From assembly GCA_964057225.1 (NCBI GenBank), contig OZ059898.1, forward strand, positions 21,328,001 through 21,392,000: 64,000 bases of DNA, in the 5' to 3' direction. This DNA comes from Auanema rhodensis (Eukaryota > Animalia > Nematoda). Shown piece by piece: positions 1-64,000 of this stretch; within the stretch, counting starts at the first letter, position 1; every line of letters starts with the position of its first letter. The position numbers and the translations under genes were made by a program. Under the pieces are notes generated by a model. The model did not search any database, was not told the origin of the DNA, and saw only the letters and a program-made list of their open reading frames with translations.

Positions 1-3000
1 TTATCGATATTGGTTCATGGTAACCATGACTTTGAAATTTACGTGAACTTTAATTTATGCTAATTAAATGTACACGTGATGTGCACTTGGTATGTAACTC
101 GCTTCACGTGAAAGATAAAGAGGTGCGGTTTTCAAAATTAGATTCCCCATGTCCATATTAGTCTAAAAACAAATTTTTATTGATATTGGTTCATGGTAAC
201 CATGACTTTGAAATTTACGTGAACTTTAATTTATGCTAATTAAATGTACACGTGATGTGCACTTGGTATGTAACTCGCTTCACGTGAAAGATAAAGAGAT
301 GCGGTTTTCGAAATTAGTATCCTCATGTCCATATTAGTCTAAAAACAAATTTTTATTGATATTGGTTCATGGTAACCATGACTTTGAAATTTACGTGAAC
401 TTTAATTTATGCTAATTAAATGTACACGTGATGTGCACTTGGTATGTAACTCGCTTCACGTGAAAGATAAAGAGATGCGGTTTTCAAAATTAGATTCCCC
501 ATGTCCATATTAGTCTAAAAACAAATTTTTATTGATATTGGTGCATGGTAACCATGACTTTGAAATTTACGTGAACTTTAATTTATGCTAATTAAATGTA
601 CACGTGATGTGCACTTGGTATGTAACTCGCTTCACGTGAAAGATAAAGAGATGCGGTTTTCAAAATTAGATTCCCTATGTCCATATTAGTCTAAAAACAA
701 ATTTTTATCGATATTGGTTCATGGTAACCATGACTTTGAAATTTACGTGAACTTTAATTTATGCTAATTAAATGTACACGTGATGTGCACTTGGTATGTA
801 ACTCGCTTCACGTGAAAGATAAAGAGATGCGGTTTTCAAAATTAGATTCCCCATGTCCATATTAGTCTAAAAACAAATTTTTATTGATATTGGTTCATGG
901 TAACCATGACTTTGAAATTTACGTGAACTTTAATTTATGCTAATTAAATGTACACGTGATGTGCACTTGGTATGTAACTCGCTTCACGTGAAAGATAAAG
1001 AGATGCGGTTTTCGAAATTAGTATCCTCATGTCCATATTAGTCTAAAAACAAATTTTTATTGATATTGGTTCATGGTAACCATGACTTTGAAATTTACGT
1101 GAACTTTAATTTATGCTAATTAAATGTACACGTGATGTGCACTTGGTATGTAACTCGCTTCACGTGAAAGATAAAGAGATGCGGTTTTCAAAATTAGATT
1201 CCCCATGTCCATATTAGTCTAAAAACAAATTTTTATTGATATTGGTGCATGGTAACCATGACTTTGAAATTTACGTGAACTTTAATTTATGCTAATTAAA
1301 TGTACACGTGATGTGCACTTGGTATGTAACTCGCTTCACGTGAAAGATAAAGAGATGCGGTTTTCAAAATTAGATTCCCTATGTCCATATTAGTCTAAAA
1401 ACAAATTTTTATCGATATTGGTTCATGGTAACCATGACTTTGAAATTTACGTGAACTTTAATTTATGCTAATTAAATGTACACGTGATGTGCACTTGGTA
1501 TGTAACTCGCTTCACGTGAAAGATAAAGAGGTGCGGTTTTCAAAATTAGATTCCCCATGTCCATATTAGTCTAAAAACAAATTTTTATTGATATTGGTTC
1601 ATGGTAACCATGACTTTGAAATTTACGTGAACTTTAATTTATGCTAATTAAATGTACACGTGATGTGCACTTGGTATGTAACTCGCTTCACGTGAAAGAT
1701 AAAGAGATGCGGTTTTCGAAATTAGTATCCTCATGTCCATATTAGTCTAAAAACAAATTTTTATTGATATTGGTTCATGGTAACCATGACTTTGAAATTT
1801 ACGTGAACTTTGATTTATGCTAATTAAATGTACACGTGATGTGCACTTGGTATGTAACCCGCTTCACGTGAAAGATAAAGAGATGCGGTTTTCAAAATTA
1901 GATTCCCCATGTCCATATTAGTCTAAAAACAAATTTTTATTGATATTGGTGCATGGTAACCATGACTTTGAAATTTACGTGAACTTTAATTTATGCTAAT
2001 TAAATGTACACGTGATGTGCACTTGGTATGTAACTCGCTTCACGTGAAAGATAAAGAGATGCGGTTTTCGAAATTAGATTCCTCATGTCCATATTAGTCT
2101 AAAAACAAATTTTTATTGATATTGGTTCATGGTAACCATGACTTTGAAATTTACGTGAACTTTAATTTATGCTAATTAAATGTACACGTGATGTGCACTT
2201 GGTATGTAACTCGCTTCACGTGAAAGATAAAGAGATGCGGTTTTCAAAATTAGATTCCCCATGTCCATATTAGTCTAAAAACAAATTTTTATTGATATTG
2301 GTGCATGGTAACCATGACTTTGAAATTTACGTGAACTTTAATTTATGCTAATTAAATGTACACGTGATGTGCACTTGGTATGTAACTCGCTTCACGTGAA
2401 AGATAAAGAGATGCGGTTTTCAAAATTAGATTCCCTATGTCCATATTAGTCTAAAAACAAATTTTTATCGATATTGGTTCATGGTAACCATGACTTTGAA
2501 ATTTACGTGAACTTTAATTTATGCTAATTAAATGTACACGTGATGTGCACTTGGTATGTAACTCGCTTCACGTGGAAGATAAAGAGATGGGGTTTTCAAA
2601 ATTAGATTCCCCATGTCCATATTAGTCTAAAAACAAATTTTTATTGATATTGGTGCATGGTAACCATGACTTTGAAATTTACGTGTACTTTAATTTATGC
2701 TAATTAAATGTACACGTGATGTGCACTTGGTATGTAACTCGCTTCACGTGAAAGATAAAGAGATGCGGTTTCCAAAATTAGATTCCCCAAGTCCATATTA
2801 GTCTAAAAACAAATTTTTATTGATATTGGTTCATGGTAACCATGACTTTGAAATTTACGTGAACTTTAATTTATGCTAATTAAATGTACACGTGATGTGC
2901 ACTTGGTATGTAACTCGCTTCACGTGAAAGATAAAGAGATGCGGTTTTCAAAATTAGATTTCCCATGTCCATATTAGTCTAAAAACAAATTTTTATTGAT

Positions 3001-6000
3001 ATTGGTTCATGGTAACCATGACTTTGAAATTTACGTGAACTTTGATTTATGCTAATTAAATGTACACGTGATGTGCACTTGGTATGTAACCCGCTTCACG
3101 TGAAAGATAAAGAGATGCGGTTTTCAAAATTAGATTCCCCATGTCCATATTAGTCTAAAAACAAATTTTTATTGATATTGGTGCATGGTAACCATGACTT
3201 TGAAATTTACGTGAACTTTAATTTATGCTAATTAAATGTACACGTGATGTGCACTTGGTATGTAACTCGCTTCACGTGAAAGATAAAGAGATGCGGTTTT
3301 CGAAATTAGATTCCTCATGTCCATATTAGTCTAAAAACAAATTTTTATTGATATTGGTTCATGGTAACCATGACTTTGAAATTTACGTGAACTTTAATTT
3401 ATGCTAATTAAATGTACACGTGATGTGCACTTGGTATGTAACTCGCTTCACGTGAAAGATAAAGAGATTTGGTTTTCAAAATTAGATTCCCCATGTCCAT
3501 ATTAGTCTAAAAACAAATTTTCATTGATATTGGTGCATGGTAACCATGACTTTGAAATTTACGTGAACTTTAATTTATGCTAATTAAATGTACACGTGAT
3601 GTGCACTTGGTATGTAACTCGCTTCACGTGAAAGATAAAGAGATGCGGTTTTCAAAATTAGATTCCCTATGTCCATATTAGTCTAAAAACAAATTTTTAT
3701 TGATATTGGTTCATGGTAACCATGACTTTGAAATTTACGTGAACTTTAATTTATGCTAATTAAATGTACACGTGATGTGCACTTGGTATGTAACTCGCTT
3801 CACGTGAAAGATAAAGAGATGCGGTTTTCAAAATTAGATTTCCCATGTCCATATTAGTCTAAAAACAAATTTTTATTGATATTGGTTCATGGTAACCATG
3901 ACTTTGAAATTTACGTGAACTTTAATTTATGCTAATTAAATGTACACGTGATGTGCACTTGGTATGTAACTCGCTTCACGTGAAAGATAAAGAGATGCGG
4001 TTTTCAAAATTAGATTTCCCATGTCCATATTAGTCTAAAAACAAATTTTTATTGATATTGGTTCATGGTAACCATGACTTTGAAATTTACGTGAACTTTG
4101 ATTTATGCTAATTAAATGTACACGTGATGTGCACTTGGTATGTAACCCGCTTCACGTGAAAGATAAAGAGATGCGGTTTTCAAAATTAGATTCCCCATGT
4201 CCATATTAGTCTAAAAACAAATTTTTATTGATATTGGTGCATGGTAACCATGACTTTGAAATTTACGTGAACTTTAATTTATGCTAATTAAATGTACACG
4301 TGATGTGCACTTGGTATGTAACTCGCTTCACGTGAAAGATAAAGAGATGCGGTTTTCGAAATTAGATTCCTCATGTCCATATTAGTCTAAAAACAAATTT
4401 TTATTGATATTGGTTCATGGTAACCATGACTTTGAAATTTACGTGAACTTTAATTTATGCTAATTAAATGTACACGTGATGTGCACTTGGTATGTAACTC
4501 GCTTCACGTGAAAGATAAAGAGATTTGGTTTTCAAAATTAGATTCCCCATGTCCATATTAGTCTAAAAACAAATTTTCATTGATATTGGTGCATGGTAAC
4601 CATGACTTTGAAATTTACGTGAACTTTAATTTATGCTAATTAAATGTACACGTGATGTGCACTTGGTATGTAACTCGCTTCACGTGAAAGATAAAGAGAT
4701 GCGGTTTTCAAAATTAGATTCCCTATGTCCATATTAGTCTAAAAACAAATTTTTATCAATATTGGTTCATGGTAACCATGACTTTGAAATTTACGTGAAC
4801 TTTAATTTATGCTAATTAAATGTACACGTGATGTGCACTTGGTATGTAACTCGCTTCACGTGAAAGATAAAGAGATGCGGTTTTCAAAATTAGATTCCCC
4901 ATGTCCATATTAGTCTAAAAACAAATTTTTATTGATATTGGTTCATGGTAACCATGACTTTGAAATTTACGTGAACTTTAATTTATGCTAATTAAATGTA
5001 CACGTGATGTGCACTTGGTATGTAACTCGCTTCACGTGAAAGATAAAGAGATGCGGTTTTCAAAATTAGATTCCCCATGTCCATATTAGTCTAAAAACAA
5101 ATTTTTATTGATATTGGTTCATGGTAAACATGACTTTGAAATTTACGTGAACTTTAATTTATGCTAATTAAATGTACACGTGATGTGCACTTGGTATGTA
5201 ACTCGCTTCACGTGAAAGATAAAGAGATGCGGTTTTCAAAATTAGATTCCCCATGTCCATATTAGTCTAAAAACCAATTTTTATTGATATTGGTGCATGG
5301 TAACCATGACTTTGAAATTTACGTGAACTTTAATTTATGCTAATTAAATGTACACGTGATGTGCACTTGGTATGTAACTCGCTTCACGTGAAAGATAAAG
5401 AGGTGCGGTTTTCAAAATTAGATTCCCCATGTCCATATTAGTCTAAAAACAAATTTTTATTGATATTGGTTCATGGTAACCATGACTTTGAAATTTACGT
5501 GAACTTTAATTCATGCTAATTAAATGTACACGTGATGTGCACTTGGTATGTAACTCGCTTCACGTGAAAGATAAAGAGATGCGGTTTTCGAAATTAGTAT
5601 CCTCATGTCCATATTAGTCTAAAAACAAATTTTTATTGATATTGGTTCATGGTAACCATGACTTTGAAATTTACGTGAACTTTAATTTATGCTAATTAAA
5701 TGTACACGTGATGTGCACTTGGTATGTAACTCGCTTCACGTGAAAGATAAAGAGATGCGGTTTTCAAAATTAGATTCCCCATGTCCATATTAGTCTAAAA
5801 ACAAATTTTTATTGATATTGGTGCATGGTAACCATGACTTTGAAATTTACGTGAACTTTAATTTATGCTAATTAAATGTACACGTGATGTGCACTTGGTA
5901 TGTAACTCGCTTCACGTGAAAGATAAAGAGATGCGGTTTTCAAAATTAGATTCCCTATGTCCATATTAGTCTAAAAACAAATTTTTATCGATATTGGTTC

Positions 6001-6999
6001 ATGGTAACCATGACTTTGAAATTTACGTGAACTTTAATTTATGCTAATTAAATGTACACGTGATGTGCACTTGGTATGTAACTCGCTTCACGTGAAAGAT
6101 AAAGAGATGCGGTTTTCAAAATTAGATTCCCCATGTCCATATTAGTCTAAAAACAAATTTTTATTGATATTGGTGCATGGTAACCATGACTTTGAAATTT
6201 ACGTGAACTTTAATTTATGCTAATTGAATGTACACGTGATGTGCACTTGGTATGTAACTCGCTTCACGTGAAAGATAAAGAGATGCGGTTTTCAAAATTA
6301 GATTCCCCATGTCCATATTAGTCTAAAAACAAATTTTTATCGATATTGGTTCATGGTAACCATGACTTTGAAATTTACGTGAACTTTAATTTATGCTAAT
6401 TAAATGTACACGTGATGTGCACTTGGTATGTAACTCGCTTCACGTGAAAGATAAAGAGATACGGTTTTCAAAATTAGATTCCCCAAGTCCATATTAGTCT
6501 AAAAACAAATTTTTATTGATATTGGTTCATGGTAACCATGACTTTGAAATTTACGTGAACTTTAATTTATGCTAATTAAATGTACACGTGATGTGCACTT
6601 GGTATGTAACCCGCTTCACGTGAAAGATAAAGAGATGCGGTTTTCAAAATTAGATTCCTCATGACCATATTAGTCTAAAAACAAATTTTTATTGATATTG
6701 GTTCATGGTAACCATGACTTTGAAATTTACGTGAACTTTGATTTATGCTAATTAAATGTACACGTGATGTGCACTTGGTATGTAACCCGCTTCACGTGAA
6801 AGATAAAGAGATGCGGTTTTCAAAATTAGATTCCCCATGTCCATATTAGTCTAAAAACAAATTTTTATTGATATTGGTGCATGGTAACCATGACTTTGAA
6901 ATTTACGTGAACTTTAATTTATGCTAATTAAATGTACACGTGATGTGCACTTGGTATGTAACTCGCTTCACGTGAAAGATAAAGAGATGCGGTTTTCAA

Positions 7000-9900
7000 A
7001 ATTAGATTCCCTATGTCCATATTAGTCTAAAAACAAATTTTTATCGATATTGGTTCATGGTAACCATGACTTTGAAATTTACGTGAACTTTAATTTATGC
7101 TAATTAAATGTACACGTGATGTGCACTTGGTATGTAACTCGCTTCACGTGAAAGATAAAGAGGTGCGGTTTTCAAAATTAGATTCCCCATGTCCATATTA
7201 GTCTAAAAACAAATTTTTATTGATATTGGTTCATGGTAACCATGACTTTGAAATTTACGTGAACTTTAATTTATGCTAATTAAATGTACACGTGATGTGC
7301 ACTTGGTATGTAACTCGCTTCACGTGAAAGATAAAGAGATGCGGTTTTCGAAATTAGTATCCTCATGTCCATATTAGTCTAAAAACAAATTTTTATTGAT
7401 ATTGGTTCATGGTAACCATGACTTTGAAATTTACGTGAACTTTGATTTATGCTAATTAAATGTACACGTGATGTGCACTTGGTATGTAACCCGCTTCACG
7501 TGAAAGATAAAGAGATGCGGTTTTCAAAATTAGATTCCCCATGTCCATATTAGTCTAAAAACAAATTTTTATTGATATTGGTGCATGGTAACCATGACTT
7601 TGAAATTTACGTGAACTTTAATTTATGCTAATTAAATGTACACGTGATGTGCACTTGGTATGTAACTCGCTTCACGTGAAAGATAAAGAGATGCGGTTTT
7701 CGAAATTAGATTCCTCATGTCCATATTAGTCTAAAAACAAATTTTTATTGATATTGGTTCATGGTAACCATGACTTTGAAATTTACGTGAACTTTAATTT
7801 ATGCTAATTAAATGTACACGTGATGTGCACTTGGTATGTAACTCGCTTCACGTGAAAGATAAAGAGATGCGGTTTTCAAAATTAGATTCCCCATGTCCAT
7901 ATTAGTCTAAAAACAAATTTTTATTGATATTGGTGCATGGTAACCATGACTTTGAAATTTACGTGAACTTTAATTTATGCTAATTAAATGTACACGTGAT
8001 GTGCACTTGGTATGTAACTCGCTTCACGTGAAAGATAAAGAGATGCGGTTTTCAAAATTAGATTCCCTATGTCCATATTAGTCTAAAAACAAATTTTTAT
8101 CGATATTGGTTCATGGTAACCATGACTTTGAAATTTACGTGAACTTTAATTTATGCTAATTAAATGTACACGTGATGTGCACTTGGTATGTAACTCGCTT
8201 CACGTGAAAGATAAAGAGGTGCGGTTTTCAAAATTAGATTCCCCATGTCCATATTAGTCTAAAAACAAATTTTTATTGATATTGGTTCATGGTAACCATG
8301 ACTTTGAAATTTACGTGAACTTTAATTTATGCTAATTAAATGTACACGTGATGTGCACTTGGTATGTAACTCGCTTCACGTGAAAGATAAAGAGATGCGG
8401 TTTTCGAAATTAGTATCCTCATGTCCATATTAGTCTAAAAACAAATTTTTATTGATATTGGTTCATGGTAACCATGACTTTGAAATTTACGTGAACTTTA
8501 ATTTATGCTAATTAAATGTACACGTGATGTGCACTTGGTATGTAACTCGCTTCACGTGAAAGATAAAGAGATGCGGTTTTCAAAATTAGATTCCCCATGT
8601 CCATATTAGTCTAAAAACAAATTTTTATTGATATTGGTGCATGGTAACCATGACTTTGAAATTTACGTGAACTTTAATTTATGCTAATTAAATGTACACG
8701 TGATGTGCACTTGGTATGTAACTCGCTTCACGTGAAAGATAAAGAGATGCGGTTTTCAAAATTAGATTCCCTATGTCCATATTAGTCTAAAAACAAATTT
8801 TTATCGATATTGGTTCATGGTAACCATGACTTTGAAATTTACGTGAACTTTAATTTATGCTAATTAAATGTACACGTGATGTGCACTTGGTATGTAACTC
8901 GCTTCACGTGAAAGATAAAGAGATGCGGTTTTCAAAATTAGATTCCCCATGTCCATATTAGTCTAAAAACAAATTTTTATTGATATTGGTTCATGGTAAC
9001 CATGACTTTGAAATTTACGTGAACTTTAATTTATGCTAATTAAATGTACACGTGATGTGCACTTGGTATGTAACTCGCTTCACGTGAAAGATAAAGAGAT
9101 GCGGTTTTCGAAATTAGTATCCTCATGTCCATATTAGTCTAAAAACAAATTTTTATTGATATTGGTTCATGGTAACCATGACTTTGAAATTTACGTGAAC
9201 TTTAATTTATGCTAATTAAATGTACACGTGATGTGCACTTGGTATGTAACTCGCTTCACGTGAAAGATAAAGAGATGCGGTTTTCAAAATTAGATTCCCC
9301 ATGTCCATATTAGTCTAAAAACAAATTTTTATTGATATTGGTGCATGGTAACCATGACTTTGAAATTTACGTGAACTTTAATTTATGCTAATTAAATGTA
9401 CACGTGATGTGCACTTGGTATGTAACTCGCTTCACGTGAAAGATAAAGAGATGCGGTTTTCAAAATTAGATTCCCTATGTCCATATTAGTCTAAAAACAA
9501 ATTTTTATCGATATTGGTTCATGGTAACCATGACTTTGAAATTTACGTGAACTTTAATTTATGCTAATTAAATGTACACGTGATGTGCACTTGGTATGTA
9601 ACTCGCTTCACGTGAAAGATAAAGAGGTGCGGTTTTCAAAATTAGATTCCCCATGTCCATATTAGTCTAAAAACAAATTTTTATTGATATTGGTTCATGG
9701 TAACCATGACTTTGAAATTTACGTGAACTTTAATTTATGCTAATTAAATGTACACGTGATGTGCACTTGGTATGTAACTCGCTTCACGTGAAAGATAAAG
9801 AGATGCGGTTTTCGAAATTAGTATCCTCATGTCCATATTAGTCTAAAAACAAATTTTTATTGATATTGGTTCATGGTAACCATGACTTTGAAATTTACGT

Positions 9901-11400
9901 GAACTTTGATTTATGCTAATTAAATGTACACGTGATGTGCACTTGGTATGTAACCCGCTTCACGTGAAAGATAAAGAGATGCGGTTTTCAAAATTAGATT
10001 CCCCATGTCCATATTAGTCTAAAAACAAATTTTTATTGATATTGGTGCATGGTAACCATGACTTTGAAATTTACGTGAACTTTAATTTATGCTAATTAAA
10101 TGTACACGTGATGTGCACTTGGTATGTAACTCGCTTCACGTGAAAGATAAAGAGATGCGGTTTTCGAAATTAGATTCCTCATGTCCATATTAGTCTAAAA
10201 ACAAATTTTTATTGATATTGGTTCATGGTAACCATGACTTTGAAATTTACGTGAACTTTAATTTATGCTAATTAAATGTACACGTGATGTGCACTTGGTA
10301 TGTAACTCGCTTCACGTGAAAGATAAAGAGATGCGGTTTTCAAAATTAGATTCCCCATGTCCATATTAGTCTAAAAACAAATTTTTATTGATATTGGTGC
10401 ATGGTAACCATGACTTTGAAATTTACGTGAACTTTAATTTATGCTAATTAAATGTACACGTGATGTGCACTTGGTATGTAACTCGCTTCACGTGAAAGAT
10501 AAAGAGATGCGGTTTTCAAAATTAGATTCCCTATGTCCATATTAGTCTAAAAACAAATTTTTATCGATATTGGTTCATGGTAACCATGACTTTGAAATTT
10601 ACGTGAACTTTAATTTATGCTAATTAAATGTACACGTGATGTGCACTTGGTATGTAACTCGCTTCACGTGAAAGATAAAGAGGTGCGGTTTTCAAAATTA
10701 GATTCCCCATGTCCATATTAGTCTAAAAACAAATTTTTATTGATATTGGTTCATGGTAACCATGACTTTGAAATTTACGTGAACTTTAATTTATGCTAAT
10801 TAAATGTACACGTGATGTGCACTTGGTATGTAACTCGCTTCACGTGAAAGATAAAGAGATGCGGTTTTCGAAATTAGTATCCTCATGTCCATATTAGTCT
10901 AAAAACAAATTTTTATTGATATTGGTTCATGGTAACCATGACTTTGAAATTTACGTGAACTTTAATTTATGCTAATTAAATGTACACGTGATGTGCACTT
11001 GGTATGTAACTCGCTTCACGTGAAAGATAAAGAGATGCGGTTTTCAAAATTAGATTCCCCATGTCCATATTAGTCTAAAAACAAATTTTTATTGATATTG
11101 GTGCATGGTAACCATGACTTTGAAATTTACGTGAACTTTAATTTATGCTAATTAAATGTACACGTGATGTGCACTTGGTATGTAACTCGCTTCACGTGAA
11201 AGATAAAGAGATGCGGTTTTCAAAATTAGATTCCCTATGTCCATATTAGTCTAAAAACAAATTTTTATCGATATTGGTTCATGGTAACCATGACTTTGAA
11301 ATTTACGTGAACTTTAATTTATGCTAATTAAATGTACACGTGATGTGCACTTGGTATGTAACTCGCTTCACGTGAAAGATAAAGAGATGCGGTTTTCAAA
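7000..11400 (+). repeat. Local higher-order repeat, 14-monomer (2464 bp) period built from 6+8 units
   Basis: The gaggtgcgg variant occurs at ~7161, 8217, 9625 and 10681 (spacings 1056/1408/1056), with co-ordered agtatcctc, tttgat/aacccgc and ccctatg/atcgat variants. Edges approximate. Confidence 0.8.
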
Positions 11401-12149
11401 ATTAGATTCCCCATGTCCATATTAGTCTAAAAACAAATTTTTATTGATATTGGTGCATGGTAACCATGACTTTGAAATTTACGTGAACTTTAATTTATGC
11501 TAATTGAATGTACACGTGATGTGCACTTGGTATGTAACTCGCTTCACGTGAAAGATAAAGAGATGCGGTTTTCGAAATTAGATTCCTCATGTCCATATTA
11601 GTCTAAAAACAAATTTTTATTGATATTGGTTCATGGTAACCATGACTTTGAAATTTACGTGAACTTTAATTTATGCTAATTAAATGTACACGTGATGTGC
11701 ACTTGGTATGTAACTCGCTTCACGTGAAAGATAAAGAGATGCGGTTTTCAAAATTAGATTCCCCATGTCCATATTAGTCTAAAAACAAATTTTTATTGAT
11801 ATTGGTTCATGGTAAACATGACTTTGAAATTTACGTGAACTTTAATTTATGCTAATTAAATGTACACGTGATGTGCACTTGGTATGTAACTCGCTTCACG
11901 TGAAAGATAAAGAGATGCGGTTTTCAAAATTAGTATCCTCATGTCCATATTAGTCTAAAAACAAATTTTTATTGATATTGGTTCATGGTAACCATGACTT
12001 TGAAATTTACGTGAACTTTAATTTATGCTAATTAAATGTACACGTGATGTGCACTTGGTATGTAACTCGCTTCACGTGAAAGATAAAGAGATGCGGTTTT
12101 CAAACTTAGATTCCCCATGTCCATATTAGTCTAAAAACAAATTTTTATT

Positions 12150-15100
12150 GATATTGGTGCATGGTAACCATGACTTTGAAATTTACGTGAACTTTAATTT
12201 ATGCTAATTAAATGTACACGTGATGTGCACTTGGTATGTAACTCGCTTCACGTGAAAGATAAAGAGATGCGGTTTTCAAAATTAGATTCCCTATGTCCAT
12301 ATTAGTCTAAAAACAAATTTTTATCGATATTGGTTCATGGTAACCATGACTTTGAAATTTACGTGAACTTTAATTTATGCTAATTAAATGTACACGTGAT
12401 GTGCACTTGGTATGTAACTCGCTTCACGTGAAAGATAAAGAGATGCGGTTTTCGAAATTAGTATCCTCATGTCCATATTAGTCTAAAAACAAATTTTTAT
12501 TGATATTGGTTCATGGTAACCATGACTTTGAAATTTACGTGAACTTTAATTTATGCTAATTAAATGTACACGTGATGTGCACTTGGTATGTAACTCGCTT
12601 CACGTGAAAGATAAAGAGATGCGGTTTTCAAAATTAGATTCCCCATGTCCATATTAGTCTAAAAACAAATTTTTATTGATATTGGTGCATGGTAACCATG
12701 ACTTTGAAATTTACGTGAACTTTAATTTATGCTAATTAAATGTACACGTGATGTGCACTTGGTATGTAACTCGCTTCACGTGAAAGATAAAGAGATGCGG
12801 TTTTCAAAATTAGATTCCCTATGTCCATATTAGTCTAAAAACAAATTTTTATCGATATTGGTTCATGGTAACCATGACTTTGAAATTTACGTGAACTTTA
12901 ATTTATGCTAATTAAATGTACACGTGATGTGCACTTGGTATGTAACTCGCTTCACGTGAAAGATAAAGAGATGCGGTTTTCAAAATTAGATTCCCCATGT
13001 CCATATTAGTCTAAAAACAAATTTTTATTGATATTGGTGCATGGTAACCATGACTTTGAAATTTACGTGAACTTTAATTTATGCTAATTAAATGTACACG
13101 TGATGTGCACTTGGTATGTAACTCGCTTCACGTGAAAGATAAAGAGATGCGGTTTTCGAAATTAGATTCCTCATGTCCATATTAGTCTAAAAACAAATTT
13201 TTATTGATATTGGTTCATGGTAACCATGACTTTGAAATTTAGGTGAACTTTAATTTATGCTAATTAAATGTACACGTGATGTGCACTTGGTATGTAACTC
13301 GCTTCACGTGAAAGATAAAGAGATGCGGTTTTCAAAATTAGATTCCCCATGTCCATATTAGTCTAAAAACAAATTTTTATTGATATTGGTGCATGGTAAC
13401 CATGACTTTGAAATTTACGTGAACTTTAATTTATGCTAATTAAATGTACACGTAATGTGCACTTGGTATGTAACTCGCTTCACGTGAAAGATAAAGAGAT
13501 GCGGTTTTCAAAATTAGATTCCCTATGTCCATATTAGTCTAAAAACAAATTTTTATCGATATTGGTTCATGGTAACCATGACTTTGAAATTTACGTGAAC
13601 TTTAATTTATGCTAATTAAATGTACACGTGATGTGCACTTGGTATGTAACTCGCTTCACGTGAAAGATAAAGAGATGCGGTTTTCAAAATTAGATTCCCC
13701 ATGTCCATATTAGTCTAAAAACAAATTTTTATTGATATTGGTGCATGGTAACCATGACTTTGAAATTTACGTGAACTTTAATTTATGCTAATTAAATGTA
13801 CACGTGATGTGCACTTGGTATGTAACTCGCTTCACGTGAAAGATAAAGAGATGCGGTTTTCAAAATTAGATTCCCTATGTCCATATTAGTCTAAAAACAA
13901 ATTTTTATCGATATTGGTTCATGGTAACCATGACTTTGAAATTTACGTGAACTTTAATTTATGCTAATTAAATGTACACGTGATGTGCACTTGGTATGTA
14001 ACTCGCTTCACGTGAAAGATAAAGAGATGCGGTTTTCGAAATTAGTATCCTCATGTCCATATTAGTCTAAAAACAAATTTTTATTGATATTGGTTCATGG
14101 TAACCATGACTTTGAAATTTACGTGAACTTTAATTTATGCTAATTAAATGTACACGTGATGTGCACTTGGTATGTAACTCGCTTCACGTGAAAGATAAAG
14201 AGATGCGGTTTTCAAAATTAGATTCCCCATGTCCATATTAGTCTAAAAACAAATTTTTATTGATATTGGTGCATGGTAACCATGACTTTGAAATTTACGT
14301 GAACTTTAATTTATGCTAATTAAATGTACACGTGATGTGCACTTGGTATGTAACTCGCTTCACGTGAAAGATAAAGAGATGCGGTTTTCAAAATTAGATT
14401 CCCTATGTCCATATTAGTCTAAAAACAAATTTTTATCGATATTGGTTCATGGTAACCATGACTTTGAAATTTACGTGAACTTTAATTTATGCTAATTAAA
14501 TGTACACGTGATGTGCACTTGGTATGTAACTCGCTTCACGTGAAAGATAAAGAGATGCGGTTTTCAAAATTAGATTCCCCATGTCCATATTAGTCTAAAA
14601 ACAAATTTTTATTGATATTGGTGCATGGTAACCATGACTTTGAAATTTACGTGAACTTTAATTTATGCTAATTAAATGTACACGTGATGTGCACTTGGTA
14701 TGTAACTCGCTTCACGTGAAAGATAAAGAGATGCGGTTTTCGAAATTAGATTCCTCATGTCCATATTAGTCTAAAAACAAGTTTTTATTGATATTGGTTC
14801 ATGGTAACCATGACTTTGAAATTTAGGTGAACTTTAATTTATGCTAATTAAATGTACACGTGATGTGCACTTGGTATGTAACTCGCTTCACGTGAAAGAT
14901 AAAGAGATGCGGTTTTCAAAATTAGATTCCCCATGTCCATATTAGTCTAAAAACAAATTTTTATTGATATTGGTGCATGGTAACCATGACTTTGAAATTT
15001 ACGTGAACTTTAATTTATGCTAATTAAATGTACACGTAATGTGCACTTGGTATGTAACTCGCTTCACGTGAAAGATAAAGAGATGCGGTTTTCAAAATTA

Positions 15101-15270
15101 GATTCCCTATGTCCATATTAGTCTAAAAACAAATTTTTATCGATATTGGTTCATGGTAACCATGACTTTGAAATTTACGTGAACTTTAATTTATGCTAAT
15201 TAAATGTACACGTGATGTGCACTTGGTATGTAACTCGCTTCACGTGAAAGATAAAGAGATGCGGTTTTCA
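12150..15270 (+). repeat. 9-monomer (1584 bp) tandem duplication
   Basis: tttaggtga at ~13241 and ~14825, cgtaatg at ~13451 and ~15035, cgaaattagtatcctc at ~12451 and ~14035. Edges approximate. Confidence 0.85.
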
Positions 15271-18200
15271 CAATTAGATTCCCCATGTCCATATTAGTCT
15301 AAAAACAAATTTTTATTGATATTGGTGCATGGTAACCATGACTTTGAAATTTACGTGAACTTTAATTTACGCTAATTAAATGTACACGTGATGTGCACTT
15401 GGTATGTAACTCGCTTCACGTGAAAGATAAAGAGATGCGGTTTTCAAAATTAGATTCCCCATGTCCATATTAGTCTAAAAACCAATTTTTATTGATATTG
15501 GTGCATGGTAACCATGACTTTGAAATTTACGTGAACTTTAATTTATGCTAATTAAATGTACACGTGATGTGCACTTGGTATGTAACTCGCTTCACGTGAA
15601 AGATAAAGAGATGCGGTTTTCAAAATTAGATTCCTCATGACCATATTAGTCTAAAAACAAATTTTTATTGATATTGGTGCATGGTAACCATGACTTTGAA
15701 ATTTACGTGAACTTTAATTTATGCTAATTAAATGTACACGTGATGTGCACTTGGTATGTAACTCGCTTCACGTGAAAGATAAAGAGATGCGGTTTTCAAA
15801 ATTAGATTCCCCATGTCCATATTAGTCTAAAAACAAATTTTTATTGATATTGGTGCATGGTAACCATGACTTTGAAATTTACGTGTACTTTAATTTATGC
15901 TAATTAAATGTACACGTGATGTGCACTTGGTATGTAACTCGCTTCACGTGAAAGATAAAGAGATGCGGTTTCCAAAATTAGATTCCCCAAGTCCATATTA
16001 GTCTAAAAACAAATTTTTATTGATATTGGTTCATGGTAACCATGACTTTGAAATTTACGTGAACTTTAATTTATGCTAATTAAATGTACACGTGATGTGC
16101 ACTTGGTATGTAACTCGCTTCACGTGAAAGATAAAGAGATGCGGTTTTCAAAATTAGATTTCCCATGTCCATATTAGTCTAAAAACAAATTTTTATTGAT
16201 ATTGGTTCATGGTAACCATGACTTTGAAATTTACGTGAACTTTGATTTATGCTAATTAAATGTACACGTGATGTGCACTTGGTATGTAACCCGCTTCACG
16301 TGAAAGATAAAGAGATGCGGTTTTCAAAATTAGATTCCCCATGTCCATATTAGTCTAGAAACAAATTTTTATTGATATTGGTGCATGGTAACCATGACTT
16401 TGAAATTTACGTGAACTTTAATTTATGCTAATTAAATGTACACGTGATGTGCACTTGGTATGTAACTCGCTTCACGTGAAAGATAAAGAGATGCGGTTTT
16501 CAAAATTAGATTCCCTATGTCCATATTAGTCTAAAAACAAATTTTTATCGATATTGGTTCATGGTAACCATGACTTTGAAATTTACGTGAACTTTAATTT
16601 ATGCTAATTAAATGTACACGTGATGTGCACTTGGTATGTAACTCGCTTCACGTGAAAGATAAAGAGATGCGGTTTTCGAAATTAGATTCCTCATGTCCAT
16701 ATTAGTCTAAAAACAAATTTTTATTGATATTGGTTCATGGTAACCATGACTTTGAAATTTACGTGAACTTTAATTTATGCTAATTAAATGTACACGTGAT
16801 GTGCACTTGGTATGTAACTCGCTTCACGTGAAAGATAAAGAGATGCGGTTTTCAAAATTAGATTCCCCATGTCCATATTAGTCTAAAAACAAATTTTTAT
16901 TGATATTGGTGCATGGTAACCATGACTTTGAAATTTACGTGAACTTTAATTTATGCTAATTAAATGTACACGTAATGTGCACTTGGTATGTAACTCGCTT
17001 CACGTGAAAGATAAAGAGATGCGGTTTTCAAAATTAGATTCCCTATGTCCATATTAGTCTAAAAACAAATTTTTATCGATATTGGTTCATGGTAACCATG
17101 ACTTTGAAATTTACGTGAACTTTAATTTATGCTAATTAAATGTACACGTGATGTGCACTTGGTATGTAACTCGCTTCACGTGAAAGATAAAGAGATGCGG
17201 TTTTCAAAATTAGATTCCCCATGTCCATATTAGTCTAAAAACAAATTTTTATTGATATTGGTGCATGGTAACCATGACTTTGAAATTTACGTGAACTTTA
17301 ATTTATGCTAATTAAATGTACACGTGATGTGCACTTGGTATGTAACTCGCTTCACGTGAAAGATAAAGAGATGCGGTTTTCAAAATTAGATTCCCCATGT
17401 CCATATTAGTCTAAAAACAAATTTTTATCGATATTGGTTCATGGTAACCATGACTTTGAAATTTACGTGAACTTTAATTTATGCTAATTAAATGTACACG
17501 TGATGTGCACTTGGTATGTAACTCGCTTCACGTGAAAGATAAAGAGATGCGGTTTTCAAAATTAGATTCCCCATGTCCATATTAGTCTAAAAACAAATTT
17601 TTATTGATATTGGTGCATGGTAACCATGACTTTGAAATTTACGTGAACTTTAATTTATGCTAATTAAATGTACACGTGATGTGCACTTGGTATGTAACTC
17701 GCTTCACGTGAAAGATAAAGAGATGCGGTTTTCAAAATTAGATTCCTCAAGTCCATATTAGTCTAAAAACAAATTTTTATTGATATTGGTTCATGGTAAC
17801 CATGACTTTGAAATTTACGTGAACTTTAATTTATGCTAATTAAATGTACACGTGATGTGCACTTGGTATGTAACTCGCTTCACGTGAAAGATAAAAAGAT
17901 GCGGTTTTCAAAATTAGATTCCTCATGTCCATATTAGTCTAAAAACAAATTTTTATTGATATTGGTTCATGGTAACCATGACTTTGAAATTTACGTGAAC
18001 TTTGATTTATGCTAATTAAATGTACACGTGATGTGCACTTGGTATGTAACTCGCTTCACGTGAAAGATAAAAAGATGCAGTTTTCAAAATTAAATTCCCC
18101 ATGTCCATATTAGTCTAAAAACAAATTTTTATTGATATTGGTGCATGGTAACCATGACTTTGAAATTTACGTGAACTTTGATTTATGCTAATTAAATGTA

Positions 18201-21200
18201 CACGTGATGTGCACTTGGTATGTAACTCGCTTCACGTGAAAGATAAAGAGATGCGGTTTTCAAAATTAGATTCCCCATGTCCATATTAGTCTAAAAACAA
18301 ATTTTTATTGATATTGGTGCATGGTAACCATGACTTTGAAATTTACGTGAACTTTAATTTATGCTAATTAAATGTACACGTGATGTGCACTTGGTATGTA
18401 ACCCGCTTCACGTGAAAGATAAAGAGATGCGGTTTTCAAAATTAGATTCCTCATGTCCATATTAGTCTAAAAACAAATTTTAATTGATATTGGTTCATGG
18501 TAACCATGACTTTGAAATTTACGTGAACTTTGATTTATGCTAATTAAATGTACACGTGATGTGCACTTGGTATGTAACCCGCTTCACGTGAAAGATAAAG
18601 AGATGCGGTTTTCAAAATTAGATTCCCCATGTCCATATTAGTCTAAAAACAAATTTTTATTGATATTGGTTCATGGTAACCATGACTTTGAAATTTACGT
18701 GAACTTTAATTTATGCTAATTAAATGTACACGTGATGTGCACTTGGTATGTAACTCGCTTCACGTGAAAGATAAAGAGATGCGGTTTTCAAAATTAGATT
18801 CCCCATGTCCATATTAGTCTAAAAACAAATTTTTATTGATATTGGTGCATGGTAACCATGACTTTGAAATTTACGTGAACTTTAATTTATGCTAATTAAA
18901 TGTACACGTGATGTGCACTTGGTATGTAACTCGCTTCACGTGAAAGATAAAGAGATGCGGTTTTCAAAATTAGATTCCCTATGTCCATATTAGTCTAAAA
19001 ACAAATTTTTATCGATATAGGTTCATGGTAACCATGACTTTGAAATTTACGTGAACTTTAATTTATGCTAATTAAATGTACACGTGATGTGCACTTGGTA
19101 TGTAACTCGCTTCACGTGAAAGATAAAGAGATGCGGTTTTCAAAATTAGATTCCCCATGTCCATATTAGTCTAAAAACAAATTTTTATTGATATTGGTGC
19201 ATGGTAACCATGACTTTGAAATTTACGTGAACTTTAATTTATGCTAAGTAAATGTACACGTGATGTGCACTTGGTATGTAACTCGCTTCACGTGAAAGAT
19301 AAAGAGATGCGGTTTTCAAAATTAGATTCCCTATGTCCATATTAGTCTAAAAACAAATTTTTATCGATATTGGTTCATGGTAACCATGACTTTGAAATTT
19401 ACGTGAACTTTAATTTATGCTAATTAAATGTACACGTGATGTGCACTTGGTATGTAACTCGCTTCACGTGAAAGATAAAGAGATGGGGTTTTCAAAATTA
19501 GATTCCCCATGTCCATATTAGTCTAAAAACAAATTTTTATCGATATTGGTTCATGGTAACCATGACTTTGAAATTTACGTGAACTTTAATTTATGCTAAT
19601 TGAATGTACACGTGATGTGCACTTGGTATGTAACTCGCTTCACGTGAAAGATAAAGAGATGGGGTTTTCAAAATTAGATTCCCCATGTCCATATTAGTCT
19701 AAAAACAAATTTTTATCGATATTGGTTCATGGTAACCATGACTTTGAAATTTACGTGAACTTTAATTTATGCTAATTAAATGTACACGTGATGTGCACTT
19801 GGTATGTAACTCGCTTCACGTGAAAGATAAAGAGATGGGGTTTTCAAAATTAGATTCCCCATGTCCATATTAGTCTAAAAACAAATTTTTATCGATATTG
19901 GTGCATGGTAACCATGACTTTGAAATTTACGTGAACTTTAATTTATGCTAATTAAATGTACACGTGATGTGCACTTGGTATGTAACTCGCTTCACGTGAA
20001 AGATAAAGAGATGCGGTTTTCAAAATTAGATTCCCTATGTCCATATTAGTCTAAAAACAAATTTTTATCGATATTGGTTCATGGTAACCATGACTTTGAA
20101 ATTTACGTGAACTTTAATTTATGCTAATTAAATGTACACGTGATGTGCACTTGGTATGTAACTCGCTTCACGTGAAAGATAAAGAGATGCGGTTTTCGAA
20201 ATTAGATTCCTCATGTCCATATTAGTCTAAAAACAAATTTTTATTGATATTGGTTAATGGTAACCATGACTTTGAAATTTACGTGAACTTTAATTTATGC
20301 TAATTAAATGTACACGTGATGTGCACTTGGTATGTAACTCGCTTCACGTGAAAGATAAAGAGATGCGGTTTTCAAAATTAGATTCCCCATGTCCATATTA
20401 GTCTAAAAACAAATTTTTATTGATATTGGTGCATGGTAACCATGACTTTGAAATTTACGTGAACTTTAATTTATGCTAATTAAATGTACACGTAATGTGC
20501 ACTTGGTATGTAACTCGCTTCACGTGAAAGATAAAAAGATGCGGTTTTCAAAATTAGATTCCTCATGTCCATATTAGTCTAAAAACAAATTTTTATTGAT
20601 ATTGGTTCATGGTAACCATGACTTTGAAATTTACGTGAACTTTGATTTATGTTAATTAAATGTACACGTGATGTGCACTTGGTATGTAACTCGCTTCACG
20701 TGAAAGATAAAAAGATGCGGTTTTCAAAATTAAATTCCCCATGTCCATATTAGTCTAAAAACAAATTTTTATTGATATTGGTGCATGGTAACCATGACTT
20801 TGAAATTTACGTGAACTTTGATTTATGCTAATTAAATGTACACGTGATGTGCACTTGGTATGTAACTCGCTTCACGTGAAAGATAAAGAGATGCGGTTTT
20901 CAAAATTAGATTCCCCATGTCCATATTAGTCTAAAAACAAATTTTTATTGATATTGGTGCATGGTAACCATGACTTTGAAATTTACGTGAACTTTAATTT
21001 ATGCTAATTAAATGTACACGTGATGTGCACTTGGTATGTAACCCGCTTCACGTGAAAGATAAAGAGATGCGGTTTTCAAAATTAGATTCCTCATGTCCAT
21101 ATTAGTCTAAAAACAAATTTTAATTGATATTGGTTCATGGTAACCATGACTTTGAAATTTACGTGAACTTTAATTTATGCTAATTAAATGTACACGTGAT

Positions 21201-24200
21201 GTGCACTTGGTATGTAACTCGCTTCACTTGAAAGATAAAGAGATGCGGTTTTCAAAATTAGATTTCCCATGTCCATATTAGTCTAAAAACAAATTTTTAT
21301 TGATATTGGTTCATGGTAACCATGACTTTGAAATTTACGTGAACTTTGATTTATGCTAATTAAATGTACACGTGATGTGCACTTGGTATGTAACCCGCTT
21401 CACGTGAAAGATAAAGAGATGCGGTTTTCAAAATTAGATTCCCCATGTCCATATTAGTCTAAAAACAAATTTTTATTGATATTGGTGCATGGTAACCATG
21501 ACTTTGAAATTTACGTGAACTTTAATTTATGCTAATTAAATGTACACGTGATGTGCACTTGGTATGTAACTCGCTTCACGTGAAAGATAAAGAGATGCGG
21601 TTTTCGAAATTAGATTCCTCATGTCCATATTAGTCTAAAAACAAATTTTTATTGATATTGGTTCATGGTAACCATGACTTTGAAATTTACGTGAACTTTA
21701 ATTTATGCTAATTAAATGTACACGTGATGTGCACTTGGTATGTAACTCGCTTCACGTGAAAGATAAAGAGATGCGGTTTTCAAAATTAGATTCCCCATGT
21801 CCATATTAGTCTAAAAACAAATTTTTATTGATATTGGTGCATGGTAACCATGACTTTGAAATTTACGTGAACTTTAATTTATGCTAATTAAATGTACACG
21901 TGATGTGCACTTGGTATGTAACTCGCTTCACGTGAAAGATAAAGAGATGCGGTTTTCAAAATTAGATTCCCTATGTCCATATTAGTCTAAAAACAAATTT
22001 TTATCGATATAGGTTCATGGTAACCATGACTTTGAAATTTACGTGAACTTTAATTTATGCTAATTAAATGTACACGTGATGTGCACTTGGTTTGTAACTC
22101 GCTTCACGTGAAAGATAAAGAGATGCGGTTTTCAAAATTAGATTCCCCATGTCCATATTAGTCTAAAAACAAATTTTTATTGATATTGGTGCATGGTAAC
22201 CATGACTTTGAAATTTACGTGAACTTTAATTTATGCTAATTAAATGTACACGTGATGTGCACTTGGTATGTAACTCGCTTCACGTGAAAGATAAAGAGAT
22301 GCGGTTTTCAAAATTAGATTCCCTATGTCCATATTAGTCTAAAAACAAATTTTTATCGATATTGGTTCATGGTAACCATGACTTTGAAATTTACGTGAAC
22401 TTTAATTTATGCTAATTAAATGTACACGTGATGTGCACTTGGTATGTAACTCGCTTCACGTGAAAGATAAAGAGATGGGGTTTTCAAAATTAGATTCCCC
22501 ATGTCCATATTAGTCTAAAAACAAATTTTTATCGATATTGGTTCATGGTAACCATGACTTTGAAATTTACGTGAACTTTAATTTATGCTAATTGAATGTA
22601 CACGTGATGTGCACTTGGTATGTAACTCGCTTCACGTGAAAGATAAAGAGATGGGGTTTTCAAAATTAGATTCCCCATGTCCATATTAGTCTAAAAACAA
22701 ATTTTTATCGATATTGGTTCATGGTAACCATGACTTTGAAATTTACGTGAACTTTAATTTATGCTAATTAAATGTACACGTGATGTGCACTTGGTATGTA
22801 ACTCGCTTCACGTGAAAGATAAAGAGATGAGGTTTTCAAAATTAGATTCCCCATGTCCATATTAGTCTAAAAACAAATTTTTATCGATATTGGTGCATGG
22901 TAACCATGACTTTGAAATTTACGTGAACTTTAATTTATGCTAATTAAATGTACACGTGATGTGCACTTGGTATGTAACTCGCTTCACGTGAAAGATAAAG
23001 AGATGCGGTTTTCAAAATTAGATTCCCTATGTCCATATTAGTCTAAAAACAAATTTTTATCGATATTGGTTCATGGTAACCATGACTTTGAAATTTACGT
23101 GAACTTTAATTTATGCTAATTAAATGTACACGTGATGTGCACTTGGTATGTAACTCGCTTCACGTGAAAGATAAAGAGATGCGGTTTTCGAAATTAGATT
23201 CCTCATGTCCATATTAGTCTAAAAACAAATTTTTATTGATATTGGTTCATGGTAACCATGACTTTGAAATTTACGTGAACTTTAATTTATGCTAATTAAA
23301 TGTACACGTGATGTGCACTTGGTATGTAACTCGCTTCACGTGAAAGATAAAGAGATGCGGTTTTCAAAATTAGATTCCCCATGTCCATATTAGTCTAAAA
23401 ACAAATTTTTATTGATATTGGTGCATGGTAACCATGACTTTGAAATTTACGTGAACTTTAATTTATGCTAATTAAATGTACACGTAATGTGCACTTGGTA
23501 TGTAACTCGCTTCACGTGAAAGATAAAGAGATGCGGTTTTCAAAATTAGATTCCCTATGTCCATATTAGTCTAAAAACAAATTTTTATCGATATTGGTTC
23601 ATGGTAACCATGACTTTGAAATTTACGTGAACTTTAATTTATGCTAATTAAATGTACACGTGATGTGCACTTGGTATGTAACTCGCTTCACGTGAAAGAT
23701 AAAGAGATGCGGTTTTCAAAATTAGATTCCCCATGTCCATATTAGTCTAAAAACAAATTTTTATTGATATTGGTGCATGGTAACCATGACTTTGAAATTT
23801 ACGTGAACTTTAATTTATGCTAATTAAATGTACACGTGATGTGCACTTGGTATGTAACTCGCTTCACGTGAAAGATAAAGAGATGCGGTTTTCAAAATTA
23901 GATTCCCCATGTCCATATTAGTCTAAAAACAAATTTTTATTGATATTGGTGCATGGTAACCATGACTTTGAAATTTACGTGAACTTTGATTTATGCTAAT
24001 TAAATGTACACGTGATGTGCACTTGGTATGTAACTCGCTTCACGTGAAAGATAAAAAGATGCGGTTTTCAAAATTAGATTCCCCATGTCCATATTAGTCT
24101 AAACACAAATTTTTATTGATATTGGTGCATGGTAACCATGACTTTGAAATTTACGTGAACTTTAATTTATGCTAATTAAATGTACACGTGATGTGCACTT

Positions 24201-27200
24201 GGTATGTAACCCGCTTCACGTGAAAGATAAAGAGATGCGGTTTTCAAAATTAGATTCCTCATGTCCATATTAGTCTAAAAACAAATTTTAATTGATATTG
24301 GTGCATGGTAACCATGACTTTGAAATTTACGTGAAATTTAATTTATGCTAATTAAATGTACACGTGATGTGCACTTGGTATGTAACTCGCTTCACGTGAA
24401 AGATAAAGAGATGCGGTTTTCAAAATTAGATTCCCCATGTCCATATTAGTATAAAAAGGAATTTTCATTGATATTGGTGCATGGTAACCATGACTTTGAA
24501 ATTTACGTGAACTTTGATTTATGCTAATTAAATATACACGTGATGTGCACTTGGTATGTAACTCGCTTCACGTGAAAGATAAAGAGATGCGGTTTTCAAA
24601 ATTAGATTCCCCATGTCCATATTAGTCTAAAAACAAATTTTTATTGATATTGGTGCATGGTAACCATGACTTTGAAATTTACGTGAACTTTAATTTATGC
24701 TAATTAAATGTACACGTGATGTGCACTTGGTATGTAACCCGCTTCACGTGAAAGATAAAGAGATGCGGTTTTCAAAATTAGATTCCTCATGTCCATATTA
24801 GTCTAAAAACAAATTTTAATTGATATTGGTTCATGGTAACCATGACTTTGAAATTTACGTGAACTTTAATTTATGCTAATTAAATGTACACGTGATGTGC
24901 ACTTGGTATGTAACTCGCTTCACTTGAAAGATAAAGAGATGCGGTTTTCAAAATTAGATTCCCCATGTCCATATTAGTATAAAAACGAATTTTCATTGAT
25001 ATTGGTGCATGGTAACCATGACTTTGAAATTTACGTGAACTTTGATTTATGCTAATTAAATATACACGTGATGTGCACTTGGTATGTAACTCGCTTCACG
25101 TGAAAGATAAAGAGATGCGGTTTTCAAAATTAGATTCCCCATGTCCATATTAGTCTAAAAACAAATTTTTATTGATATTGGTGCATGGTAACCATGACTT
25201 TGAAATTTACGTGAACTTTAATTTATGCTAATTAAATGTACACGTGATGTGCACTTGGTATGTAACCCGCTTCACGTGAAAGATAAAGAGATGCGGTTTT
25301 CAAAATTAGATTCCTCATGTCCATATTAGTCTAAAAACAAATTTTAATTGATATTGGTTCATGGTAACCATGACTTTGAAATTTACGTGAACTTTAATTT
25401 ATGCTAATTAAATGTACACGTGATGTGCACTTGGTATGTAACTCGCTTCACTTGAAAGATAAAGAGATGCGGTTTTCAAAATTAGATTCCCCATGTCCAT
25501 ATTAGTCTAAAAACAAATTTTAATTGATATTGGTGCATGGTAACCATGACTTTGAAATTTACGTGAAATTTAATTTATGCTAATTAAATGTACACGTGAT
25601 GTGCACTTGGTATGTAACTCGCTTCACGTGAAAGATAAAGAGATGCGGTTTTCAAAATTAGATTCCCCATGTCCATATTAGTCTAAAAACAAATTTTTAT
25701 CGATATTGGTTCATGGTAACCATGACTTTGAAATTTACGTGAACTTTAATTTATGCTAATTAAATGTACACGTGATGTGCACTTGGTATGTAAATCGCTT
25801 CACGTGAAAGATAAAGAGATGCGGTTTTCAAAATTAGATTCCCCATGTCCATATTAGTCTAAAAACAAATTTTTATTGATATTGGTTCATGGTAACCATG
25901 ACTTTGAAATTTACGTGAACTTTGATTTATGCTAATTAAATGTACACGTGATGTGCACTTGGTATGTAACTCGCTTCACGTGAAAGATAAAGAGATGCGG
26001 TTTTCAAAATTAGATTTCCCATGTCCATATTAGTCTAAAATCAAATTTTTATTGATATTGGTTCATGGTAACCATGAATTTGAAATTTACGTGAACTTTA
26101 ATTTATGCTAATTAAATGTACACGTGATGTGCACTTGGTATGTAACTCGCTTCACGTGGAAGATAAAGAGATGCGGTTTTCAAAATTAGATTCCTCATGT
26201 CCATATTAGTCTAAAAACAAATTTTTATTGATATTGGTGCATGGTAACCATGACTTTGAAATTTACGTGAACTTTAATTTATGCTAATTAAATGTACACG
26301 TGATGTGCACTTGGTATGTAACTCGCTTCACGTGAAAGATAAAGAGATGCGGTTTTCAAAATTAGATTCCCCATGTCCATATTAGTCTAAAAACAAATTT
26401 TTATTGATATTGGTTCATGGTAACCATGACTTTGAAATTTACGTGAACTTTAATTTATGCTAATTAAATGTACACGTGATGTGCACTTGGTATTTAACTC
26501 GCTTCACGTGAAAGATAAAGAGATGCGGTTTTCAAAATTAGATTCCCCATGTCCATATTAGTCTAAAAACAAATTTTTATTGATATTGGTGCATGGTAAC
26601 CATGACTTTGAAATTTACGTGAACTTTAATTTATGCTAATTAAATGTACACGTGATGTGCACTTGGTATGTAACTCGCTTCACGTGAAAGATAAAGAGAT
26701 GCGGTTTTCAAAATTAGATTCCCCATGTCCATATTAGTCTAAAAACAAATTATTATCGATATTGGTTCATGGTAACCATGACTTTGAAATTTACGTGAAC
26801 TTTAATTTATGCTAATTAAATGTACACGTGATGTGCACTTGGTATGTAACTCGCTTCACGTGAAAGATAAAGAGATGCGGTTTTCACAATTAGATTCCCC
26901 ATGTCCATATTAGTCTAAAATCAAATTTTTATTGATATTGGTTCATGGTAACCATGACTTTGAAATTTACGTGAACTTTAATTCATGCTAATTAAATGTA
27001 CACGTGATGTGCACTTGGTATGTAACTCGCTTCACGTGGAAGATAAAGAGATGCGGTTTTCAAAATTAGATTCCTCATGTCCATATTAGTCTAAAAACAA
27101 ATTTTTATTGATATTGGTGCATGGTAACCATGACTTTGAAATTTACGTGAACTTTAATTTATGCTAATTAAATGTACACGTGATGTGCACTTGGTATGTA

Positions 27201-27959
27201 ACTCGCTTCACGTGAAAGATAAAGAGATGCGGTTTTCAAAATTAGATTCCCCATGTCCATATTAGTCTAAAAACAAATTATTATCGATATTGGTTCATGG
27301 TAACCATGACTTTGAAATTTACGTGAACTTTAATTTATGCTAATTAAATGTACACGTGATGTGCACTTGGTATGTAACTCGCTTCACGTGAAAGATAAAG
27401 AGATGCGGTTTTCACAATTAGATTCCCCATGTCCATATTAGTCTAAAATCAAATTTTTATTGATATTGGTTCATGGTAACCATGACTTTGAAATTTACGT
27501 GAACTTTAATTCATGCTAATTAAATGTACACGTGATGTGCACTTGGTATGTAACTCGCTTCACGTGGAAGATAAAGAGATGCGGTTTTCAAAATTAGATT
27601 CCTCATGTCCATATTAGTCTAAAAACAAATTTTTATTGATATTGGTGCATGGTAACCATGACTTTGAAATTTACGTGAACTTTAATTTATGCTAATTAAA
27701 TGTACACGTGATGTGCACTTGGTATGTAACTCGCTTCACGTGAAAGATAAAGAGATGCAGTTTTCAAAATTAGATTCCTCATGTCCATATTAGTCTAAAA
27801 ACAAATTTTTATTGATATTGGTTCATGGTAACCATGACTTTGAAATTTACGTGAACTTTAATTTATGCTAATTAAATGTACACGTGATGTGCACTTGGTA
27901 TGTAACTCGCTTCACGTGAAAGATAAAGAGATGCGGTTTTCAAAATTAGATTCCCCATG

Positions 27960-30900
27960 TCCATATTAGTCTAAAAACAAATTTTTATTGATATTGGTGC
28001 ATGGTAACCATGACTTTGAAATTTACGTGAACTTTAATTTATGCTAATTAAATGTACACGTGATGTGCACTTGGTATGTAACTCGCTTCACGTGAAAGAT
28101 AAAGAGATGCGGTTTTCAAAATTAGATTCCCCATGTCCATATTAGTCTAAAAACAAATTATTATCGATATTGGTTCATGGTAACCATGACTTTGAAATTT
28201 ACGTGAACTTTAATTTATGCTAATTAAATGTACACGTGATGTGCACTTGGTATGTAACTCGCTTCACGTGAAAGATAAAGAGATGAGGTTTTCAAAATTA
28301 GATTCCTCATGTCCATATTAGTCTAAAAACAAATTTTTATTGATATTGGTTCATGGTAACCATGACTTTGAAATTTACGTGAACTTTAATTTATGCTAAT
28401 TAAATGTACACGTGATGTGAACTTGGTATGTAACCCGCTTCACGTGAAAGATAAAGAGATGCGGTTTTCAAAATTAGATTCCCCATGTCCATGTTAGTCT
28501 AAAAACAAATTTTTATTGATATTGGTGCATGGTAACCATGACTTTGAAATTTACGTGAACTTTAATTTATGCTAATTAAATGTACACGTGATGTGCACTT
28601 GGTATGTAACTCGCTTCACGTGAAAGATAAAGAGATGCGGTTTTCAAAATTAGATTCCCCAAGTCCATATTAGTCTAATAACAAATTTTTATTGATATTG
28701 GTTCATGATAACCATGACTTTGAAATTTACGTGAACTTTAATTTATGCTAATTAAATGTACACGTGATGTGCACTTGGTATGTAACTCGCTTCACGTGAA
28801 AGATAAAGAGATGCGGTTTTCAAAATTAGATTCCCCATGTCCATATTAGTCTAAAAACAAATTATTATCGATATTGGTTCATGGTAACCATGACTTTGAA
28901 ATTTACGTGAACTTTAATTTATGCTAATTAAATGTACACGTGATGTGCACTTGGTATGTAACTCGCTTCACGTGAAAGATAAAGAGATGCGGTTTTCACA
29001 ATTAGATTCCCCATGTCCATATTAGTCTAAAATCAAATTTTTATTGATATTGGTTCATGGTAACCATGACTTTGAAATTTACGTGAACTTTAATTCATGC
29101 TAATTAAATGTACACGTGATGTGCACTTGGTATGTAACTCGCTTCACGTGGAAGATAAAGAGATGCGGTTTTCAAAATTAGATTCCTCATGTCCATATTA
29201 GTCTAAAAACAAATTTTTATTGATATTGGTGCATGGTAACCATGACTTTGAAATTTACGTGAACTTTAATTTATGCTAATTAAATGTACACGTGATGTGC
29301 ACTTGGTATGTAACTCGCTTCACGTGAAAGATAAAGAGATGCAGTTTTCAAAATTAGATTCCTCATGTCCATATTAGTCTAAAAACAAATTTTTATTGAT
29401 ATTGGTTCATGGTAACCATGACTTTGAAATTTACGTGAACTTTAATTTATGCTAATTAAATGTACACGTGATGTGCACTTGGTATGTAACTCGCTTCACG
29501 TGAAAGATAAAGAGATGCGGTTTTCAAAATTAGATTCTTCATGTCCATATTAGTCTAAAAACAAATTTTTATTGATATTGGTGCATGGTAACCATGACTT
29601 TGAAATTTACGTGAACTTTAATTTATGCTAATTAAATGTACACGTGATGTGCACTTGGTATGTAACTCGCTTCACGTGAAAGATAAAGAGATGCGGTTTT
29701 CAAAATTAGATTCCCCATGTTCATATTAGTCTAAAAACAAATTATTATCGATATTGGTTCATGGTAACCATGACTTTGAAATTTACGTGAACTTTAATTT
29801 ATGCTAATTAAATGTACACGTGATGTGCACTTGGTATGTAACTCGCTTCACGTGAAAGATAAAGAGATGAGGTTTTCAAAATTAGATTCCTCATGTCCAT
29901 ATTAGTCTAAAAACAAATTTTTATTGATATTGGTTCATGGTAACCATGACTTTGAAATTTACGTGAACTTTAATTTATGCTAATTAAATGTACACGTGAT
30001 GTGAACTTGGTATGTAACCCGCTTCACGTGAAAGATAAAGAGATGCGGTTTTCAAAATTAGATTCCCCATGTCCATGTTAGTCTAAAAACAAATTTTTAT
30101 TGATATTGGTGCATGGTAACCATGACTTTGAAATTTACGTGAACTTTAATTTATGCTAATTAAATGTACACGTGATGTGCACTTGGTATGTAACTCGCTT
30201 CACGTGAAAGATAAAGAGATGCGGTTTTCAAAATTAGATTCCCCAAGTCCATATTAGTCTAAAAACAAATTTTTATTGATATTGGTTCATGATAACCATG
30301 ACTTTGAAATTTACGTGAACTTTAATTTATGCTAATTAAATGTACACGTGATGTGCACTTGGTATGTAACTCGCTTCACGTGAAAGATAAAGAGATGCGG
30401 GTTTCAAAATTAGATTCCCCATGTCCATATTAGTCTAAAAACAAATTTTTATTGATATTGGTTCATGGTAACCATGACTTTGAAATTTACGTGAACTTTA
30501 ATTTATGCTAATTAAATGTACACGTGATGTGCACTTGGTATGTAACTCGCTTCACGTGAAAGATAAAGAGATGCGGTTTTCAAAATTAGATTCCCCATGT
30601 CCATATTAGTCTAAAAACAAATTATTATCGATATTGGTTCATGGTAACCATGACTTTGAAATTTACGTGAACTTTAATTTATGCTAATTAAATGTACACG
30701 TGATGTGCACTTGGTATGTAACTCGCTTCACGTGAAAGATAAAGAGATGAGGTTTTCAAAATTAGATTCCTCATGTCCATATTAGTCTAAAAACAAATTT
30801 TTATTGATATTGGTTCATGGTAACCATGACTTTGAAATTTACGTGAACTTTAATTTATGCTAATTAAATGTACACGTGATGTGAACTTGGTATGTAACCC

Positions 30901-33090
30901 GCTTCACGTGAAAGATAAAGAGATGCGGTTTTCAAAATTAGATTCCCCATGTCCATGTTAGTCTAAAAACAAATTTTTATTGATATTGGTGCATGGTAAC
31001 CATGACTTTGAAATTTACGTGAACTTTAATTTATGCTAATTAAATGTACACGTGATGTGCACTTGGTATGTAACTCGCTTCACGTGAAAGATAAAGAGAT
31101 GCGGTTTTCAAAATTAGATTCCCCAAGTCCATATTAGTCTAATAACAAATTTTTATTGATATTGGTTCATGATAACCATGACTTTGAAATTTACGTGAAC
31201 TTTAATTTATGCTAATTAAATGTACACGTGATGTGCACTTGGTATGTAACTCGCTTCACGTGAAAGATAAAGAGATGCGGTTTTCAAAATTAGATTCCCC
31301 ATGTCCATATTAGTCTAAAAACAAATTATTATCGATATTGGTTCATGGTAACCATGACTTTGAAATTTACGTGAACTTTAATTTATGCTAATTAAATGTA
31401 CACGTGATGTGCACTTGGTATGTAACTCGCTTCACGTGAAAGATAAAGAGATGCGGTTTTCACAATTAGATTCCCCATGTCCATATTAGTCTAAAATCAA
31501 ATTTTTATTGATATTGGTTCATGGTAACCATGACTTTGAAATTTACGTGAACTTTAATTCATGCTAATTAAATGTACACGTGATGTGCACTTGGTATGTA
31601 ACTCGCTTCACGTGGAAGATAAAGAGATGCGGTTTTCAAAATTAGATTCCTCATGTCGATATTAGTCTAAAAACAAATTTTTATTGATATTGGTGCATGG
31701 TAACCATGACTTTGAAATTTACGTGAACTTTAATTTATGCTAATTAAATGTACACGTGATGTGCACTTGGTATGTAACTCGCTTCACGTGAAAGATAAAG
31801 AGATGCAGTTTTCAAAATTAGATTCCTCATGTCCATATTAGTCTAAAAACAAATTTTTATTGATATTGGTTCATGGTAACCATGACTTTGAAATTTACGT
31901 GAACTTTAATTTATGCTAATTAAATGTACACGTGATGTGCACTTGGTATGTAACTCGCTTCACGTGAAAGATAAAGAGATGCGGTTTTCAAAATTAGATT
32001 CTTCATGTCCATATTAGTCTAAAAACAAATTTTTATTGATATTGGTGCATGGTAACCATGACTTTGAAATTTACGTGAACTTTAATTTATGCTAATTAAA
32101 TGTACACGTGATGTGCACTTGGTATGTAACTCGCTTCACGTGAAAGATAAAGAGATGCGGTTTTCAAAATTAGATTCCCCATGTTCATATTAGTCTAAAA
32201 ACAAATTATTATCGATATTGGTTCATGGTAACCATGACTTTGAAATTTACGTGAACTTTAATTTATGCTAATTAAATGTACACGTGATGTGCACTTGGTA
32301 TGTAACTCGCTTCACGTGAAAGATAAAGAGATGAGGTTTTCAAAATTAGATTCCTCATGTCCATATTAGTCTAAAAACAAATTTTTATTGATATTGGTTC
32401 ATGGTAACCATGACTTTGAAATTTACGTGAACTTTAATTTATGCTAATTAAATGTACACGTGATGTGAACTTGGTATGTAACCCGCTTCACGTGAAAGAT
32501 AAAGAGATGCGGTTTTCAAAATTAGATTCCCCATGTCCATGTTAGTCTAAAAACAAATTTTTATTGATATTGGTGCATGGTAACCATGACTTTGAAATTT
32601 ACGTGAACTTTAATTTATGCTAATTAAATGTACACGTGATGTGCACTTGGTATGTAACTCGCTTCACGTGAAAGATAAAGAGATGCGGTTTTCAAAATTA
32701 GATTCCCCAAGTCCATATTAGTCTAAAAACAAATTTTTATTGATATTGGTTCATGATAACCATGACTTTGAAATTTACGTGAACTTTAATTTATGCTAAT
32801 TAAATGTACACGTGATGTGCACTTGGTATGTAACTCGCTTCACGTGAAAGATAAAGAGATGCGGGTTTCAAAATTAGATTCCCCATGTCCATATTAGTCT
32901 AAAAACAAATTTTTATTGATATTGGTTCATGGTAACCATGACTTTGAAATTTACGTGAACTTTAATTTATGCTAATTAAATGTACACGTGATGTGCACTT
33001 GGTATGTAACTCGCTTCACGTGAAAGATAAAGAGATGCGGTTTTCAAAATTAGATTCCCCATGTCCATATTAGTCTAAAAACAAATTTTT
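27960..33090 (+). repeat. 14-monomer (2464 bp) tandem duplication with 9+5 substructure
   Basis: tctaata at ~28675 and ~31139, cttcatg at ~29537 and ~32001, gcgggtttc at ~30397 and ~32861. The gtgaacttgg/ccatgtt monomer occurs at ~28417, 30001, 30881 and 32465. Edges approximate. Confidence 0.85.
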
Positions 33091-33959
33091 ATTGATATTG
33101 GTGCATGGTAACCATGACTTTGAAATTTACGTGAACTTTAATTTATGCTAATTAAATGTACACGTGATGTGCACTTGGTATGTAACTCGCTTCACGTGAA
33201 AGATAAAGAGATGCGGTTTTCAAAATTAGATTCCCCATGTCCATATTAGTCTAAAAACAAATTTTTATTGATATTGGTGCATGGTAACCATGACTTTGAA
33301 ATTTACGTGAACTTTAATTTATGCTAATTAAATGTACACGTGATGTGCACTTGGTATGTAACTCGCTTCACGTGAAAGATAAAGAGATGCGGTTTTCAAA
33401 ATTAGATTCCCCATGTCCATATTAGTCTAAAAACAAATTTTTATTGATATTGGTTCATGGTAACCATGACTTTGAAATTTACGTGAACTTTAATTTATGC
33501 TAATTAAATGTACACGTGATGTGCACTTGGTATGTAACTCGCTTCACGTGAAAGATAAAGAGATGCGGTTTTCAAAATTAGATTCCCCATGTCCATATTA
33601 GTCTAAAAACAAATTTTTATTGATATTGGTGCATGGTAACCATGACTTTGAAATTTACGTGAACTTTAACTTATGCTAATTAAATGTACACGTGATGTGC
33701 ACTTGGTATGTAACCCGCTTCACGTGAAAGATAAAGAGATGCGGTTTTCAAAATTAGATTCCTCATGTCCATATTAGTCTAAAAACAAATTTTAATTGAT
33801 ATTGGTTCATGGTAACCATGACTTTGAAATTTACGTGAACTTTAATTTATGCTAATTAAATGTACACGTGATGTGCACTTGGTATGTAACTCGCTTCACT
33901 TGAAAGATAAAGAGATGCGGTTTTCAAAATTAGATTCCTCATGTCCATATTAGTCTAAA

Positions 33960-35644
33960 AACAAATTTTTATTGATATTGGTGCATGGTAACCATGACTT
34001 TGAAATTTACGTGAAATTTAATTTATGCTAATTAAATGTACACGTGATGTGCACTTGGTATGTAACTCGCTTCACGTGAAAGATAAAGAGATGCGGTTTT
34101 CAAAATTAGATTCCCCATGTCCATATTAGTATAAAAACGAATTTTCATTGATATTGGTGCATGGTAACCATGACTTTGAAATTTACGTGAACTTTGATTT
34201 ATGCTAATTAAATGTACACGTGATGTGCACTTGGTATGTAACTCGCTTCACGTGAAAGATAAAGAGATGCGGTTTTCAAAATTAGATTCCCCATGTCCAT
34301 ATTAGTCTAAAAACAAATTTTTATTGATATTGGTGCATGGTAACCATGACTTTGAAATTTACGTGAACTTTAATTTATGCTAATTAAATGTACACGTGAT
34401 GTGCACTTGGTATGTAACTCGCTTCACGTGAAAGATAAAGAGATGCGGTTTTCAAAATTAGATTCCCCATGTCCATATTAGTCTAAAAACAAATTTTTAT
34501 TGATATTGGTTCATGGTAACCATGACTTTGAAATTTACGTGAACTTTAATTTATGCTAATTAAATGTACACGTGATGTGCACTTGGTATGTAACTCGCTT
34601 CACGTGAAAGATAAAGAGATGCGGTTTTCAAAATTAGATTCCCCATGTCCATATTAGTCTAAAAACAAATTTTTATTGATATTGGTGCATGGTAACCATG
34701 ACTTTGAAATTTACGTGAAATTTAATTTATGCTAATTAAATGTACACGTGATGTGCACTTGGTATGTAACTCGCTTCACGTGAAAGATAAAGAGATGCGG
34801 TTTTCAAAATTAGATTCCCCATGTCCATATTAGTATAAAAACGAATTTTCATTGATATTGGTGCATGGTAACCATGACTTTGAAATTTACGTGAACTTTG
34901 ATTTATGCTAATTAAATGTACACGTGATGTGCACTTGGTATGTAACTCGCTTCACGTGAAAGATAAAGAGATGCGGTTTTCAAAATTAGATTCCCCATGT
35001 CCATATTAGTCTAAAAACAAATTTTTATTGATATTGGTGCATGGTAACCATGACTTTGAAATTTACGTGAACTTTAATTTATGCTAATTAAATGTACACG
35101 TGATGTGCACTTGGTATGTAACTCGCTTCACGTGAAAGATAAAGAGATGCGGTTTTCAAAATTAGATTCCCCATGTCCATATTAGTCTAAAAACAAATTT
35201 TTATTGATATTGGTTCATGGTAACCATGACTTTGAAATTTACGTGAACTTTAATTTATGCTAATTAAATGTACACGTGATGTGCACTTGGTATGTAACTC
35301 GCTTCACGTGAAAGATAAAGAGATGCGGTTTTCAAAATTAGATTCCCCATGTCCATATTAGTCTAAAAACAAATTTTTATTGATATTGGTGCATGGTAAC
35401 CATGACTTTGAAATTTACGTGAAATTTAATTTATGCTAATTAAATGTACACGTGATGTGCACTTGGTATGTAACTCGCTTCACGTGAAAGATAAAGAGAT
35501 GCGGTTTTCAAAATTAGATTCCCCATGTCCATATTAGTATAAAAACGAATTTTCATTGATATTGGTGCATGGTAACCATGACTTTGAAATTTACGTGAAC
35601 TTTGATTTATGCTAATTAAATGTACACGTGATGTGCACTTGGTA
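33960..35644 (+). repeat. 4-monomer (704 bp) higher-order repeat, truncated by the inversion
   Basis: The gtataaaaacgaattttc variant has its diagnostic A at 34131, 34835 and 35539, each preceded by gtgaaattt and followed by tttgat. Confidence 0.88.
35642..35644. other. Left inversion breakpoint, 3-bp microhomology GTA
   Basis: Forward ...gtgcacttg[gta]tgtaac is joined to reverse ...ttcac[gta]aatttcaaag, giving the observed gtgcacttg-gta-aatttcaaag. Confidence 0.95.
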
Positions 35645-35799
35645 AATTTCAAAGTCATGGTTACCATGAACCAATATCAATAAAAATTTGTTTTTAGACT
35701 AATATGGACATGGGGAATCTAATTTTGAAAACCGCATCTCTTTATCTTTCACGTGAAGCGGGTTACATACCAAGTGCACATCACGTGTACATTTAATTA

Positions 35800-35802
35800 G
35801 CA
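35800..35802. other. Out-of-register junction inside the inversion (44 bp missing modulo 176), 3-bp microhomology GCA
   Basis: Observed atttaatta[gca]ccaatatc. The normal reverse monomer has 44 more bases (taaattaaagttcacgtaaatttcaaagtcatggttaccatgca) between these points. Confidence 0.93.
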
Positions 35803-38800
35803 CCAATATCAATAAAAATTTGTTTTTAGACTAATATGGACATGGGAAATCTAATTTTGAAAACCGCATCTCTTTATCTTTCACGTGAAGCGAGTTACAT
35901 ACCAAGTGCACATCACGTGTACATTTAATTAGCATAAATTAAAGTTCACGTAAATTTCAAAGTCATGGTTACCATGAACCAATATCAATAAAAATTTGTT
36001 TTTAGACTAATATGGACATGAGGAATCTAATTTCGAAAACCGCATCTCTTTATCTTTCACGTGAAGCGAGTTACATACCAAGTGCACATCACGTGTACAT
36101 TTAATTAGCATAAATTAAAGTTCACGTAAATTTCAAAGTCATGGTTACCATGAACCAATATCGATAAAAATTTGTTTTTAGACTAATATGGACATAGGGA
36201 ATCTAATTTTGAAAACCGCATCTCTTTATCTTTCACGTGAAGCGAGTTACATACCAAGTGCACATCACGTGTACATTTAATTAGCATAAATTAAAGTTCA
36301 CGTAAATTTCAAAGTCATGGTTACCATGCACCAATATCAATAAAAATTTGTTTTTAGACTAATATGGACATGGGGAATCTAATTTTGAAAACCGCATCTC
36401 TTTATCTTTCACGTGAAGCGAGTTACATACCAAGTGCACATCACGTGTACATTTAATTAGCATAAATTAAAGTTCACGTAAATTTCAAAGTCATGGTTAC
36501 CATGAACCAATATCGATAAAAATTTGTTTTTAGACTAATATGGACATGGGGAATCTAATTTTGAAAACCCCATCTCTTTATCTTTCACGTGAAGCGAGTT
36601 ACATACCAAGTGCACATCACGTGTACATTCAATTAGCATAAATTAAAGTTCACGTAAATTTCAAAGTCATGGTTACCATGAACCAATATCGATAAAAATT
36701 TGTTTTTAGACTAATATGGACATGGGGAATCTAATTTTGAAAACCCCATCTCTTTATCTTTCACGTGAAGCGAGTTACATACCAAGTGCACATCACGTGT
36801 ACATTTAATTAGCATAAATTAAAGTTCACGTAAATTTCAAAGTCATGGTTACCATGAACCAATATCGATAAAAATTTGTTTTTAGACTAATATGGACATA
36901 GGGAATCTAATTTTGAAAACCGCATCTCTTTATCTTTCACGTGAAGCGAGTTACATACCAAGTGCACATCACGTGTACATTTAATTAGCATAAATTAAAG
37001 TTCACGTAAATTTCAAAGTCATGGTTACCATGCACCAATATCAATAAAAATTTGTTTTTAGACTAATATGGACATGGGGAATCTAATTTTGAAAACCGCA
37101 TCTCTTTATCTTTCACGTGAAGCGAGTTACATACCAAGTGCACATCACGTGTACATTTAATTAGCATAAATTAAAGTTCACGTAAATTTCAAAGTCATGG
37201 TTACCATGAACCAATATCGATAAAAATTTGTTTTTAGACTAATATGGACATAGGGAATCTAATTTTGAAAACCGCATCTCTTTATCTTTCACGTGAAGCG
37301 AGTTACATACCAAGTGCACATCACGTGTACATTTAATTAGCATAAATTAAAGTTCACGTAAATTTCAAAGTCATGGTTACCATGCACCAATATCAATAAA
37401 AATTTGTTTTTAGACTAATATGGACATGGGGAATCTAATTTTGAAAACCGCATCTCTTTATCTTTCACGTGAAGCGAGTTACATACCAAGTGCACATCAC
37501 GTGTACATTTAATTAGCATAAATTAAAGTTCACGTAAATTTCAAAGTCATGGTTACCATGAACCAATATCAATAAAAATTTGTTTTTAGACTAATATGGA
37601 CATGAGGAATCTAATTTCGAAAACCGCATCTCTTTATCTTTCACGTGAAGCGAGTTACATACCAAGTGCACATCACGTGTACATTTAATTAGCATAAATT
37701 AAAGTTCACGTAAATTTCAAAGTCATGGTTACCATGCACCAATATCAATAAAAATTTGTTTTTAGACTAATATGGACATGGGGAATCTAATTTTGAAAAC
37801 CGCATCTCTTTATCTTTCACGTGAAGCGGGTTACATACCAAGTGCACATCACGTGTACATTTAATTAGCATAAATCAAAGTTCACGTAAATTTCAAAGTC
37901 ATGGTTACCATGCACCAATATCAATAAAAATTTGTTTTTAGACTAATATGGACATGGGAAATCTAATTTTGAAAACCGCATCTCTTTATCTTTCACGTGA
38001 AGCGAGTTACATACCAAGTGCACATCACGTGTACATTTAATTAGCATAAATTAAAGTTCACGTAAATTTCAAAGTCATGGTTACCATGAACCAATATCAA
38101 TAAAAATTTGTTTTTAGACTAATATGGACTTGGGGAATCTAATTTTGGAAACCGCATCTCTTTATCTTTCACGTGAAGCGAGTTACATACCAAGTGCACA
38201 TCACGTGTACATTTAATTAGCATAAATTAAAGTTCACGTAAATTTCAAAGTCATGGTTACCATGAACCAATATCAATAAAAATTTGTTTTTAGACTAATA
38301 TGAACATCGGGAATCTAATTTTGAAAACCGCATCTCTTTATCTTTCACGTGAAGCGAGTTACATACCAAGTGCACATCATGTGTACATTTAATTAGCATA
38401 AATTAAAGTTCACGTAAATTTCAAAGTCATGGTTACCATGCACCAATATCAATAAAAATTTGTTTTTAGACTAATATGGACATGGGGAATCTAATTTTGA
38501 AAACCGCATCTCTTTATCTTTCACGTGAAGCGAGTTACATACCAAGTGCACATCACGTGTACATTTGATTAGCATAAATTAAAGTTCACGTAAATTTCAA
38601 AGTCATATTTACCATGCACCAATATCAATAAAAATTTGTTTTTAGACTAATATGGACATGGGGAATCTAATTTTGAAAACCGCATCTCTTTATCTTTCAC
38701 GTGAAGCGAGTTACATACCAAGTGCACATCACGTGTACATTTGATTAGCATAAATTAAAGTTCACGTAAATTTCAAAGTCATGGTTACCATGAACCAATA

Positions 38801-40970
38801 TCAATAAAAATTTGTTTTTAGACTAATATGAACATCGGGAATCTAATTTTGATAACCGCATCTCTTTATCTTTCACGTGAAGCGAGTTACATACCAAGTG
38901 CACATCATGTGTACATTTAATTAGCATAAATTAAAGTTCACGTAAATTTCAAAGTCATGGTTACCATGCACCAATATCAATAAAAATTTGTTTTTAGACT
39001 AATTTGGACATGGGGAATCTAATTTTGAAAACCGCATCTCTTTATCTTTCACGTGAAGCGAGTTACATACCAAGTGCACATCATGTGTACATTTAATTAG
39101 CATAAATTAAAGTTCACGTAAATTTCAAAGTCATGGTTACCATGCACCAATATCAATAAAAATTTGTTTTTAGACTAATTTGGACATGGGGAATCTAATT
39201 TTGAAAACCGCATCTCTTTATCTTTCACGTGAAGCGAGTTACATACCAAGTGCACATCATGTGTACATTTAATTAGCATAAATTAAAGTTCACGTAAATT
39301 TCAAAGTCATGGTTACCATGCACCAATATCAATAAAAATTTGTTTTTAGACTAATATGGACATGGGGAATCTAATTTTGAAAACCGCATCTCTTTATCTT
39401 TCACGTGAAGCGAGTTACATACCAAGTGCACATCACGTGTACATTTGATTAGCATAAATTAAAGTTCACGTAAATTTCAAAGTCATGGTTACCATGAACC
39501 AATATCAATAAAAATTTGTTTTTAGACTAATATGAACATCGGGAATCTAATTTTGAAAACCGCATCTCTTTATCTTTCACGTGAAGCGAGTTACATACCA
39601 AGTGCACATCATGTGTACATTTAATTAGCATAAATTAAAGTTCACGTAAATTTCAAAGTCATGGTTACCATGCACCAATATCAATAAAAATTTGTTTTTA
39701 GACTAATATGGACATGGGGAATCTAATTTTGAAAACCGCATCTCTTTATCTTTCACGTGAAGCGAGTTACATACCAAGTGCACATCACGTGTACATTTGA
39801 TTAGCATAAATTAAAGTTCACGTAAATTTCAAAGTCATGGTTACCATGAACCAATATCAATAAAAATTTGTTTTTAGACTAATATGAACATCGGGAATCT
39901 AATTTTGAAAACCGCATCTCTTTATCTTTCACGTGAAGCGAGTTACATACCAAGTGCACATCATGTGTACATTTAATTAGCATAAATTAAAGTTCACGTA
40001 AATTTCAAAGTCATGGTTACCATGCACCAATATCAATAAAAATTTGTTTTTAGACTAATATGGACATGGGGAATCTAATTTTGAAAACCGCATCTCTTTA
40101 TCTTTCACGTGAAGCGAGTTACATACCAAGTGCACATCACGTGAACATTTAATTAGCTTAAATTAAAGTTCACGTAAATTTCAAAGTCATGGTTACCATG
40201 CACCAATATCAATAAAAATTTGTTTTTAGACTAATATGGACATGGGGAATCTAATTTTGAAAACCGCATCTCTTTATCTTTCACGTGAAGCGAGTTACAT
40301 ACCAAGTGCACATCACGTGTACATTTAATTAGCATAAATTAAAGTTCACGTAAATTTCAAAGTCATGGTTACCATGAACCAATATCAATAAAAATTTGTT
40401 TTTAGACTAATATGGACATGGGGAATCTAATTTTGAAAACCGCATCTCTTTATCTTTCACGTGAAGCGAGTTACATACCAAGTGCACATCACGTGTACAT
40501 TTAATTAGCATAAATTAAAGTTCACGTAAATTTCAAAGTCATGGTTACCATGCACCAATATCAATAAAAATTTGTTTTTAGACTAATATGGACATGGGGA
40601 ATCTAATTTTGAAAACCGCATCTCTTTATCTTTCACGTGAAGCGAGTTACATACCAAGTGCACATCACGTGTACATTTAATTAGCATAAATTAAAGTTCA
40701 CGTAAATTTCAAAGTCATGGTTACCATGCACCAATATCAATAAAAATTTGTTTTTAGACTAATATGGACATGGGGAATCTAATTTTGAAAACCGCATCTC
40801 TTTATCTTTCACGTGAAGCGAGTTACATACCAAGTGCACATCACGTGTACATTTAATTAGCATAAATTAAAGTTCACGTAAATTTCAAAGTCATGGTTAC
40901 CATGAACCAATATCAATAAAAATTTGTTTTTAGACTAATATGGACATGGGGAATCTAATTTTGAAACCCG

Positions 40971-40972
40971 CA
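40971..40972. other. Right inversion breakpoint, 2-bp microhomology CA
   Basis: Reverse ...ttgaaacccg[ca]tctc is joined to forward ...aaaaa[ca]aatttttattg. Confidence 0.95.
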
Positions 40973-43900
40973 AATTTTTATTGATATTGGTGCATGGTAA
41001 CCATGACTTTGAAATTTACGTGAACTTTAATTTATGCTAATTAAATGTACACGTGATGTGCACTTGGTATGTAACTCGCTTCACGTGAAAGATAAAGAGA
41101 TGCGGTTTTCAAAATTAGATTCCCCATGTCCATATTAGTCTAAAAACAAATTTTTATTGATATTGGTGCATGGTAACCATGACTTTGAAATTTACGTGAA
41201 CTTTAATTTATGCTAATTAAATGTACACGTGATGTGCACTTGGTATGTAACTCGCTTCACGTGAAAGATAAAGAGATGCGGTTTTCAAAATTAGATTCCC
41301 CATGTCCATATTAGTCTAAAAACAAATTTTTATTGATATTGGTTCATGGTAACCATGACTTTGAAATTTACGTGAACTTTAATTTATGCTAATTAAATGT
41401 ACACGTGATGTGCACTTGGTATGTAACTCGCTTCACGTGAAAGATAAAGAGATGCGGTTTTCAAAATTAGATTCCCCATGTCCATATTAGTCTAAAAACA
41501 AATTTTTATTGATATTGGTGCATGGTAACCATGACTTTGAAATTTACGTGAACTTTAATTTAAGCTAATTAAATGTTCACGTGATGTGCACTTGGTATGT
41601 AACTCGCTTCACGTGAAAGATAAAGAGATGCGGTTTTCAAAATTAGATTCCCCATGTCCATATTAGTCTAAAAACAAATTTTTATTGATATTGGTGCATG
41701 GTAACCATGACTTTGAAATTTACGTGAACTTTAATTTATGCTAATTAAATGTACACATGATGTGCACTTGGTATGTAACTCGCTTCACGTGAAAGATAAA
41801 GAGATGCGGTTTTCAAAATTAGATTCCCGATGTTCATATTAGTCTAAAAACAAATTTTTATTGATATTGGTTCATGGTAACCATGACTTTGAAATTTACG
41901 TGAACTTTAATTTATGCTAATCAAATGTACACGTGATGTGCACTTGGTATGTAACTCGCTTCACGTGAAAGATAAAGAGATGCGGTTTTCAAAATTAGAT
42001 TCCCCATGTCCATATTAGTCTAAAAACAAATTTTTATTGATATTGGTGCATGGTAACCATGACTTTGAAATTTACGTGAACTTTAATTTATGCTAATTAA
42101 ATGTACACATGATGTGCACTTGGTATGTAACTCGCTTCACGTGAAAGATAAAGAGATGCGGTTTTCAAAATTAGATTCCCGATGTTCATATTAGTCTAAA
42201 AACAAATTTTTATTGATATTGGTGCATGGTAACCATGACTTTGAAATTTACGTGAACTTCAATTTATGCTAATTAAATGTACACATGATGTGCACTTGGT
42301 ATGTAACTCGCTTCACGTGAAAGATAAAGAGATGCGGTTATCAAAATTAGATTCCCGATGTTCATATTAGTCTAAAAACAAATTTTTATTGATATTGGTT
42401 CATGGTAACCATGACTTTGAAATTTACGTGAACTTTAATTTATGCTAATCAAATGTACACGTGATGTGCACTTGGTATGTAACTCGCTTCACGTGAAAGA
42501 TAAAGAGATGCGGTTTTCAAAATTAGATTCCCCATGTCCATATTAGTCTAAAAACAAATTTTTATTGATATTGGTGCATGGTAAATATGACTTTGAAATT
42601 TACGTGAACTTTAATTTATGCTAATCAAATGTACACGTGATGTGCACTTGGTATGTAACTCGCTTCACGTGAAAGATAAAGAGATGCGGTTTTCAAAATT
42701 AGATTCCCCATGTCCATATTAGTCTAAAAACAAATTTTTATTGATATTGGTGCATGGTAACCATGACTTTGAAATTTACGTGAACTTTAATTTATGCTAA
42801 TTAAATGTACACATGATGTGCACTTGGTATGTAACTCGCTTCACGTGAAAGATAAAGAGATGCGGTTTTCAAAATTAGATTCCCGATGTTCATATTAGTC
42901 TAAAAACAAATTTTTATTGATATTGGTTCATGGTAACCATGACTTTGAAATTTACGTGAACTTTAATTTATGCTAATTAAATGTACACGTGATGTGCACT
43001 TGGTATGTAACTCGCTTCACGTGAAAGATAAAGAGATGCGGTTTCCAAAATTAGATTCCCCAAGTCCATATTAGTCTAAAAACAAATTTTTATTGATATT
43101 GGTTCATGGTAACCATGACTTTGAAATTTACGTGAACTTTAATTTATGCTAATTAAATGTACACGTGATGTGCACTTGGTATGTAACTCGCTTCACGTGA
43201 AAGATAAAGAGATGCGGTTTTCAAAATTAGATTTCCCATGTCCATATTAGTCTAAAAACAAATTTTTATTGATATTGGTGCATGGTAACCATGACTTTGA
43301 AATTTACGTGAACTTTGATTTATGCTAATTAAATGTACACGTGATGTGCACTTGGTATGTAACCCGCTTCACGTGAAAGATAAAGAGATGCGGTTTTCAA
43401 AATTAGATTCCCCATGTCCATATTAGTCTAAAAACAAATTTTTATTGATATTGGTGCATGGTAACCATGACTTTGAAATTTACGTGAACTTTAATTTATG
43501 CTAATTAAATGTACACGTGATGTGCACTTGGTATGTAACTCGCTTCACGTGAAAGATAAAGAGATGCGGTTTTCGAAATTAGATTCCTCATGTCCATATT
43601 AGTCTAAAAACAAATTTTTATTGATATTGGTTCATGGTAACCATGACTTTGAAATTTACGTGAACTTTAATTTATGCTAATTAAATGTACACGTGATGTG
43701 CACTTGGTATGTAACTCGCTTCACGTGAAAGATAAAGAGATGCGGTTTTCAAAATTAGATTCCCCATGTCCATATTAGTCTAAAAACAAATTTTTATTGA
43801 TATTGGTGCATGGTAACCATGACTTTGAAATTTACGTGAACTTTAATTTATGCTAATTAAATGTACACGTGATGTGCACTTGGTATGTAACTCGCTTCAC

Positions 43901-45498
43901 GTGAAAGATAAAGAGATGCGGTTTTCAAAATTAGATTCCCTATGTCCATATTAGTCTAAAAACAAATTTTTATCGATATTGGTTCATGGTAACCATGACT
44001 TTGAAATTTACGTGAACTTTAATTTATGCTAATTAAATGTACACGTGATGTGCACTTGGTATGTAACTCGCTTCACGTGAAAGATAAAGAGATGCGGTTT
44101 TCAAAATTAGATTCCCCATGTCCATATTAGTCTAAAAACAAATTTTTATTGATATTGGTGCATGGTAACCATGACTTTGAAATTTACGTGAACTTTAATT
44201 TATGCTAATTAAATGTACACGTGATGTGCACTTGGTATGTAACTCGCTTCACGTGAAAGATAAAGAGATGCGGTTTTCAAAATTAGATTCCCTATGTCCA
44301 TATTAGTCTAAAAACAAATTTTTATCGATATTGGTTCATGGTAACCATGACTTTGAAATTTACGTGAACTTTAATTTATGCTAATTAAATGTACACGTGA
44401 TGTGCACTTGGTATGTAACTCGCTTCACGTGAAAGATAAAGAGATGGGGTTTTCAAAATTAGATTCCCCATGTCCATATTAGTCTAAAAACAAATTTTTA
44501 TCGATATTGGTTCATGGTAACCATGACTTTGAAATTTACGTGAACTTTAATTTATGCTAATTGAATGTACACGTGATGTGCACTTGGTATGTAACTCGCT
44601 TCACGTGAAAGATAAAGAGATGGGGTTTTCAAAATTAGATTCCCCATGTCCATATTAGTCTAAAAACAAATTTTTATCGATATTGGTTCATGGTAACCAT
44701 GACTTTGAAATTTACGTGAACTTTAATTTATGCTAATTAAATGTACACGTGATGTGCACTTGGTATGTAACTCGCTTCACGTGAAAGATAAAGAGATGCG
44801 GTTTTCAAAATTAGATTCCCCATGTCCATATTAGTCTAAAAACAAATTTTTATTGATATTGGTGCATGGTAACCATGACTTTGAAATTTACGTGAACTTT
44901 AATTTATGCTAATTAAATGTACACGTGATGTGCACTTGGTATGTAACTCGCTTCACGTGAAAGATAAAGAGATGCGGTTTTCAAAATTAGATTCCCTATG
45001 TCCATATTAGTCTAAAAACAAATTTTTATCGATATTGGTTCATGGTAACCATGACTTTGAAATTTACGTGAACTTTAATTTATGCTAATTAAATGTACAC
45101 GTGATGTGCACTTGGTATGTAACTCGCTTCACGTGAAAGATAAAGAGATGCGGTTTTCGAAATTAGATTCCTCATGTCCATATTAGTCTAAAAACAAATT
45201 TTTATTGATATTGGTTCATGGTAACCATGACTTTGAAATTTACGTGAACTTTAATTTATGCTAATTAAATGTACACGTGATGTGCACTTGGTATGTAACT
45301 CGCTTCACGTGAAAGATAAAGAGATGCGGTTTTCAAAATTAGATTTCCCATGTCCATATTAGTCTAAAAACAAATTTTTATTGATATTGGTGCATGGTAA
45401 CCATGACTTTGAAATTTACGTGAACTTTAATTTATGCTAATCAAATGTACACGTGATGTGCACTTGGTATGTAACTCGCTTCACGTGAAAGATAAAGA

Positions 45499-45514
45499 GA
45501 TGTTTTAAAATTAG
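45499..45514 (+). other. 172-bp variant monomer (compound 3+1 bp deletion), copy 1
   Basis: gatgttttaaaattag instead of gatgcggttttcaaaattag. Confidence 0.93.
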
Positions 45515-46068
45515 ATTCCCCATGTCCATATTAGTCTAAAAACAAATTTTTATTGATATTGGTGCATGGTAAATATGACTTTGAAATTTACGTGAACTTT
45601 AATTTATGCTAATCAAATGTACACGTGATGTGCACTTGGTATGTAACTCGCTTCACGTGAAAGATAAAGAGATGCGGTTTTCAAAATTAGATTCCTCATG
45701 TCCATATTAGTCTAAAAACAAATTTTAATTGATATTGGTTCATGGTAACCATGACTTTGAAATTTACGTGAACTTTAATTTATGCTAATTAAATGTACAC
45801 GTGATGTGCACTTGGTATGTAACTCGCTTCACTTGAAAGATAAAGAGATGCGGTTTTCAAAATTAGATTTCCCATGTCCATATTAGTCTAAAAACAAATT
45901 TTTATTGATATTGGTTCATGGTAACCATGACTTTGAAATTTACGTGAACTTTGATTTATGCTAATTAAATGTACACGTGATGTGCACTTGGTATGTAACC
46001 CGCTTCACGTGAAAGATAAAGAGATGCGGTTTTCAAAATTAGATTCCCCATGTCCATATTAGTCTAAA

Positions 46069-46108
46069 AACAAATTTTTATTGATATTAACAAATTTTAA
46101 TTGATATT
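46069..46108 (+). other. +20-bp out-of-register junction (imperfect 20-bp tandem repeat)
   Basis: aacaaatttttattgatatt (46069-46088) is followed by aacaaattttaattgatatt (46089-46108). Confidence 0.93.
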
Positions 46109-49100
46109 GGTTCATGGTAACCATGACTTTGAAATTTACGTGAACTTTAATTTATGCTAATTAAATGTACACGTGATGTGCACTTGGTATGTAACTCGCT
46201 TCACTTGAAAGATAAAGAGATGCGGTTTTCAAAATTAGATTCCTCATGTCCATATTAGTCTAAAAACAAATTTTTATTGATATTGGTGCATGGTAACCAT
46301 GACTTTGAAATTTACGTGAAATTTAATTTATGCTAATTAAATGTACACGTGATGTGCACTTGGTATGTAACTCGCTTCACGTGAAAGATAAAGAGATGCG
46401 GTTTTCAAAATTAGATTCCCCATGTCCATATTAGTATAAAAACGAATTTTCATTGATATTGGTGCATGGTAACCATGACTTTGAAATTTACGTGAACTTT
46501 GATTTATGCTAATTAAATGTACACGTGATGTGCACTTGGTATGTAACTCGCTTCACGTGAAAGATAAAGAGATGCGGTTTTCAAAATTAGATTCCCCATG
46601 TCCATATTAGTCTAAAAACAAATTTTTATTGATATTGGTGCATGGTAACCATGACTTTGAAATTTACGTGAACTTTAATTTATGCTAATTAAATGTACAC
46701 GTGATGTGCACTTGGTATGTAACTCGCTTCACGTGAAAGATAAAGAGATGCGGTTTTCAAAATTAGATTCCTCATGTCCATATTAGTCTAAAAACAAATT
46801 TTTATTGATATTGGTGCATGGTAACCATGACTTTGAAATTTACGTGAACTTTGATTTATGCTAATTAAATGTACACGTGATGTGCACTTGGTATGTAACT
46901 CGCTTCACGTGAAAGATAAAGAGATGCGGTTTTCAAAATTAGATTCCCCATGTCCATATTAGTCTAAAAACAAATTTTTATTGATATTGGTGCATGGTAA
47001 CCATGACTTTGAAATTTACGTGAACTTTAATTTATGCTAATTAAATGTACACGTGATGTGCACTTGGTATGTAACTCGCTTCACGTGAAAGATAAAGAGA
47101 TGCGGTTTTCACAATTAGATTCCCCATGTCCATATTAGTCTAAAAACAAATTTTAATTGATATTGGTTCATGGTAACCATGACTTTGAAATTTACGTGAA
47201 CTTTAATTTATGCTAATTAAATGTACACGTGATGTGCACTTGGTATGTAACTCGCTTCACTTGAAAGATAAAGAGATGCGGTTTTCAAAATTAGATTCCC
47301 CATGTCCATATTAGTCTAAAAACAAATTTTTATCGATATTGGTTCATGGTAACCATGACTTTGAAATTTACGTGAACTTTAATTTATGCTAATTAAATGT
47401 ACACGTGATGTGCACTTGGTATGTAAATCGCTTCACGTGAAAGATAAAGAGATGCGGTTTTCAAAATTAGATTCCCCATGTCCATATTAGTCTAAAAACA
47501 AATTTTTATTGATATTGGTTCATGGTAACCATGACTTTGAAATTTACGTGAACTTTGATTTATGCTAATTAAATGTACACGTGATGTGCACTTGGTATGT
47601 AACTCGCTTCACGTGAAAGATAAAGAGATGCGGTTTTCAAAATTAGATTTCCCATGTCCATATTAGTCTGAAATCAAACTTTTATTGATATTGGTTCATG
47701 GTAACCATGAATTTGAAATTTACGTGAACTTTAATTTATGCTAATTAAATGTACACGTGATGTGCACTTGGTATGTAACTCGCTTCACGTGGAAGATAAA
47801 GAGATGCGGTTTTCAAAATTAGATTCCTCATGTCCATATTAGTCTAAAAACAAATTTTTATTGATATTGGTGCATGGTAACCATGACTTTGAAATTTACG
47901 TGAACTTTAATTTATGCTAATTAAATGTACACGTGATGTGCACTTGGTATGTAACTCGCTTCACGTGAAAGATAAAGAGATGCGGTTTTCAAAATTAGAT
48001 TCCCCATGTCCATATTAGTCTAAAAACAAATTTTTATTGATATTGGTGCATGGTAACCATGACTTTGAAATTTACGTGAACTTTAATTTATGCTAATTAA
48101 ATGTACACGTGATGTGCACTTGGTATGTAACTCGCTTCACGTGAAAGATAAAGAGATGCGGTTTTCAAAATTAGATTCCCCATGTCCATATTAGTCTAAA
48201 AACAAATTATTATCGATATTGGTTCATGGTAACCATGACTTTGAAATTTACGTGAACTTTAATTTATGCTAATTAAATGTACACGTGATGTGCACTTGGT
48301 ATGTAACTCGCTTCACGTGAAAGATAAAGAGATGCGGTTTTCACAATTAGATTCCCCATGTCCATATTAGTCTAAAATCAAATTTTTATTGATATTGGTT
48401 CATGGTAACCATGACTTTGAAATTTACGTGAACTTTAATTCATGCTAATTAAATGTACACGTGATGTTCACTTGGTATGTAACTCGCTTCACGTGGAAGA
48501 TAAAGAGATGCGGTTTTCAAAATTAGATTCCTCATGTCCATATTAGTCTAAAAACAAATTTTTATTGATATTGGTGCATGGTAACCATGACTTTGAAATT
48601 TACGTGAACTTTAATTTATGCTAATTAAATGTACACGTGATGTGCACTTGGTATGTAACTCGCTTCACGTGAAAGATAAAGAGATGCAGTTTTCAAAATT
48701 AGATTCCTCATGTCCATATTAGTCTAAAAACAAATTTTTATTGATATTGGTTCATGGTAACCATGACTTTGAAATTTACGTGAACTTTAATTTATGCTAA
48801 TTAAATGTACACGTGATGTGCACTTGGTATGTAACTCGCTTCACGTGAAAGATAAAGAGATGCGGTTTTCAAAATTAGATTCCCCATGTCCATATTAGTC
48901 TAAAAACAAATTTTTATTGATATTGGTGCATGGTAACCATGACTTTGAAATTTACGTGAACTTTAATTTATGCTAATTAAATGTACACGTGATGTGCACT
49001 TGGTATGTAACTCGCTTCACGTGAAAGATAAAGAGATGCGGTTTTCAAAATTAGATTCCCCATGTCCATATTAGTCTAAAAACAAATTATTATCGATATT

Positions 49101-52100
49101 GGTTCATGGTAACCATGACTTTGAAATTTACGTGAACTTTAATTTATGCTAATTAAATGTACACGTGATGTGCACTTGGTATGTAACTCGCTTCACGTGA
49201 AAGACAAAGAGATGCGGTTTTCAAAATTAGATTCCCCATGTCCATATTAGTCTAAAAACAAATTTTTATTGATATTGGTGCATGGTAACCATGACTTTGA
49301 AATTTACGTGAACTTTAATTTATGCTAATTAAATGTACACGTGATGTGCACTTGGTATGTAACTCGCTTCACGTGAAAGATAAAGAGATGAGGTTTTCAA
49401 AATTAGATTCCTCATGTCCATATTAGTCTAAAAACAAATTTTTATTGATATTGGTTCATGGTAACCATGACTTTGAAATTTACGTGAACTTTAATTTATG
49501 CTAATTAAATGTACACGTGATGTGAACTTGGTATGTAACCCGCTTCACGTGAAAGATAAAGAGATGCGGTTTTCAAAATTAGATTCCCCATGTCCATGTT
49601 AGTCTAAAAACAAATTTTTATTGATATTGGTGCATGGTAACCATGACTTTGAAATTTACGTGAACTTTAATTTATGCTAATTAAATGTACACGTGATGTG
49701 CACTTGGTATGTAACTCGCTTCACGTGAAAGATAAAGAGATGCGGTTTTCAAAATTAGATTCCCCAAATCCATATTAGTCTAAAAACAAATTTTTATTGA
49801 TATTGGTTCATGATAACCATGACTTTGAAATTTACGTGAACTTTAATTTATGCTAATTAAATGTACACGTGATGTGCACTTGGTATGTAACTCGCTTCAC
49901 GTGAAAGATAAAGAGATGCGGGTTTCAAAATTAGATTCCCCATGTCCATATTAGTCTAAAAACAAATTTTTATTGATATTGGTTCATGGTAACCATGACT
50001 TTGAAATTTACGTGAACTTTAATTTATGCTAATTAAATGTACACGTGATGTGCACTTGGTATGTAACTCGCTTCACGTGAAAGATAAAGAGATGCGGTTT
50101 TCAAAATTAGATTCCCCATGTCCATATTAGTCTAAAAACAAATTTTTATTGATATTGGTGCATGGTAACCATGACTTTGAAATTTACGTGAACTTTAATT
50201 TATGCTAATTAAATGTACACGTGATGTGCACTTGGTATGTAACTCGCTTCACGTGAAAGATAAAGAGATGCGGTTTTCAAAATTAGATTCCCCATGTCCA
50301 TATTAGTCTAAAAACAAATTTTTATTGATATTGGTGCATGGTAACCATGACTTTGAAATTTACGTGAACTTTAATTTATGCTAATTAAATGTACACGTGA
50401 TGTGCACTTGGTATGTAACTCGCTTCACGTGAAAGATAAAGAGATGCGGTTTTCAAAATTAGATTCCCCATGTCCATATTAGTCTAAAAACAAATTTTTA
50501 TTGATATTGGTTCATGGTAACCATGACTTTGAAATTTACGTGAACTTTAATTTATGCTAATTAAATGTACACGTGATGTGCACTTGGTATGTAACTCGCT
50601 TCACGTGAAAGATAAAGAGATGCGGTTTTCAAAATTAGATTCCCCATGTCCATATTAGTCTAAAAACAAATTTTTATTGATATTGGTGCATGGTAACCAT
50701 GACTTTGAAATTTACGTGAACTTTAATTTAAGCTAATTAAATGTTCACGTGATGTGCACTTGGTATGTAACTCGCTTCACGTGAAAGATAAAGAGATGCG
50801 GTTTTCAAAATTAGATTCCCCATGTCCATATTAGTCTAAAAACAAATTTTTATTGATATTGGTGCATGGTAACCATGACTTTGAAATTTACGTGAACTTT
50901 AATTTATGCTAATTAAATGTACACATGATGTGCACTTGGTATGTAACTCGCTTCACGTGAAAGATAAAGAGATGCGGTTTTCAAAATTAGATTCCCGATG
51001 TTCATATTAGTCTAAAAACAAATTTTTATTGATATTGGTTCATGGTAACCATGACTTTGAAATTTACGTGAACTTTAATTTATGCTAATCAAATGTACAC
51101 GTGATGTGCACTTGGTATGTAACTCGCTTCACGTGAAAGATAAAGAGATGCGGTTTTCAAAATTAGATTCCCCATGTCCATATTAGTCTAAAAACAAATT
51201 TTTATTGATATTGGTGCATGGTAACCATGACTTTGAAATTTACGTGAACTTTAATTTATGCTAATTAAATGTACACATGATGTGCACTTGGTATGTAACT
51301 CGCTTCACGTGAAAGATAAAGAGATGCGGTTTTCAAAATTAGATTCCCCATGTCCAAATTAGTCTAAAAACAAATTTTTATTGATATTGGTGCATGGTAA
51401 CCATGACTTTGAAATTTACGTGAACTTTAATTTATGCTAATTAAATGTACACATGATGTGCACTTGGTATGTAACTCGCTTCACGTGAAAGATAAAGAGA
51501 TGCGGTTTTCAAAATTAGATTCCCCATGTCCAAATTAGTCTAAAAACAAATTTTTATTGATATTGGTGCATGGTAACCATGACTTTGAAATTTACGTGAA
51601 CTTTAATTTATGCTAATTAAATGTACACATGATGTGCACTTGGTATGTAACTCGCTTCACGTGAAAGATAAAGAGATGCGGTTATCAAAATTAGATTCCC
51701 GATGTTCATATTAGTCTAAAAACAAATTTTTATTGATATTGGTTCATGGTAACCATGACTTTGAAATTTACGTGAACTTTAATTTATGCTAATCAAATGT
51801 ACACGTGATGTGCACTTGGTATGTAACTCGCTTCACGTGAAAGATAAAGAGATGCGGTTTTCAAAATTAGATTCCCCATGTCCATATTAGTCTAAAAACA
51901 AATTTTTATTGATATTGGTGCATGGTAAATATGACTTTGAAATTTACGTGAACTTTAATTTATGCTAATCAAATGTACACGTGATGTGCACTTGGTATGT
52001 AACTCGCTTCACGTGAAAGATAAAGAGATGCGGTTTTCAAAATTAGATTCCCCATGTCCATATTAGTCTAAAAACAAATTTTTATTGATATTGGTGCATG

Positions 52101-54842
52101 GTAACCATGACTTTGAAATTTACGTGAACTTTAATTTATGCTAATTAAATGTACACATGATGTGCACTTGGTATGTAACTCGCTTCACGTGAAAGATAAA
52201 GAGATGCGGTTTTCAAAATTAGATTCCCGATGTTCATATTAGTCTAAAAACAAATTTTTATTGATATTGGTTCATGGTAACCATGACTTTGAAATTTACG
52301 TGAACTTTAATTTATGCTAATTAAATGTACACGTGATGTGCACTTGGTATGTAACTCGCTTCACGTGAAAGATAAAGAGATGCGGTTTCCAAAATTAGAT
52401 TCCCCAAGTCCATATTAGTCTAAAAACAAATTTTTATTGATATTGGTTCATGGTAACCATGACTTTGAAATTTACGTGAACTTTAATTTATGCTAATTAA
52501 ATGTACACGTGATGTGCACTTGGTATGTAACTCGCTTCACGTGAAAGATAAAGAGATGCGGTTTTCAAAATTAGATTTCCCATGTCCATATTAGTCTAAA
52601 AACAAATTTTTATTGATATTGGTGCATGGTAACCATGACTTTGAAATTTACGTGAACTTTGATTTATGCTAATTAAATGTACACGTGATGTGCACTTGGT
52701 ATGTAACCCGCTTCACGTGAAAGATAAAGAGATGCGGTTTTCAAAATTAGATTCCCCATGTCCATATTAGTCTAAAAACAAATTTTTATTGATATTGGTG
52801 CATGGTAACCATGACTTTGAAATTTACGTGAACTTTAATTTATGCTAATTAAATGTACACGTGATGTGCACTTGGTATGTAACTCGCTTCACGTGAAAGA
52901 TAAAGAGATGCGGTTTTCGAAATTAGATTCCTCATGTCCATATTAGTCTAAAAACAAATTTTTATTGATATTGGTTCATGGTAACCATGACTTTGAAATT
53001 TACGTGAACTTTAATTTATGCTAATTAAATGTACACGTGATGTGCACTTGGTATGTAACTCGCTTCACGTGAAAGATAAAGAGATGCGGTTTTCAAAATT
53101 AGATTCCCCATGTCCATATTAGTCTAAAAACAAATTTTTATTGATATTGGTGCATGGTAACCATGACTTTGAAATTTACGTGAACTTTAATTTATGCTAA
53201 TTAAATGTACACGTGATGTGCACTTGGTATGTAACTCGCTTCACGTGAAAGATAAAGAGATGCGGTTTTCAAAATTAGATTCCCTATGTCCATATTAGTC
53301 TAAAAACAAATTTTTATCGATATTGGTTCATGGTAACCATGACTTTGAAATTTACGTGAACTTTAATTTATGCTAATTAAATGTACACGTGATGTGCACT
53401 TGGTATGTAACTCGCTTCACGTGAAAGATAAAGAGATGCGGTTTTCAAAATTAGATTCCCCATGTCCATATTAGTCTAAAAACAAATTTTTATTGATATT
53501 GGTGCATGGTAACCATGACTTTGAAATTTACGTGAACTTTAATTTATGCTAATTAAATGTACACGTGATGTGCACTTGGTATGTAACTCGCTTCACGTGA
53601 AAGATAAAGAGATGCGGTTTTCAAAATTAGATTCCCTATGTCCATATTAGTCTAAAAACAAATTTTTATCGATATTGGTTCATGGTAACCATGACTTTGA
53701 AATTTACGTGAACTTTAATTTATGCTAATTAAATGTACACGTGATGTGCACTTGGTATGTAACTCGCTTCACGTGAAAGATAAAGAGATGGGGTTTTCAA
53801 AATTAGATTCCCCATGTCCATATTAGTCTAAAAACAAATTTTTATCGATATTGGTTCATGGTAACCATGACTTTGAAATTTACGTGAACTTTAATTTATG
53901 CTAATTGAATGTACACGTGATGTGCACTTGGTATGTAACTCGCTTCACGTGAAAGATAAAGAGATGGGGTTTTCAAAATTAGATTCCCCATGTCCATATT
54001 AGTCTAAAAACAAATTTTTATCGATATTGGTTCATGGTAACCATGACTTTGAAATTTACGTGAACTTTAATTTATGCTAATTAAATGTACACGTGATGTG
54101 CACTTGGTATGTAACTCGCTTCACGTGAAAGATAAAGAGATGCGGTTTTCAAAATTAGATTCCCCATGTCCATATTAGTCTAAAAACAAATTTTTATTGA
54201 TATTGGTGCATGGTAACCATGACTTTGAAATTTACGTGAACTTTAATTTATGCTAATTAAATGTACACGTGATGTGCACTTGGTATGTAACTCGCTTCAC
54301 GTGAAAGATAAAGAGATGCGGTTTTCAAAATTAGATTCCCTATGTCCATATTAGTCTAAAAACAAATTTTTATCGATATTGGTTCATGGTAACCATGACT
54401 TTGAAATTTACGTGAACTTTAATTTATGCTAATTAAATGTACACGTGATGTGCACTTGGTATGTAACTCGCTTCACGTGAAAGATAAAGAGATGCGGTTT
54501 TCGAAATTAGATTCCTCATGTCCATATTAGTCTAAAAACAAATTTTTATTGATATTGGTTCATGGTAACCATGACTTTGAAATTTACGTGAACTTTAATT
54601 TATGCTAATTAAATGTACACGTGATGTGCACTTGGTATGTAACTCGCTTCACGTGAAAGATAAAGAGATGCGGTTTTCAAAATTAGATTTCCCATGTCCA
54701 TATTAGTCTAAAAACAAATTTTTATTGATATTGGTGCATGGTAACCATGACTTTGAAATTTACGTGAACTTTAATTTATGCTAATCAAATGTACACGTGA
54801 TGTGCACTTGGTATGTAACTCGCTTCACGTGAAAGATAAAGA

Positions 54843-54858
54843 GATGTTTTAAAATTAG
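54843..54858 (+). other. 172-bp variant monomer (same deletion), copy 2
   Basis: Identical deletion 9344 bp downstream (53x176+16), with identical flanking variants (aatcaaat, gtaaatatg). Confidence 0.93.
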
Positions 54859-54999
54859 ATTCCCCATGTCCATATTAGTCTAAAAACAAATTTTTATTGA
54901 TATTGGTGCATGGTAAATATGACTTTGAAATTTACGTGAACTTTAATTTATGCTAATCAAATGTACACGTGATGTGCACTTGGTATGTAACTCGCTTCA

Positions 55000-57900
55000 C
55001 GTGAAAGATAAAGAGATGCGGTTTTCAAAATTAGATTCCTCATGTCCATATTAGTCTAAAAACAAATTTTAATTGATATTGGTTCATGGTAACCATGACT
55101 TTGAAATTTACGTGAACTTTAATTTATGCTAATTAAATGTACACGTGATGTGCACTTGGTATGTAACTCGCTTCACTTGAAAGATAAAGAGATGCGGTTT
55201 TCAAAATTAGATTTCCCATGTCCATATTAGTCTAAAAACAAATTTTTATTGATATTGGTTCATGGTAACCATGACTTTGAAATTTACGTGAACTTTGATT
55301 TATGCTAATTAAATGTACACGTGATGTGCACTTGGTATGTAACCCGCTTCACGTGAAAGATAAAGAGATGCGGTTTTCAAAATTAGATTCCCCATGTCCA
55401 TATTAGTCTAAAAACAAATTTTTATTGATATTGGTGCATGGTAACCATGACTTTGAAATTTACGTGAACTTTAATTTATGCTAATTAAATGTACACGTGA
55501 TGTGCACTTGGTATGTAACTCGCTTCACGTGAAAGATAAAGAGATGCGGTTTTCGAAATTAGATTCCTCATGTCCATATTAGTCTAAAAACAAATTTTTA
55601 TTGATATTGGTTCATGGTAACCATGACTTTGAAATTTACGTGAACTTTAATTTATGCTAATTAAATGTACACGTGATGTGCACTTGGTATGTAACCCGCT
55701 TCACGTGAAAGATAAAGAGATGCGGTTTTCAAAATTAGATTCCCCATGTCCATATTAGTCTAAAAACAAATTTTTATTGATATTGGTGCATGGTAACCAT
55801 GACTTTGAAATTTACGTGAACTTTAATTTATGCTAATTAAATGTACACGTGATGTGCACTTGGTATGTAACTCGCTTCACGTGAAAGATAAAGAGATGCG
55901 GTTTTCAAAATTAGATTCCCTATGTCCATATTAGTCTAAAAACAAATTTTTATCGATATAGGTTCATGGTAACCATGACTTTGAAATTTACGTGAACTTT
56001 AATTTATGCTAATTAAATGTACACGTGATGTGCACTTGGTATGTAACTCGCTTCACGTGAAAGATAAAGAGATGCGGTTTTCAAAATTAGATTCCCCATG
56101 TCCATATTAGTCTAAAAACAAATTTTTATTGATATTGGTGCATGGTAACCATGACTTTGAAATTTACGTGAACTTTAATTTATGCTAATTAAATGTACAC
56201 GTGATGTGCACTTGGTATGTAACTCGCTTCACGTGAAAGATAAAGAGATGCGGTTTTCAAAATTAGATTCCCTATGTCCATATTAGTCTAAAAACAAATT
56301 TTTATCGATATTGGTTCATGGTAACCATGACTTTGAAATTTACGTGAACTTTAATTTATGCTAATTAAATGTACACGTGATGTGCACTTGGTATGTAACT
56401 CGCTTCACGTGAAAGATAAAGAGATGGGGTTTTCAAAATTAGATTCCCCATGTCCATATTAGTCTAAAAACGAATTTTTATCGATATTGGTTCATGGTAA
56501 CCATGACTTTGAAATTTACGTGAACTTTAATTTATGCTAATTGAATGTACACGTGATGTGCACTTGGTATGTAACTCGCTTCACGTGAAAGATAAAGAGA
56601 TGGGGTTTTCAAAATTAGATTCCCCATGTCCATATTAGTCTAAAAACAAATTTTTATCGATATTGGTTCATGGTAACCATGACTTTGAAATTTACGTGAA
56701 CTTTAATTTATGCTAATTAAATGTACACGTGATGTGCACTTGGTATGTAACTCGCTTCACGTGAAAGATAAAGAGATGCGGTTTTCAAAATTAGATTCCC
56801 TATGTCCATATTAGTCTAAAAACAAATTTTTATCGATATTGGTTCATGGTAACCATGACTTTGAAATTTACGTGAACTTTAATTTATGCTAATTAAATGT
56901 ACACGTGATGTGCACTTGATATGTAACTCGCTTCACGTGAAAGATAAAGAGATGGGGTTTTCAAAATTAGATTCCCCATGTCCATATTAGTCTAAAAACA
57001 AATTTTTATCGATATTGGTTCATGGTAACCATGACTTTGAAATTTACGTGAACTTTAATTTATGCTAATTAAATGTACACGTGATGTGCACTTGGTATGT
57101 AACTCGCTTCACGTGAAAGATAAAGAGATGCGGTTTTCAAAATTAGATTCCCCATGTCCATATTAGTCTAAAAACAAATTTTTATTGATATTGGTGCATG
57201 GTAACCATGACTTTGAAATTTACGTGAACTTTAATTTATGCTAATTAAATGTACACGTGATGTGCACTTGGTATGTAACTCGCTTCACGTGAAAGATAAA
57301 GAGATGCGGTTTTCAAAATTAGATTCCCTATGTCCATATTAGTCTAAAAACAAATTTTTATCGATATTGGTTCATGGTAACCATGACTTTGAAATTTACG
57401 TGAACTTTAATTTATGCTAATTAAATGTACACGTGATGTGCACTTGGTATGTAACTCGCTTCACGTGAAAGATAAAGAGATGCGGTTTTCGAAATTAGAT
57501 TCCTCATGTCCATATTAGTCTAAAAACAAATTTTTATTGATATTGGTTCATGGTAACCATGACTTTGAAATTTACGTGAACTTTAATTTATGCTAATTAA
57601 ATGTACACGTGATGTGCACTTGGTATGTAACTCGCTTCACGTGAAAGATAAAGAGATTCGGTTTTCAAAATTAGATTTCCCATGTCCATATTAGTCTAAA
57701 AACAAATTTTTATTGATATTGGTGCATGGTAACCATGACTTCGAAATTTACGTGAACTTTGATTTATGCTAATTAAATGTACACGTGATGTGCACTTGGT
57801 ATGTAACTCGCTTCACGTGAAAGATAAAGAGATGCGGTTTTCAAAATTAGATTCCCCATGTCCATATTAGTCTAAAAACAAATTTTTATTGATATTGGTG

Positions 57901-59940
57901 CATGGTAACCATGACTTTGAAATTTACGTGAACTTTAATTTATGCTAATTAAATGTACACGTGATGTGCACTTGGTATGTAACCCGCTTCACGTGAAAGA
58001 TAAAGAGATGCGGTTTTCAAAATTAGATTCCTCATGTCCATATTAGTCTAAAAACAAATTTTAATTGATATTGGTTCATGGTAACCATGACTTTGAAATT
58101 TACGTGAACTTTAATTTATGCTAATTAAATGTACACGTGATGTGCACTTGGTATGTAACTCGCTTCACTTGAAAGATAAAGAGATGCGGTTTTCAAAATT
58201 AGATTTCCCATGTCCATATTAGTCTAAAAACAAATTTTTATTGATATTGGTTCATGGTAACCATGACTTTGAAATTTACGTGAACTTTGATTTATGCTAA
58301 TTAAATGTACACGTGATGTGCACTTGGTATGTAACCCGCTTCACGTGAAAGATAAAGAGATGCGGTTTTCAAAATTAGATTCCCCATGTCCATATTAGTC
58401 TAAAAACAAATTTTTATTGATATTGGTGCATGGTAACCATGACTTTGAAATTTACGTGAACTTTAATTTATGCTAATTAAATGTACACGTGATGTGCACT
58501 TGGTATGTAACTCGCTTCACGTGAAAGATAAAGAGATGCGGTTTTCGAAATTAGATTCCTCATGTCCATATTAGTCTAAAAACAAATTTTTATTGATATT
58601 GGTTCATGGTAACCATGACTTTGAAATTTACGTGAACTTTAATTTATGCTAATTAAATGTACACGTGATGTGCACTTGGTATGTAACTCGCTTCACGTGA
58701 AAGATAAAGAGATGCGGTTTTCAAAATTAGATTCCCCATGTCCATATTAGTCTAAAAACAAATTTTTATTGATATTGGTGCATGGTAACCATGACTTTGA
58801 AATTTACGTGAACTTTAATTTATGCTAATTAAATGTACACGTGATGTGCACTTGGTATGTAACTCGCTTCACGTGAAAGATAAAGAGATGCGGTTTTCAA
58901 AATTAGATTCCCTATGTCCATATTAGTCTAAAAACAAATTTTTATCGATATAGGTTCATGGTAACCATGACTTTGAAATTTACGTGAACTTTAATTTATG
59001 CTAATTAAATGTACACGTGATGTGCACTTGGTATGTAACTCGCTTCACGTGAAAGATAAAGAGATGCGGTTTTCAAAATTAGATTCCCCATGTCCATATT
59101 AGTCTAAAAACAAATTTTTATTGATATTGGTGCATGGTAACCATGACTTTGAAATTTACGTGAACTTTAATTTATGCTAATTAAATGTACACGTGATGTG
59201 CACTTGGTATGTAACTCGCTTCACGTGAAAGATGAAGAGATGCGGTTTTCAAAATTAGATTCCCTATGTCCATATTAGTCTAAAAACAAATTTTTATCGA
59301 TATTGGTTCATGGTAACCATGACTTTGAAATTTACGTGAACTTTAATTTATGCTAATTAAATGTACACGTGATGTGCACTTGGTATGTAACTCGCTTCAC
59401 GTGAAAGATAAAGAGATGGGGTTTTCAAAATTAGATTCCCCATGTCCATATTAGTCTAAAAACGAATTTTTATCGATATTGGTTCATGGTAACCATGACT
59501 TTGAAATTTACGTGAACTTTAATTTATGCTAATTGAATGTACACGTGATGTGCACTTGGTATGTAACTCGCTTCACGTGAAAGATAAAGAGATGGGGTTT
59601 TCAAAATTAGATTCCCCATGTCCATATTAGTCTAAAAACAAATTTTTATCGATATTGGTTCATGGTAACCATGACTTTGAAATTTACGTGAACTTTAATT
59701 TATGCTAATTAAATGTACACGTGATGTGCACTTGGTATGTAACTCGCTTCACGTGAAAGATAAAGAGATGCGGTTTTCAAAATTAGATTCCCTATGTCCA
59801 TATTAGTCTAAAAACAAATTTTTATCGATATTGGTTCATGGTAACCATGACTTTGAAATTTACGTGAACTTTAATTTATGCTAATTAAATGTACACGTGA
59901 TGTGCACTTGATATGTAACTCGCTTCACGTGAAAGATAAA
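55000..59940 (+). repeat. Duplicated ~11-monomer block at 17-monomer (2992 bp) spacing
   Basis: ttttaattg at 55071/58063, atcgatatagg at ~55953/58945, aaaacgaatt at ~56471/59463, cacttgata at 56919/59911. Edges approximate. Confidence 0.85.
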
Positions 59941-62900
59941 GAGATGCGGTTTTCGAAATTAGATTCCTCATGTCCATATTAGTCTAAAAACAAATTTTTA
60001 TTGATATTGGTTCATGGTAACCATGACTTTGAAATTTACGTGAACTTTAATTTATGCTAATTAAATGTACACGTGATGTGCACTTGGTATGTAACTCGCT
60101 TCACGTGAAAGATAAAGAGATGCGGTTTTCAAAATTAGATTCCCTATGTCCATATTAGTCTAAAAACAAATTTTTATTGATATTGGTGCATGGTAACCAT
60201 GACTTTGAAATTTACGTGAACTTTAATTTATGCTAATTAAATGTACACGTAATGTGCACTTGGTATGTAACTCGCTTCACGTGAAAGATAAAGAGATGCG
60301 GTTTTCAAAATTAGATTCCCTATGTCCATATTAGTCTAAAAACAAATTTTTATCGATATTGGTTCATGGTAACCATGACTTTGAAATTTACGTGAACTTT
60401 AATTTATGCTAATTAAATGTACACGTGATGTGCACTTGGTATGTAACTCGCTTCACGTGAAAGATAAAGAGATGCGGTTTTCAAAATTAGATTCCCCATG
60501 TCCATATTAGTCTAAAAACAAATTTTTATTGATATTGGTGCATGGTAACCATGACTTTGAAATTTACGTGAACTTTAATTTATGCTAATTAAATGTACAC
60601 GTGATGTGCACTTGGTATGTAACTCGCTTCACGTGAAAGATAAAGAGATGCGGTTTTCAAAATTAGATTCCCCATGTCCATATTAGTCTAAAAACAAATT
60701 TTTATCGATATTGGTTCATGGTAACCATGACTTTGAAATTTACGTGAACTTTAATTTATGCTAATTAAATGTACACGTGATGTGCACTTGGTATGTAACT
60801 CGCTTCACTTGAAAGATAAAGAGATGCGGTTTTCAAAATTAGATTCCTCATGTCCATATTAGTCTAAAAACAAATTTTTATTGATATTGGTGCATGGTAA
60901 CCATGACTTTGAAATTTACGTGAACTTTAATTTATGCTAATTAAATGTACACGTGATGTGCACTTGGTATGTAACTCGCTTCACGTGAAAGATAAAGAGA
61001 TGCGGTTTTCAAAATTAGATTCCCTATGTCCATATTAGTCTAAAAACAAATTTTTATCGATATTGGTTCATGGTAACCATGACTTTGAAATTTACGTGAA
61101 CTTTAATTTATGCTAATTAAATGTACACGTGATGTGCACTTGGTATGTAACTCGCTTCACGTGAAAGATAAAGAGATGGGGTTTTCAAAATTAGATTCCC
61201 CATGTCCATATTAGTCTAAAAACGAATTTTTATCGATATTGGTTCATGGTAACCATGACTTTGAAATTTACGTGAACTTTAATTTATGCTAATTGAATGT
61301 ACACGTGATGTGCACTTGGTATGTAACTCGCTTCACGTGAAAGATAAAGAGATGGGGTTTTCAAAATTAGATTCCCCATGTCCATATTAGTCTAAAAACA
61401 AATTTTTATCGATATTGGTTCATGGTAACCATGACTTTGAAATTTACGTGAACTTTAATTTATGCTAATTAAATGTACACGTGATGTGCACTTGGTATGT
61501 AACTCGCTTCACGTGAAAGATAAAGAGATGGGGTTTTCAAAATTAGATTCCCCATGTCCATATTAGTCTAAAAACAAATTTTTATCGATATTGGTGCATG
61601 GTAACCATGACTTTGAAATTTACGTGAACTTTAATTTATGCTAATTAAATGTACACGTGATGTGCACTTGGTATGTAACTCGCTTCACGTGAAAGATAAA
61701 GAGATGCGGTTTTCAAAATTAGATTCCCCATGTCCATATTAGTCTAAAAACAAATTTTTATTGATATTGGTGCATGGTAACCATGACTTTGAAATTTACG
61801 TGAACTTTAATTTATGCTAATTAAATGTACACGTGATGTGCACTTGGTATGTAACTCGCTTCACGTGAAAGATAAAGAGATGCGGTTTTCAAAATTAGAT
61901 TCCCCATGTCCATATTAGTCTAAAAACAAATTTTTATTGATATTGGTGCATGGTAACCATGACTTTGAAATTTACGTGAACTTTAATTTATGCTAATTAA
62001 ATGTACACGTGATGTGCACTTGGTATGTAACTCGCTTCACGTGAAAGATAAAGAGATGCGGTTTTCAAAATTAGATTCCCCATGTCCATATTAGTCTAAA
62101 AACAAATTTTTATCGATATTGGTTCATGGTAACCATGACTTTGAAATTTACGTGAACTTTAATTTATGCTAGTTAAATGTACACGTGATGTGCACTTGGT
62201 ATGTAACTCGCTTCACTTGAAAGATAAAGAGATGCGGTTTTCAAAATTAGATTCCTCATGTCCATATTAGTCTAAAAACAAATTTTTATTGATATTGGTG
62301 CATGGTAACCATGACTTTGAAATTTACGTGAAATTTAATTTATGCTAATTAAATGTACACGTGATGTGCACTTGGTATGTAACTCGCTTCACGTGAAAGA
62401 TAAAGAGATGCGGTTTTCAAAATTAGATTCCCCATGTCCATATTAGTCTAAAAACGAATTTTTATTGATATTGGTGCATGGTAACCATGACTTTGAAATT
62501 TACGTGAACTTTGATTTATGCTAATTAAATGTACACGTGATGTGCACTTGGTATGTAACTCGCTTCACGTGAAAGACAAAGAGATGCGGTTTTCAAAATT
62601 AGATTCCCCATGTCCATATTAGTCTAAAAACAAATTTTTATTGATATTGGTGCATGGTAACCATGACTTTGAAATTTACGTGAACTTTAATTTATGCTAA
62701 TTAAATGTACACGTGATGTGCACTTGGTATGTAACCCGCTTCACGTGAAAGATAAAGAGATGCGGTTTTCAAAATTAGATTCCTCATGTCCATATTAGTC
62801 TAAAAACAAATTTTAATTGATATTGGTTCATGGTAACCATGACTTTGAAATTTACGTGAACTTTAATTTATGCTAATTAAATGTACACGTGATGTGCACT

Positions 62901-64000
62901 TGGTATGTAACTCGCTTCACTTGAAAGATAAAGAGATGCGGTTTTCAAAATTAGATTCCCCATGTCCATATTAGTCTAAAAAAAAATTTTTATTGATATT
63001 GGAGCATGGTAACCATGACTTTGAAATTTACGTGAAATTTAATTTATGCTAATTAAATGTACACGTGATGTGCACTTGGTATGTAACTCGCTTCACGTGA
63101 AAGATAAAGAGATGCGGTTTTCAAAATTAGATTCCCCATGTCCATATTAGTCTAAAAACAAATTTTTATCGATATTGGTTCATGGTAACCATGACTTTGA
63201 AATTTACGTGAACTTTAATTTATGCTAATTAAATGTACACGTGATGTGCACTTGGTATGTAAATCGCTTCACGTGAAAGATAAAGAGATGCGGTTTTCAA
63301 AATTAGATTCCCCATGTCCATATTAGTCTAAAAACAAATTTTTATTGATATTGGTTCATGGTAACCATGACTTTGAAATTTACGTGAACTTTGATTTATG
63401 CTAATTAAATGTACACGTGATGTGCACTTGGTATGTAACTCGCTTCACGTGAAAGATAAAGAGATGCGGTTTTCAAAATTAGATTTCCCATGTCCATATT
63501 AGTCTAAAATCAAATTTTTATTGATATTGGTTCATGGTAACCATGACTTTGAAATTTACGTGAACTTTAATTTATGCTAATTAAATGTACACGTGATGTG
63601 CACTTGGTATGTAACTCGCTTCACGTGAAAGATAAAGAGATGCGGTTTTCAAAATTAGATTCCTCATGTCCATATTAGTCTAAAAACAAATCTTTATTGA
63701 TATTGGTGCATGGTAACCATGACTTTGAAATTTACGTGAACTTTAATTTATGCTAATTAAATGTACACGTGATGTGCACTTGGTATGTAACTCGCTTCAC
63801 GTGAAATATAAAGAGATGCGGTTTTCAAAATTAGATTCCCCATGTCCATATTAGTCTAAAAACAAATTTTTATTGATATTGGTTCATGGTAACCATGACT
63901 TTGAAATTTACGTGAACTTTAATTTATGCTAATTAAATGTACACGTGATGTGCACTTGGTATGTAACTCGCTTCACGTGAAAGATAAAGAGATGCGGTTT

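Follow-up and report, generated by a model that had tools for sequence, protein, structure and literature searches.

An inverted and a direct cassette copy bounded by four non-register joins in a satellite array of Auanema rhodense

The stretch of DNA that we analysed, referred to here as the window, is 64,000 nucleotides long and consists entirely of one array of a 176-bp satellite, as determined with TRF and with a phase/orientation scan against the 176-bp consensus. The 28-nt AT-1 FISH probe (10.64898/2026.08.27.747507) occurs 327 times in the window and, judged by sequence, the repeat matches the AT-1 satellite of Auanema rhodense, which is confined to the germline and eliminated from the soma (10.64898/2026.08.27.747507). 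The same study reported lower read coverage over repeat-rich germline-restricted regions, and just 15 strong matches to the elimination (SFE) motif in eliminated DNA (10.64898/2026.08.27.747507). The distance from the window to the end of its 21.6-Mb contig is about 250 kb, in keeping with the "autosomal terminal" location published for AT-1, and there are no Ns within 264 kb around the site.

We took a census of strand switches and register over 264 kb of the array. The register is unchanged from window coordinate -10,730 to 35,644 (~46 kb), and farther upstream it shifts by 1 bp only, in agreement with an earlier note on this DNA that had seen no register change in the 35.6 kb preceding the first junction. 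Over ~200 kb, between a point 100 kb upstream of the window and +111.8 kb, the array keeps a single orientation apart from the complex described below. GC and AT skew reverse sign across 36-40 kb. Four junctions fall within 10.5 kb, and the other ~253 kb contain a single further strand switch. It lies at window coordinate +111,842, and no other strand switch or large phase jump occurs in the 264 kb, so the clustering of junctions described in the earlier note holds over this wider span. No global higher-order repeat was found, the autocorrelation being flat at ~97.8% across shifts of 1-149 monomers, and divergence between unrelated stretches of the array is ~2.2%. The array is pieced together from many young, mismatch-free in-register duplications, and dozens of in-register unequal exchange events can be counted in it.

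The phase/orientation scan placed the four junctions, J1 to J4, at the same coordinates as the earlier note had given (Table 1). Between the outermost two lie an inverted copy (A) and a direct copy (B) of a cassette whose resident copy (C) follows after a spacer of ~3.4-3.8 kb, for a net gain of 10.4 kb, and the + array resumes after J4 and runs to 64000. Together A and B form a near-palindrome around a 220-bp single-copy centre. The locus had been described as something other than a simple flip, and this is borne out. The inverted DNA had also been described as an additional copy of a cassette present elsewhere; the identity is complete over 4.8 kb (0 differences), but the description understated the case, as there are three copies.

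Table 1. Features of the rearrangement, in window coordinates
Feature	Coordinates	Orientation	Description
Upstream AT-1-type 176-bp array	1..35644	+	constant register; stops at consensus phase 91
J1	35642..35644	+ to - switch	3-bp microhomology GTA
Inverted filler, 158 bp	35645..35802	-	phases 38 to 0, then 175 to 57; variant 98C
J2	35800..35802	join within inverted orientation	skips 44 bp of phase; 3-bp microhomology GCA
Copy A	35803..40970	-	inverted copy of C coordinates 49919-54734, plus two monomers (352 bp)
Centre of A/B near-palindrome, 220 bp	40751..40970	-	in A, absent from B; fold-back loop/spacer-like
J3	40971..40972	- to + switch	fold-back junction; 2-bp microhomology CA
Copy B	40971..46088	+	forward copy of C coordinates 50139-55432; three monomers fewer than A
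172-bp variant monomer in copy B	45378-45549	+	
J4	46088..46089		blunt; phase 10 to 167, a 20-bp step back; B-C homology stops here
Array stretch between B and C, 3.8 kb	46089..49918	+	first monomers are of the private types seen in the upstream flank
Cassette C, resident forward copy	49919..55432	+	continuous with old right-hand neighbours
172-bp variant monomer in cassette C	54722-54893	+	

The last upstream monomer before J1 is a rare local type (variants 1C, 14G and 51G). A private 38-mer/monomer pair carried by both flanks has five occurrences in the genome, all of them inside the window, so the insert lies within one local sub-array and its template was only a few kilobases away. Cassette C can be taken to be in its original context because its monomers 318 and 319 also stand side by side in older paralogs. 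A 40-mer diagnostic of the cassette has exactly three matches in the 181-Mb assembly.

Pairwise, A and C align over 4,816 bp with 0 mismatches and one 352-bp gap, B and C over 5,118 bp with 4 mismatches and one 176-bp gap, and A and B over 4,420 bp with 1 mismatch and one 528-bp gap. The differences among the copies come down to in-register indels of two and three whole monomers and one substitution, 50C, which is private to copy B (in the monomer at 42210-42385). They imply either sloppy copying or later events. In order of similarity the copies run C-A-B, with A one indel from C, B one indel from A, and B at least two events from C. Copy A runs at its inner end as far as phase 125 of C monomer 287 (rare variant 128G), and copy B begins in monomer 288 at phase 169. 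Because B holds 315:13-319:10, which is missing from A, plain self-copying of the final A cannot have produced it. We also considered copy A as a self-copy of the upstream flank, folded back at J1, and rejected this on haplotypes that do not fit. With a C. elegans-like mutation rate, the 0-1 substitutions bound the age only to roughly 10^5 generations or fewer and do not force a single event.

Each of the four junctions falls exactly where an extra copy ends, and only 158 bp separate J1 from J2. The microhomologies at J1 to J4 are 3, 3, 2 and 0 bp, a sum of at least 8 having P = 0.04 under a null of all possible monomer junctions; GCA at J2 is counted as shared given the 14G variant of the source monomer. 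The microhomology of 2-3 bp described earlier stands for three of the four joins, and J4 is blunt, as the earlier note had it. Counting junction-spanning k-mers in the rest of the assembly had been suggested as a check, and the 30-mers spanning J1, J2, J3 and J4 each occur once in the 181 Mb. Searches of the same assembly with 30-mers, 40-mers and 38-mers found no unrearranged allele, second copy of a junction or alternative haplotig elsewhere. Among ACGT/CACGTG sites, only one adjoins a junction (ACGT, on the inverted side of J1), which is no more than chance.

Being blunt, J4 cannot have primed synthesis, and it looks like an end-join. The two 20-bp copies there differ at phase 1, the second having the 1A of the 1A/107T monomer type, so J4 joins two different monomers. 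For the same reason, and since the homology between B and C ends at that point, we rejected the simple local 20-bp slippage that a TRF row would suggest. Register shifts of -4 bp at ~45503 and ~54848 were likewise rejected as breakpoints, the same 172-bp variant monomer being present in B and in C.

The 158-bp piece between J1 and J2 has one exact match in the window (at 18538) and 21 matches with one mismatch, among them the right end of the cassette (at 55303); ~6% of array positions match it as well as 55303 does. It differs from 55303 at phase 14, where the filler has T while monomer 319 and both older paralogs have G, and 14G is the ancestral state at this position. We therefore do not assign cassette monomers 318-319 as its source, given this conflict and the number of exact or one-mismatch matches to choose from.

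The sequence itself gives the layout of the locus, the kinship of the copies, the microhomologies and the fact that each junction is unique; the single episode, its direction of synthesis and its enzymology we infer. The reading that we favour, at about even odds, is one recent episode of repair or replication with several template switches, including a fold-back, closed by a blunt end-join. At window position 35644, a 3' end that had broken or stalled would have been extended by low-fidelity, repeatedly re-priming synthesis. It would first have primed on GTA (3 bp) of the opposite strand and copied 158 nt, then re-primed on GCA (3 bp) on the opposite strand of the cassette a few kilobases downstream and run ~5.2 kb backwards to give copy A. 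Synthesis would next have turned on CA (2 bp), 220 bp in from the tip, by fold-back or strand switch, and run ~5.1 kb forwards to give copy B, and a blunt ligation would have joined it to the far side of the gap, 3.8 kb upstream of the resident cassette C and 3.4 kb upstream of the portion of C that the inverted copy A shares. The result would be 10.4 kb of added DNA, three cassette copies and an internal strand-switched block. A multi-switch episode of the FoSTeS/MMBIR kind fits because the junctions match the copy ends and because J1 and J2 are so close together, and the piece between them may be a short templated filler between switches. Since J4 is without microhomology, at least that step would be end-joining, not template switching. 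The C-A-B order of similarity would fit left-to-right synthesis, and the whole-monomer indels between copies may be in-register slips in the same synthesis or later unequal exchange in a locally self-similar part of the cassette. The even odds are for this explanation together with the proposition that the rearrangement, as read in one assembly, is a real and very recent germline event inside the AT-1 satellite.

The three structural differences and one substitution among the copies could mean that time has passed and that further events have occurred, and a stepwise history is the first alternative to weigh. It would begin with a non-homologous direct duplication (J4 and copy B), followed by a fold-back inverted duplication with loss of DNA (J3 and J1), a later deletion of the 572-bp type (J2), and then unequal exchanges. 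Independent structural changes of this number suggest several events in a short time at or near the locus, in an array that is already full of young in-register duplications without mismatches. Large palindromes are unstable and draw secondary deletions, which also favours such a sequence of steps. Against it, non-register junctions are rare in this array (one other in ~253 kb), and four independent ones that all fall on copy boundaries within 10.5 kb, two of them 158 bp apart, are improbable. All three copies are equally young, at 0-1 substitutions, and the inverted arm runs to phase 38, past the end of B and without the 20-bp step of J4, so that it was not copied from B after J4 existed. We regard the stepwise history as unlikely, though it is the rival that survives best.

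Slightly less credible to us is the capture of a palindromic dimer, in which a ~5.4-kb cassette fragment with a hairpin at its left end would have been replicated into a linear inverted dimer and end-joined into a break 3.4 kb upstream. The hairpin, like that of hairpin-capped or ODIRA-type intermediates, would fold back at CA around a loop of 220 nt; J1 and J4 would be the insertion joins, and J2 with the 158-bp piece a rearranged or nibbled end of one arm. Hairpin-capped inverted intermediates of this sort are documented in yeast (PMC10766183), and the arms are nearly coextensive, their inner ends lying 220 bp apart and their outer ends, 315:12 in A and 319:10 in B, ~0.7 kb apart. The outer ends would be only 28 bp apart if the 158-bp piece derived from monomers 318:57-319:38, but a cassette source needs an extra change (T versus G at phase 14) and ~6% of array positions are equally good matches to the piece. 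A blunt J4 and a 3-bp J1 are what end-joining yields, but J2 would have to be a separate deletion merely 158 bp from J1. In canonical ODIRA, moreover, integration is by homologous recombination and the copies end up in direct-inverted-direct order, from which the order here differs.

Long-read data are known to contain artefactual fold-back chimeras with short loops and microhomology, and a chimeric or fold-back HiFi molecule, or a hifiasm mis-join, could in principle have made the inverted block. Each junction does occur once in the assembly, and the region is germline-restricted, where repeat-rich stretches have lower read coverage (10.64898/2026.08.27.747507). We consider an artefact of the assembly or library improbable, as a fold-back chimera has one junction and arms that run into perfectly matching flanks rather than four joins without homology, in vitro copies of one locus would not differ in monomer number as the three copies do, overlap-based mis-joins arise in homology and not at 0-3 bp, and ~250 kb separate the site from the end of the 21.6-Mb contig, with 264 kb free of N.

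Satellite arrays are usually held to evolve by in-register unequal exchange, and the way in which they come to hold inverted blocks can seldom be seen, since the junctions have aged or the arrays have not been resolved. The event at this locus is young enough, with 0-1 substitutions in ~5 kb per copy, for its source, copies and joins to be read base by base, and the repair used joins of 0-3 bp where 176-bp homology was available everywhere. We think it quite doubtful, more so than either biological alternative above, that non-homologous copying by fold-back or template switch is a recurrent and characteristic route to change and to strand switches in the germline-restricted satellite blocks of this DNA-eliminating nematode. 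If it were, the cause could lie in error-prone repair, primed by microhomology, of breaks or collapsed forks in multi-megabase arrays despite abundant homology, and the locus would be a nucleotide-resolved, essentially unmutated example of a satellite gaining an inverted block. If confirmed by reads and recurrent in the genome, such events would offer a concrete mutational mechanism for satellite strand switches, and they would bear on DNA repair in the germline-only chromatin of a nematode that eliminates DNA.

The locus would be a clean scar of faulty DNA copying or repair, ordinary in kind, and a single case of a known class of rearrangement. The earlier note had named two candidate classes, FoSTeS/MMBIR and DUP-TRP/INV-DUP, and the locus fits the first in part and does not belong to the second. 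In DUP-TRP/INV-DUP rearrangements (Carvalho et al.; Grochowski et al. 2024, PMC11293582), as here, three copies of a segment exist, one of them inverted; all junctions lie in cis, and microhomology or NHEJ resolves one of them. The order at our locus is inverted-direct-spacer-direct versus direct-inverted-direct, there are four junctions versus two, and no pair of pre-existing inverted low-copy repeats mediated a junction, the array being in a single orientation for ~200 kb and the strand-switch joins sharing 2-3 bp only. ODIRA and hairpin-capped intermediates (Martin et al. 2024, PMC10766183) resemble the locus in that one segment forms an inverted dimer whose junction lies at a very short inverted repeat with a small loop. 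Two fold-back junctions at short interrupted inverted repeats, flanking an inverted middle copy, are expected of ODIRA; here only J3 folds back the cassette, at J1 inverted DNA meets an unrelated flank, the inverted copy comes first of the three, and integration was not by homologous recombination at the source. Fold-back inverted duplications are recognised by a single-copy spacer and at least 2 bp of inverted microhomology (Hermetz et al. 2014, PMC3907307), and J3 has both, a 220-bp spacer and the 2-bp inverted microhomology CA. The spacer is shorter than the 766 bp-70 kb of the published cases (PMC3907307), and unlike them the event here is interstitial and small, with 5-kb arms and no telomere healing. 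We found no terminal deletion, translocation or ring or dicentric outcome at the site, where + array lies on both sides and the flanks carry the same private monomer types. Rearrangements of the FoSTeS/MMBIR class (Hastings et al. 2009, PMC2621351) have at least two junctions in cis, copy gain and a change of orientation, matched here by four junctions with one inverted and one direct extra copy. One join here is blunt and the setting is a homogeneous tandem array with long homology everywhere, both unlike FoSTeS/MMBIR (PMC2621351). The 2-3 bp of microhomology at three joins and the short filler between two of them may correspond to the microhomology of about 2-5 bp and the insertions templated by nearby sequence that are expected of the class. 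Shared with it are the several breakpoints in cis, the copy gain, the orientation switches and templates within a few kilobases (PMC2621351).

All 64 kb of the window is a single tandem array of a 176-bp monomer (GC 32%), lying at 21,328,001-21,392,000 on the 21.6-Mb contig OZ059898.1 (C6), ~250 kb from its end. Autocorrelation within the window gives an identity between monomers of ~97.8%, whatever the distance between them, and the window thus lacks a global higher-order repeat. A 180.9-Mb HiFi/hifiasm assembly has been described for the inbred line APS4 of Auanema rhodense, together with a 28-nt FISH probe for AT-1, the "autosomal terminal" repeat that somatic cells eliminate from the 12-cell stage onwards (10.64898/2026.08.27.747507). 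The assembly that we searched has 180,911,798 bp in 112 contigs. Given that the AT-1 probe has 327 matches in the window, we identify the array as AT-1, and hence as germline-restricted DNA.

To map breaks in the array, each position was scored against the consensus monomer at every one of its 176 phases and in either orientation, where phase is the position in the consensus and a variant such as 14G is the base at that phase. There are four out-of-register joins, J1 to J4 from left to right, and the scan reproduces the coordinates and microhomologies proposed for them in the earlier note. The skew profile changes sign across 36-40 kb. Each junction 30-mer occurs once in the 181-Mb assembly. 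The four joins fall within 10.5 kb, and this clustering is also real, since the surrounding 264 kb of the array, on which we judged the frequency of such joins, has just one further switch of strand or large jump in phase; the remaining register changes there are recurring monomer variants of 172, 175 or 169 bp. Register shifts of -4 at ~45503 and ~54848 were rejected as breakpoints, being one 172-bp variant monomer present in two cassette copies.

Features of the rearranged locus (window coordinates; strand relative to the consensus monomer)
Feature	Position	Strand	Observation
Upstream array	1-35644	+	phase/orientation scan
J1	35642-35644	+ to -	GTA common to both sides
Filler, 158 bp	35645-35802	-	phase/orientation scan
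J2	35800-35802	within -	44-bp phase skip; GCA common, exact with the source monomer's 14G variant
Copy A, inverted block	35803-40970	-	phase/orientation scan; reverse complement of C, 4,816 bp aligned, 0 mismatches, one 352-bp (two-monomer) gap
J3	40971-40972	- to +	CA common to both sides
Copy B, forward block	40971-46088	+	phase/orientation scan; against C, 5,118 bp aligned, 4 mismatches, one 176-bp gap
J4	46088/46089	within +	blunt; phase steps back 20 bp
Downstream array	46089 to window end	+	phase/orientation scan
Copy C, resident	49919-55432	+	monomer-string alignment

When monomers were reduced to their variants against the consensus and the resulting strings aligned, one cassette was found in three copies, A, B and C. 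Copy C is in its original context, because its right-hand neighbour relations are common to older paralogs. B and A align over 4,420 bp with 1 mismatch and one 528-bp gap. The three copies share an identical core of 2,992 bp, whose next best match in the 264 kb has 30 mismatches. A cassette-diagnostic 40-mer has exactly 3 matches in the 181-Mb assembly. In cassette coordinates, with monomers numbered along the window, A begins at phase 12-14 of monomer 315 and reads back to phase 125 of monomer 287, an end fixed by the rare 128G variant present there, and B starts at phase 169 of monomer 288 and ends at phase 10 of monomer 319. Given these extents, A and B are the two arms of a near-palindrome, whose 220-bp centre at 40751-40970 is single-copy. 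The middle of the cassette is self-similar, and with monomer types X (14G,75A,147G,152T), Y (64C), Z (14G,75A,155A) and X' (X plus 130A), it reads XYXYZZX'Y in A, XYZZX'Y in C and XYXX'Y in B, so that A holds the union. Differences in monomer number between the copies can be slips in sloppy synthesis or later unequal exchanges.

We rejected the possibility that J4 is a local slip. The homology between B and C ends within 92 bp containing J4, and the two 20-bp copies at J4 differ at phase 1, the second having 1A, as in the 1A/107T monomer type, which makes J4 a true copy boundary. The last monomers to the left of J1 have a private 38-mer with 5 matches genome-wide, all in the window, of which three are just left of J1 and one is 342 bp right of J4. 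Since this 38-mer is on both flanks, we infer that the 10.4 kb from J1 to J4 is an insertion into one local sub-array, with a cassette a few kb away as the template.

In the array around this insertion, duplications of differing ages are nested in one another to form a patchwork, and in-register unequal exchange is much the most frequent way in which the array changes here. Segmental duplications that are in register and very young, with 0-1 mismatch in 1-2.5 kb, are numerous at window positions 1-10,600 and 27,000-32,400; among them are monomers 0-8 = 46-54, 39-45 = 53-59, and 158-168 = 172-182. The upstream flank at 32,385-34,320 (monomers 176-196) is an older paralog, with ~1 difference per one to two monomers, of two pieces in 46,098-50,673 that are differently ordered (276-291, then 266-270). 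At C6:21,248,650-21,266,350 and C6:21,405,059-21,414,204, there are local higher-order-repeat-like sub-arrays, in which a variant monomer of 172 bp (-4) or 175 bp (-1) returns at intervals of 2-11 monomers; intervals of 7 or 10 are frequent with the 172-bp variant, and of 9 or 10 with the 175-bp variant. A second AT-1 strand switch, + to -, is outside the window at C6:21,439,841/2 (window coordinate +111,842), with a join that is blunt or shares 1 bp of microhomology. The array to its right is inverted for at least 52 kb, in which a 169-bp (-7) variant monomer recurs. This switch is no young fold-back, since its arms differ in haplotype, with 60 mismatches in 4 kb at best.

The simplest coherent reading of the four joins, and the most likely, is a single repair or replication episode running from left to right, to which we give about an even chance. 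A 3' end at 35644 would have been primed by GTA on the opposite strand and copied 158 nt, then re-primed by GCA on the cassette's opposite strand to copy ~5.2 kb, then turned back via CA, 220 bp from the tip, and copied ~5.1 kb forwards, before blunt joining to the other side. This reading is favoured because all joins coincide with copy boundaries, the copies are all equally young, and J1 and J2 are 158 bp apart when comparable joins occur ~1 per 250 kb elsewhere. Microhomology totals 8 bp (P = 0.04 against every possible junction of the monomer), and the similarity order C-A-B agrees with left-to-right synthesis. J3 also combines a single-copy spacer with at least 2 bp of inverted microhomology, the two hallmarks of fold-back junctions in the literature (PMC3907307). 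The consensus monomer itself has several short palindromes (TTCACGTGAA at phases 38-47, CACGTG at 72-77, one with an ACGT core at 100-109, and CATGGT-A-ACCATG at 15-27) offering up to 10 bp of inverted microhomology, which neither strand-switch join uses. The single-episode reading has weak points. The blunt J4 cannot prime, so the final step must be end-joining; B has cassette sequence that is missing from the final A, so B is not simply a copy of that A; and the source of the filler is ambiguous, with 1 exact and 21 one-mismatch matches in the window, the tempting source at the right end of the cassette being in conflict at phase 14.

Clearly, several structural changes took place at this locus in a short time, and a stepwise origin is possible, if rather improbable, since four rare joins must each hit a copy boundary and the 20-bp step of J4 is missing from the inverted arm, so that this arm was not copied from B once J4 existed. 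A reading in which end-joining captured a palindromic dimer of the cassette, derived from a hairpin, is attractive, given that the two arms are almost coextensive and that hairpin-capped inverted intermediates exist (PMC10766183), but it is unlikely, as J2 and phase 14 of the filler both call for further assumptions. An assembly artefact is very doubtful: each junction is seen once, in one assembly, but a fold-back chimera yields one junction with perfectly matching flanks, unlike the four non-homologous joins and the unequal monomer numbers of A, B and C.

The earlier note had proposed one multi-switch event of FoSTeS/MMBIR type and likened it to DUP-TRP/INV-DUP, and the second half of that comparison does not hold. 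In DUP-TRP/INV-DUP the inverted copy is between direct copies and a pre-existing inverted repeat pair is used (PMC11293582), whereas here the copy order differs and no such pair is used. The locus is not a classical fold-back inverted duplication, which has a terminal deletion, nor a canonical ODIRA triplication. It does resemble a complex rearrangement of FoSTeS/MMBIR type with an added fold-back step. It is a single case, from one assembly, of a known rearrangement class, and its value is that the event is unusually legible.
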